From NCBI GenBank assembly GCA_964187785.1, contig OZ076409.1:79672001-79736000 (forward strand): a DNA stretch of 64,000 bases. Direction: 5' to 3'. Positions 1 through 64,000 of the stretch are shown one piece after another (positions within the stretch are counted from its first letter, which is position 1; the number at the start of each line of letters is the position of its first letter). The DNA comes from Amphiscolops sp. MND2022. Taxonomy: Eukaryota. A program made the position numbers and the translations under genes. The notes below the pieces were generated by a model. It worked only from the letters and a program-made list of their open reading frames with translations. It ran no database searches and was not told the DNA's origin.

Positions 1-438
1 GTTTGTTTTTCACTGACTTTGGAAGTTCTGCCCTTTTTGTTTTCGACCGAGCTACAAATTCCTCATTGCGAATCACCTTGACTGACAACTGTGGTTTCGA
101 GCCTGGTTCAATTTTGAGCACAGACTCAAATTTTGAAGCCTCTTCTTCTGAAACTACTTTCACTCTATCTAAAGTGTAGTTTGCGAACTGTTTGTAACTT
201 CCCATGTTTTCTCGCGGTATGTCGTTAATGGTGGGGTAAACTACGTATGATGTGGGTTCGAGTTTTTCCTTAACCCATGAAACGTCGTAGCCTGAGCAGG
301 GTGAAAATTTCGCAAAGTTAAATACACCAGACATAACGGGCCACCAATTGAGAGCTGGTTCCGGAAATTCGCATGTTGATTGGTTCAGAAGGAACCCTGA
401 CACCTCCAAGGTTGGGCTTTTCCAGAAAAGACCACTGC
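1..438 (-). CDS. Host gene, next exon (runs off the window start)
   Basis: Stop-free frame GSGLFWKSPTLEV...CEFPEPALNWW...FNFAKFSPC...VVYPT...VKVIRNEEFVARSK continues to position 1. It is phase-compatible with the 887 donor via AG at 440-439, but this acceptor is weak and its exact position is uncertain. Confidence 0.65.
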
Positions 439-886
439 CTTTATAATTGATTCTCAAAAATTGGTGTTATTTAGAAAAATGAAGAAACTCCTGGCGATGT
501 GCTTTCACTATTTTCCCAAAAAATTAAATCAAGTCTAAAGTTTATTCGAAAAAAAGCTTACAGGAAAAAAATTAAAGAAGTGTGATGAACACAGGCTCAA
601 AACAGAGAGGTGTTAATAGAGAACTAAAATAATTTTGATGTGAATAATGCCGAGCAACTGTTGATACACGACAATTCAAAATTTCATTTTTGCCTCGAGC
701 CATTTGTTACAAAATGTACTTTTACGCAAATTTTAATATTTCTACTGTGAAAATATTCCAAAAAAAGCATTGTTTTAAGAATCGTGAAGAAAACGCAGTA
801 TTTGTGCGAACTTACAAGATATTGCAAAAAACCCATTTTACGTCAATTAAGGGGTCAATAATTTCATTGCTTTGAGAATCACAAAC

Positions 887-1463
887 CTTCATTGTTCCTG
901 ATGATAATAGTTACAAAAAAGACGCTGCACAGTGAGAGAAGAAGGTAAGTTTTGAGGTAATGGTGAGGTTTGACGTAAGGTAATTTTTGCATTTGGGCAA
1001 CCACGTAGTCAATAAGTTTCCAGAACAGTACGGAAAGGGTAAGAAAACTAAGAGACCCGGCTAAAACTAATCGATTGTATCCCCCGTGTTCTATGAAATC
1101 GTACCCATTCCCAGAATTCCAGGCGACAACGACTGCAATAACCCAGAAAATGCCGTACGGGAGAAGAGAATAACGCTGTGTGAAAACAATGGAATAGTAT
1201 AAGTAATTGAAAGATATAAGAGACACAGTTCCCAAAGCTAGCAGCAAAAGAAGCCCGTTTTCGTCGACAATCCATTTTCTACATGGGTCTAACTGGCCGT
1301 AAGGGCATCTGTACCAAAGCGCTAGCCAGTAGAAGACGATAGAAAGTGCAAGAAGAAAGAAGAAGACGAACGCTTCGTTGTTACACAGCGCCTGAATTCT
1401 TTCCAGCTTCTTTTCAAAAGCTTTTTTTGACAAAAATCTTTCAACTTTCTCTGATAAAGCCAT
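887..1463 (-). CDS. Host gene, first coding exon: multi-pass membrane N-terminus of a probable DUF229/alkaline-phosphatase-superfamily-like protein
   Basis: Part of ORF 879..1493 with ATG at 1463 (MALSEKV). About 5 hydrophobic helices and a GYDFIEHGGYN motif. Donor GAAG|GTTTGT at 887/886 (phase 1). The family assignment is from recall only. Confidence 0.7.
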
Positions 1464-1689
1464 ACAAAGCGTTGTTTTGTGAACGTTGAACACTTGCGAA
1501 CTTGGAAACCATGCAAGCTCAATGTTAAATCAAATTTGCAATGATGGTAGCTTTGCCAAGATCATGGCACGATTTTGCTAAAATCCAAAGATCGGTGGCG
1601 AGGGTACCGAAAGTATTAAAAGCAAGAAAAGCCGAAATATCTCTGAGTTTCTAAGTATAACTTGGTTGTATAACTTGTTTTTACTTTGG

Positions 1690-2100
1690 TAGAATAAAAA
1701 ACTTCTTTAAGTTCTTGAATTAGTGAATAGTACTCGAGTACGCTGGATTCCCAAATAACATAAGAGCAAATAACCTAAAAACTAACTTAGTTACAAATAA
1801 CAAAAATGAAATGAATTTTACTAATCATGAAAATAAAATTGGTTACGAAAAAGTTTTAGTGGTCTGAAGCTTTCACAATTTAAAAAAAGATTTACTGAAA
1901 AAAGTAAGAAAATTACAGAAAAAATATTGTGAGTTCGATTCTTCAACCGGTTATTCGGTTTTATTTTTATGTCATATGAACCTCATTTAATTTTTGTTAA
2001 ATGTTTCGTTTTTGTTATTTGCTCTCATGTTATTTGGTATGTAATTCTCGAGTACTACTTGCTCTTTGGAAGTTTAATAAAGACTTGTTATTTTAATTAG
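1690..2100. mobile_element. MITE-like element with degenerate long terminal inverted repeats
   Basis: TAGTACTCGAG...CCAAATAACATAAGAGCAAATAAC near 1728-1775 is mirrored by GTTATTTGCTCTCATGTTATTTGG...CTCGAGTACTA near 2015-2058. Boundaries are approximate. Confidence 0.55.
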
Positions 2101-2842
2101 TGTTAGTACCACTTAACTGATTGAATAATTGCTGTGAATTTAGAATTGAATTTTTGTCCCCAGATGAATTAGAGCACATCAATGTTTTTATTCAAATATG
2201 TATACTTTCTCATTTTGATTGTCATTTTTTCTCATAAGTAGAAACCTCAGGTTCATAGGCTATGAATAGAAACTGGGAAAATCTCATAGGATTCTCCCGA
2301 CCCTAAAATTCAGGGCCAATAAAATCTCTGTAGTTAACAATTTTGGAGCGTTTTTTCAAAGTCGCGTTCGAAGAAAATATTTTTGGATAATTTTCGAAAA
2401 TTTTGTCTCACTCAACTAGTTTGGGGGACCTTTGGCTTCAAATGAATCTGTATCAACTCTAAATATCCTGAAAATCGAAAGAGGGACCCTTTTGTAACAT
2501 TGAAAATTTCTCCAAGATACGTCATATCCGGTATACGGTATAACCCAACGCGTTAAATCCGGTATGGTTGAGTTATTGTCGAAGGGGACTTCTTTACAGC
2601 TCAAAGAGTATTTTGCCAGAATTGAAGAATTTTTCGCAGAACTATTTTGGACAGATCAGATGTATCAAAAAAAAACGGAAGGAAAGCAATCACTATAGTC
2701 GCTCTTTTTTAAAGAAAAATGCCAATTAAGAAGGTGAAAAGTGGGAAAAGAGGCTTGTCCCTTTTTGGACTTAAGCAAATTGTAGAACCTAAGAAGAAAT
2801 AGCCGATCGATTGAAAAAACGACAGAGAGTCATCATATCATA

Positions 2843-3514
2843 CAGTGGTGTGAAGAAAGAATGCGACTTAGCTGCTCAAAAAGGCTAATTTTGCAGTCGC
2901 ATATCTCCAAAACTATTCGAAGTGGTTCAATTTGATAAAAACAAAAGTTTCTTGAATTTTTGCTATGAATACAATGGTTTCTGTATGAAATTTTATTTAT
3001 CATTGTTTCCGAAGTTAGAAACATGTAATTTTTTGGGGAAAATATTTAAAATTGCTAATTATCGAGAAAATATCAGTGATCCAAAAAATATTTTTCGATA
3101 AATTTTGCCATGAGGATACACTCAAATCTCTCAAATACGATGAAAATTGATTTTGAATATATTTGGAAAATGTATATTGGTGGGAGTTTTACCAAGTGTA
3201 AGTCTGAAATTCCTATCTTAATACATGTATTTCCAATTTTACTGAACAAAAAAGTGCTCCCATTTTTGTTTTCTTGGTGATTTCCACAGACAAAAACTAT
3301 CATTGGATCGAGAAAAATCAGAGAAATTTTTTGGTATTATTTTCATGTAAAAATTATCCCCGAAAGACGGTAAAATATTAAAATACAGATTTTTGCGAGC
3401 GATCGAGGCTCGTTAAACCAATGAGATTTGAACAACGAGGCTTTGTGAACCAATCAGATTAGAGAATTCTTTGCATTCTGAGCAACTAAGTCGCATTCTT
3501 TCTTCACACCACTG
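2843..3514. mobile_element. Tc1/mariner-type MITE (non-autonomous)
   Basis: TIR CAGTGGTGTGAAGAAAGAATGCGACTTAG at 2843 and its reverse complement ending at 3514, with TA on both sides. Confidence 0.85.
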
Positions 3515-4666
3515 TATGCAGCATGACTTGTTGCATTTTATCTCATGGAACACCACTTGAAAACAATGAAGCGCATTCATTTAAAATTTCATATTTGCAG
3601 ATGTTGTTGTTTGCTAAAAACCGACATGGAAGAAGTCCACGTTGCTTTAAACAAGACGAGAGCACGTCTCAAGTCGGCGCGTCACTTAAGGCTTCGAATT
3701 GCTAAGTATTCCAACTAAGAAAAGGACTGTAACCGAAAGCTGCCGCGTAGTTTGTTTGAGTTACAAGAGACAAGAGCAGAAGGAACCTGAAGGGCTTCCA
3801 CTTGCCAACAGGTCCATTTCGCTTCTCTAAGGTCAATTATGTCCCGCAGGGGAGGAGATGCTGCTTCTGCTGAATACTCATCGACCGGTCCTGGTCTTTT
3901 ATTGCTAAAAGTAACGGGCATCTTTCTTGACTCTCAGGATCACCTTCCAAATGGTCTTTGAAAACAGTGCTGAAGAAAAAACAAATGAACTTTTTACATA
4001 GTAACTGGCAGTAACAGATGGCTCACGAGGAGGTAGAACATATCCACAGTGCTACGAGTGATGCTATAACACATTGAAATGGTAATGCACACCTTCATTA
4101 GGAAGGTGCAAGGGCTGCAAGCACCGGTAGCAAACGATTAAGCGAGAATACACATCATATGACATCCACTACGCTCCGTAGCAACATGCTAAATAGACTA
4201 ACAATAGGTCAAAATGTTAACACCACAATCTGTGATATTACCAGTTGCTAATTGAGTCTAAGGCAACTTTCATTCTGTGTCTATTCACGCATATTTTTAT
4301 CCGGTTCGACCACTCTCTCTTTCTCTGTTCTGCTTCTCTTTATGCGCGGCAGGTCTATATGATACGCCTCGTGCTGACGTCAAAATCGCTGAGTGATTTT
4401 TGTACTTTTTTGTCAATTTGTTGCAGATTAGAGGGTGACGCTACAGTTTTAATTATCGAATTCTAAATATTCCCACAGTACAAAAAAACTGTTTGAGCTT
4501 AAAAATGAAAGTGACGGTGCCAGTCAATTGCAAGACGAGAAACTAAACTTCGAACGTGACTGGTGAAACTTGTAACTCAAAACACTTTTAAACTCTGCCA
4601 TCATTTCAGTTGGAAGAATACAAACTTCACCAGAAACCGTGCATCGCAAAAAACACCAACCATCTT

Positions 4667-4973
4667 TGTCGCGCCCCAATTGGGGCTGCTTTGAAGGGCC
4701 TTGTGCACTAGTTGATGGGCTATCGCTGTTGGTTTTGTTAATAACGGCCATCATCAGGTCCTTCAGTTGGCAAAGCTCCGATTGGAGTTCGTTGATCTTA
4801 CGCTCATAATTCTCCTTCATTTCAGATAGCTGGGAGGAAATGTCGGAGCTTTCATATGTGTCGGAGTCATTAGAATTTAATTCTGCCATGGCTGAGTTCT
4901 CTGGCGTATTCTCTTCGGACGAGGGATCGACTATTTTGCCGTTTCTGAGCCTTGTACCTTGTTCTAGACTCAC
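4667..4973 (-). CDS. LTR-encoded Gag N-terminal coiled-coil segment (reads out of the LTR to 4524)
   Basis: SLEQGTRLRNGK...SEMKENYERKINELQSELCQLKDLMM resembles the LTR ORF at 18230 (ITLRNGK...LQSKMSMLKAMM). The frame is open to the LTR end. Confidence 0.65.
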
Positions 4974-6699
4974 GCGAATGGTTAAAACGGAGTGTGAGCG
5001 AAGACTGGGTTGTTGAGATATTTTGGGATGTATTTTCTAGTTTATGTCAATTTGTTCAATATGTCAATATCATCTAAATTTCATTGCAATGGTATTTACT
5101 AAAGATGATCATTCAGTGTTTTGCGAGTTGTTTTCTAGAGATCAGTTTCGGATGAATTTCTGGATAAACTTTACATGAATATACCAACTGTACGGTAGTC
5201 GGTCGCAATCTCTCACTGAATAATCAATATGGCGGCTCAAACTACAGCTGTGCGAGTGTCTTTCCTGGTTGGTAAGACGCAAATCTCTTACCAACCTTCG
5301 TTTCTATTGGTTGTTTCCAGCTGGTGCTACTTAGTAAGTCACGTGACCAGTGTTGCGAACTGCCGTAGGATGGCTACATACCATGGTAAATCTACATATA
5401 TGCAAATAGTATTGAATCATCAGCTTTACAGTGTTGTAATTGCCTGCACGTTAACAATGGTTGCTATGGAAATAGAAACAAGATGAATACACTCACTATT
5501 GCATCAATTTCAAGCCAAATTAAAATAAAACACATCTAGTGATGAGAAAATGATGTTTTCTACACGATAACAGCAATATCTGATAGCATTTGTATACAGG
5601 GATGAAGTAATGATGAAAACACTAAAATAATCACTGATTCCAAGCTCTAATTTAGTACAGGATGAAAAAGCGATGAAATCTCAGTTATTTCTGTCAAAAT
5701 TAGCACGAATTAAACTTGTGATGAAAAAGAGATGGACTTCCTTTCCTATTTGCTATTTCCAACACGGAATCGGGGAATTGGCGATGAATTAGGGATGTAT
5801 TTTCCAACAAACAAGTGAACCAGCGCAGTCACTCTTTTATGGTGAATTAAGGATGTACTTTCTCCTTTATCTCTCTTTCTAGTTATGCGATGAATAAATG
5901 ACGAGTTTCCTGTCTTAAGAAATGAGAAGCACATTTAAAATTACTAAAGCATATTCTAGCGATGAATTTATGATGAGTTAGTGAAAATAAAGACCCATGA
6001 AATCTGCTGATGGATTAGTGATGAAATAAATTAAAATGGTCCCATACTTAGTTCACTCACAACTCGGAGGATGAGTTTGTGATGAACTCTGGTAGAAATG
6101 GTTCTAAAGGCTCTTTAGCAAATCCATTGATGGATTTAGGATGAATTACTACAAATCGCAGTTGAATGAAATCACTGGCTAATTCACTGATGGATTTGCG
6201 ATGGATTTTACAGTAGCACCAGTTTATCCATGAAAAGTAGTCAATGATTTTAGTGGATGAGGAAAGATGAAGTTTCCTCTAGTGTGGTTGCATAAACTAA
6301 TACTGGGTCACATCGAAGTAAATGAATTGTCACTGCCGTCACTCTGAGGCGGGGAGCATATCGAAGCAACAAACTTCATCACTTTTTTTGTCTTTTGGTC
6401 CAGTTTGAACGGAAAACTTCTCTCTCTTGTCGTGACAAGCCAATTTTCAAGGATTATAGCACATTATGGCCATAGGCAAGATCATTTATGCGGAACACCG
6501 GAACTAGAGCGCTCAGTATTAAGTAGATATATATAGCTTACACTCAAAAGGGGGAAGGGAGTTAAGTACAAGTAACGTAGGGTTGCTCACAACCATAGCT
6601 CTTATTATATGACTTCATATTGCCCATATCTAAAAACATGACATAGTATTTACATTACAGATATTTAGTAGACTATATTTCCATCATGCTGGCATGACA
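4667..6699 (-). mobile_element. Ty3/Gypsy solo LTR (2033 bp), related to the 16795 element and inserted in the BEL 5' LTR
   Basis: On the minus strand it starts TGTCATGCCAGCATGATGGAAAT (near-identical to 16795 over ~135 bp) and ends CGCGACA. TSD is ATCTT/ATCAT (one mismatch). The flanks rejoin as BEL LTR. Confidence 0.9.
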
Positions 6700-7433
6700 A
6701 TCATTTTGACAAGAATTCATCCAACCACCCCTAAACATGACATGAACTTACTAGCGGTGGTAATTGCTTTTTTTTCACTCTAGGCACCCGACCTTGTATC
6801 TGCTTTGGATTCCGAGCAATTGGCACCGGAAGTGGTGAGAGTCGATCCGGAATATGTTCAATTTCGTGATACAAATTATTGGGTGTTCTTCTCTCATGAC
6901 GTTGAAAGAAATGTAACTCTGTTAAGTTAATGATATTTACATTGTGTCAACATGCTTTCGGGCACACCTACCAATAATGTCAAAACAGCCCGATAGCTGT
7001 TTACATAGCCAATAACTTCATATTGCACTTAAATGTCAAATAATAATATTTATTTTTACTTGCTCTACTTGCTCTGTTTACTGCAGAATTGTAAACTAGA
7101 TTTATATCAATCCTAGATAAGGAATTTAACGACTGAATAGCTTCGATCAGTCCTAGAGTCAGGGCGGAGAAGTACCTAATCTCATAGATGGCAAGTCGGA
7201 GCGCATGAAGATACAGAGCGGAAAGATTGTGACGGATCTCAAAAGACCCACCTTATTGTGAAGCGGGATCGCAGATAATCCTACAGGTCAGATCGGACCA
7301 ACAAGCTAAAACATACAGTCCATTAAAACACGAAAAACAGGACTAATAAGTAACGGTCCACAATACTAAACAACGGATCAGGGCGGCGTAAAGTAAAGCT
7401 TCACCACAAGATAAGGGCAAGCAGCCGTTACAT

Positions 7434-7450
7434 TGGTCCGCCGAACCAGA
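7434..7450 (+). promoter_or_regulatory. PBS of the BEL element (degenerate tRNA-Tyr type)
   Basis: TGGTCCGCCGAACCAGA lies 1 nt after the LTR end and resembles the TGGTCCTTCGAGCCGG PBS typical of BEL/Pao elements. Confidence 0.7.
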
Positions 7451-9053
7451 CGAAGACGAAGAAGACAACTAGTTGGTGGTCACAACTGAAGAAGATGGCC
7501 CAAGAGGAGAGACAGTATTGTGTTGTGACGCTTGGAGTTGGCCTGTTGTGACTCTGGAAGTTTGGCCAATTGTGACTCTGGGAGTGTGGGCTAACGTGAC
7601 TTTGGGAACTGAATTCAATTGGAAAATGAAGAGATGGCTGAACCTAAACTGTTTGATACCAACAAAATGAACATGATCAAAAAAAACTCAGTCGACAAAA
7701 GTGTGAATTTCTGTTACACAGCTGTCGGGCACGGTAAGGTGTCAAACAAATTGATGAGAACTAAGCTAGCAATGATGACAACTAACAGAAAGCAGAGCTA
7801 CTGTTACGACAAACAGATGCCGTAAATAGGCGAGAACGACTCATTAATGCAGACCAAAACGCAATAAAACTCAAATTTCAACCTCAGATACCATATTCAG
7901 AAAACACTGATGTCAGCATTGCACGAATAAAATGAGATACCAAGCTATTTGGATTACGTGGAAAAGAAATGTGCTGTTGATGAAAGCATGGTTAGCAATG
8001 AAAAGTAGCGCGATGAAACAATCGCAAAATGCAAAGATGTCGTCGAAAGCGGTTAAGCTACAACATGTCAAAATTTGCTGCAGAAAAGGTTTAACATCGA
8101 AACAAAAATTGAAGCTCTGCTGAAGTCAGGGGACGATGGAGCCAATTTGCGAAGTCTTGAAGACGCTGAACAAAGACCTGCAGGCGTTCGTGTAAATTCA
8201 AAAGTGATAAAACCCGTAATATGGTACATCACAAAAAAAGGATTTCAAACTTGACGACGAGAAAAAGAACATCACAACGCAAATGACAGCCAAGAGCCGT
8301 AAAATGGGGCTAGAGCATTGCCAGTAGAGGATTTGGTCTCACAATGGCAACGGGATGAAGCCATAAGCAACAAAACTTCCGTGTTTTTGGAAACGTCAAG
8401 TGTAAGACGAGTCCTCAATGAGAAGATGAAAAATTTAAAAGAGCAAGAAAAACTGAAAACCCGCTGTGAGAAACTGAGACGTAAAGCGAAACAATGTGAA
8501 AAGGTGACTTGCAAAAAGAGCTGGCTTGCAAAACCAAAAGAGCCGTGATGGAAACCGAGGGTCAAAGGTTCAAGTAGCTGTGGATCAATTTTCCAAAGCA
8601 TCTCACCGGTCGAACCACTATACGGCAGTCTGACAAAAGTCTCAGTATGGCTGGACAAAACAGAAGAAGTTGAAAACGGGGCTCAGTCAAATAACGTGCC
8701 GTCAGTATACCCACAAACGTCTGTATAAAAACCAGTCAAACAACACTATCAGCACGGAAGACATGTAAGGAACTTAAAATCCTAAGTGAAACCGATCATA
8801 TCTATAGAAGCCGCAGAACAAAGACTGCACACGGTGCTGGCAGTCAAAAAGCAGCAGTACAACCAAAACTTAAACTTCGAAACCGACAAAGATCTTTTGT
8901 GCAGACCAAAGTTGGGTACAACTTAAAAATGGAGGCAGCCTGAGAGGTACAATTGAAGTACCACAGTTAGCGAAACTGCAGAAACAGTGTTTACCAAATC
9001 AAGGGCCAAACATTGCCTCAAATACAAGAGACGACTACTACATCAGATCTAAC

Positions 9054-10590
9054 TTGCCAAAACTGAAGCTGTCAGAGTTTTTCAGTGACCCCGTGGAGCG
9101 GTTACAACGGTCGCAACTATTCCAAGCCACCATTTATGCAGCGAATATGGAACACAGTGCAAAGATGAAACAGTTGAAAAGCATGGTAACGGGCACAACC
9201 AAAGAGGCGACTTCTGGCTTGGGATACACTGCTAAAAAATATAATATGGCGTGGAACATGCTCGTTCTTATTTTTGGGAAACCTCAAATGCTTGTGAATG
9301 CATAGCTGGAGAAAATTTCTCCTTTCCAAAGATGAAATCTTATGAAGGATTAGCATTGATCAAATATGCGAGAATAGTGTCCAGTTGCGGGAATGTTCTG
9401 GCAAAATTCTCGTACGTTGAAGACTTAAACTCAGAAGGAGTTCTGGGCAGTGTCATAAGGAAGTTAACACTGGACATGAGAACGAAATGGCTCAGTTATG
9501 TCAAGCAATTGAACCTGTATCAACCTGGACTCACTCTGTTCAGGGAATGTCTCAGTGATATAGCAGATGTGCAAAATGAATTCCTTTTGTTATCAATCCC
9601 GAACGGTGATCACGCGAAGTCGCGCAACAAAGAAAAGGCCGAACGCTCCACGTATGCAGCATCAGCAACAAACACAGCAAACACAGCCAAGGACAATTCG
9701 AAAACCCAGCGAGAGTGTGTGCTGAATGATGACAAACATCCAATATAGAAATGTAAGAAATTCCAGAACTTGAACGTCGAAGAAAGAGGACAAAAGCTAA
9801 AGAATTGTGACTGTGCTTCAAATGTCTCTCAGACGCACATCAACTGAGGAATTGCTCTGGCAGACTCTGCGACGTCAATGGTTGCGGAAAACTTCAACAC
9901 AGATTGTCTCATCGGCCAAACAAGAACGTGGAGCAAGAGCAAATTGTTGAAAGCGTAGAGGAGGTCTCTAAATTTTCGTCAATGAGAAGCGGTGCGGTGC
10001 TTCCAGTCTTTCCGGTAACAATAAGGAGAGTGAGCAAACCTTTTAAAACAATCATTTTGTGCGAACCAGGCGCTAGTCTGTCGTTTGTGGACGAGAATCT
10101 GATGAACGCGCTAAATCTGACGGTGGCAGCCAGTTATTCTCAGTTTTGCAGGAATTTACGGTACGTCAGACATTAGCAGCAAGCAATTTCGAGTCGAGAT
10201 TGGTGATCAAGACGGAAACATCATTGAAGACGTCATGGCGTATAATCATGGCAAAATTAATGCAGGAAATCGAACATACAAGCTCACGAAATTGAAGGAA
10301 ACAAATCCTTACATGTCAGGTTAGAAAGACTCTGCCATCAACTTGAAATATGTTAAAGTATTCTTGGCTAAAGATTGTTATTACTTGTATATAGTTTCAG
10401 AATATAGCAAATATGGATATGCAAAACCTTGGACAGCGCAAACGAAGCTTGGATGGACTCTCAGTGAAACCTTGCATCAACAAGAGATCTCGAAACCATC
10501 CACTAAAAATATAGTTGCAGCCAAAGTGGACCCATTGACGGATCAAGTGAAAACATGGTGGAGTACGGAATTGTATGCTTCTGGCTGCAG
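9054..10590 (+). pseudogene. BEL/Pao gag-protease remnant (RT and IN apparently deleted)
   Basis: LPKLKLSEF..DP (DUF1759-like gag), CFKC...C...CDVNGCGK zinc knuckles, LCEPGASLSFV protease-like motif and PWTAQTKLGWTLS. Many stops and frameshifts. Confidence 0.8.
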
Positions 10591-13500
10591 AGAGGTTGCA
10601 GAAAAGTACGGAGAATTCAACAGACTTATTCGTTGTAGAAAGCAACTGGCAGGAAGTCAAACTATAGTCCTCCTCCTGGAAAAAAGTTTTGAGAATGGGC
10701 CCCACAATACCGGCCGCATCGGTGGAAAAAATTTTAGCAACGTGAATCTTTGGAAAATGAAACAATACTGGTGGAGAGCCAGATTCAGATCGAAATTCAA
10801 AGGATGATATTTTGACTGTAGTGCTGTGTATCGCCGCGCAGATGTTGAGAAACTAGCTGGAGAGAATATCGACTTATCTGAGAATCTTTTCTTTGGATCT
10901 CAGGAGATTTATCAGAGCTGAGTTACACGAGTTGAAACAATAATGGCTGAAATTGGTCAAGCGTTCTACAGCAGAGGAAGTGGCCCAACTCAAACTATAC
11001 GTGGGACGCTGATGTTGCAGGAACTGACAAATGTGACTGACGTGTCGAACGATGAAACCGTTTTGGCAAGTTTTATAATTGGAAAATGGGATGATATGGA
11101 AATCAATTGTATTGACAGTGAAACTGGCACCCTTGTTCTACGAAATCAATTTCTGGGAGAAAAACAGGGCAGGCAATGATGACGCCAATCAATTGCAAGA
11201 CGAAATACTGAAATTCGAACGTGACTGATCAAACTTATAACTCAAAACACTAAGACCTTTTGTCAAGATTTTAGTTGGAAAGTCACATGCTTCACCACAA
11301 ATAGTGCAACGCTTGAAACACCATTTCCTTTTTTTGTGAAGCACTCATCCTACCACCCCGGAAAAAGACATGAAGATACTAGAGGTGCTATTTCAACTTT
11401 TCACTCGTATCACCCGACCCCGTTTCCCTTTTGGGTTCCGAGCCACTAGCACCGGAAGCGATCAGCAAAATGTTCACTTTGGTGATACTATTTAAAAGGT
11501 GTTTTTCGCTAATGAAGTTGAAGGAAATGTAACTCTGTTGAAATTAATGATATACACATTGTGTCAACATGCTTCCGGACCCACCTACCGATATTACCAA
11601 AACCACCATAGAATTGTTTACATAGTCAATAACTTCATATTGCACTTAGGTTTCATTTAATTATACTTATTTAAATTTGCTCTATCTTTATTAAAGAATT
11701 GTAAAGATTTATATCGTTACTAGATGAGGAATTTAACAACTGAATAGCTTTAATCAAGTTGGGTCTCAGGAACACGAGACCTAATAACGTTCCATATCTT
11801 TACAACTTTCCGTTTGGGTCAGGGCGGACATATAGCTACTGTCATAGTTGGCGAGTCAGAGCGCGTGAAGATTCAGAGTGGAACGTTTGTGACGGATCTC
11901 AGTAGATCCACCCTAGTTTGAAGCGCAATCGCAGGAGAACCTACGAGTCCGATTGTACCCACCAGCTGAAAGATACAGTCCTCTAAAACACAAAACGAGG
12001 ATTGTTTAAGAAACGGTTTTAGAGCCGTTAGACCCATTAGAGCAAGCAGCCGTTACAAAAGGAAACAACGAAAAGGGAGACACTCAAGTGAAATTTGAAA
12101 ATTTCGTTCCAAAATCACAGTGCAGAAAACTCTAAAAGTGTGCCTTTGTAATCTTCCGTTTCGTAGATGATGTAAAAATGATGAAATTTCACAGCACAGT
12201 TCCTTCAGCCTATTGAATTCTTAGGCTAAAAGCGTATGTTTCGTAACACTTATGTCGAATCGTCACATTTTTGTCGTTTCCTGGCATTCGTGTCACTCTT
12301 GAAAGAAGGAGATACAAATAACTATAGTAATCTTGCGATATCAGTTGGCATACACGAAATCACCTAGTGGCATACACGTACACATCAAAGAAAGAAAGAA
12401 GTCGTCGCTTTCAAATGGGAAAAAAGCTATTACTTTGAAGTGATTTTTACTCTTCATTGTGTCAATAACGACATTTAGTATACGTCAACGCAACTATCAG
12501 TCCATTTTTACAGCCCACGGTGCGATGTGGTCACCCTTGAGTAGATACGACAACGGGATTTCTCGCAAAAAAAAGTTCTTGTCGAAACAAAATCTTGAAA
12601 GCATTTGGCGTTCCCCATTTGGTCTACTCTTGACGCATATGATAGCGTTGGTCATTTTGAAAATAAATTGGAAGAAAACATTTGGAGTCAGCAAAATGTA
12701 CGAAAAAGGGTTTATTCTGGGGAAAAAATCTTATAACCAGAATAGTGTTGAATAACTTCAAAAAACGTTTCTGAAAGTCCTAAACGTTTCCTATGCACCA
12801 AAAAGATTACGTTTTGAGAACTTTTTTCTTTGAATTTGTTTAGGTAACATTGAAAAAAGGTGACGTTTTCAGCTCCAACGAGAATAGACATTACATTTGG
12901 TCTTACTTGAATTTTTTAAACCAGTTTTTATCCAGTTTATAATTGTTGAATTATTGCCGTTTCCGGTCAAAATTCTTCACAGTTAATAATGTCAAAAATT
13001 CAATCAGATTGTTTAATGAACAAGTTTAGTCAAAAGTCAAAGCAATCAAAATTACCAAGTATCATTACGTTTTTGATTCTCTCATTATTTTGGCATTGGC
13101 GTTTCTTTCTGACCCATCTGTTAATCACCGGTGTAATGACACTGTGATACGCTTCATTCCGTCCGAGTAAGAAACTCTAGCCTTAGATGGAAGACTTCGA
13201 ACCAAAAAAAAAAGAGTCTCAAGTGTAAAAAATACGAAAAATAGCACTTGGACAATCTAAATAAGAGCAAAGTAGCTTATCGTAGTTTCGATTCGAGGTA
13301 CGAATATAAATGATAGCTTTTTAGATGCCTCGTGGCTAAAAACGATTGTGAAAAAATTCAAAGCTTGAAGAGGAATGGGAATTCATGCAACCTTGAGTTT
13401 GTGATTCCACACCCGTGTCACTTTGGCCAACGGCATCTCCAATAAACTGTGCTGAGTGATGGAATGAGAATTTGGGTAACCTCCTGGCAGGGTCATGTCT

Positions 13501-16199
13501 CGGTTTAACTGCAACGAGAGGTTTTAAGCATTTGGTACATTCCTTCAAAGCAAAACTCAAATTTGCGAACTTCATTAAAACATTGGTTGCAAATATAAGT
13601 GTCTCATCGCTATTGAATGGGCAGAATGAAACAACAGTCGGTAAAGTATTGTTTATCAATAAATTTCATTCAATTGTTTCGTAAACAATTCAAGTTTATT
13701 CTCCCAAACAAGAAACTCTATCGGGAGAATTATCTGCATGGTTAGGAACATAGAACACAGGCAATATCAACAATTTATTCTTGACAAAAGTTACCACTGA
13801 TGTAACATATCCAAATTCATCACAAAATTGCGATAGTCACATGAGTTTACTGACAACTTTTGTTCAAACTACAAAGGTGTAAGTTGTTTATTTCGGCATT
13901 TCGGCATGGAACGTATTTCCCTAAACTGTATCTTATGGAAACTTGATAAAAATGTCTCCGCTCTAGTTTTCCGAAAGTTCGAGTTAGAAAACTGCTTTTT
14001 GTACCCCTTTTTAATTTCTTGGCACCATAGGACTTTTTTCGTTTCTAAGTTTTTTTTCAATTTCAAGCATCCTGTTTTTTTTCAATTTTTAAGTTAGGGA
14101 ATTATCATTTTTGTGTCTAAAAAGTTCTAATTACTATATCCGATTTATTGACGTTATTTTTGAATGATTTTGTTTTTGAAAGAACAAAATGTTTTTGAAT
14201 TTCAATCTTGAACTTGTTTTCAAGCTGAACTGAAATGTCACAGTTTTCAGATATTGCGTTTTCAAGGACAAACGTTCGCTAAGCCCAGAGTATTGATGTC
14301 ATATCCAAATTTGGTTATGTATCGTCAAGAAGCGTCTTGGAGTTCGACTTTAACGGTTGCGGAATTTTCGCATCTTTTCAATATGGATCACAATGATAAA
14401 AAACGGTGTTGGTTTTTCTGATGAAACCTTTGTAACATTATTTAAACCGCAGGCAAAATAAACGGGCTCGCCATTCAAGCCAGAGAAGCACAAAATACTT
14501 CTGAGAATTCTTCAGAGGGAGAACTTTTTCACCTTGAATAGGTTTTTGTGCAATTGAAAATATGAAAATAGAAGCCATAATGTTTTTGAAGAACTGTAGT
14601 AGAACGATGATTGACCGGGAACCTTTAGTGCTAGATACTGTAATTCACATTATCGTTAATGTTTACTAACACCTGTCAAAAATGCCAGAACTACAAATCA
14701 ATCATTGAGTCAGTGAGTCAATTGCTGTTGCCTTGAATATTACTATACAGTTCTCAATTCATTCTTTCATCAGTTTCTGCTTCTTGATCAAAGTCACCTT
14801 TATTATGGCGCGGCGATCATCAAATTTTATGTCCCCACAGAGATGCTATGCTTCGTTATTGCCTGGGGTACCACTATTCTGATCGGACGTCACTAAATCG
14901 CCTTCAATGTAATGGAAAAAGTGGTTAGATTTTTTGCAGTGACTGTCTTGGCCAAACATTCCGGCTTAATCGAGAAGTTAACGAAAACACTGGATAACGA
15001 TCATCCCAGGGTGAGAGCTCTAATAGGGATATGCCAGACAAAGCGACGGCGAATAAAGCGGAAAAGCGGCTATTTCTATCACTGGGAGAACCTGCGAGAA
15101 AAACAATTAGGGAAAAGTACCCAGATCTCTTTATCTGGACAATACAAGCTAGAGGCTTGATTGAAAACTGTACGAACTGCTTCCACATTGCCAAAAAAGA
15201 ACATTGGATAGGCGTATCTTACTATCAAGGAAACAAAAGGCCAAGGAACGATTTCAGTACTTTTGTCACACACTCAATGGACTGGCCTCAAGATGTGAAC
15301 TTGGAGAGATAAATCAAATTTTAGTTCATGAGGTTTTTAATTGAACAAGATCATCAAGAAGTTTCAGGAAAAATTGTACGTGAGCCGTAGGATAATCATA
15401 AGACTTCCTGCAAAATGCCATATCTTAAAAAGAAGGCATAAAGAGACAAAGTCAATGGGCATGGGTGAGGCTGAATGTTCGAAACCGTCAATCAAGAGTT
15501 AACCAGTAATTGAGTCGGATAAGGCAAACAAATGGAAATAATTTCGCTGGGGAGTGGGAAACTTTACGAACGAGCGCATATGGACATGCCAAGCTGCAAA
15601 TCAAAAACGCGAATATTGCGACATTGCAGGACATTTGTTGTTCCTAAAACATCCAATTTCTTCTTTAAACAGCTGACAAATAAACGAAAAACGACACCAA
15701 AAAGACCACCAAAAAGTTTAACAAAAAACTTTTAAAAAACGAAACGGCATTCCTTTTCAGGACAAGTTTCAAAAAGAATACCACATTGCCAGAACTTTGT
15801 AGATGTGTTTTTTTCACGCTAAGAAGCAATTTCTTAACTGAAAGTATCTTAAAATGTTCCTGAAACTGAATCGGAGAACTGAACAAGAAGCGCAAGGGCT
15901 CTGTGATGTTTTCTTATTCTGTTACATCAGAAAAGTTTTACAACGGGAGATATTTCACGGTAGAGGAGAGCTTTTCCTTGACTGACAACAATATATCATG
16001 AAAAACTCGATTTTGTCAATGTTTCTGAACAATTGTCTCTTAAAGTCGCTAAGTGGCTACAATTACCCGAAATCGTTATCCTTCAGGCTCGCAAACGCTA
16101 TTTAAAAACTGAAAACTGAGAAAGGAAGCTACGACTTCTAGTGAGCATAAAACAAATCATGAGAAGTCGAACAGGACTGTAAAGTGTCTGTTCATATTT

Positions 16200-16794
16200 A
16201 TTGGAAAACATGCGGGGAAAATCCTCTAAAGCCACTGGGACCGTCATCTATCACAGAAAGCGCTTTGACAGATAGTGCAACCGTTTTTGCGGAACCTTTT
16301 TCTTCTTGCTGAATATTTTTATCCACTAACGACGATTTCCGACTCATGTTAAACTAGCCGAAGTTAAACGATCTATGGAGATGAGGACGTAGACGATCCG
16401 TGTAAGGACAGACCTTTTTCGATAACCACTGCTTGGTTCAAAGTTTCGTCGAAATTCCTGAAATCACAAATTACTCAACATTTGGATAACGATAAAAATG
16501 CTATCTCCAACATAATTTGGCTTCCGGTCAAAATACTCCACTATGGACAGTCTACTCTTTGTTACAGAATTTATTCGGAATCATCGGATTAAAAAATATT
16601 TATTACCGTCGCGCTTTTGTATTCAGTAAAGTCTTTTGACTAAATCTCACATGGATTTCTTCAAAATAAATTACTATTCATCAAGTTCGACAAAAATTGA
16701 AGCTCTGTTTTAAAACCTTTCTTTTCGAACAAATTTCCGCGTGTAGTTTTACATTTTACATACTGCTGTTTCTGAGTGGATTGGGCTGTATCAA
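16200..16794 (+). pseudogene. Non-LTR retrotransposon (CR1/L2/Jockey-like) RT remnant, left part
   Basis: FGFRSKYSTMD-like motif near 16516. It ends WIGLYQ directly before the Gypsy insertion. Left boundary approximate. Confidence 0.65.
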
Positions 16795-18560
16795 TGTCAT
16801 GCCAGCATGATGGAAATATAATCTACTAAATATCTGTAATGTAAATAATATGTCTTATGTACTTAGATATGGGCAATATGATGTCATATAATAAGACCTA
16901 TGGTTGTGAGCAACCCTACGTTACTTGTAACTAACCACCTATTTCCCCAGTGAGAATTGAGCTATTTATCTATTTAAAACTGAGCATTCTAGTTCCGTTT
17001 GTCCGCAATTCATGATCGTGCTAATAAGCAAATGATGCTATTTTACAATTAATGGCTTGTCACGAGAAAAGAAAGTAGTTTCTCGGTAAAACTGGACCGA
17101 CATAACGAATACACGAGATTGACACTCGCTAGAGAACTCCCGCCTCAGAGGAAACTAGCGCGACAAGCCTCCTCTCTTTGAAATACACCAAACGATGAAA
17201 TAACGATTTTATTGGTGCTAGAACTCATAATTTAACTCAATCTAACAAGTTTCATCCATATTACATCGTTTAACCGTGACCAGAACGCCAGAAAACGAGA
17301 GAATTGAAAAACGATGTAAAAGCGATGAAACTACCTGATTGAATACTTGTTGCCATATGTTTCATCATTTGTGCATCACTCACGCTTGCAAAACCTGAAA
17401 ACAGTGCTAGAATAACTAACGATGAATTAACGATGAAAATCTTTCATAGTTTCCTCATCTATAGCTAAATCACGCTTCCAAGACCTGAAAATAGTGCTAA
17501 AATCGGGAACGATGGAAAAACGATGGAAATCTTTCATCGTTTTTTCATCTGTAGTCAAAATTCGCCTATAATGATGATAAAGTGATGTAACTACTCCAGA
17601 ACTATATGCAGTGCTCTCCCCGCAACTCATTTCATCGTTTTCACATTTAGTTGATCGCTTTAACACTAGAGCGAAGTTCATTCACCATTCCTGCATCCGC
17701 AGCCACACAAACAGAATCAACTAGTGAAAACGATGCCAAAACGACAAAGTTACTGAATCCCGTATCTCCAGTTAGATTAGCGCTATTGATTCATCGTTTT
17801 TACATCACATTTGTTTAAAATTGATTTAATCGATCCCCCGTTAGATTGTACCCCAGTTTGATGTAATTTCGACACTTGCCGTGACTCAGACGGTGCCTTT
17901 TACAAGTTACTAATTTGAATGCAATAAATATTTATAGTAATTGGTTTAAATAGATTTAGCGCGCAATTTCAATTGGTAGCCCTCCAGCGACATGCAGTAC
18001 AACCGGTCACGTGACCAAGTGCTAATTAGCACCTTGCTAACCAACCAATGAGAACGAAACGATGGTAAGAGTCTTACCATCGAGCTGAAGGAAGGCTACC
18101 TCGGATACACACAAGATAACTAACGCCACATTGTACAAGTACTTGTATTACTCATCCTTTATACGTATCTTACTCCAGATTTTACAACAATTCAACTCTT
18201 ATCCACAATAGTCATCTCTTCTCCATCATATGAGTTCTGATTCTCAAATAACATTAAGAAACGGGAAAACACTAATTTGTACTACTTCAATAAATTCAAC
18301 GAGACCTACTTACGAAGGGGATATCGTTGACATGGAAAATAACAATGAAAACGTAAATGAACAAGCCCAGTCAGGACAAAGTTCGTCGAATCCTGAGATA
18401 GATTCTCAGAGGGTCAATGACGAAAGGTTTAGACACTTACAATCAAAAATGTCTATGCTGAAAGCCATGATGGAAAAGTTGCTAGAACAAAACGAAGAGA
18501 GAAATAGACAAACGGATACCAATGCCGCAGCATCTTCGTTCGCGGTACGGTCGTCCAACA
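16795..18560 (+). repeat. 5' LTR (1766 bp)
   Basis: TGTCATGCC...GTCCAACA. About 30 substitutions and one 5-bp indel versus the 3' LTR by manual count (~98% identity). Confidence 0.97.
18005..18081 (+). promoter_or_regulatory. Putative LTR promoter module: E-box palindrome, CCAAT box and hairpin
   Basis: GGTCACGTGACC (18005-18016), CCAAT (18045) and GATGGTAAGA-G-TCTTACCATC (18061-18081). The same three elements occur in the same order in the diverged solo LTR (~5350-5265, minus strand). Confidence 0.55.
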
Positions 18561-20284
18561 TGGAGTTAACATGACAGGTCGTCCTGACAGGAGTTAACAG
18601 GACTCACAGAAACCAACGCAACTATTTCCACGACGGAGAAGATGAAGAAGATTATGAAGACACACCAAGCAACTCAACGGAGACCGCATTACTCAATGCC
18701 ATCCAAGATCTACCAAGGAAATTGCAGAAAACAAACACGAAACTCCTGCAAACCCACGTTCCCAATTTCCGAGGTTCTAAAAACAAATATAACGAATTCG
18801 AGCACCTCTTACTTAACCATTTCCGACCCATCGCCAAAGAAATCACAGAGGAAGATAAAATACACTTCTTCCAGAGCTTACTCCGCGATGAAGCCATTGA
18901 CTTTTGGCAAACCATCACAATCAACCCAACCACCACTCCACAGGACGTCCTGCAATTATTCAGAAAAGAGTTCGCAAAAGAAGATATGAGAGAAGTCGCT
19001 CGCTACAATAGGAATGAGGCCAAATACGACCCGACCACCCAGACATTCGGAGATTTTCGAAAAAACCTCAAGAAAATTGCCAAGAAAGCATACGGCGACG
19101 AGGCCGACAAATGCATCAAGATGTTCCTCTTCGGGAAATTACCAGTCGAAATCCAACAAGAGCTGACAATGGCGAACAAGGAAGACAGCAGCTCCGAAGA
19201 AATCAAAACCTACCTACTCATAAAATACCAAAATCAGAACGTCCTACAACAACCTGCAACGACATATCAGCCATTCAACCAGATGTCTGATAACAATCCC
19301 AAACGAGAATTCACACGCTCCCACCAATCCCAGCCCAAATCAGACACTAAACGATTCGATGGAAAATGCTTCTACTGTGGTAAACAAGGCCACAGGAAAC
19401 AAGAATGCAGAGGACGCCAAATAGATGAAGCTAGTGGCATTAACAAACCAGACGCCATACAACCTACCAAACGGCAAGATGAAGATAAGCCAAAATACAA
19501 CCCAAAAGTATTTTCAGTAAAGCCACAATTTCACTCCGCGAACAACCAAAGTGCGCACCCACATTCTGACTCCAAAACTCACTCGACTCAACAAACTCAA
19601 CGCAATCGTCATCAGAGGTCTTGGCAGCCCTCTGGTGATTCCAGCAAAGCAGACGAAGTCTATCTGCGAAGAAACCAGAAAACCGATAAACAACCAGTGA
19701 AGTCAATGCGGACTACCAACAAAATCACTCCATTGGAAAATTCACTCGATGAGCAAACGATGAACTCGCATAACGACGCATTGAGGCCTGCGCACGATGC
19801 CAAAGAGATGTCCCCACATCTACAACCAACGGACCGACTCTCAACAGATGACAAATCGACAAAACGGCTTAGTAGTAAAACACATGCAAACGACAAGAAC
19901 AGTGTCTCAAAAACTAAAAAACATGCAACCAATAACCAATTTCACGTGCTTAGTCCAACCTTACATTTAAATAAAAAAGATAAGATGATGTTTGTTCCCC
20001 TCCAATTTAACAATTACGAAAACCAAGGTCTTTTAGACACTGGAGCAGTGCAAAGCGCACTCTCGGAAGCAGAATTACGCAAAATCACCGCTGCTCATCC
20101 CGAAGCAGAATTAGACGAATTACCACCCCCTAACTTCAAAGTTCAGATAGCTAACGGCAACTTGGTCCCCATTCGAAAACAAGTCCTTTTACGCTTTTTC
20201 ATAGCAAGAAAAGTATTTGAAGAAGTCTTTTTAGTCCTCCCTGGGAACAATGGGAACAATCCTGATTGGAATGTCGTTCTTTGA
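18230..20284 (+). pseudogene. gag: gag (starting inside the LTR) and aspartic protease
   Basis: ORFs 18230 and 18722 are in the same frame, separated by a single TGA inside the PBS insertion. VPNFRGSKNKYNEFE capsid-like start, CFYCGKQGHRKQEC knuckle, LLDTGA protease. Confidence 0.9.
18561..18597 (+). promoter_or_regulatory. PBS disrupted by a 21-nt insertion (reconstructed TGGTGACAGGAGT, tRNA-Leu-like)
   Basis: TGG + AGTTAACATGACAGGTCGTCC + TGACAGGAGTTAAC. The related element at 45770 has the PBS TGGTGACGAGTG. Confidence 0.65.
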
Positions 20285-23200
20285 AAAATATTCAGTCAAC
20301 CTTGACATCAAAAATCATTTAGTCCACTTTCCAAACCACATGATGTCAATGCAAGTGAGACATCAGACGAATAAAAAGTTCAAAACTGGGTTAAATAATT
20401 TGTATTCCAGCAGCAGAACCACCATCTTTCCCCACCATCAAGTACTGATTGAAGTCCACAGTGACGCGGACATATCAAGTACAACTGGCACGGTAGAAGG
20501 GACTCCAGCATTCATGCGCAAGACGTGTCTCTTGGTGTCTCCAGCAGTGGTTGACCTAGACGATGGAAAAACGATGGTTCAGGTGACCAACCCCAACGAG
20601 CACGTGTACACACTTGAAGCCAACACCAACCTGGCACACTTCAGAATACCAACGCCCCATCAAGCAGCCAACATCACACCGATGCCAGTCGAACACCTGA
20701 AGTTGATCACCGATCACCCAGACGATGCAGCAGCAGTGATCAACCAACTCTTCGTGAACCCAGAGATGAAGACTACAAAATGGTACCCGACACCAGAGAC
20801 GTGCAGTGAACCAGATAAACTCAACAAGATCGAAAGACGCATTTTCGATGAGATTCTGGCCCTCAGAGAACTGCTCGATCCTACCCGCTCCCATGAAGAA
20901 CGAGTCAAGTTCCTGCAGAACTTCAAGTGGGAAGAATCACTTCTCTCTCCGTCTCAACGAGCTCAGGTAGAGGAGTTGCTGGTAAAGTACAACTCCATTT
21001 TTGCTAGACATCGTTTAGACATCGGCATGAACACTGATTTTAAAGTAAAATTAACACCCCAGCATGAAGAACCGGTGTTCTCCCAAAGTCTCCCTACCCC
21101 TACTAACCTAAAAGATGACTTGCTTGTAGAATTAGCGTTAATGCAGGAGTACGGGATTATAACTACTCTTCCTTACAGCAAATACTCTTCACCGATATTT
21201 GCACAGCGTTAACCGAATGGTAACCTAAGGATTTTAGTTGACTTGCGGAGAATCAACCACCTGATCAAGAACGATTACGGCGAACACAACCACCCAGTCA
21301 CAACTGTTTTAGACGCTGTTCAACACATGGCTGAGAAAAAATATTTCTGTAAACTTGATTGTTCCCAGGCCTACCATTGCATACCAATGGCCGATGAGCA
21401 GTCAATCCAACTTTTGTCTTTTAACTTTGGATCCCGTACCTTTGCTTTTCTTAGACTAGCTCAAGGTCTTAATTGTTCTCTTTCAGCCTTCACCAGCGTA
21501 GTCCGCGAGTACTTGGACACCTTGGTCAAAGCGGACCGCTGTGCCCAGTATGTTGACGACATAGGCATAGCAGCAAATACGCCTGATGAATTGATTGAAA
21601 ATTTAGAACTTGTTTTTCAGCAGTTGTCCAAAGCTGGTTTAAAACTCAGCTTAAATAAATGTGAATTCGGCCAACAACAAATTGAATACCTCGGCAAATC
21701 AATTTCTAGCACTGGAATAGCACCCATCGAAAAACGAATAACTGATTATTTGAAGAAACTCAAACCTCCCACTTCAGTTAAAGCTCTCCAACGGTACTTA
21801 GGATTTGTCAACTTTTACAGGTCCTACATTCCCCGGTTGGCAGACAAAACAGCCGTTCTTCACGAAATAATCAAAAAAGACCCTACTTTTACATTAGAAC
21901 AACGTCACAAAGATGTAATTTTTGACATTAACGAAAGTTTACTCAAGGCTACTAAACTGTCATTGAAACTTCCCCTTCCGGATAAACAATTAGTAATCAT
22001 GTGTGACGCAAGTGAACATGCAGCAGGTTATGTTCTTTTAATAGAAGACTACTCTGAAACACAATCGGGTAGCTTGAAGAAGTACGCACCAGTTGCTTTT
22101 GGCTCTAAGAAATTTCAGGGTGGACAGGGGTCATTAACAATGAACGCTAAAGAGTTTCTAGCCATGCACTTCGCATTCGACGAGTTCGGCCACATTCTGT
22201 GGGGTGCACAGAAACCTATAATTGTAATGACAGATAATAAAGCACTCACCCGTTTCTTTCAGGCCAAACACATACCACCGTCACTTTTTTAAAATTTTTG
22301 CGACAAGACGCTTCAGTTTAATTTTAATTTGGCACATGTACCAGGTGTAGAGAATCCCGCAGCGGATTACCTTTCCAGGTTTAAAATTCGACTTAACTGA
22401 TTCCTTTCCAGTACACCATATAGAAATTAAAATCGCTTCGAAGACGCCAAAGCAGGAGGAAGACGAACCAGACTTCTTCCCTCCTAGCGAAACACTGAGA
22501 CAGAAAAGGTCACACGATGCTAAACCGATGAAAGTGATCAACTCTGAGACAGTGACAATCGATGATGGCAAACCGATGAAAACAGTTGACGTAGCGACGA
22601 CAGCATGTGACGATGACAAAACGATGAACTACGTACACTCCACACCACTGGCCTCTGAGAATGATCACACAAGCTCCCCTCAGACCTACCAGCTAATGAC
22701 TGACGCTCACCTACCAGGGTACACTAGATTCATCGTAAAAACATCGTTACTACACCCGGTAACGAAGGAGGTTAGCCCCCCAGGGGGAGTCGATTTAATT
22801 TTAACCCAAAAAACGAATAGTGACATTCAACTTATGTTAAAAATTTTGTCTGGCGAAACAACTTTGACCCACTCTGTGAACTTGATGTCAACGTTTTTCC
22901 AAAAACTTCACAAAAACAGAAAACGTCTTGAAAATGTAAACGAAGTTCTGTACCGTATCTTTTATGACCATACTGGCCTTGAGTCCCATAAACAAATCGT
23001 GGTACCTGATCAAGTGATGTTAGAAATAATCAGGTCCTTACACAGTAACCCTGTACAGGGACACCCCGGTTCTAAAAAGATGTTACATGAACTACGCAAA
23101 CGCTACTACTCTCCAAGTCTTGCTGAAAAAACACAAAAAATACTCGAAAGCTGTGAAACTTGCATGTGTTCGAAATCGACGAACGAATCAAAAATCCGTC

Positions 23201-24261
23201 CACCGTTACAGAAAATATACGACCCGTGTAACGGCCCTACTGATCTGATGGAAGTTGACATAGTCGGACCACTGCCTGCATCAAACGGATTCACACATAT
23301 CCTGACCGCAATCGACGTATTCTCGCGTTATTTGTTTGCTGTACAGCTACGAAAACCCGATACACCATCCGTCGTTAATGCTCTACTGTCGGTATTCGCC
23401 AAACACGCGTACGTCCCAACGCATATCCTGACTGACAAAGGATCCGTGTTCACCGCCGAACTATTCCAAAACCTGACCAAAGCCACTGGCATTGAAATCT
23501 CCCATGCAACCATAAAACATGCACAAACCATAGGCATGGTTGAGAGAAGTCATGCAAAACTTAAAAAAATCCTAAAAATACATGTAAATGTAGACAGACC
23601 ACAATGGGACCGCTTTGTCGACATAGCAATCATGGCCCATAACACCACGTACCACACTTCTCTGAAATGTTCACCAAATGAAATCTTTCACGGACGCACT
23701 CCATACAACGCTTTGGACCTAAAATACTCTAATCCTGAACGACGAGTCGACACCAAGTTTGGAGACGTCAACCAGATCCTAAACCACATGAACGAAATCT
23801 ACCGAAACAACACAGACAACATAGTAGCTGCATACCACAAGTACAAAGCTTATTATGACAGAAAAGCCAAAGCACAACCACTCAAAGTGAACGACCTTGT
23901 TTTCCTACTTGACCCCAAATACGACTCTCAGAATTGCAAAGAAGAGTTCAAGACTTTCCACTGGAAAGTTCCGTTCAAAGTGATGAAAGTGCTGTCCGAC
24001 AGTAACTACATCATACGAAAGGTAGGAACGTTCAAAACACAATGCGTTCACCGTATACGACTGAAAACCTTCAAACCGGAGTTCCCTGTAGAAGACGTGG
24101 ACATCAACAACCAACCAGTATACGCTGACACGGATCGAACGGAAGATTCTGATATTTTCGATTCCCACATTCCCACACAAACAAAATTAAATTACAATTC
24201 GGACGAACCAGAAACTGATGAAGAAACACCAGTTGAAAGAGTCATCCGATTAAAATCGTAA
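20250..24261 (+). pseudogene. pol: pol: RT, RNase H, integrase (disrupted)
   Basis: YSSPIF, KLDCSQAYH and YVDDI (RT). CDAS and MTDNKAL (RNase H). H..GHPG..CETC, VDIVGP, TDKGSVF, VERSH and a GPY/F-like KVPFKV (integrase). Stops at ~21210 and ~22290; frameshifts near 20245 and 22380. Confidence 0.95.
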
Positions 24262-25967
24262 GATTATAGGCAGGCAATCAAACACGACAGACCACTGAAT
24301 CGACTACCGAACCGACTGTCGTTAACACCACAACCGGAAATAATCATAAACGACCTGCCCCGAAACGCCCCACAGGTACAATTCAATGAAAATGATAAGT
24401 CCACAGGAAATCATACAAGATACAGCGAAACAGCCAGAACCATCAACAGAACCTGCCAACACCGAGACACCCCAACAGGTGAACGATGACGAAACGCCAA
24501 ATCTGATAGCAACGAGGACAAATAAAAGCAAATATAGTCTACGCAAACATCCTCAGCCGAAACTACTCAGACTTCCTAATTCATGAAATCTCAACTGCTC
24601 GAAGCGCCCTACGCAAAACAAACACTACTCTGCAGTAGAAAGCGATAGAAAAACATGTAAATGACAATCTCACATCAAAACGATGGTTAAATAACACCCC
24701 ATCGTGAAGAAACAGTGAAATTACCAGAAACGATGTAAAACCGATGGAACATTTCCATCGGCACCACATCGCTTCCAGAAACACATAAAATTCAAGTGAG
24801 TTTAACGATGGTCATCCCAACCTTCTCTGACCATGCCACAAAAACAATTCGAGTTTCCATGACCTGTCTGTTGATAATTCGTAGGCTTTGGCTCGTGTCA
24901 ACATCTGATTAGCGACCCTCAGTTGAGGAAAATTTGGCAATTAGACTAACCACCGCAATTGACTGAAAACTTATAACAGCACGATGTAAAAGAGATGGAA
25001 TTTCTCCATCACTTCTACATCCCCCTTCTCTCTACAATTACCTTCAGTCAAGAGAGAAAAAATCCTCAATCGTCAACAGACCATAGGCCTTGCCTTGGGT
25101 TGACATTCGGTTCATTACCGCCCTGATTGAGGACATCGAAAATATACAAAACTACAAATAAAACCTAACAAAACGCCAAAAATCACTACGATGACAAAAC
25201 GATGGACATTTTTCATCGTTTACTCATCGTCGTCTTTCCTCGACTCAAAATTAACTAGTTACCAACCAACGACAAGAAAACGATCAAAATGTTTCATCGT
25301 TCTCACATCGTTGTAATCACCACCAGGTGAGCCCAACAAGCTCACCACATAGATGCAAAAACGATGGAAAATCTCCATGGTCTACACCACGCCTCACAAA
25401 ACCGTCCGAAAAGTACTACGATGGAAAAATGATGGAAATTTACCATCGATTGCCCATCGCCTGTAAAATTCAACTTAAAATTCTTTTTCCCGATTCAACG
25501 ATGGCGAATTGATGAAAGCACTTCAGCGATTCACTCATCGCCACACACATCAAAGCCACTCTCACACAAGACTTTGTAACGATGTGATTACGATGGAAAT
25601 CTTCCATCGCTTACACATCTCCTCAAAATTACATGAAAAGAGTCAAAGCATGTAAATAAAAGCCCATACATGAACGCTATCGCCAAAAGTCGCTACAAAA
25701 ACGCCTTACAGGTAATTTACAAACAAACTGTACATAAAACGATAACCGACACTCAAAGGCTCTACAATTTGCCTGAATCCACTGAATAAAAGTAAACAAC
25801 GAAGTAATAATTAATTACTTGCCGAACTATTCAATTTGCATCACATACTCTTTCGGTCAAAAAATAGATGCTCAACATATACCAAGAATACTACAACAAA
25901 CTAACTAAAATTGTACATATTCAACTCAAAATAAAAACAACAAAAATAGCTGAGCGTGGAAAACAGT

Positions 25968-28900
25968 TTAAAATCGGTGCGATCCACCAATTTCCGGACA
26001 CCCAATCCTTCCTCCATCCGTATCGAATCCAAGTCGCTCCAAAACAGCATCACGATAACCTTCGGGAGACTCTCTTCCAACTTCTTCCCACAAGCTTTCT
26101 AGCGTCACGCTGCTCAGATCCTCAATTCTCCCAACAGCCTCACTACATTCCGTAACTAGTCCATCAGGAATACTGTGTAGACTACGCACGCCCCGCGCAA
26201 CACACCAACTTCTAATTGTCCGGAAAATGCTCAACAAAGGCTCTGACGATAAAACTGGCAGACTAATTCTGACCATATTAACACTCTGATTAACGCTGCC
26301 GCTCAAACAAAACGATAACTGCATCATCCGCCGCAAAGTAACATCTGAAGCACCGTACTGCAACAACTCATTCTCATGGAAGTCTGAAGCATAATCATCA
26401 TTGTGGTCATCTCGAAATTGCCTGACGAACCGTACGTAAGATTCAGCCATAAGAGTCTTTTCTTCTTCTGCAATGACACCATTCCGCCCTAATGCTTCGA
26501 GAAAATAGCCAATGGTTTCCTGCATTTCATTGACTCTTCCCCGCATTAGTACATCTGGACACCAACAGGATAGAGCCATATTGACCTGATCAGATACTTG
26601 GGGCATCCGTAGCAAGTTGATGGCAACAGTAGTCAGGAACTCCTCAACAACAGTAACTGCCTCACGATATTCCTTTCCCCCCACAAGCATTGTTGCCACG
26701 GTGAGTTTCGAATGTCCGATACATCTGTGACTCTCTCCCCGCACTCAGTCGTAAACCGCTCAGCTGAAAACCAGCTCAACGATGCAGCTCAAAAGACTCA
26801 GGCACTGTCGAAGGTACTGCAACCATCAAACAAAGCTCTCGGACAGTACGTAACACTTCGGTGACTCCATACAATCCTCGGTGCAAGTGGTCACTGAAGG
26901 TCTGCTTCATATTCTTGAGTACTGAAGCAAAACGATAAAAGAACAACAAGTCAATGACCAGGTACACGCCGACGTAAACTGGGTATCCATACCCCCCACA
27001 CACATTACAAATTATACTTGACAAACACTTTAGAAGTCAAAATTGCTGTTACACACAAAATGACATAAGTCCGATGAAACCTATGGACGTTTTCCCCACC
27101 TCCAACAACACACGATGTATACACGATGAAACTTGTACAAAAAAATTTACTTGTAACAAAAGGGAAAATCTAACCAATTGAATATACCAATCCCACAGCA
27201 TGAAATTTCAAAGGGAGCCCTGACTCCTGCAATATCAACAACTCCATTCGCTTGGGATCTGCGCTTCCCCCATCTGGTCCAGACGCTGTAGCAAAGGCAC
27301 AAAGCCGTCCCATGACTGACGAAATTCTTCTAGTACAGACACTATCTCCCAATTGGAGATCTCACCAGCCACAACGCACTAAAACAAAGACACGTGACTA
27401 AACACACTGTATATATGAATTTTCACTCACATCCACATCGCTTTTCCATTTCCATTAACAGTTACAATTAAAAACCAAGTACAAGATCTCACTAACTCGC
27501 AACAAAGCAGGACAACTGAGCAGCACAGGATCAGTCAAACAATCACGTAGTTTCACCAGAAGAAAGTCCATTACCGCGTGAACGTCCTGCCCGTCGAACA
27601 CGGACGATCCAGCCGATGTGACGATCTGCAAAATGGAACACAATTGCACAGGATTCAGTTGCAAACCACGTCGATCACCGTCTCCTTCCAGCAAACCCCC
27701 CACAGATGAGAGACAACCACAACTGATCCCCACTGGGACAAAGTCGTCCACCACACAACTCCAGTAATCTGCGAGCCACTCTGATACTCGCTTCTCAAAA
27801 ATCTCAGTTGCGATGACCTCGAACAGGACCACACCACGTACTGCATCTGATTCAGCCACACTGACCGAGCAACGAACCACATTACGATCCCGATACAGGT
27901 ACAGGCCAACGGGACTTTCACCACATAGAGAAGCAGAAATCGTGCGAACAACATAAGGCCACACTCCGAAGATCAGAAGAGCCTAAAACAAATACAATCA
28001 CACACAAATCACCAATTAGTTCTACTACAACCAAATAAATCTTTAAAAGCCCATTCAATACCTCAAAAAATTCCCTCATGTCATGAAGCCCAATTAAAAC
28101 TTAAAAAGATGCAATACATGTAAACATGTACACATGAAGCATATACTAACAACTACGTCTTCGTTTCGACATCCGCCTCCGAAAAGACTTCCATAAGAGA
28201 CGTCCGTCGTCGCCAAGGAGTCCCACAAGCTGGTAAGGTCCGTAACGTCTCCACCTCGATAGAGCGCGTCAACAACTACGCAAAGAAACATTCTAAGGCT
28301 GCGCTCCCTATCAGGCACATCCTGCACAGTCGAACTCCAGATACTTCCACCTCCTGACTCAATCCGAAATACGTCCTGAACTGACAACGAAGGACACACC
28401 TCGACGTCTGGGACAGATAGCCCGCGTAACTCCTCCACCATCTGAGCTGCTTGTGCAACTCTCATCACAGCACCGGTTGGCCTTCGTAACAACAGTCCAC
28501 GCCGTAAACGCACTAGACAATCCAGTTTATGATGTATCACACCGCGACAATGTTCAAGAAATGTTGAGATTCCTCGACTGCCGACCTTCAGATCGCAACG
28601 GCATAGAAGGCACCGCACATACGCATCGGACGAACGATGCTCCCGAGCAAAACCAAGTGAAATTCCTGCATAAGGTTGCAGAAACCAGGTCGCTTTAATG
28701 CTATTCAATGCCACTAAAACAAACCAGATGGAAAACCGATGCAACCACCCTACTGGCCGCAGGACAGAAGGGACTTCAGTTCTAGTAACTATAACGATGA
28801 AAAAACGATGTTTTAACTGCATTAGTTAAAGAAAACTCCCACGATGCAAAAACGATAAAAACTCTGAAAACGAAAAACTGAGAAAAAACGAAAGAACAAA

Positions 28901-29730
28901 ATCGAAAACAAAACCTAAATAATTGCTTAAGTAGTCAAGAAAACCAAAAACTTGGAAAACAGTGAGTCACATGATCGATGAAGATGTTTAGTTTACCTGC
29001 CCGAACTGGCCGACTACCAACGAAGGAACAGATGAATCCAAGATGGAAGCCCCCGCCTCACCCACAACGGAAACACTTCCAGAGGGCCTCACGACATCTT
29101 CAGCTACATCAAGGTCCATCTCCTCTGACTCCCTCTGCTTATTATCAGAGACCGCCCCGACGCTGTCTGACACCTCAGAAGGAGACCCAATCGCAAACTC
29201 ACGACCCGTTTGGGTAGCAACTTCACACGGTAGCTCAGTCACTTCACGTCCACAGACACAAGACACAAGATGTCGAACGACAGGTCTCGCAACTGACTGC
29301 ACCTCACGAGGGACTGAAAGTAACAACATTCATCGTTCTTACATCGCTACCACAATTACGATGAGAAACCGATGAAACTCATGTAACCAGCATATATCCG
29401 CTAACAGAGCTAGCCAAGACCGACAATACACATAAATTGACTTACTGGCACTAGCAAGCTCTTCTCTCACGGTACTACGCAAGTACCCATCGTACCACCC
29501 CAAGGACAAAGAACCCAGCGGTTGTTGCCAAGGAGTGTAAACTGAAATAACATGACGATTGATTGATGATGGATACCCGATGGAATTGATGAACAGACGG
29601 AATATGACTCACATTGGGGATACATGGGCACCAACGGATGATGCGATATGGGAGTCTGGACCGTCGTAATCGGTCCCACACCAGTGAGTTCTGCATAGAC
29701 TCTTGGGCTCCCAGACCCGGACGGCGTCAT
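25968..29730 (-). pseudogene. Antisense spliced accessory gene of the Gypsy element: BED/TTF-type zinc finger plus hAT-transposase-like body (~900 aa when reconstructed)
   Basis: Exons 29730-29613, 29541-29446, 29313-28997, ~28800-28151, 27982-27497, 27378-27175 and 26921-25968, joined by GT..AG introns. Zinc finger W..F...VRCLLCRCDLKVGSRGISTFLEHCRGVIH. A few frameshifts and stops in this copy. Confidence 0.75.
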
Positions 29731-29934
29731 TCTTTCTTCAGCAGCTAAATAAAGTGTAACATCAACAACACGCGTGCCCAAAAACCTGAACTGGTATAAC
29801 GATGGAAGTTCGATTACTCACTCAGTACATTCATCTCGTCAATTGACTCTCGATTGTCGGACATCGTGACGATAGATCAAAAAAACAACGATTGCAATCT
29901 GAAATAATAGAACATGAATGAAGGTAGATAATTA

Positions 29935-30300
29935 ATGCGCATTCATTTTGACGAAACGAAAACATGGCTAAACGACAAATATGATGGCCTGATCAACCGT
30001 GATATGACACCGATTTATCTCGCAGATTCAAAAGAACAAACAACGTTTCGACTACATCTAACAATATCAAGCCAAAGAGAAGAAAAATCTGACCAAAATT
30101 CTTCAAAATTGATGCAAATTCTCTATCTCCTTCCACCAACTAGCAGAGGAAACTACGGTTTGACTACATTTATTTACTCAAAATTCAATGAAAATCTTCT
30201 CAAAGTGTTAGATGCAGCTGCCAGCGTCGTTAGCAATTTGAATGATTTACACACTGAGCGGAAAGACGCACTCGAAATTGTGGCTACATTGTTGACTTAA
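29935..30300 (+). CDS. 121-aa sense-strand ORF of unknown function in the Gypsy 3' region
   Basis: ATG-initiated ORF with protein-like composition. No recognised domain. Confidence 0.35.
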   Translation: MRIHFDETKTWLNDKYDGLINRDMTPIYLADSKEQTTFRLHLTISSQREEKSDQNSSKLMQILYLLPPTSRGNYGLTTFIYSKFNENLLKVLDAAASVVSNLNDLHTERKDALEIVATLLT

Positions 30301-30823
30301 TGACTAATTACAATAACTGAACGTTTCCTCCTCGCACACAGTTGGAATTCCTACCGCAACCACTCATTCAATATTACGTCATTTTTCGTTCACGCTTGTT
30401 ATGAAATTCCAACCACAGTCCATTCAACTTCTTTCACATGTTGTTTCACTCTCTTTGATGAACCAAACAATAATGAATTCATCTCCGCCAACCCACCCCA
30501 GTTATAAAACGAGATTCTACATCCACTCCTGACAGCCAAAGATGCCGATCCGCGGACAATCGACGGGCCAAGAACTAGAACTGACGCGTCCGAAATTTAA
30601 CCGATATAACCAAGTTCACAGCCGATATTAACCCGATGAAAGATGTCTCCTTCTCAGAGAAGATACAAATGAGACAAAACCAACGAAGGCACCAAACAAT
30701 TGAGAACCAACGAAGGCAATTCCCCTGAGACCAACGAAGGAAAATGTCAAAGCCCACGCTGCGACAACCATCCTCTGCACATTTGGCCCCTGCGCTCCCC
30801 TTCCAAATCCCTCCCCCCGGGAG

Positions 30824-32594
30824 TGTCATGCCAGCATGATGGAAATATAATCTACTAAATATCTGTAATGTAAATAATATGTCTTATGTACATAGATATG
30901 GGCAATATGATGTCATATAATAAGACCTATGGTTGTGAGCAACCCTACGTTACTTGTACCTAACCCCCTACTTCCCCAGTGAGAATTGAGCTATTTATCT
31001 ATTTAATACTGAGCATTCTAGTTCCGTTTGTCCGCAATTCATGATCGTGCTAATAAGCAAATGATGCTATTTTACAATTAATGGCTTGTCACGAGAAAAG
31101 AAAGTAGTTTCTCGGTCAAACTGGACCGACATAACGAATACACGAGATTGACACTCGCTAGAGAACTCCCGCCTCAGAGGAAACTAGCGCGACAAGCCTC
31201 CTCTCTTTGAAATACACCAAACGATGAAATAACGATTTTATTGGTGCTAGAACTCATAATTTAACTCAATCTAACAAGTTTCATCCATATTACATCGTTT
31301 AACTGTGACCAGAACGCCAGAAAACGAGAGAATTGAAAAACGATGTAAAAGCGATGAAACTACCTGATTGAATACTTGTTGCCATATGTTTCATCATTTG
31401 TGCATCACTCACGCTTCCAAAACCTGAAAACAGTGCTAGAATAACTAACGATGAATTAACGATGAAAATCTTTCATCGTTTCCTCATCTATAGCTAAATC
31501 ACGCTTCCAAGACCTGAAAATAGTGCTAAAATTGGGAACGATGGAAAAACGATGGAAATCTTTCATCGTTTTTTCATCTGTAGTCAAAATTCGCCTATAA
31601 TGATGATAAAGTGATGTAACTACTCCAGAACTATATGCAGTGCTCTCCCCGCAACTCATTTCATCGTTTTCACATTTAGTTGATCGCTTTAACACTAGAG
31701 CGAAGTTCATTCACCATTCCTGCATCCGCAGCCACACAAACAGAATCAACTAGTGAAAACGATGCCAAAACGACAAAGTTACCGAATCCCGTATCTCCAG
31801 TTAGATTAGCGCTATTGATTCATCGTTTTTACATCACATTTGTTTAAAATTGATTTAATCGATCCCCCGTTAGATTGTACCCCAGTTTGATGTAATTTCG
31901 ACACTTGCCGTGACTCAGACGGCGCTTATTACAAGTTACTAGTTTGAATGCAATAAATATTCATAGTAATTGGTTTAAATAGATTTAGCGCGCAATTTCA
32001 ATTGGTAGCCCTCCAGCGACATGCAGTACAACCGGTCACGTGACCAAGTGCTAATTAACACCTTGCTAACCAACCAATGAGAACGAAACGATGGTAAGAA
32101 TTGAGTCTTACCATCGAGCTGGTGGAAGGCTACCTCGGATACACACAAGATAACTAATGCCACTTTGTACAAGTACTTGTATTACTCATCCTTTATACGT
32201 ATCATACTCCAGATTTTACAACAATTCAACTCTTATCCACAATAGTCATCTCTTCTCCATCATATGAGTTCTGATTCTCAAATAACTTTAAGAAACGGGA
32301 AAACACTACTTTGTACTACTTCAATAAATTCAACGAGACCTACTTACGAAGGGGATATCGTTGACATGGAAAATAACAATGAAAACGTAAATGAACAAGC
32401 CCAGTCAGGACAAAGTTCGTCGAATCCTGAGATAGCTTCTCAGAGGGTCAATGACGAAAGGTTTAGCTACTTAGAATCAGAAATGTCTATGCTGAAAGCC
32501 ATGATGGAAAAGTTGCTAGAACAAAACGAAGAGAGAAATAGACAAACGGATACCAATGCCGCAGCATCTTCGTTCGCGGTACGGTCGTCCAACA
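30824..32594 (+). repeat. 3' LTR (1771 bp)
   Basis: Direct repeat of 16795-18560. Confidence 0.97.
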
Positions 32595-32599
32595 ATCAA

Positions 32600-33195
32600 G
32601 GCGTACCACAAAGTATCGTTCGAAGTCCACTGCTGTTTAATATGTCGATCAATAAACGTATGAAATTGTAAAAGATTGTCTCACGCAATTTATGCAAAAA
32701 GTGATAGAGTTTTTGAAACTCATCAGCTAAATATTAATAAATTACGAACTAACTTCAAATTCGTCTGCCAAAAAGTTCAATACAAATTAGCTCGCGTTTC
32801 GTGTTTTGCTGATTCAAAGACATATTTTCTTCAAAAAGCTTGACAACGAGAAAGCTTCTGGGATTGTACATTGACCAAAATTCGGACTTTCAACATGAGG
32901 GGAAAAATATACTGAGCAAAATGGCTCGTGGAATCAAAATAATCTACCATCTATGCGATGTTTTGCCGGATAAAGTGAGACTTAACTTGTTGAACTTCTA
33001 ATATTCAGTCATTTAAGGTGTTTTTCACTTATAGCTAGTGGAAATGGAAATAGTTTAATCACAACTCTGGCGAAACAACCGAATTGGGGAACAACAGCAT
33101 GTTTATCATTGGTAATTGCGATAGCTCTACGGAACTGAAAATCAAATATCAACGGTTTTTCTCGATTTTAAGCTGCAATGTCATTGTAATAAATG
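32600..33195 (+). pseudogene. Continuation of the same LINE RT remnant
   Basis: GVPQSIVRSPLLFNMSIN (decayed GVPQGSVLGPLLF..YIND) follows the TSD immediately. KLLGLYIDQN occurs near 32852. Confidence 0.7.
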
Positions 33196-33200
33196 GTCCA

Positions 33201-35480
33201 TGTTACGACTATTTACCGGTGTTGTTTTAGGGTTAGTCGCAGTATGAATTTTGACGGGGGTAGACGTCCTTGTTACGTCCTTGTTCTCAGGTTCAGTGTC
33301 AGAGTCTTGAACATTCATGTGGACAGTTTGTTTCTTGCTTAAAGTGCTATCAGTTTAAGCATTTCCTTTTGGTTTTCTGCAAGTATTTTAGTTAGATCAG
33401 ACATGATTTCTTTCCTTAGAGACGTTTTTATCTCAGTCAGGCTCTCAGGTTCTATTCTAGGAACTTTGCTAGAGCTAGCTACGAGGTTTTCAGACGGAGA
33501 GTTTTCGGTTACGGAGGTTTCAAAATCCCCAGAAACTAACTCAGCTACAGCTCTGCTTTTCTGACTTCTAGTTGTCATTTTTATTGTTGAAAAGTAGGGT
33601 CTTTGGTAAGAGGTGAATTCTTCGAAGAAGATTTTTGTTTAGCGTTAGAGCAACGGAACAGTTCAAGTTTATAACAACTTACAAAGTTAACTCACTAAAT
33701 TTACATGTCTTGTCTAAGTATTTATACCTTCTCAGCATCATTTGTTCCTCACCTAAAAATTCCTAGGTATCATAAAATCGGGTTTGTTCATCAAAAAGCG
33801 CTAATGATTCAGAATATTTCACTCCCGCGTCATGAAATCAGGTATCCAAATTCCTAGTTGCGTCAGTTTTCCGTAAAACTCCGTTGAAATCATTTTTGTT
33901 CAGGCGATCCATTTCCTGTTTAACCCTTAAAATTGCGGCAAAATGAAAGTCTAACTTAAATTTTCATCGGCGTAGGCACGCCGGCGTGATCGATTAGTCA
34001 ATTCCTAACTCAAGAAAGTTGAGATTCGAAGCAAAAGAATGACTCGCAAAAATTGTAGCGGAACTGAAACGGAGCAAAGGGAATTTTAGAACGCGGATAT
34101 TTGAATACTATTGAGGAACAGGCAATGCTAAGAAAAATATAATGATGACCTACAATTAATGTGTGTAAACCGAACAACTGCATCTACAGTAAACTCAAAC
34201 TTGACCTATACGTGGCCATAACGTAACAAGTACAAATTACAAAGTACAAATTAGTAGGAAAAAATACACCTGCAGACGACAATTACTTTGCACCCGAATG
34301 AACATCGTATATGAATAAATAAAACAGTTATCCTGCAAGAATAGCACTTGGTATGGGTTTGACGTTAACCTTACGTTAAGTTCTGTGAATTATTTCAGCG
34401 ATAAGCCACTATTTACTGAATACATGAAAACTCTTAATGTGACGCAAGGTAAACGTGATTTAGAAAATGTTTGTAATAGCACAACATCGTTACCCTTCAA
34501 TCATTGTTTTTACTTCTCTTTACAGTACAACTTTTTACATGAGGACTTATTTCCAGAACCCTTTAAGTGCGTCGATTCAGAAAGAGCCTTATTTGGTTTC
34601 CGTTTAAACTAATGCTTCATCGCTGCTATTTTACGAAAAGCTCCGTAGGTGCTCCGTACGTATTTAGATCAACTATAGCTGACCGGCGGAATACATTTTT
34701 ACAATTCGTTCCGTAACTGCTCCGTACGTATTAAGAATAGCTATAGCCAAGCAGCGGTGGCTGACGGAGTTAAAGCGGAGAGCGTAGGCGAATTCATTCT
34801 TCCTTTTAGCTAATTGGCGTTGCTAGGGGCAACCAAGCATGGTTTCTATCAGCTTGAGCGCAAATAATCCAACTAAAGAAGCGACGCTATTGGTCCGTAA
34901 AAATAGAAACACCTATTACCAGCTTAGTTGAGTGACGCAGTCAAGGCATTGTAAACATTCTCTCAAGCTGGTTTATTGCAAACTTAAGTGAATATTGACA
35001 ACCATTTAACCGCCGGAAAACACTTCCACTATTCTGTCTGTATGTTTTTTCATTTTAGATCGTATGTACTCCGTTGGGATCTCGGAGTTGAATATTATTT
35101 TTGATGCTTTCATTTTAGTGTGGAACAGAAGAAAAATGATCCCGATTAGAGAATGTTTCTGTCTTAATGTTTAGATTAGTATGGCTAAATTCAGAAGACG
35201 ATACCGGAAATGAGAGTAGCGCTACGCGTGAAAATAATTGACCAGAAGTTTTAGCTAGCTTAGAATCATTTCTGAAAATATTCCGTAACACTTACGTTGG
35301 ATTTCCGCATTCGGAGAATTACTTGCAATTAATTTAGCTGTACTGTAAAGAGAGATTTTAGGTTAGTTTATCAAAGTTTCTAAATTCAATGATAGTTACC
35401 TCGGCCTTGTCCTCGGCCTCTACCAAATCCTGGGATGCTACTGCAACAGGTGAAATTACGACCGGGAGCGGGTCGTGACA
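33201..35480 (-). mobile_element. Ty3/Gypsy solo LTR of another family (2280 bp), inserted at the end of the LINE remnant
   Basis: Inverted termini TGTTACGAC / GTCGTGACA with perfect TSD GTCCA. The minus-strand ORF MTTRSQKSRAV...EIKTSLRKEIMSDL (33578) runs, after one frameshift, to the LTR end (...PVNSRN). Confidence 0.88.
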
Positions 35481-38185
35481 GTCCAGAAATGAAATCCCTG
35501 CCTTGAAGGATCTGAACATTGCGACTGTCAGTGTAAGGTCTCATTTAAGAACCGAAGTAACTAACAGTGCACATCTTTGTAAAACACATACCAGTTAGAG
35601 AAAATATTCTTCACCAGGCTGTTAAACTTTGAAACGATTTACCAGTCGACATGAAAACGCGGCGGTTTTCTTACATTACAGCGAAGAATAAAATCAAAAA
35701 TTATTTTCCCCAGCTGTTCCTGAATGGCAAAGATAGACCTATTTACGAGGAAAAAACATTAGAAAAACATTGATCCAAAACTAAAAACCAATCCAAAATG
35801 ACAATAACTAACTTTTAATTGGTGATATGTATCTTGTTCTCAATCATCAACATTTTAATATTTGTTTTGCTGTTTTCTGCATGATTTAGCACTCACTTTT
35901 TATTTAGTTTCCACACCAATTTTCTATACGGTAAAAATTTGGCTTTTTACGTATAAAGGGTAATATAGTGTTTTCTTTTGTTTCATCTGACGATGCATAC
36001 TATTACCTTGAAAAGAGGATTTCATTTCTAGAAAACCTAAAAACTGAAACGTGTTTGAATACAAACTTATCGAATTTTTCGAATATGAACTTCTCGTATC
36101 AGTGAAAATCACACATAGCCAAAAAATCTCAAAGAGGGCCTCTTTGTTCGCAATATGCTTTATGACTGTTGAAGTTTTTTAAATTTCCTGGCTGAAACTA
36201 ATTTTTTTTGTTGGCCAGAATGAAAGCTAAAATACTACCTTTATAATTGTCTTTTGGAACCCGCTAGTCATTTTGATGTTGCCGCCGGTATCTTTTCATT
36301 CAAAACAAAGATGTCCCTGTAGTTGAACTTCATTTTCTTGAAAAAGTCTGCAAAATGCTGAGTTATCAAAAATTTCCAGAAGCTTTTTCATATTTGCAGC
36401 AATGGATTTCATTATTAATTAAGTGGCAGTCAATATCTAAAGTGGATGTTATTCAACAAGGATAAATTCTACGGTTAGCGCTTTTAGCACAAAAGTATCT
36501 TTCGAAAACTATTGATCAAAAGAATTATTGTTGATAGCTTGAAAACTGAACGAAGCTGGGAGAATTTCGAACATTTTTTGAAAAAGTATTGTTGTTGTCA
36601 AGATACGAAACCTTGACTTACCCTCAGGTAGCGAAGCAACTGGGCGTCTTCCAGATTGACAGCCAAAAAAAACAGTCTTTTATGACAGTTTTCCTATGTT
36701 TAATAACGAAATATTAGTCTTAATGCAAGTATATAAGTACTTGACACTGGAAAAGAATGTGGTATGAATCACTGGTAACCTGTTATTGCAAAAGGCGGGA
36801 ACCCAGAACCCGGAGTTTGAGAATGGGATGACATACATAGTTCAAACGTCCGTCTACTAGAGTAAGTTTCCCAGCTGCCATTTTCCAGCATGGCAATACA
36901 ATTGAAAATATCAACATTGAGAGATCAAGGGCTGAAAATATCAGCGATAAGATAAGAGTATTAAGAACTAAAATTCCATTCAACAAACAAGAAGCCGGAA
37001 CTTTCCAGCAGAAGCTTCGATCTAATCTACCTAATTTCCGTGGAATAGCGTCTCCCGAAGAAAAAAAAAGCAAAAATTATGCCAATCAACTCCGTCAAAA
37101 CACCACAATTGCCCTAAACACCTTTATGAAAATGACTGAACATGCTGATAGAATGTGCTGAAAGAAAGATGCCAATTAAAATATAGTCCGCAAAAAGAGC
37201 GAAACAAGAACTTTGAGTGCAGCCTGAAAACTATAATAAACTAAGAAAATGAACGCAATCAAACCAGCGAGGGACACTCTATTCGGGTTTTTTTGCAACC
37301 TTTGCAGGGTATGAGCAAACAAAAAAGACACCCCTTTAAAAAATCTCTCCTTAGCTTTCTTTCGACAAACTCACTTTTAAGAAGCGAGTCTCAGTTAGTA
37401 ACAGTAATTGGAGAACAAAATCAAGACAAACATTTGAGACATTTCATAAAAGATACCACCTGAGGTTTATAACCCCCGCACATGTACTTCACGTCTTATC
37501 AGCCCGTCGTCCTTCCAAGGCCAAAGTCAGACGCGGCATGGAAGTACAATAATCTAGTTAACTGATGCTGTGAAACGCACAAACATCAAGAAAAAAACAA
37601 TTGTGGCAGTTTTTGATTATTATGAAATCAAATTTTAACTGCACTTTGTAACTTAGTAATTGAAAGGCAACATTAGAATACTGAAAACTTTTCCACAGAT
37701 CTGAAAACGTTACCCAGATGAAAAGAAACTCAACTTCGACGCTGTTGAGATGCAAACATCTTCGTTGGGAGAGATTATTTGGCCAAAAAACCACAGGGAG
37801 AACCTTTCATGCTGAATAAGTTTTCTAGCCTGGCATATCCATAAAATTGAAAGGCAGTCACTACGATGAGTATTTTCCCATTCAAGTAACGCAGGGACTT
37901 TGGGCTTTAAAACGATTGTTCCTAATTGAAAACATAAAAAAAGTAGAAAAACGAAATTCTACATTTTGTTGAGTTAACAGATCGAGAAAATTCGCATGAT
38001 GCCAGATAAATCGAGGAGTGACCTTTCTGCCTCAATAAATTTTGTAAAATTCATAAAAGAAGCAAAAAAACGTTTAGCACAAGTGTGTACACCTCATATT
38101 TTTAGGCCATTTGAAAGTATTTGATGGAATGTTTCTCAAAAAAAGCAAAAAAGGAGAATAGTCTCCTATATTTATTATTCATACC

Positions 38186-38932
38186 AAAACGAGAACGTCT
38201 CAATTCGGCGCCACACTGGAGGTCCTAAACGCGCAATGTTTTTAGAATATGCTCAGGGCGTTTATTATGACAAAAGTATCGAAACACCCAAAGGGAACCT
38301 TTCATGCACGGAAAACGCTTCAGAAGTTCGGATACGGCGTGCGGGGCCAGATGGTAGCGTTTTTTTCGAACATACGCTTCCTCTTTCACGGTAAAACGGA
38401 ATTCACTTAGAATATAACCTCAGAAGTTCATATAGAGCGTTAGAGCGTGCTGGAACAAAACGCAGCTCACTTCCGATAAAACGTCAAAGTTCCGAAACAG
38501 TGCAATAATTTCGATCCTCCGCTTTCTCTTCAATTAATAAATAGGGTCTTGGCTTTGCTTTCGAAATCAAAAACAACACATTTTGCCTCGTAGCTTGGGA
38601 AGGGAATCTCTGTGCTAATTTTTGTAACAAGACGCACCTTAAAAGCAGGATTTTTTTCGTCCCAAACTCTTTTAACAACGATATAATTATGAGGGCCAAG
38701 AATAGCTGACGAAATAGCAAAAAAGTTTGGAGAAATGAAAATTTTAGCATTTTCGGACTCATCTTGTCCCATTTTTACAGGAAACACTTAAATTTAGGAT
38801 CACATCAAGTACCTAACCAATTTGTTCTGTAGTTCAGTAGTTCCTGTTGTAATGTGTCCACTACTGTTGTTATCTGACGAAAAAAACTGTACCAGTCGCG
38901 CTCATATTCTACTAAATTGCGCTGACTAAAAA
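38186..38932 (-). mobile_element. Helentron/DINE-1-like copy (diverged)
   Basis: ACGAGAACGTCTCAATTCGGCGCC ... GCGCTGACTAAAAA. Confidence 0.55.
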
Positions 38933-39049
38933 CAGATGACCGATCCGGGTGTTGTGTCTACTACAAAATGGGTGTTTTTGTTTTCAGGTACAGCAAAGCT
39001 GGACACCCACGGTAGCCACGAAGACAAGTAAAAAGTACTTTTGATTCTA

Positions 39050-40638
39050 AACTCTGGCAAGATTGCATGTGAAAATAGTAAATTTGTCATTATGTAGCTT
39101 TTAAATTTTCTTAAACTTTTGGTGCAATTTAAGATTTGTTAATGAAAATTCTTTTTCATAGTTTCAATACGGAACCGAAAACGTGGTATTGAATGCCAGT
39201 TCAAGTGAAAGTCTAAATCCACGTGTCTAAAACGTATCTGAAAAAAGCACATTCCAATTTGAATTCTCACGTTTCACTCAATTTTTCAATCATGGAGTAT
39301 TGCATAAAACAACAATAGTAATTTTCAGTTTAACAAACAATCAAGACAGTAATCAAGACGCCAAGACTATTTTCCAGTGATCAAAGCTTTAAAGATATCC
39401 ATATCAAAATGCCAAAAAGAGGCACTTTCTTATCAGAAATTGGAACAAGTCACCTATTATGGGAATGCATAAGGCAGGAACTAGTGTTTCGGATCTAGCT
39501 CGGTCCGTTGGACGGAGTTATAATTGGTTCGAAATTATTTGGTAAGGATAGGACAATACAAACACAGTGGTGGACCGAGTCCAAATTTGAAAGAATGAGC
39601 AAAAAGACAGTTACTCGAATAATATCAACTATTGATTGTCTTTCGCTAAGAAAAATTACTAGCACCCTGGATTTGAATGTTTCCAAAGATACTGTTTGCA
39701 AATTTTTCCCGGACGAAGGATAAAACTATGTTAAAGCAACGAAGGCGCCCTCACTGACTACGGAAAACATTTCCAGGAAGTTCGATTGGGCAAAAATCCT
39801 CCAGAGAAAATATCGACTGGGAGATTGGAAAGCTAGAAAATCTCATCCACCAACGAAAAACGGTTTTTACTCGATGGGCTTGATGGAATGAGATTTTATT
39901 GGTGTAGAATTGGAGGAATGCGGAAAGTTTATGGCAAAAAATGTTCCCCCGATGGTTAATGATTTGGGCAGGAATGCGATTCAATGGAACAACCTCCCGT
40001 CCCTTTTGTGAAGGCAATGTAAATGGGGGAAGTTATTAGTACCTCATAAAGGAATGTTTAAATGTCATTCCATCACCCTGGTTGTTTTTGTGCAAAACAA
40101 TGCAACTCCTCATACATCTCATACCACAAAAAGTTTTTTTGAATCAAAAATTATTGACCTTCTGGATTGGGCGCCTTGTTCTTCCGACTGTAATCCTAAT
40201 GGTCAATTTTGGTCAATTTTGGTGAGCCGAGTGTACAGCGACAAGAAGACTCACGACAACCTAGAAGACTCTAAAATGCCATTCAAGAGGTTTGGGATGT
40301 GCCTTGAGCTAGATGTAACTAGAAAAAAGGTTATTTCTTTTCCAAAACAACTCATTGAAGTAGTTGTTGCCAAAGGAGGACATCTTGATAATTTCTGACG
40401 GGACAAAAAATGGGAAAATTGATTCAGTATAATTTTTCGCATACGTTTTTGCTAACGTATAAAATGCAAATGAAAAACATTCTAGGTAAAAAAGAATTAG
40501 TTGTTGACATCCAATCGATATGACCTTCATTTTGAGTTTCTTATATTTTGTATGTATCCTCATTGCCTTAGGTATGTTAAGTGTATAATCGTACCTAGAA
40601 ACCTTTTACCTTTTTTCACAAACATTTTTGCCAGAGTT
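39050..40638 (+). mobile_element. Decayed Tc1/mariner DNA transposon
   Basis: TA-flanked TIRs AACTCTGGCAA.A.....TGTGAAAA..GTAAA. Transposase remnants MPKRG...HTH, VQNNATPHTS and LDWAPCSSDCNP (DDE_3 family). Confidence 0.85.
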
Positions 40639-42959
40639 TACCTTCGTGAAACTTCAAAAGACTTTTTGCTAAAATTTCGTGATTGGTAATTTAGATTTGC
40701 TTTTGAAAGCAAAAACAACACGCTTTGCTTCAAGGATTGTCGATAAAAATTCAATTGTTTTCTTGGGAAGAGTTATGTTGCTCAAAAACTCAAACAATTC
40801 GAATGTCTTCGTCGATAATTTACTCCGAGTACAAACTGATTCAAAATTTACACTTTTGATGATGTTACCATTATCTGAAAAAACAGTTCACCGCCACGAT
40901 TGCATAGCAAGGTTTTTGAAAAAAAAATGAGAATTTCATGTTTGAAAACGCTAACAGGCCGGAAACGACCGAAATTTGTGCCAGGCTCCTTGTTCGAAAT
41001 TTGATTCAATTTCAAAGAATAAACACCACGGCGCAAGCTAAATCTAGATCCTTACTTCAACTTTACAAGAGGTCTCTTGTAACATTGTCTTTTGAACATG
41101 ATCGAAGACAATCAATGAGAAGCCTCTCATCAAAAGCGCTATTCCTAGGCGCTTCACGTGACTTTTGTCATTAGAAGATTTTATTTTCGAATAAAATAAA
41201 TGCAATAAATTTGATTCAATTTCAAAGAAAAAAACACCACGGCATATGCTATTTCTAAATCCTTATTTCAACCTTACAAGAGGAAAAAACAAGCGCAGAA
41301 TATGATACTCTAAATGTTATTTTCGTCTCTTTTGCTGTCGAAAGTTCTTCATATCAGAAAAGTGTGGCTAAAAGAAGTAAAGTTCTTTTTCAAAAGGTAA
41401 CACTTTTATTAGGACCCGATACCACAATTACCCCCTGGCAACCGCATATTGTGAAGAACGCCTTTTTCGCCTTTTTTCCGGGATTCTCTTAACGAAAACG
41501 CTTTCCTTATAGTTTAGTGTAAAAACAAAAAATTCAGCGTCCCTGAGCGCGGTCAGAACTTGTTTCGTTGACTTCCCGAGATCACGCTCTAACTACTAGG
41601 GCAACAAGTGTCTTGAAAACAAGCTTTAGTTAGATTTATAGCTTACAGAAAGTGAAAACTACAGTGACAACTGCAAGAAAAGTAACTATAATAACCTTGC
41701 ATGCGCCCGTGGCAACAAGAAGATGAGTTACGGCATCACCATTCCTTCCAAGAAACGACAACTCGAGAATTCGCAAAAAATGACACCAATTCTTAAAAAT
41801 TAGGAAACAAAGTTCCCCACCGGTTAGTACTGAGGAGTGTGAGCAAAACAAAGTATGATTTGGAAACGATTGTTACTTTTTTCAGTGATAGTAACTTGTT
41901 GAAAATGTGCTCACTGTCCTTCAACTGAAACCATTCTTGAAGTGACTTCCTGTATAACTGTGGGAACAAAATGCTGGCCCATCAGTTCGTGAACAAAATT
42001 AATTCTAGGAGTAAACAAAAGATGTTTAAGTACCCATGAAAATGAATCGAAGGTTTTGTTGGAGAGCTTCTACACGAAGCAAGATATAGTAGCTCTAACC
42101 GAAAATTGGATGACAAAAAACGGTGATAGGGGAATGCACAACTTGAAATACTACCAACCGGTTGAGGCCAAACCTGGAAAATATTTCGAAAAGGCGATCA
42201 AATGGTGTCGTTTTTTATATCAACACAGGTGTCGACTATGATTTATAGGCTACAATACCAATATTCAATGCTCATTTTTAACGGGTATTGTCGTGAGAAA
42301 GGAGCATTAGTAATTTTTGTATTTTACCGACTTGAAACTTATCAACTCACGAACTTTTTCACAGAATTCGAAAACCTGCTGTTCGAAATTTTACATTGAA
42401 GAACCCGAAAATCAAATCATATCATATGAAGCAAATATCAGATGACGCAAGAGCGGATGCACATGTATCGCCAATCTCGAAAATGCTAATCAAAAACGTG
42501 AATACATTTGCAATTACCAAAAGTCAAATTGTAATAACTCTTCCAAAAGTGAGTTTGTGACCCTTCCCCTGAAAATCAAGAATACAAGGTATCGAAGAAT
42601 AAAACATTGTCCATGGTTCAACAAGCAAAGCAGGAGGCAAAGTACAAAAACACTTGGAAGTATTCAGTCGCCGCAAATCAGCTATAAAACACCTAAGGAA
42701 ATGAAAAGAACGAATCAAGCCAGCTCAAGTCTCATCGATGAAATAATTAGAAACGAGTATTTGTTTGCTAAATCCCATAGCTGTCAAGTAAGCTTCCTCA
42801 GACCGAAACGAAAACTAAATCACCTTCTAAACAAAATTTTGATGACATTCCAAATGGCAAATCAGTTAGAGTTAGATTAGGAAACCGAAATTATTAAACG
42901 AATGAAAATCAAAATGAATTCAAGTTGTGACTGAATTACAAATTTAGTCAATTCCAACT

Positions 42960-45900
42960 GTTGCAGAATTACAACTAAATTACAACTAAATGCCGAAATA
43001 CTTCTCAAATGAAATTATTACAACATATTGCAACAGCAAGAAGTGAGAATAATTTTATGTCTTGTATTGTAACACAGCTTTCTTGAATGGTCACGATATT
43101 TACTGAGTCATTCTACATTCATATGTATCAATCAGATTTCTATGGTAGAAGTTGCATTCGTTGAAAAGCTAGCTCACAAATTGAGCTAATTTCTGGATTG
43201 GACGTAGCGTTGACGTGTGTAGTAGTTTCTTCATGGCATCTTTGGTTCATTCCTAAAAATCTCTGGGTATGGAACATTCGGACTAGTTCACGAAAAACGA
43301 TTGTTGAGTCATAATAGTTCAGTCGGACGTCTAAAAACAAAACCCAAAATTTCCTGGTGGCGTCAACCTTGCGTCATACTTGTTGAAGACAGTTTTCTTC
43401 AGTTTATAGACGCACTTCAAACTCTTTCGTGCAAAGCATCTTTATTTGATCTTGATTAAAAATACGACGTTGACTTTATGTCTGACAAACAATTGGGTAA
43501 TCACAAATAATCATACTATCTAGAAAGTTAAAGTACCGCAAAAACAATTCAAGGTTTTAATACAAAGCATTTCGTGTTGGTACTCCCCAATCAACGAATG
43601 GTGAAAACAGCACACAGGGAACAAATTACAACTGCCGACGTTCTTGACCTTACGTTACAAAAGAGAATCAAAATAGCATGCGAATAAATTAGAGTTAAGG
43701 ACAGGATATTTTAAAATCTACATGTTCTCTTAGTTAGAAACTATTATCTTCATGATAAACGTTAGATTAATAATAATTAAATCAGACGGCATGAGGAGAG
43801 TTTATGTGGAAATTAGAGAAAACCTGGCTGTGACGTACTGTCGACCTGTTTATCAAGTTATCTTGTGAATTGGTTAAATCTGGAAATGAGATATTCCAAA
43901 GAATTGATATTAATTTTATGTCTTGTATTACAACACAGCTGTCTTGAATGGTCACGATACAAACTGAGTCATTCTACTTTCTTATGAATCAATCTGATTT
44001 CTACGGTAGAAGTTGCATTCGTTGGGAAGCTAGCTCACAAATTGAGCTAACCTCTGGATTGGACGTAGTGATGACGTGTGTATTAAGATTGGCTATAGTT
44101 GCGACATAGCGTTGAAGTGTATTTAAAATTAGCTATAGTTGCGACGTGGCGCTGAGGTAAATTACCTTTTACTTGGCAGCAACATACGTGCCTGTGACGT
44201 CACAGAAAATTCCATACAAATAACAAGTGTCGGTTGCATATCTGTCTTGATCACGTCACAAACGGAATCGCGTTTAAAGCGTGAGCTGGCTGTGACAGAA
44301 TCACTCGGAAGTGTGAAGTATGAAGGCTGTATAGGTGTTTTGCCTTTTTAACTGTTTTCTCTATCAATGAAGGTTGTCATATTCCGACTCAACCTTGTAG
44401 CTTTTTTCAGTTCCGTACGTTCAGAAATTGATGCTTTGCAGGACACTTCAATAACTAGCGAAACCAGATTGTGTTACTTTGAAGAGTTACACGAACGTTC
44501 TCTTTCGCAGTAGCAGTATTCTTCAGGTTGGTCTGCATATTTCTTCTTCGATCAAGCTCTGTGATGCTTATAACCATGAATTGGCCAGTTTCACCATGTA
44601 AGTCACAACTTCGATTTTCTGGCGCACCAGAAGTGAATCCTTTCACAGTCCCAAGTTCTGGCGTTTTGGTGTAGTCCAAGAGAGGTAACCTCCTCTCCAT
44701 GATGAGGTCCTCTCTGTCAATGCTCAGTGTGATGCCGAACCGACTAAAATTTGCTAAATGTCGTTTGAGCGAGATGTTCCCCCTTTTGGAATTTTTTTCA
44801 TTTCAGTACAGGCTCAAAAATCTATAGATGTCCTAAAGAACGTATTCGGAGAGTTGTTTAACGTAGAAAACCCGATAACAAAGTTTGCTTGTTTTTGCTG
44901 GTTGGACATTGTTGCACTTATCCGTCGACAAGTACTATCGTCTTCAACTCGTGATTAAAGCGGATTGCACATTCAGAAACGTTCACTTCAATACCTTTGA
45001 GTCGCACGCACACTTTTTACTTGGGGCTCATTTTCATTCATTATTTAATCTTACCAACGAGCCAACCTGTCAGCAGGCGACAATAGTGCGTCGACGGAGA
45101 AAAATGCAAAACTTCTTCGCAGCTTTTGAATAGTCTCTATGTGAGTTTAGAATGTTCTCGGGAAGACGGAGACAATTGAGAGCTTCTCATTAAGACAGCA
45201 GTGTTGCTACCACATTTGAGACTGCAGTTGTCCACCCGGAAAGAAGAGGGTTTTGATCTCGGCCGTTTTTGTCATGGGTTTCCAGAGACAATGATCCTTC
45301 ATTTAATTCGTCATCAAAATTTCGTCTCATGTTTGGTCAAAGTACATTAAACACATGAGCAGATAAGCATCAGTAGTGAAGTATGAGTTACACTGTAGGT
45401 TCAGGGAGAATAGCCACTGTTCGATTGTTACGCAATACAGTCTCTGTCTTGGAATTCTCAGTCGCGGACAAATTTGGTGAAAACATTGAGGATACAGTGT
45501 TCGATTTTCCCGGAAAAGTTGAAAGTTACACAAGAATAGTTCCGCCACAACAACACGTTGAGTGCAGACACAGTTTGGGAAGCTAACTTTCAGTTACTGA
45601 CTGCTCATTATTGAGGCCAAAACGGAACAGTAATTTTTCCATTTTACAGTGATCTCTCGTTCTGTGTTAAGATCGAATTCAGCTGTTCCCTGTGCTCCTG
45701 TTCTGTTCCTCTTGGGCATGTATTGTTGTCAATTTGGTTGTTCATGAATTCTTTTTGACACTCGTCACCATGTTACGAATCGTAACCGACCCGTAAGTTC
45801 GGCTGGCTGGCCAAATTTTCTGATCCTGGTAACAAAGAGTTTTGTTCTGGTCGCGTCAAGTTCGTCTCCAAGAACTATTCCGTTTAAAACGACACAAAGA

Positions 45901-47452
45901 GTTGTTACCCTCTGTGGTTGTTTACAAGTGCGCTGTAAGCGCTTCATCTTCTTGCGACGACTAGTTTTCATTTTTGAGGTTTAAAGAGAAAAAAATTGCG
46001 GTCGAGAAAGATTCAATCAAGGAATTATTTCCAACTGCTGCAAAATTACAACCAACCAACTCCCGACTTATCTTCTAAATGAAATTAATACAACACAATC
46101 ATAGCTTCATAAGATATTTTGTGCAACCTTAAAGTTTCTAGGTATCGACAAATCAGTTTTGTTCACACGAGCCCTTGTTGATTCATATTTGTTCAATACG
46201 GCGTTTAAAAATCAGGTATGAAAATTTCTAGTCGCGTCAACCTTGCCTCATACTTGTTGGAAACGATTTTATTCAGATGAAAATAATTCTTGAAGCTGCT
46301 TGAAAATGGCGGTAAAACTGAAGTCCGTTCAAAGCTTGACGATGAAGGCACGTTAGGCGTGAACAATTACTCAATCCTCAACAGGTTTGGAAAGAAAATG
46401 CTGACTTGCATGCAATATTAGAGTGCGCGACTAAAACGAAGCAACAATTGTTCTAACATAATGACAGTGCGATGATGGGATGGCAAATAACACCAGAGGG
46501 ATTGTAGGTTCAACCACAAGTGCACTCAACTTATTACAAACTCGGTCAAAATTGTGAAACTTCATAAGTTCGATACAGGATTAAAAACGCACATCCAATT
46601 CATTAGCGCAAAGCATCAATAAATGATGTTTAATAGAAACAGAATGGTGACTTCACGTCTTACAAACAAATGGGTCATAACAAATAATCGAACCTTGTAA
46701 AATAAAAGAATAAAGCGGAAACAATATACGAATTTATTACAGAACCTTAGCGTTCTTTACTTTTCAATCTGCGGATAATAAAAACAGCACACTCAAACAA
46801 AATAGACTACTGTTGACGTTGATCTAACGTCACATGATAGCATTCGATAGGCTCGATATTAAAAAAAGGTTAGGGATTGGATGTTCCAAAATGTACATCT
46901 TTCAGTCAGACACTACTATATTCATGATTCTTGATTTATTTAATATTGATAACCATTAAACCAGACTGCCTAATTAGAAGTTTTTGTGGAAATTAGAGAA
47001 AACCTTAATGTGACATACAGTTGACGTGTTTATTAAACAAACTTGTGAGTTGGTTAAGGAAAAAAATCATGTGAAGTAGCCCTTTTGGTGAACATTCTCA
47101 GGAAATGAGAAAAGTTTCTTGCCTTGTTTTACGATAGAGATGTCTTGAATGTTGACGATACAAACTAAGTCAATATACATTTCCTTTGAATCAATCTGGT
47201 TTCTACGGGAAAAACTTTCCATCTAGTGAAAAGGTAGCTCACAGGTTGAGCCAGCCTTCCGATTTGACGTAGTGTTGAGGTGTGTATTAAGATTAGCTAT
47301 GTTTGCGATGTAGCTTTGACGTAATTTAGCTTCCCTTTGGCAGCAGCGTACGTGTCTGTGACGTTACAGAAATTTCATTCCAAGTAACAAGGTATTGGTA
47401 GCATATCTGTCTTGATGACGTCACAAAAGTAATCACGTTCAAAGCGATAACA
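42960..47452 (-). mobile_element. Decayed, internally deleted Gypsy element: 5' LTR 47452-45771, PBS 45770-45759, gag/protease remnants, rearranged 3' LTR ~44286-42960
   Basis: CGTAACA|TGGTGACGAGTG on the minus strand. LTR ORF MKTSRRKK. Diverged repeats 43040-44290 versus 46100-47450, with an extra ~165-bp block duplicated at 43056 and 43917. Confidence 0.7.
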
Positions 47453-47859
47453 GCCGGGAGCTGTCAAAGTTAAGACAATGCTGTCGTCCAATAGATTTGT
47501 TTAGCCAATAGGCTATGCGTTCAATAGAAATATCGTAAAAATTACGTTTCCTAAAAATTCGAAACTAGCCAAAAGAGTAACGTTTCTTGAAAAGGCGGAC
47601 AGACAAAAAACCAGAAGTTCATAAACCAATTAGGTTACTTAGTTCGTTCAGTGATGTGTTGAAAATTTATTCAAAAATGGATGAGTAAAATTTTTGGAAA
47701 AAGAAGAAATTCTTTATAACAATCAGTGTGGATTCCGAGCGAAAAAATAAGCTTCAGTAACCGAATTCTTGAGATCTGAAAAAGACGAAAAGGCAACTTG
47801 ACAGGCCTCATAGATCTTCAACATGCTTTTGATACGCTGCATCACTGGTTACACATAGA

Positions 47860-48430
47860 ACAAGACGAGAACGTCTAAAGTCGGCGGTATGTCTAAAGCT
47901 CAAAAATAGCTTCCTAAAAAAGTTTTCAGAATTGTGAAAACTGGATCATTTTTGGTTTTTTGAATGTCCAGTTTGTTGCAAGATATCGAAAACAAAGATG
48001 GAGGAAGACAAAAAAATTTTCGAAAAAACGGAAAATGAAATTTTTAAAACAGTCTCATAGTGGCAACACAATGTGAAAGGAAAGAACTTTTGGGCTTTTT
48101 GAAATTAGAGTATGTTGCAGAATATCAAAAGAACTTGAAAATGGGGACTCTCCGAAGACACAAAATTCGACAAATGTTGGGCGGTCCTGAGAAAAATTCA
48201 AAGGGGGGACCCTACAGTTATTGTATCTTACAATAAAATAGGATTAAATGAAGTGGACCTTTTGCAGCACTGACCTAGATGAAATTCCGCCTGCCGGTCC
48301 AGTAGTTTAGTAGTTCAGTAAAAAGTGTCCATTACGCACACATTTTGTTATCTGGCGAACAAAAAGAACAAAAACATGTTACTGTAAATGTCGGGCTTTT
48401 TTCTTGAAATGTAAACGCATCGACTAAAAA
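47860..48430 (-). mobile_element. Helentron/DINE-1-like copy
   Basis: ACAAGACGAGAACGTCTAAAGTCGGCG ... CGACTAAAAA. Confidence 0.65.
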
Positions 48431-49620
48431 CTAGAACAATACAGCCAAGAGGGCCGATATATGAAAAGATTAAAAGTTACCAGTGTGATCGGTGGCAACA
48501 TGCAAATGAAAATGGAATATTTACTGACAAAAAACAGATACTCAAGGGTTTTATTCAGAGTTCAGTTCAGAACTTGGACGGTTTATTTTCTCGCTGAATA
48601 TCAATGATCTTGATACTAGTAGTGGCGAACGTAAAATAACAATGTTTGCAGATAACACAAACCTGATCAACGGTGGAAAAAATAGTGCTTTATCCATACA
48701 AGTTGATATAGAAGCTCTTTGGGACTGATTAGTCGCTAATACGTTAACTGTCAACGGAGATAAGTTTAAACTGATGAGTTTCTGGATCAGGAAATCAGAA
48801 GCCTTTGCAAATGAAAAACACCCCACATAGTTACAAAACATCGCTAGACAAACAGCTACGGTTCCATCGGCACATCGATTATCTCGGTAAAAAACTGAAC
48901 AAAGTTTCTGGGCTAATCAATGGTTGCCGCCATCTATATCCACGCAAGTGTCTACTTTTATTCTACTACTTGGTTGCAAGTTCGATAGAGAGTTATGGCT
49001 TACTAGTCTACGGTTCAGCGGATAAAACAAGTTTAGTAAAGATTGAAGGAGTGCAACGTCGAATAATGAGGTCACTTTGTTTCAAAACTGAGTTGGATCT
49101 TATCACTGAAAGATTACTTGACAACGGAGGTCCTACTGTTTTTGAACTGCATCCTAAAGAATTGCTGAAGGAATTTCTACGTCATATACGCCACGAACCG
49201 CCTGTGCAGTTCTTGCTTGAAATCATAAATATCTCATCTTCCACAAAGAATGAAATTTAGGTTCTTCTCCACTCAAGATACTGTCGAACTGTCGCCAAGA
49301 AAAGTCTGAAAGAAAACGGAGAAAGTTGAAAATTCTTCAAGAAAGTCTATAACTGGCTGAAATTGTATACCAATTGACTTAAAAGACATGATGCGTCGCA
49401 ACTCAAGCTATATCATCAAAAACTACATGTTACTTCTTAATCCACATCTCTTTACAGTGTTTTCTTTTATTTGCAACAATTCCAAATAAAGTTACAGTGA
49501 AAAATTATCTCTAAAGGCCAAGAATAAAAAATTGTCAAGAGTCGTCGTACTTCTTTTTCGCCCTTGTTGGACTTCTGTAAATGTCAAATTGAGAATTCTT
49601 TTATGAATTCCATTTAACTA

Positions 49621-50516
49621 TTTTTAGTCGGCGCATTTTAGAAGAAAATGAGCCCGACTATTACAGTGGCTAGTTTTTTTTTCGTCAGATAACAGAATGT
49701 ATGCGTAGTGGACACTTTTTACAGAACAGAACTACTAAACTAAAGTACTGGATCGGCAAACGGGGAGCGTATTTAAGATAGTGCAAAGGGTCCCCCCTTT
49801 CAGTTACTCCATTTTTATCATAAGATACAAAACCTGACGAGACAATAGGGTCCCCCCTTTGAGTTTTTTTCGGCACTGTGGGGCTTTTTTTTCGAAATTT
49901 TTTTTTGTCTCCAAAGGGTCCCCTCTTCAATTTTTTGCTGTTTTGCGACAAAATGGATGTTGGAAAATTCCAAAGGGTCCCCCCTTTCAGTTTTTTTCGG
50001 CACTGTGAGATTTTTTTTCGAAAATAAAAAATTTTCATCCCTTCAATTTTTTGATGTTTTGCGACTGAATGGATGGTGAAAAACCCCAAAAGGTCCCTCC
50101 TTTCAGTTTTTTTCGGCACTGTGAGATTTTTTCCAAAAATTATTTTCTCTCCAAAGGGTCCCCCTTCAATTTCTTTGATATTTTACAACACATTGGGTGT
50201 TTAAAAATCCCAAAGGGTCCCCCCTTTCAGTTTTTCGGCATTGTGAGACTTTTTTCGGAAATTTGTTTTTTCTCCAAAGGGTTCCTCCTTCAACTGCAAC
50301 AAAAATGTTGACAATTTAAGAAGTGTCCCTCTTTTAGCGCGCCAGGGGCTCGCGCTAGCGGGCCCCGGCGCGCCACTCAGTCCATTTTTTTGGTTTTTCG
50401 AAAAAAAAATTCGATAAAATTTCGAAAAAAAAATTTTAAGTTTTTTTTTCAAAAAAAGTTTTTTGCGCTTTTTGAGCCTTAGATATGGCGCCGACTTTAG
50501 ACGTTCTCGTCTTGTT
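49621..50516 (+). mobile_element. Helentron/DINE-1-like non-autonomous element
   Basis: T-run + subTIR AGTCGGCGC, nearby partial inverted copy GCCCGACT, internal AAAGGGTCCCCC tandem units, 3' subTIR GCGCCGACT, hairpin AGACG-TTCT-CGTCT, then TT. Confidence 0.7.
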
Positions 50517-52057
50517 ATTCCTGTGTTGTGTTGAAAACGCTGATTGAAAGATATAAACTGAAAAAATAAAGTACAGGCGTATTTTTCCATCCTTCAGTTT
50601 TTCAGAAAATGTTTTCAATGTTGTTCACTCTGAAAATACTTGATCATCGTTTAAACACCAATCCTCTGCTTTTTGGGTTCTTATCTCCGTTTTGTGACAC
50701 TTGACATACGTTCTATTTGAGAACTTAGCCCACCTACTAAGTTCAATGCATCAGAAACGTTTCAGTTGGTGAACTCAAACTTCAAGTGATAGTTTTTTTC
50801 TGTACTTTATCTTTTACCTTTCCCCTTCGTGCCAAAAAGTTCATGAAGAATTTTAATAAGTTCAGGCTCCAAAAGCCGATTATTTGAACGTACTTCGCAT
50901 AGAATTTGATTCAAACTCGAGTTGTTTCATGCTTAGGGCACACGTCTTCAGGACTACTGTTTTGAATTTTATCGGATAGCTATTGACAAAAAGGGGTCGT
51001 TTCATTTTCACTCTATGAAAATTCTAAGAGTTTTTTGAAAAAAAAATCAATGCAATTATCTCACTGCAATGCCTCTACGTAAACTTACACAGCAAGCTAC
51101 TTTTTTAGTAATTTATTTTCAGTTTTTCAGCAAAGCTTGACTTATGGTGGAGGAGAAAAAAAAGTTCTGAAGAAAAAAAAACGAAATTGCGATTGATACA
51201 ATTATTCAACTCTTTTATTTTTCAACATTAGTTTCAAGAATGGAAAGCTGGAATGTTATTTGAAAAGTTTCTAAAATACAACGTCCTTTTTCACGTAAAC
51301 GAAGAACAAGTGATTATCTGGTTCTGAAAACAATTTTCCCAGCGCTTTTGTGCCCCTTAATGCCACATGCTATCATTTTTTTTCAAAAAATATCCGTATG
51401 ATTCGGTTGATAAATTACTAGACAAACGAGTTATTATAACTAATTACCTGTCTAATATTCTGTGAGTTTTGGTGGTTGATGATATGGACAGCATTCTTCA
51501 TAGTTTCCAACAAGCGTGCGATGTTTCATCCGCTTTGAGTCACTGTTTCAACAAAAGTTATGGAATTTAATAAAAACAAAGTCAGGTTACTCATAAAGTC
51601 GTGATGAAATTCATTCAGTTTTGAAAGTTTCATTTCGCAGATGAAAACAAAACATTCGTCGTCTAAAGAGAAATGCAAAAAAATTTTCAGTCAGCGCTTT
51701 TCTAAACAAAGAATGTCCGACTTTTCCTGTGACAAGTTATTTTGTCAGACCACACACCTTACTCTGAAAGGTCAACTTTTTGAAAAAAATTTTGTGTCAA
51801 AGTCAACTTGGCCTTGTGTTGAGGATCGTGTTTCGCAAGAAGGAGGACAAGGGATCGAATCCCACACAGGACTGTATTTTTCAGGTTCGAAATCTAGATA
51901 TGACCTAAGAGTCGCCTATTTGAGTTATACTAGGTAATGTACAATTCTCTTCGACCCTTCGACTTTTTGACACTGAGTTAAAATAGAACGTGTTTTGAGA
52001 TTGCAAAGTTCTCTCTGACGTTTAGTTTGACATTGTGCGACATAAATCAAAAATTTC

Positions 52058-52253
52058 AAAGAAAAATTTGTTTTTGATTGTTTTCACTTTCAAAGCGTTT
52101 TTCGAGCGAAAAGGAACTCACTCAGACATTTTCCGGTTTATGTAACTAAATACTTAAGTATTTAGTTACATAAACCGGAAAATGTCTGAGTGAGTTCCTT
52201 TTCGCTCGAAAAACGCTTTGAAAGTGAAAACAATCAAAAACAAATTTTTCTTT
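52058..52253. repeat. Perfect 196-bp palindrome (98-bp arms, no spacer)
   Basis: Centre TACTT|AAGTA at 52155/52156. Arms are complementary out to 52058/52253. Confidence 0.95.
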
Positions 52254-52711
52254 TAGCGCAATTTTGACACAATTGTTCACACAACAACCTTGAATATTTG
52301 CAACGAGGTCCGTGATGTACCTTCCAGTTGATTTGTTTTTCCATTTTTGACTAGAGTCTTCCCAATTGTTTTCTCGTAAATTGTCTGTGATACGGTTTTT
52401 TGCCTCTTACCAGGCGGGATTTGGGGTATCGAATTCAAATAAAGGAATTAGCATATCAGGAAAGAGTGACTTCAATCAGGAAATTTTCTGGTGTTAAAAG
52501 ATGAACACCTCGGATTTATTTGAATTCGATACACCAAATCCCGCCTGGTAAGAGGCAAAAAACCGTATCACAGACAATTTACGAGAAAACAATTGGGAAA
52601 ACTCTAGTCAAAAATGGATCAGGAAAAACAAATCAACTGGAAGGTACATCACGGACCTCGTTGCAAATATTCAAGGTTGTTGTGTGAACAATTGTGTCAA
52701 AATTGCGCTAA
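52253..52711. repeat. ~190-bp near-perfect inverted repeat with a 71-bp spacer
   Basis: Arms 52253-52443 and 52515-52711, with few mismatches and one small indel. Confidence 0.92.
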
Positions 52712-52827
52712 TGATCGATTTATATATAATACTCTATCGATCAAAGAAAAAACAGAAGTCAAGTAAGCAGCCAGTAATTGCTGGCCAAGGGGTATATTGG
52801 GGAAAATTGATTAAAATACTGAATGTA

Positions 52828-53194
52828 ACAAGACGAAAACGTCTAGAGTCGACGCGATACTTAACGCTCAAAAAGCGCAAAAGTGTTTAAAATATGCTCA
52901 GGTATTTTAAAATATGTCAAAACATCGGGAGAAAAGTCTCACAATGCCAAAAAACGGTAAAACCAAACCTTCTGAGTTGTCTAATAACGAAAAAAGCTTT
53001 AAAAACTACGGTAACTAAAGGTGGCACCTCTTGGAAGCACTTGAGATTGCTTTCTAGTAAGGTAGGAAGGCATAGAGAAATTCCGTCAAAAGTGGACCTT
53101 TCAGTGGGAGTTCTGTGGTCTCGAGAAAAAAACTGAAATAGAAGGTAACTGTAAGAGTCGGCATTTTTTCACAAAAAGCACAGACTAGAAAAAC
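52828..53194 (-). mobile_element. Helentron/DINE-1-like copy (short)
   Basis: ACAAGACGAAAACGTCTAGAGTCGACGCG ... CAGACTAGAAAAA. Confidence 0.55.
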
Positions 53195-53229
53195 CTTGAT
53201 TCAAAAAATTGAAAGTTTCTATTCTCCTT

Positions 53230-55600
53230 TATTCATTTTCCTTGGGGCCACGAGCTCACGCCAAGCTTCGCAAATATTCAATGCTAGTGTTTCTGAACAC
53301 AACGTTGAATTCAGAAACTTGTGCTTGTCCCCCATGGAAACGCTGAGTATGACCACGGCGAAATGACAATAGATTGAGACACCTTTTTCATGGTATAGGA
53401 TTCAATTTGTCTAATATTTACATCCTCAAAGATAGAGGACCAGGTGATCAATATATGAGGATTCCCAAAACCTTGATCCCTGAATGGAATTCTACGTCCA
53501 CACCATTTAGCCTGAGACAGGGATGATCTCCACAGATTGGGGTTTTGTTTTCGTGAAAATTATTGCTTTATTTTTGTCAATTGATACTTGGATTTGATTC
53601 TCCGTTTGTTGAGCCACAGTACCAAATGATCAAGTCGTCCGCATATTCAAAGTTTTTTTGCTCTGACATTGATCGCATAGGTCAAGGTTGAAAATTATGA
53701 AGAGGATTGGATATAATACTGAATCCCGGGGGTACACCAACAGTTGCTTTGTGCTGGTCGCCCAGGAATTTTTTTCACTTTAATTTTGAATTTTCGTTCA
53801 TAAAGGAAATCTTTTATTAAACACCATATATTTCCTGTGATTCCGTGTGAATACAATTTCCACAATCTCTCGTCAACCCAAACGCTGTCGAACGCTTTCT
53901 CCTCATCCACCGTAACAGCAACTGGAATTTGCCTTGAGGACCAAACAAGTTGGATTTTGTTTAAGAGGTCAGCAGTGTATCTAGTTGTTGGTTTCCGTTT
54001 CCGGAACCCTTCTTGACGTGGGTCGTCCACGTCGTCACAATTCAGATAATGCAAAATTTCATTCTTCAAAATCCGTTCAAGCAGTTTACAAATGTAAGGG
54101 AGTTTGGTTATGGGCGATAGCTGCTTTTTTCAAGGTACGAGTTTTTCCCTGATTTATGTATAAACACAACTTCATTGTTTCTGAACGGCCATTTCCTATT
54201 TGCGAGAGCTTTGTTGAACAAGGTAAGAAGGGGTTCTTTGAGTTTCTGGTCCAGTTGTTTCAGTGCAGCTGGATGGATTCCATCCAAATCTTCGGCCTTA
54301 CTACTGGGATTTGCAGCCTTTGGGCGCTATTCAGTTATTTCATCATAGCTTTGCGTTGTATCCTCTGCGCGAGAAATGCAGTCAACTTGTTGCGTTACAT
54401 GCTGATAAAAATTATCATCAAAAGTTTTCGTTTTGAGTTGAAAAGAAGTCCTTGAAAAGAGTATCAACAATCTTTTTGTCATCCGTAACTAGTAGCCCAT
54501 TGTTGATGAAGCCTCTTATACGAGATATTGAGTGTTGACTGAAAAACTTCTTTTAATTTTTCCGGAACGTTTGGCCAGTTGGGTGATTTAGAGCTTCAGT
54601 TTCTTTTTCCAACAAATTTGCCTTAGCTTTTTGCAGTTCAAAGTTAAAGATTTCTTTGACTTGGCTCAACTTGGTGATGTTAACGGAGTCCGAACACTTC
54701 TTGGTGAGTTTTCGCAGCCTTTTCAGCTCGTACGAAAGCTGTGACAGCGTCTGGTTCCAGTATGCTTTCGAGTGCTGGCTAAAACATCTTAATGTGACAC
54801 TTTTCTGAATGGCTTCACAAATGATATCTTTCGTTATTTCCCACACACTGGCTGCATTATTGTCAGAATCTTGCCATAGGTGTTGTTTATATCACTTCGC
54901 TACTTTTAGGAAATTTTTTCCTTTTTCTAGTTACGCTTCTTTGAAATTGTGTTTGTTGGTGTAAAAAATGTCGGATAGTGTCCTCTGTTGGGGCCCCTGT
55001 GAATAGCTCCGTTTCATAGACATTTTGGGCTCTATCCGAGTCAAGCCTTCTGAAACGATACACAGGTATATCACATTGCTGCCACTATCAACACATGTGA
55101 AGGTGGGTTGCCCCTCGTTGAGAGCATGAGGATTGTTTGCTATGGTAACGTCTCCTAAACTGTTTCCACTTCTGTTATGATCGCATCACATTTGATGTCG
55201 TGAGTTGAAATTTCCCATAACTATCAATTCTATCAATGGTGTTCTTCCAGGCATGCCTGGGCAGCAGTTATACATCTAATGAGTGCATCTTCACTTTCAC
55301 GGAAGTTTGGTCTGTCGTATACGCTACCAAATAGAAAGTTTAGTTGAAAATTTTCAGTATACACCAAGTTTCGTCGAGATTTCGACACTTGAACCCTGCA
55401 ATTTTGGTCGACAAGGGTCACGTTCACTGCAATAGCTGGTTCACCTAGTCTCGTCGTAATTGAACTTCTGCTTTAGTGATGTAAATTTTGGATGGAAGAC
55501 TGTAATAATAATGCATCCTTCTTTGTTTCTGTGATAGCTGTGAAGTCAACTTTGTTTAGGTTCAATATTATAAATATATTAATCTACCCAACAAATAAAT
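53230..55600 (-). pseudogene. Decayed LINE (APE + RT)
   Basis: QEGFRKRKPT, DEEKAFDSVW and YADDLIIW, with endonuclease-like remnants toward 55500. Confidence 0.8.
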
Positions 55601-55989
55601 CAAAAATTTCTTTGTCCGAGAAGCCACTATTTGCTGGCCATGATTTACATGTATGATGAAATATAAAAGTTAGAGAATAAAAAGTAAAGATGTTTATAAA
55701 CATAATACCCATAAACATAATAAATTAAAGAACAGGATAGGGGGTATTCTTTCCTCATTGGATAGATAGTCATGGGGTCTCGGGTAAAGACCCCCCAGCC
55801 CAGTGACGCCCCATCCGCTCCCTCCTCTAATTGCTGGGACCCTTAGTTGGAAGTAAAAAAGACATAAATTGACAATGACTGAGTTTAGGTTCAAACTGAA
55901 AGGACGCTAACTACAATGACTGAATAACAAGCAAAAAATGGGTGGAAAATTCTTGATATTTTCCTATTTGGTATGAATTTCAGGGCTCA

Positions 55990-58660
55990 TTCCGTTTCCC
56001 TTCGAATTGGGAGAGGGGAATAAGATCTAAAGAAAAAGATCTTAAATAAGATCTAAAATTGTGACATGCTCAACTTCGAAAATGAGAATAAGGGGAAACG
56101 GAAATCGGACTAAAGAAATAGAACTAATGGAATTAGGACTATCATGCTCAAAATCTCTGAAACGTTCATGTGAAATAGAACTAATTTCGTATTTTCTACA
56201 ACAGGAATTAGAACTAATTCGTTACGGGAATTGGAACTCAAAACAGGACTTAGAACTAATTCGTTACGGGAATTGGAACTAAAAAAGTGGGAATAAGACC
56301 TTAAATGCGGAATGAGACCCAAGGGGAGAACGGAATAGTATCTAAAGGAATAATATATAATGTTTTTCAAAGTATAAACGTGCCTCTGATATTTCACCAT
56401 TTGCTCTAGTGCACCGCGGCCCCATGGGGCCGCTTATGTTCCCATCTTGCGAAGCGAGGTCGAACAGGAGCAAAGACCTAGCGAGAACGGAGATCGCGAA
56501 GCGATCGTAGTGGGAGCTGGTCTTTGCGACGGTGGGGGCGAGCGTGCATACACCGAATATGCCCCATAGAAGGGGAAAGTACTGAAAATTTTGTGAGACA
56601 TTTACGAAAGGTAAACTTTTATTTTTGAATGAAATGATTCAAGATCCGACTATTTTATAAAATCAAGGGGAGGAAAAATAATGATTGTATCAATTTTATG
56701 TTGATCAATTGATTTACGTTACTTTTGTACTTTTTTCATGTTCCACGTTTCCAATTTGCATTTTGTACCATGTTTTTATCAGCTTCTGCGTTTTTTTGTT
56801 GTACTACTTTTATGTTCGATGTTCACAACTGAACATGTCGTGATTTTGTCAATTTGATCTGCGTAATTGCAAATTTTGCGTGCCAAAAGTTGTTTTAGTC
56901 CTATTTCAATAGTCCTATTTCCATTAGTTCTAAGGCGGCACTAAAAAATAATTAGTTCTATTTCCATTAGTCCTATTTCAGTTTTGATAATTAGTCCTAT
57001 TCTATTTGATTAGTCGGAATTCCTGTCTCCCGGGAATAAGATCTAAAATGTTACATCTTATTCCCTTCAGATCTTATTGTTTAGAGAAGGGGAATAAGAT
57101 CTAAAATGAATTTATTTTAGATCTTATTCCCTTCAGATCTTATTCCCGTCCTGAAATTTTAGATTTTATTCCCGTCCTGAAATTGTAGATCTTATTCCCT
57201 TTAGATCTTATTACGCTTCTTGACTTTAGATCTTATTCCCACTCTACTCCGAATTTCGTTGAAGTCCTTCACTCCTCGAGCAAAATTTCGTTTGTTCTCA
57301 CATAGACTTAGAAAAACCATGTAAGATTGGTCAAATTCAGTTATTTTCAAATGCGCATAATTGATTACAATTAGTGCCTTCCTGAGTAATCGATGAAATG
57401 ATATATATTGTCCATTAGAAGGAGTATGGCATCTAGGGTGAGATCTCGTGCTGACAAGTCGAGAGACAAAGATAAAGGTATGCTCTTTATGACTTTCTAT
57501 TCTTGGTTTTTAGTACACCTGATATCAGTCGCTCATTTGGACATATTTGGTTTCAATACTTGCGTTCTAAAGCCCTGAAACGAAGATATTGACATGCTAA
57601 GTTCTGACTGACATCTGAAATTGAGATTTGTTCAGTGGTCTAAGATTCAATCAATAGGGTTCTGATTTGTCCGAATCAAAGTTCTATAGTTTTTTTCGGG
57701 GGAGCGGAATAAGACCTAAATTGAAATCGGGAACAAGACCTAACATGCTTCGCAATTTTCAAAAATAAGATCTAATAGCGGAATAAAACCTAAAAACCGG
57801 AACATGGCCTAAAAAAGTGGGAATAAGACCCAAAAACGGTAATAAGACATAAAATGCGGAATACGACCTATAACGTCGAATGAGACCCAAGGGGAGAACG
57901 GAATAGTGTTTAAAGGAATATTATCTGAAGTATAAAACGTGCCTCTGATATTTCCCCATTTTCTCTAGTGCCTTGGGTCCGCTTATGTTCCATTCTTGCT
58001 AAGCGAGGTCGAACAAAAGCAAAGACCTAGCGGTAACGGAGATCGCGAAGCGTTTAATGTCCGTTTTGTTTCAGCAAGAAATATATGTCTTCTTTGCTTT
58101 GTTGCACATGACGAAGTCAATGTTAATCGTTACCATTTCACGAGCATCAATGAGTTTCTGTATTGAGAGTTGTCCTGAGTCCATTGAACTATCTGGTTGC
58201 ACGATCTCGTTTCTTAATTTTTTATGTTTCCTGTGTTGGGTGGATTTTTTTTGTCTGCCGCCCGGGCTGGGGGCACATGATGAATAAAGAAGCGTTTTGT
58301 TTAAAAAACTCCTATTGATGACGACGACCCAATTCTGATGAATAGAAAAAAAATAAAATGATTTGAGATCTGACTATTTTATAAAATCGTTATGGGGGAA
58401 AAGCAATTAATGATTGTGAAATTTGTTATTTAACGGTTATTTGTGTTCATTGCCTCAATTTCCTCTGCTGGAGATTTTTTCTGAACCTTTAATAAATTCT
58501 AGCTTCAAATGTTTTAGGTCTTATTCCGTATTTTAGGCCTTATTCCCGTTTTTAGGTCTTATTCCACTGCTTTTCGGTTTTAGGTCTTATTCCCTTAGGT
58601 CTTATTCCTTTTGAAATTTTAGGTCTTGGTTCTTAGGTCTTATTCCCGGTCACCTTTTAT
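55990..58660. mobile_element. Cluster of non-autonomous DNA elements with modular (foldback-like) inverted ends
   Basis: Left ends are built of GAATAAGA(T/C)CTAA units and right ends of TTAG(A/G)TCTTATTC units. The shared core occurs at ~56310-56510 and ~57880-58052. There is also an inner AATAGAACTA/TAGTCCTATT inverted set at 56100-57030. Confidence 0.6.
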
Positions 58661-60899
58661 TCGTTCTTCAAGACTCTGATTCAAGACTTCCATCACGCCG
58701 GAAAACTTAGCGTAGGTTACTTGATGATCCGTCAGCAGCATTAACCCTTCAGGAACCTCTTCAAGTAGTGTAGACCCTCTCGAATTTGTTAAGAGTAAAC
58801 TCTATCATAAATCAGCAAAATTCATATATTTCGTTGGTAATTACAAAATATTCAATTGCAAATAAGGATAAAAATATATATTTCGTTTTTAAGAATGAAG
58901 ACATATAGAAATGATTTCTAAAACGATGATCGAAACTAATCATGCTGGCTGACTTGCTTGGCAATGATATAATAGAAATTGAGGAAATTTCGAAAATGTA
59001 GATGCGGATCAATATGGAACGCTTTTAATTTTACTTCGGTTCTCTTAAGAAATTGCTAAGCACTGGAAAAGTGCTACGCTGATAGTTTCCCTCATACTAT
59101 CAGAATGGGCGTTGGTTCAATTTCATTCACTCGCTTCGACTTCAGTGGTATACAACGACGAGCTGCAGTAAGAAGTAAGGTCTAAAGCCAAGTCATGTTC
59201 AGTCATGGTCATTTCCCATCTTGTTACATTGAATTTTAAATCTTATTTCATTAATGTTATTCCCGAAACATTTTTAGACGTTATTCGCGCCTCTAATCTA
59301 CAACGACTTATGTAGAGAATGCTGTTCAGTTTCGTTCCGATGTATCACACGGCTCCAGTTTATGTCTCATTTCTTTTGTCACGATCAGGCTAGCGAGTCG
59401 TTTTGTTGCTTTGGTCGCCGATGGGCCTGCGCATCCGGTGCATGAGTAATTGTTTAAGGATACCATGAAGAGAGAGGAGCCGGTAAAAAGACAATTTTTA
59501 AATGATAGCTTCTGGAAATTGAATCGAATTTTTCTTGGGGCTCAAGTTGACGCTACTTAAGGAGGTCCCGGACGATACCACACTACTTAAGAACCACCAC
59601 CTCGTTTCTTCCTGAGGCGGAGACTGCATTTTGCCATTTCATGAGTACTAAGTTGATTCTTGATTTTCTGAGATCTTGGTCGGACAAATTCCAAGTTTGA
59701 GACAAATTCCTGAATTTGAGAAATTTTGGACGATAGATTCTAAAAACAACTCCCCGAATCTCTTGGCGGGAGTTTTCTGATATGCTAAAAGGCTCTTACA
59801 GAAGTTTCTTGATTGATTAATCCTAATTGCGAAGATCTACAAAGACTAACGTTATATAAACTATCATTTGATCATTACTCTCAAATATCTGGGAATTTGA
59901 ACATGAAAGGTTTGCTGTCGACTCGAAATGTTTTTTTTTTAAAAAAACTAAGACCTAGATGGTACCAGAGTTCGAATTATACTGTCAATTTTTGTCAATG
60001 CTACACAGTACGCCTTAATGCGTTTCCATTGGAAGGACGGCTACATACTCAATTTTAGGGTACTCCAATAATGGAATTCAATAAAAGGGACGTTGACATC
60101 ATGAGTTCGCGCAGATAGCGAAGTTGAACTAAAAATTTTTCTTCTCCCAACATTATGCGTGTTTCATACAAATGGTTTTCTTGGACACTTTTCCCCTCGT
60201 CACGATTTGTTTCTGGCTTATGACGAGTAACTAGTTGAAGGTAGGTCAATGAAAAAGATATTTTGGAGACATTTTGCCATATGAATTAGGTATCCCAAAA
60301 TGAAATCAACGTGAGAATTACTTTAACATTTCGGTAAAGTACCGCATGCGAGCGGGAAGGAATGTCATGGTCTTACGAGTAGCTGCGAGTTAGTTGATTA
60401 ATGTATGTTAAAGTCAACATATAGTTATGCGGTTGTGTTGATGGATGAATTAGTAGTTGTCAAAAATTTTCATCTTTCACCCGAAAACGCTAATGAATTC
60501 AATTCGCGGTGCAAAGTGTGATCGACTTGAAGTTGTAGCAAAGATTTATCAGTAAGATACATCAGACAAGAATCAAAGAACTAATTTTGAAAACGAAATT
60601 CATCATCTCATCTGGCCAGATGTTGAATCCGAACTGACAAAAGTTTTCTGAATGTTGCTCGCTGGTGAAAAATGTCACGATGAGCGAGCCTCGCGGAATA
60701 TTAAAGAAATGTAAAGTTGTCGAATATTTACAGAGCGCTACACAGGTACAACTAACTATCAGAAAAGCGTCGGTTGTAACTGAAATGCTAAGTTATTTGT
60801 TACTGTTAAATCATTTTTTAAATGGCACTTTGTTAGAGGTGATTTTTCCAAGACCACGAACTGACAATTTTTATGAATTTTGCGAAATCGTAGATGCAT

Positions 60900-60973
60900 G
60901 ACCCGACTGTCTAGTTGGTAGGGCGTTTGCTGGGGAAGCAGGAAGACGTGGGTTCCAGTCCCGCTCGGCGACC
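60900..60973 (+). pseudogene. tRNA-like sequence (tRNA pseudogene or SINE head)
   Basis: A-box-like TCTAGTTGGTAG, stem-loop TTGC-TGGGGAA-GCAG and T-arm GTGGG-TTCCAGT-CCCGC. The acceptor stem is imperfect. Confidence 0.45.
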
Positions 60974-60975
60974 TA

Positions 60976-61388
60976 TTTTTAGTCGGCGCATTTTAACAAA
61001 ATGAGCCCGACTATTACAGTGTCAAGTTTTTTTTCGTCAGATAACAAAATGTATGCGTAGTGGACACTTTTTACAGAACTACTAAACTACTGGACCGGCA
61101 AACGTAAACGCATCTAAGTTAGTGCAATGTGTTCCCCTTTCATTTTCTCCCTTTTTAACTTGAGATACAAAACCGGACGAGACTATAAGGTCCCCCCTTT
61201 GATTTTTTTCGGCACTGTGCGACTTTTTTCATTTTTTTGTCTCCAAAGGGTCCCCCATCATTTTTTTGATATTTTGCAATAAACTAGATTTTCAAAAAGC
61301 CGAAAGGGTTCCCCGTTTTACACTTTTAAAAGCTTTGCGCTTTTTGAGCCTTAGATCAATCGCCGACTTTAGACAATCCAGCCTTGTT
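60976..61388 (+). mobile_element. Helentron/DINE-1-like copy
   Basis: TTTTTAGTCGGCGC...GAGCCCGACT ... CGCCGACTTTAGAC. Closely similar to the copy at 49621. Confidence 0.65.
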
Positions 61389-63145
61389 TTATATTTTTGA
61401 ATTGAAATAAACAAATTGAGTTTTCGGAAATAGCGCATATAGAGTTATGTAATCTAGATATGACGTCAAAAATTCGGATCTGACGAATACTTTCTCGGCG
61501 TTTTGCCATACGGAGGGACGGAGTTAGAATCTGACTAGCGCTGAATTTTGACCTTTTCGAACTGAGTTTGATTTTTTCGAATATGACGTATTTAATTCTT
61601 TAAAATATAGCATAGAATCACATTTGAATGCTCGTCCGGGCTTCGATTTTCTTAAATTTTTTCCAGACAGAGGAACTGACAGGTTTTATAAGGCAGTTGT
61701 TTAGTAAATTGTATCTTCTACTATCACTTGGCACAGAGGTTAATCCGGATTTTTGCAGTCTGAGAAGCAGAAGGACGTTGGTTCGAGTCTCGCACTTGTC
61801 CGAATTTTTTAATGCTTGTTTCCGCTTTGTGAGACTTTTTCTCGAAAATTTGTCAATGTCTCCAAAAGGTCCCCTCTTCAATTTTTTTGATATTTTGCAA
61901 CAAATTGGATTTTCGAAAAGCCCAAAGTGTCCCCCTTTAAAATTTTTTGTCAGTGTGAGTTTTCAAAATGACGTTTTTCCGTCTTGAAATTAGGTTTTCT
62001 CAGTGGCTCAGCACGCTTTATCTGAACGGCATTTTTTCTATGCGACTTTTTTATAATTCGTTTTTATCGAAACCCCCCTCGATTTTTATTAGAAACGAAA
62101 CATTTTGCGAGAATAAAGGACTCCATAGGATTTTCGGCACTATGCGACTTGCCGGAGACCTTCACTTTTTGGTACTATCGGATTGTTTCAAAATTATTGC
62201 GCTATATCCGAACTTTGACGTTATATCCGAAGTAAATTGCGTTCTATTTAGGGAGGCGGATGTTCGAAAAAACTCTCCCATTTGTTCCAACACAGTATAT
62301 CCAAATTTTGACACTGTATCCGAAAAAAATGCGCTTTACTGAGGAGGAAACCAAGGTTTGAGAAAAGCGCTTCCATGTGGCCCAGCAGGCTATATTTAAT
62401 CGGCACTGCGATTTTTGAAAGTTCTTGACAGCAGCAGCTTAAAACATGAAAATTTGAATTTTTCTACATGATCCAAGTCTTTTATGGCATTTTGGGTGAG
62501 TGGAAAGGCAACAGTCTTTTTACGCTACTATCAGCTGGTTAGAAGCATAAGCGAAAAAAAAGTTGCTTCAATTTTTGACGAGTTTTCCGCTGTTGTATTT
62601 TAGAGTTGTTTCCTACAACTTTTTCCAGATTCGTAGTTAAGGCCTACAGCAAGGCACAGTTATAATTAAGAGTAGAACTTTTCATAGCTGTTCGGTCCAT
62701 ATATTTTCAAGAGTCTATATGTTGTCCTCCTAATTCACGCCGTTAGACTGAAAACGTGAAGACTAATGGAGCAACTGCCGATCTCAGGGTGACGCAATAA
62801 TGGTAGTAGGGTGTCAAGCTTATCGAGGTGGAATTAAAAAATTGAAAAAAAACTAAAATTAGGAATCGAATTTTCAAAACTATTCTTGATGGTAAAGAAA
62901 AAGAATAGTTTTAATTAATTCGAAGATTGAAGAATTTTTGTAACCCAAAAATGGAATCGAATGTTTTATTCAAGTAAGTTGAAAGGAAAACTTGCAGAAA
63001 AACTTTACTTGCCCAAAAATTTTTTATTGAACTGCAAATAGGTAACGCTACAAAAAAATATTCGAAAGTTGAAAAATCTGAATTGTATGGATTGTTTCAT
63101 TTTAAAAATTACTGATTTTTAGTAGTCGGAAAAAACTTTCGACTA

Positions 63146-63700
63146 CTTATGCAATCGTGCCGTTTTTCTCTCCCGACCTTTTCATGAAAATTTCAAATTT
63201 CTCAAAAACTGTCCATACGATTTTCATAAAATTTTGCACAGTCATTCTACACCCAAAGGGGCCCCTGCGTGCGCAAAGGCATCAAAATCGTTTGACTGGA
63301 TTGTAAGAAACATAGCCAAAATTAGCCCAAAAATGGCCAAAATAGCCCAAAAACAGCAATTTTTCGACTTTTTTCGATTTTCTCAAAAACTGTCCATACG
63401 ATTCGAACGAAATTTTGTACAGTCCTTCTACACTATATTATAGTCCTTTGTGTGTAATTTCATTAAATTCGTATTGCTGGGATGTGAGAAACATAGCCAA
63501 ATTAACCCAAATTTAGCCCAAAAACAGCCATTTTTCAACTGTCCATACGATTCGAACGAAAATTTCTACAGTCATTTTCTACACCATAGTATGGTCCTAT
63601 GTGTGCAATTTCAATAAATTCGTATGACTGGGATTGGAGCGAGTCAGAAGGAAAAAAGACCTAAGCCGACTCCTTTACCGCATATGCGGCTCTGGTTTCA
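63146..63700 (+). repeat. Interspersed repeat with ~3 internal 150-180-bp units and a terminal hairpin
   Basis: AACTGTCCATACGATT at ~63207, 63388 and 63537. CCGCATATGCGG hairpin near the end. Confidence 0.5.
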
Positions 63701-63752
63701 TTTTGCAAGTCAGATCGAATTTTAAATGTAGTAATTTTGAATAAAATTTCAG

Positions 63753-64000
63753 GAGGGCCTACAGCGAACAAAGACACGGTTGCCACTTCCAATACTACAA
63801 ATGAGATCGTAGCTGGAAAGTTTTCTGAAAATGAGTGGAACTTATTACTACAAGAAGAGGAGCATGAGTCTTTCTGTGCCGGAGTTCTGGAAGAACTTCT
63901 CCAGAAAACCATGGACCAATGCTATCAGAAGTACATTGAAAGACAACTGCTTCCTTTTACGGTAGAAACCGCAAAACAAGCTCTGTTGGAAATTGTGGAG
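63753..64000 (+). CDS. C2orf81: Host exon, C2orf81 / DUF4639-like protein (runs off the window end)
   Basis: TTTCAG acceptor at 63752. EIVAGKFSENEW...CYQKYIERQLLPFTVETAKQALLEIVE resembles the recalled vertebrate C2orf81 segment DIVPGRLSEAEW...[23 protein letters not shown]. Confidence 0.8.

Follow-up and report, generated by a model that had tools for sequence, protein, structure and literature searches.

The window, by which we mean the whole 64,000-nucleotide stretch analysed here, contains a 15.8-kb Ty3/gypsy LTR retrotransposon flanked by the 5-bp target-site duplication ATCAA (16790-16794 and 32595-32599). Its LTRs run from TG to CA and are 98.1% identical over 1771 bp, Pfam matches to reverse transcriptase (RT), RNase H and integrase lie in Ty3 order, and gag is followed by protease-RT-RNase H-integrase, the arrangement of Ty3/gypsy elements. 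This copy is decayed, with 2 stops in the gag match, 3 in pol and several frame changes; other copies of the family have open gag and pol frames and LTRs that are 99-100% identical. A further gene lies on the opposite strand, and an array of short palindromic sites occupies the interval from the end of pol at 24638 to the 3′ end of this antisense gene at 25968. The antisense promoter probably lies in the 3′ LTR. These elements showed no env-like ORF, and no tRNA or Rfam element was found. The main features are:

16795..32594, plus strand: Ty3/gypsy LTR retrotransposon, 15.8 kb, a decayed clade I copy (LTRs, target-site duplication, Pfam)
16795..18560, plus strand: 5′ LTR with 9 half-sites and the gag start inside
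18230..24638, plus strand: gag-pol, broken by stops and frameshifts
25968..26921, minus strand: antisense exon C, helical, weakly resembling the Hermes insertion domain in structure; reading frame interrupted in the window copy
27188..27378, minus strand: antisense exon D, short; frame broken in the window copy
27497..27982, minus strand: antisense exon B, a helix, three strands and helices in a low-confidence model
28151..28713, minus strand: antisense exon A, a C-x2-C...H-x5-H BED-like finger (28532-28612) and a helical region
28997..29313, minus strand: antisense exon 1, low-complexity, acidic and proline-rich, with boundaries placed at splice-like junctions
30824..32594, plus strand: 3′ LTR with 10 half-sites
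4669..6699, minus strand: solo LTR, closest to clade II, with 10 half-sites

In the window (18230-18560) and in all whole elements fetched, gag starts within the LTR, and solo LTRs thus include the first part of gag, as does the one at 4669-6699. Half-sites in this solo LTR run in one direction, mostly about 60 bp apart (5541-6203), and form no palindrome. The purine tract 5′ of the 3′ LTR (30790-30823) is very short in clades I and II, with a C-rich run before it, and is longer in clade III. Elsewhere in the window, a decayed BEL/Pao-like element at 6750-12100 (weak DUF1759 match, flanking repeats) has no half-site arrays and provides a local control; its presence hints at an animal host. Several unrelated small repeats at 38800-63600, some of them inverted, resemble non-autonomous DNA transposons.

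The array is built from a 39-bp palindromic unit, GATG-N7-GATG-N9-CATC-N7-CATC. An earlier note on this DNA had reported five exact units, starting at 24732, 24983, 25190, 25420 and 25581, and all five were re-found. The degenerate units that it placed at about 25271, 25352 and 25500 were also recovered: the first two each carry 3 mismatches in 16 tetramer bases, and in the third the left half-site is exact and the right arm decayed. The LTRs add three exact units, at starts 17511, 31450 and 31540. The basic repeat is the half-site GATG-N7-GATG, a direct repeat with a period of 11 bp. Thirteen half-sites occur in 24300-25900, compared with a mean of 0.48 and a maximum of 3 in 500 shuffles preserving all 4-mer counts, and the full 39-bp unit arose in 0 of these 500. 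The sites are distributed as follows:

17421..17549, no strand: two palindromic units in the 5′ LTR, with 1 and 0 mismatches
19748..19810, plus strand: two half-sites in the poorly conserved N-terminal pol region, in D-x-x-x-M codons
22516..22626, plus strand: three half-sites, 48 bp apart, in the RNase H-integrase linker
24732..24770, no strand: exact palindromic unit 1 (pattern count)
24983..25021, no strand: exact palindromic unit 2 (pattern count)
25190..25228, no strand: exact palindromic unit 3 (pattern count)
25271..25309, no strand: degenerate unit, left arm decayed, right half-site exact at 25295
25352..25390, no strand: degenerate unit, left half-site exact, right arm decayed
25420..25458, no strand: exact palindromic unit 4 (pattern count)
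25500..25514, plus strand: exact left half-site of a decayed unit
25581..25619, no strand: exact palindromic unit 5 (pattern count)
31450..31578, no strand: two palindromic units in the 3′ LTR, both exact

Counting alternative spacings, as the earlier note had proposed, singles out N7: the element holds 47 half-sites with this spacer and 1, 1, 3 and 1 with N5, N6, N8 and N9, and the whole window contains 38 GATG pairs and 20 CATC pairs at N7 against 0-3 at any other spacer from 0 to 15. Window sequence outside the family, 45.9 kb in all, has GATG-N7-GATG once. The note had assigned the array to the 3′ untranslated region; sites are present there, but they also occur in the LTRs, in the interval from pol to the antisense gene, in introns and in codons of flexible pol linkers. 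Its view that spacer bases vary freely is contradicted by 58 distinct clade I units, in which C directly precedes GATG in 86-88%, positions 6-9 are A in 78-84%, and spacers are A/T-biased, A-rich on the left and T-rich in the right arm. A search of the 1.07-Gb genome with a 35-bp form of the unit gave 1145 matches, compared with 7 for a reversed control and 108 when the central spacer was set to 8. Of the first 15 loci of the 35-bp pattern, at least 13 fall within family sequence. Two matches about 6 kb apart (L011 and L012, G000:C1:6.33M) have no similarity to the family references and represent either chance or another repeat.

Conservation among copies is concentrated in the tetramers. The window 3′ array was compared with the 11 of 15 other clade I loci that had flank divergence above 8% and enough overlap. 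Mismatches affect 25 of 972 tetramer bases (2.6%), 158 of 847 spacer bases (18.7%) and 2018 of 11629 flanking bases (17.4%), a roughly 7-fold lower rate of change in tetramers than in spacers and flanks, and lone GATG or CATC words in this array are mismatched at 15.7%. In clade II (24 of 34 pairs) the values are 64 of 2685 for tetramers (2.4%), 10.6% for spacers, 9.2% for lone words and 6119 of 35567 for flanks (17.2%). Lone words in LTRs are conserved too, with 2.3% mismatched. The copies are related and the units were defined on the reference copy, which could inflate tetramer conservation by up to about 2-fold, but these effects cannot explain a 7-fold gap. Sequence comparison thus shows the half-site to be under purifying selection, and the pattern is that predicted for a DNA-binding footprint, as the earlier note had proposed in preference to slippage.

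The antisense gene accompanies these sites consistently, adjoining gag-pol in the same position in 11 of 11 whole-length fetches. It is predicted to be spliced: blocks of protein similarity stop at GT and resume past a T-rich AG, and in 17 of 17 copies, drawn from three clades, the exon B acceptor is an AG after a T-rich tract. A tally of donor sites carries no weight here, because the anchors used for it end in valine, a residue with a GT-initial codon. Of 2063 candidates for the finger exon in the genome, at least 150 are scored matches. We calculated dN/dS from stop-free copies, pairing only members of one clade at a dS of 0.3-1.5. The median is 0.14-0.19 in exon A (8 and 6 pairs) and 0.15 in exon B (43 pairs), compared with 0.06-0.08 for integrase; values of 0.14-0.19 place the accessory protein under purifying selection. 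Finger residues C31, C34 and H51 are conserved at 90% or more across the three clades. At E up to 1, Pfam zf-BED matches exon A in 14 of 37 copies, with weak scores (best E 0.0016), and exon A aligns weakly with hAT fingers of the same genome (hhalign E 0.0019); on these weak scores, the protein has the N-terminal BED zinc finger of a hAT transposase. Atlas leads, all below 0.9, were zf-C2H2_12 and zf-BED for exon A and nothing coherent for exon C. In clade III (L138-L144), the last antisense exon ends in a basic, low-complexity C-terminal tail about 120 residues longer than in clades I and II.

Evidence for hAT ancestry beyond the finger is only suggestive. The exon C model (pLDDT 65.5) aligns with Hermes 372-564 at rank 2 (Z 5.2, rmsd 3.5 Å, 134 residues), the longest alignment with rmsd below 4 Å among those listed, but its Z of 5.2 is tied with unrelated helical folds, and hAT was already suspected before this structure search. 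The exon B model (pLDDT 43.6) runs from helix to three strands to helix, and its fold search was uninformative. Exons B, C and D gave no sequence-level hAT signal, with hhalign E of 0.3-0.75 against two hAT alignments, no better than reversed controls; neither Pfam nor hhalign supported a helical insertion domain or hATC region; and no catalytic DDE motif was recognisable, the few invariant acidic columns having no register to hAT. Foldseek returned no match for exon C at E ≤0.001, PDB searches with exon profiles found nothing significant, a word-based search for longer homologous proteins found none, and a JGI metagenome scan revealed no relative. A profile search of 1.84 billion proteins gave 97 matches, nearly all exon-sized unnamed fragments; two that we searched back are 43-48% and about 28-32% identical to this genome and, at these identities, are probably from other species. 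Half-sites number 0 in 32 partial loci of true hAT elements, whose ends were often uncovered, and no donor family was identified. Exons A-D may resemble one hAT subgroup, and we lean somewhat towards hAT ancestry for the whole antisense protein.

Three clades in the genome carry the antisense gene, with the same exon layout in clade III. RT identity is about 85% for clade II and 74% for clade III. All 51 of the clade I and II loci examined have at least 8 half-sites; the palindrome is present in 12 of 16 clade I loci and 0 of 35 clade II loci. The four-tetramer palindrome that the earlier note took as the footprint unit is real in clade I but specific to it, the half-site being the shared unit. 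Clade II half-sites mostly point in one direction within a region, commonly 60-70 bp apart with unalike intervening sequence, and their orientation is opposite between the LTR and the 3′ region. Spacings peak at 48-49, 58-61, 68-72 and 81 bp (R 0.65 at a period of 10-10.2); helical phasing between these half-sites is only suggestive, R also being about 0.6 at 11.5-12 and the copies being related. One inverted layout, its two arms separated by a spacer of 8, turns up repeatedly in clade II, for example at G000:C2:6492310.

Clade III was exposed through a distant homologue from the profile search (3894 candidates, 6 loci fetched) and uses a different motif. Its loci contain 3 half-sites in 55 kb, compared with 211 in 71 kb of five clade I elements and 292 in 80 kb of four clade II elements. 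A palindrome chosen by eye and then counted, GACTG-N7-CAGTC, occurs 22 times at N7 (≤1 mismatch) against 0-6 times at other spacers, and 2 and 0 times in clades I and II. Genome-wide, YGACTG-N7-CAGTCR is found 2001 times compared with 159 for the control, and such sites flank clade III genes at C1:9.449M and C1:14.705M, neither of which was used to derive the motif. The geometry is that of the inner clade I unit (CGACTG-N7-CAGTCG and CGATGR-N7-YCATCG). Clades I and II have half-sites at matching positions in the pol linkers, where clade III has none. The finger helix also differs, reading [KRN][VI][GA]S[RQ][GV][IL][ST]T in all 28 clade I and II copies listed and SIAG[RL]GL[HS][NS] in 6 clade III copies. 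S66 and N67 of the Hermes BED domain contact bases (PMC10368747); counting from the zinc-binding histidine, we infer that the clade-differing helix residues fall at these positions. The motif differs in the clade whose finger helix differs, and on these sequence grounds the finger protein encoded antisense by the element itself, already named by the earlier note as candidate binder, is the best candidate. This switch of finger and motif is one evolutionary event, not statistical co-evolution. In a clade III subgroup with yet another finger helix (L143), both near-matching sites have one GACAG-type half, hinting, from two sites only, at a further specificity variant.

Antisense genes differ sharply among otherwise near-identical elements. 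In comparisons of C4:48.7M with C2:98.1M and of C3:0.49M with C1:0.94M (loci L050-L053, L060-L061 and L064-L065), elements with 98% identical gag-pol share only 48-74% DNA identity across exons A-C, and the borders are sharp. The swapped block of the clade I pair includes the 3′ array, at 69% identity with tetramers nearly fixed. Clade II subfamilies with 98-99% identical integrases have antisense exons 39-73% identical as protein, and clade I and II antisense proteins are about 26-49% identical. These alignments indicate that the antisense gene is exchanged as a cassette between backbones 98% identical, in what looks like the shuffling of long-kept alleles by recombination.

Arabidopsis VANDAL transposons and their VANC proteins offer the closest logic (PMC5735166, PMC6719617): a transposon-encoded accessory protein, diverging faster than the core enzyme, is paired with short motifs gathered in the transposon's own non-coding regions, and the motif differs between related families with different proteins. 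Here too a short motif is enriched in the non-coding DNA of its cognate family and differs between families. The carrier, in contrast to VANDAL, is an LTR retrotransposon, probably of an animal; the gene is antisense, contains predicted introns and encodes a BED-like finger instead of DUF1985/DUF287, both absent from Pfam scans of exons A, B and C. VANC sites are 8-9-mers in tandem repeats, whereas here they are spaced dyads of fixed geometry, and binding and derepression are demonstrated for VANC (PMC5735166, PMC6719617) but are only proposed here.

The host also differs from that of VANC in giving no CpG-methylation signal. Five elements have a CpG o/e of 0.99-1.06, and transitions at CpG are only 1.1-1.5 times as frequent as those at other C/G positions. 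Both cytosine-methyltransferase genes found on chromosomes (L145, L146) are DNMT2-like; two further matches lie on small contigs. One of the two DNMT2-like genes lacks introns in the matched region. A DNMT1-RFD search gave no match, but its control likewise gave none, and it says nothing on DNMT1 absence. Because CpG o/e is about 1.0, the CpG transition excess low and the methyltransferases DNMT2-like, a VANC-like effect through DNA demethylation is unlikely; the VANC/VANDAL analogy drawn by the earlier note holds for the logic but probably not for this route.

Hermes, a hAT transposon, provides the nearest parallel for the finger and its sites. Its BED domains bind precisely phased subterminal repeats, and it shares with our family a BED-type finger with the same second-cysteine-to-first-histidine spacing and palindromic, rigidly phased 4-bp words in A/T-rich flanks (PMC10368747), to which exon C adds its weak structural likeness to residues 372-564. 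Unlike a hAT, the antisense gene lies within a retrotransposon at every fetched locus that included pol, its sites are spread over the whole element and not beside terminal inverted repeats, no DDE motif is recognisable, and sequence homology is detected in the finger only. The plant Ty3/gypsy elements Retand, Grande and RIRE2 also have a long region from pol to the 3′ LTR with repeat arrays and a conserved antisense ORF, for which a regulatory DNA-binding role has been proposed (PMC11963269, PMC7264820). These ORFs encode TRP28, of unknown origin and not known to have a matched binding site; TRP28 is absent from Pfam scans of exons A, B and C, which instead include a BED-like finger, and here the array geometry is fixed internally and the motif changes with the finger. 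Drosophila BEAF-32 is a BED-finger protein that self-associates and binds clustered short motifs (PMC5021357, PMC2605929), where it restricts H3K9 methylation (PMC2605929), and by analogy it may serve as a model for anti-silencing without DNA methylation. BEAF is, unlike the element protein, a host gene acting at host promoters, and the likeness rests on finger type. Among LTR elements, foamy viruses encode in Tas a regulator of their own transcription. HTLV antisense genes show that an LTR element can encode its own transcription regulator from the antisense strand (PMC11963269); both proteins are unrelated to that of our element, in which no env-like ORF was seen. Among the titles and abstract openings covered, in a mostly open-access literature, none describes an LTR retrotransposon that combines a BED-finger gene on the antisense strand with arrays of matching sites; a prior description is possible.

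From these sequence patterns, the element's own antisense finger protein probably binds the arrays, and we consider it an even call whether it both binds and acts positively. In the mechanism that we favour, the protein, probably a hAT transposase descendant that would no longer cut DNA, would form multimers whose BED fingers read 4-5-bp words one helical turn apart, cooperatively. Two half-sites head to head make the 39-bp unit of clade I, and a multimer shape differing by clade would give tandem or palindromic layouts; this is an extra assumption, needed as clades I and II share a finger helix yet differ in higher-order geometry. By coating its own LTRs and internal non-coding DNA, the protein may keep the family open or transcribed, most plausibly by limiting repressive histone marks, as BEAF does, or by activating the LTR promoter, and not by DNA demethylation. 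Protein allele and 3′ array would travel together as an exchangeable cassette. The effect of binding is the least certain step, and the sequence evidence fits activation or repression. As a whole, the reading of a captured, disarmed hAT gene as a family-specific anti-silencing or insulator protein, carried in an exchangeable cassette and following a code that links finger to motif (GATG-N7-GATG versus GACTG-N7-CAGTC), with many old alleles kept by an arms race with the host or sister subfamilies, is offered tentatively, as possible rather than probable.

The same protein might instead bind and restrain, through autorepression or copy-number control, exclusion of competing subfamilies, or as a cDNA scaffold for nuclear entry or integration. 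The evidence for binding is identical, sites over both LTRs and the whole element would suit a cDNA role, many deeply diverged alleles on 98% identical backbones would fit self/non-self competition, and self-restraint is common among transposons (PMC6719617). We consider restraint rather doubtful, since carriers are abundant, several with LTRs 99-100% identical, so that the gene accompanies recent success, and intron and pol-linker sites exceed the needs of simple promoter repression. LTRs often collect host-factor sites, and a hijacked host transcription or insulator factor could occupy the arrays while the antisense protein serves another purpose. One half-site is common to clades I and II despite the low identity of their antisense proteins, and host BED proteins such as BEAF bind clustered short motifs (PMC5021357, PMC2605929). 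This is unlikely, given how rare the half-site is outside the family in the window (1 in 45.9 kb), its count of 0 in the 32 partial hAT loci, the location of 13 or more of the first 15 pattern loci in family sequence, and the replacement of the motif exactly where the finger helix changes.

Action of the units as RNA or single-stranded DNA hairpins, in packaging, export or processing, is very improbable. Folding energies of the five units are -16 to -31 kcal/mol whichever strand is folded, with z of -4.5 to -8.6, but any palindrome would be expected to fold. Checking spacer complementarity, which the earlier note had proposed for separating a hairpin from a DNA site, revealed a slight excess of pairing at free positions (54.5% versus 48.2% in re-dealt arms, a level reached in 24 of 2000 shuffles), but only about 55-58% of free positions pair. 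In clade II the half-site is equally selected although 0 of 35 loci have a complete inverted unit, evidence against a hairpin as the shared role, and its opposite orientation in LTR and 3′ region, the fixed 11-bp period, a signature of the double helix, and the lack of any Rfam match count against it as well; a secondary RNA role may exist in clade I. That the arrays are a neutral by-product of tandem duplication or slippage has next to no probability. Some units lie 48-110 bp apart and could come from local duplication, but the roughly 7-fold greater conservation of tetramers effectively refutes this origin, inter-unit sequence is unalike and sites are retained inside coding DNA.

The family carries a real, selected cis-element system that follows VANC-like logic without being a VANC family member. 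The best-documented cases in which a transposon encodes its own sequence-specific counter-defence protein are plant VANDAL DNA transposons. On what antisense ORFs do in Ty3 elements, this family offers a candidate protein with its candidate site, a switch of specificity that arose naturally between clades, and copies, scored or candidate, in the thousands. If the element's own protein binds these sites, each lineage could mark and regulate its own copies. If the captured-hAT reading is correct, a retroelement would have arrived independently at a VANC-like system, in a host that lacks CpG methylation; a retrotransposon would have turned a DNA-transposase-type DNA-binding module into a self-recognition system, and its clades would provide a natural series for the BED-finger recognition code.
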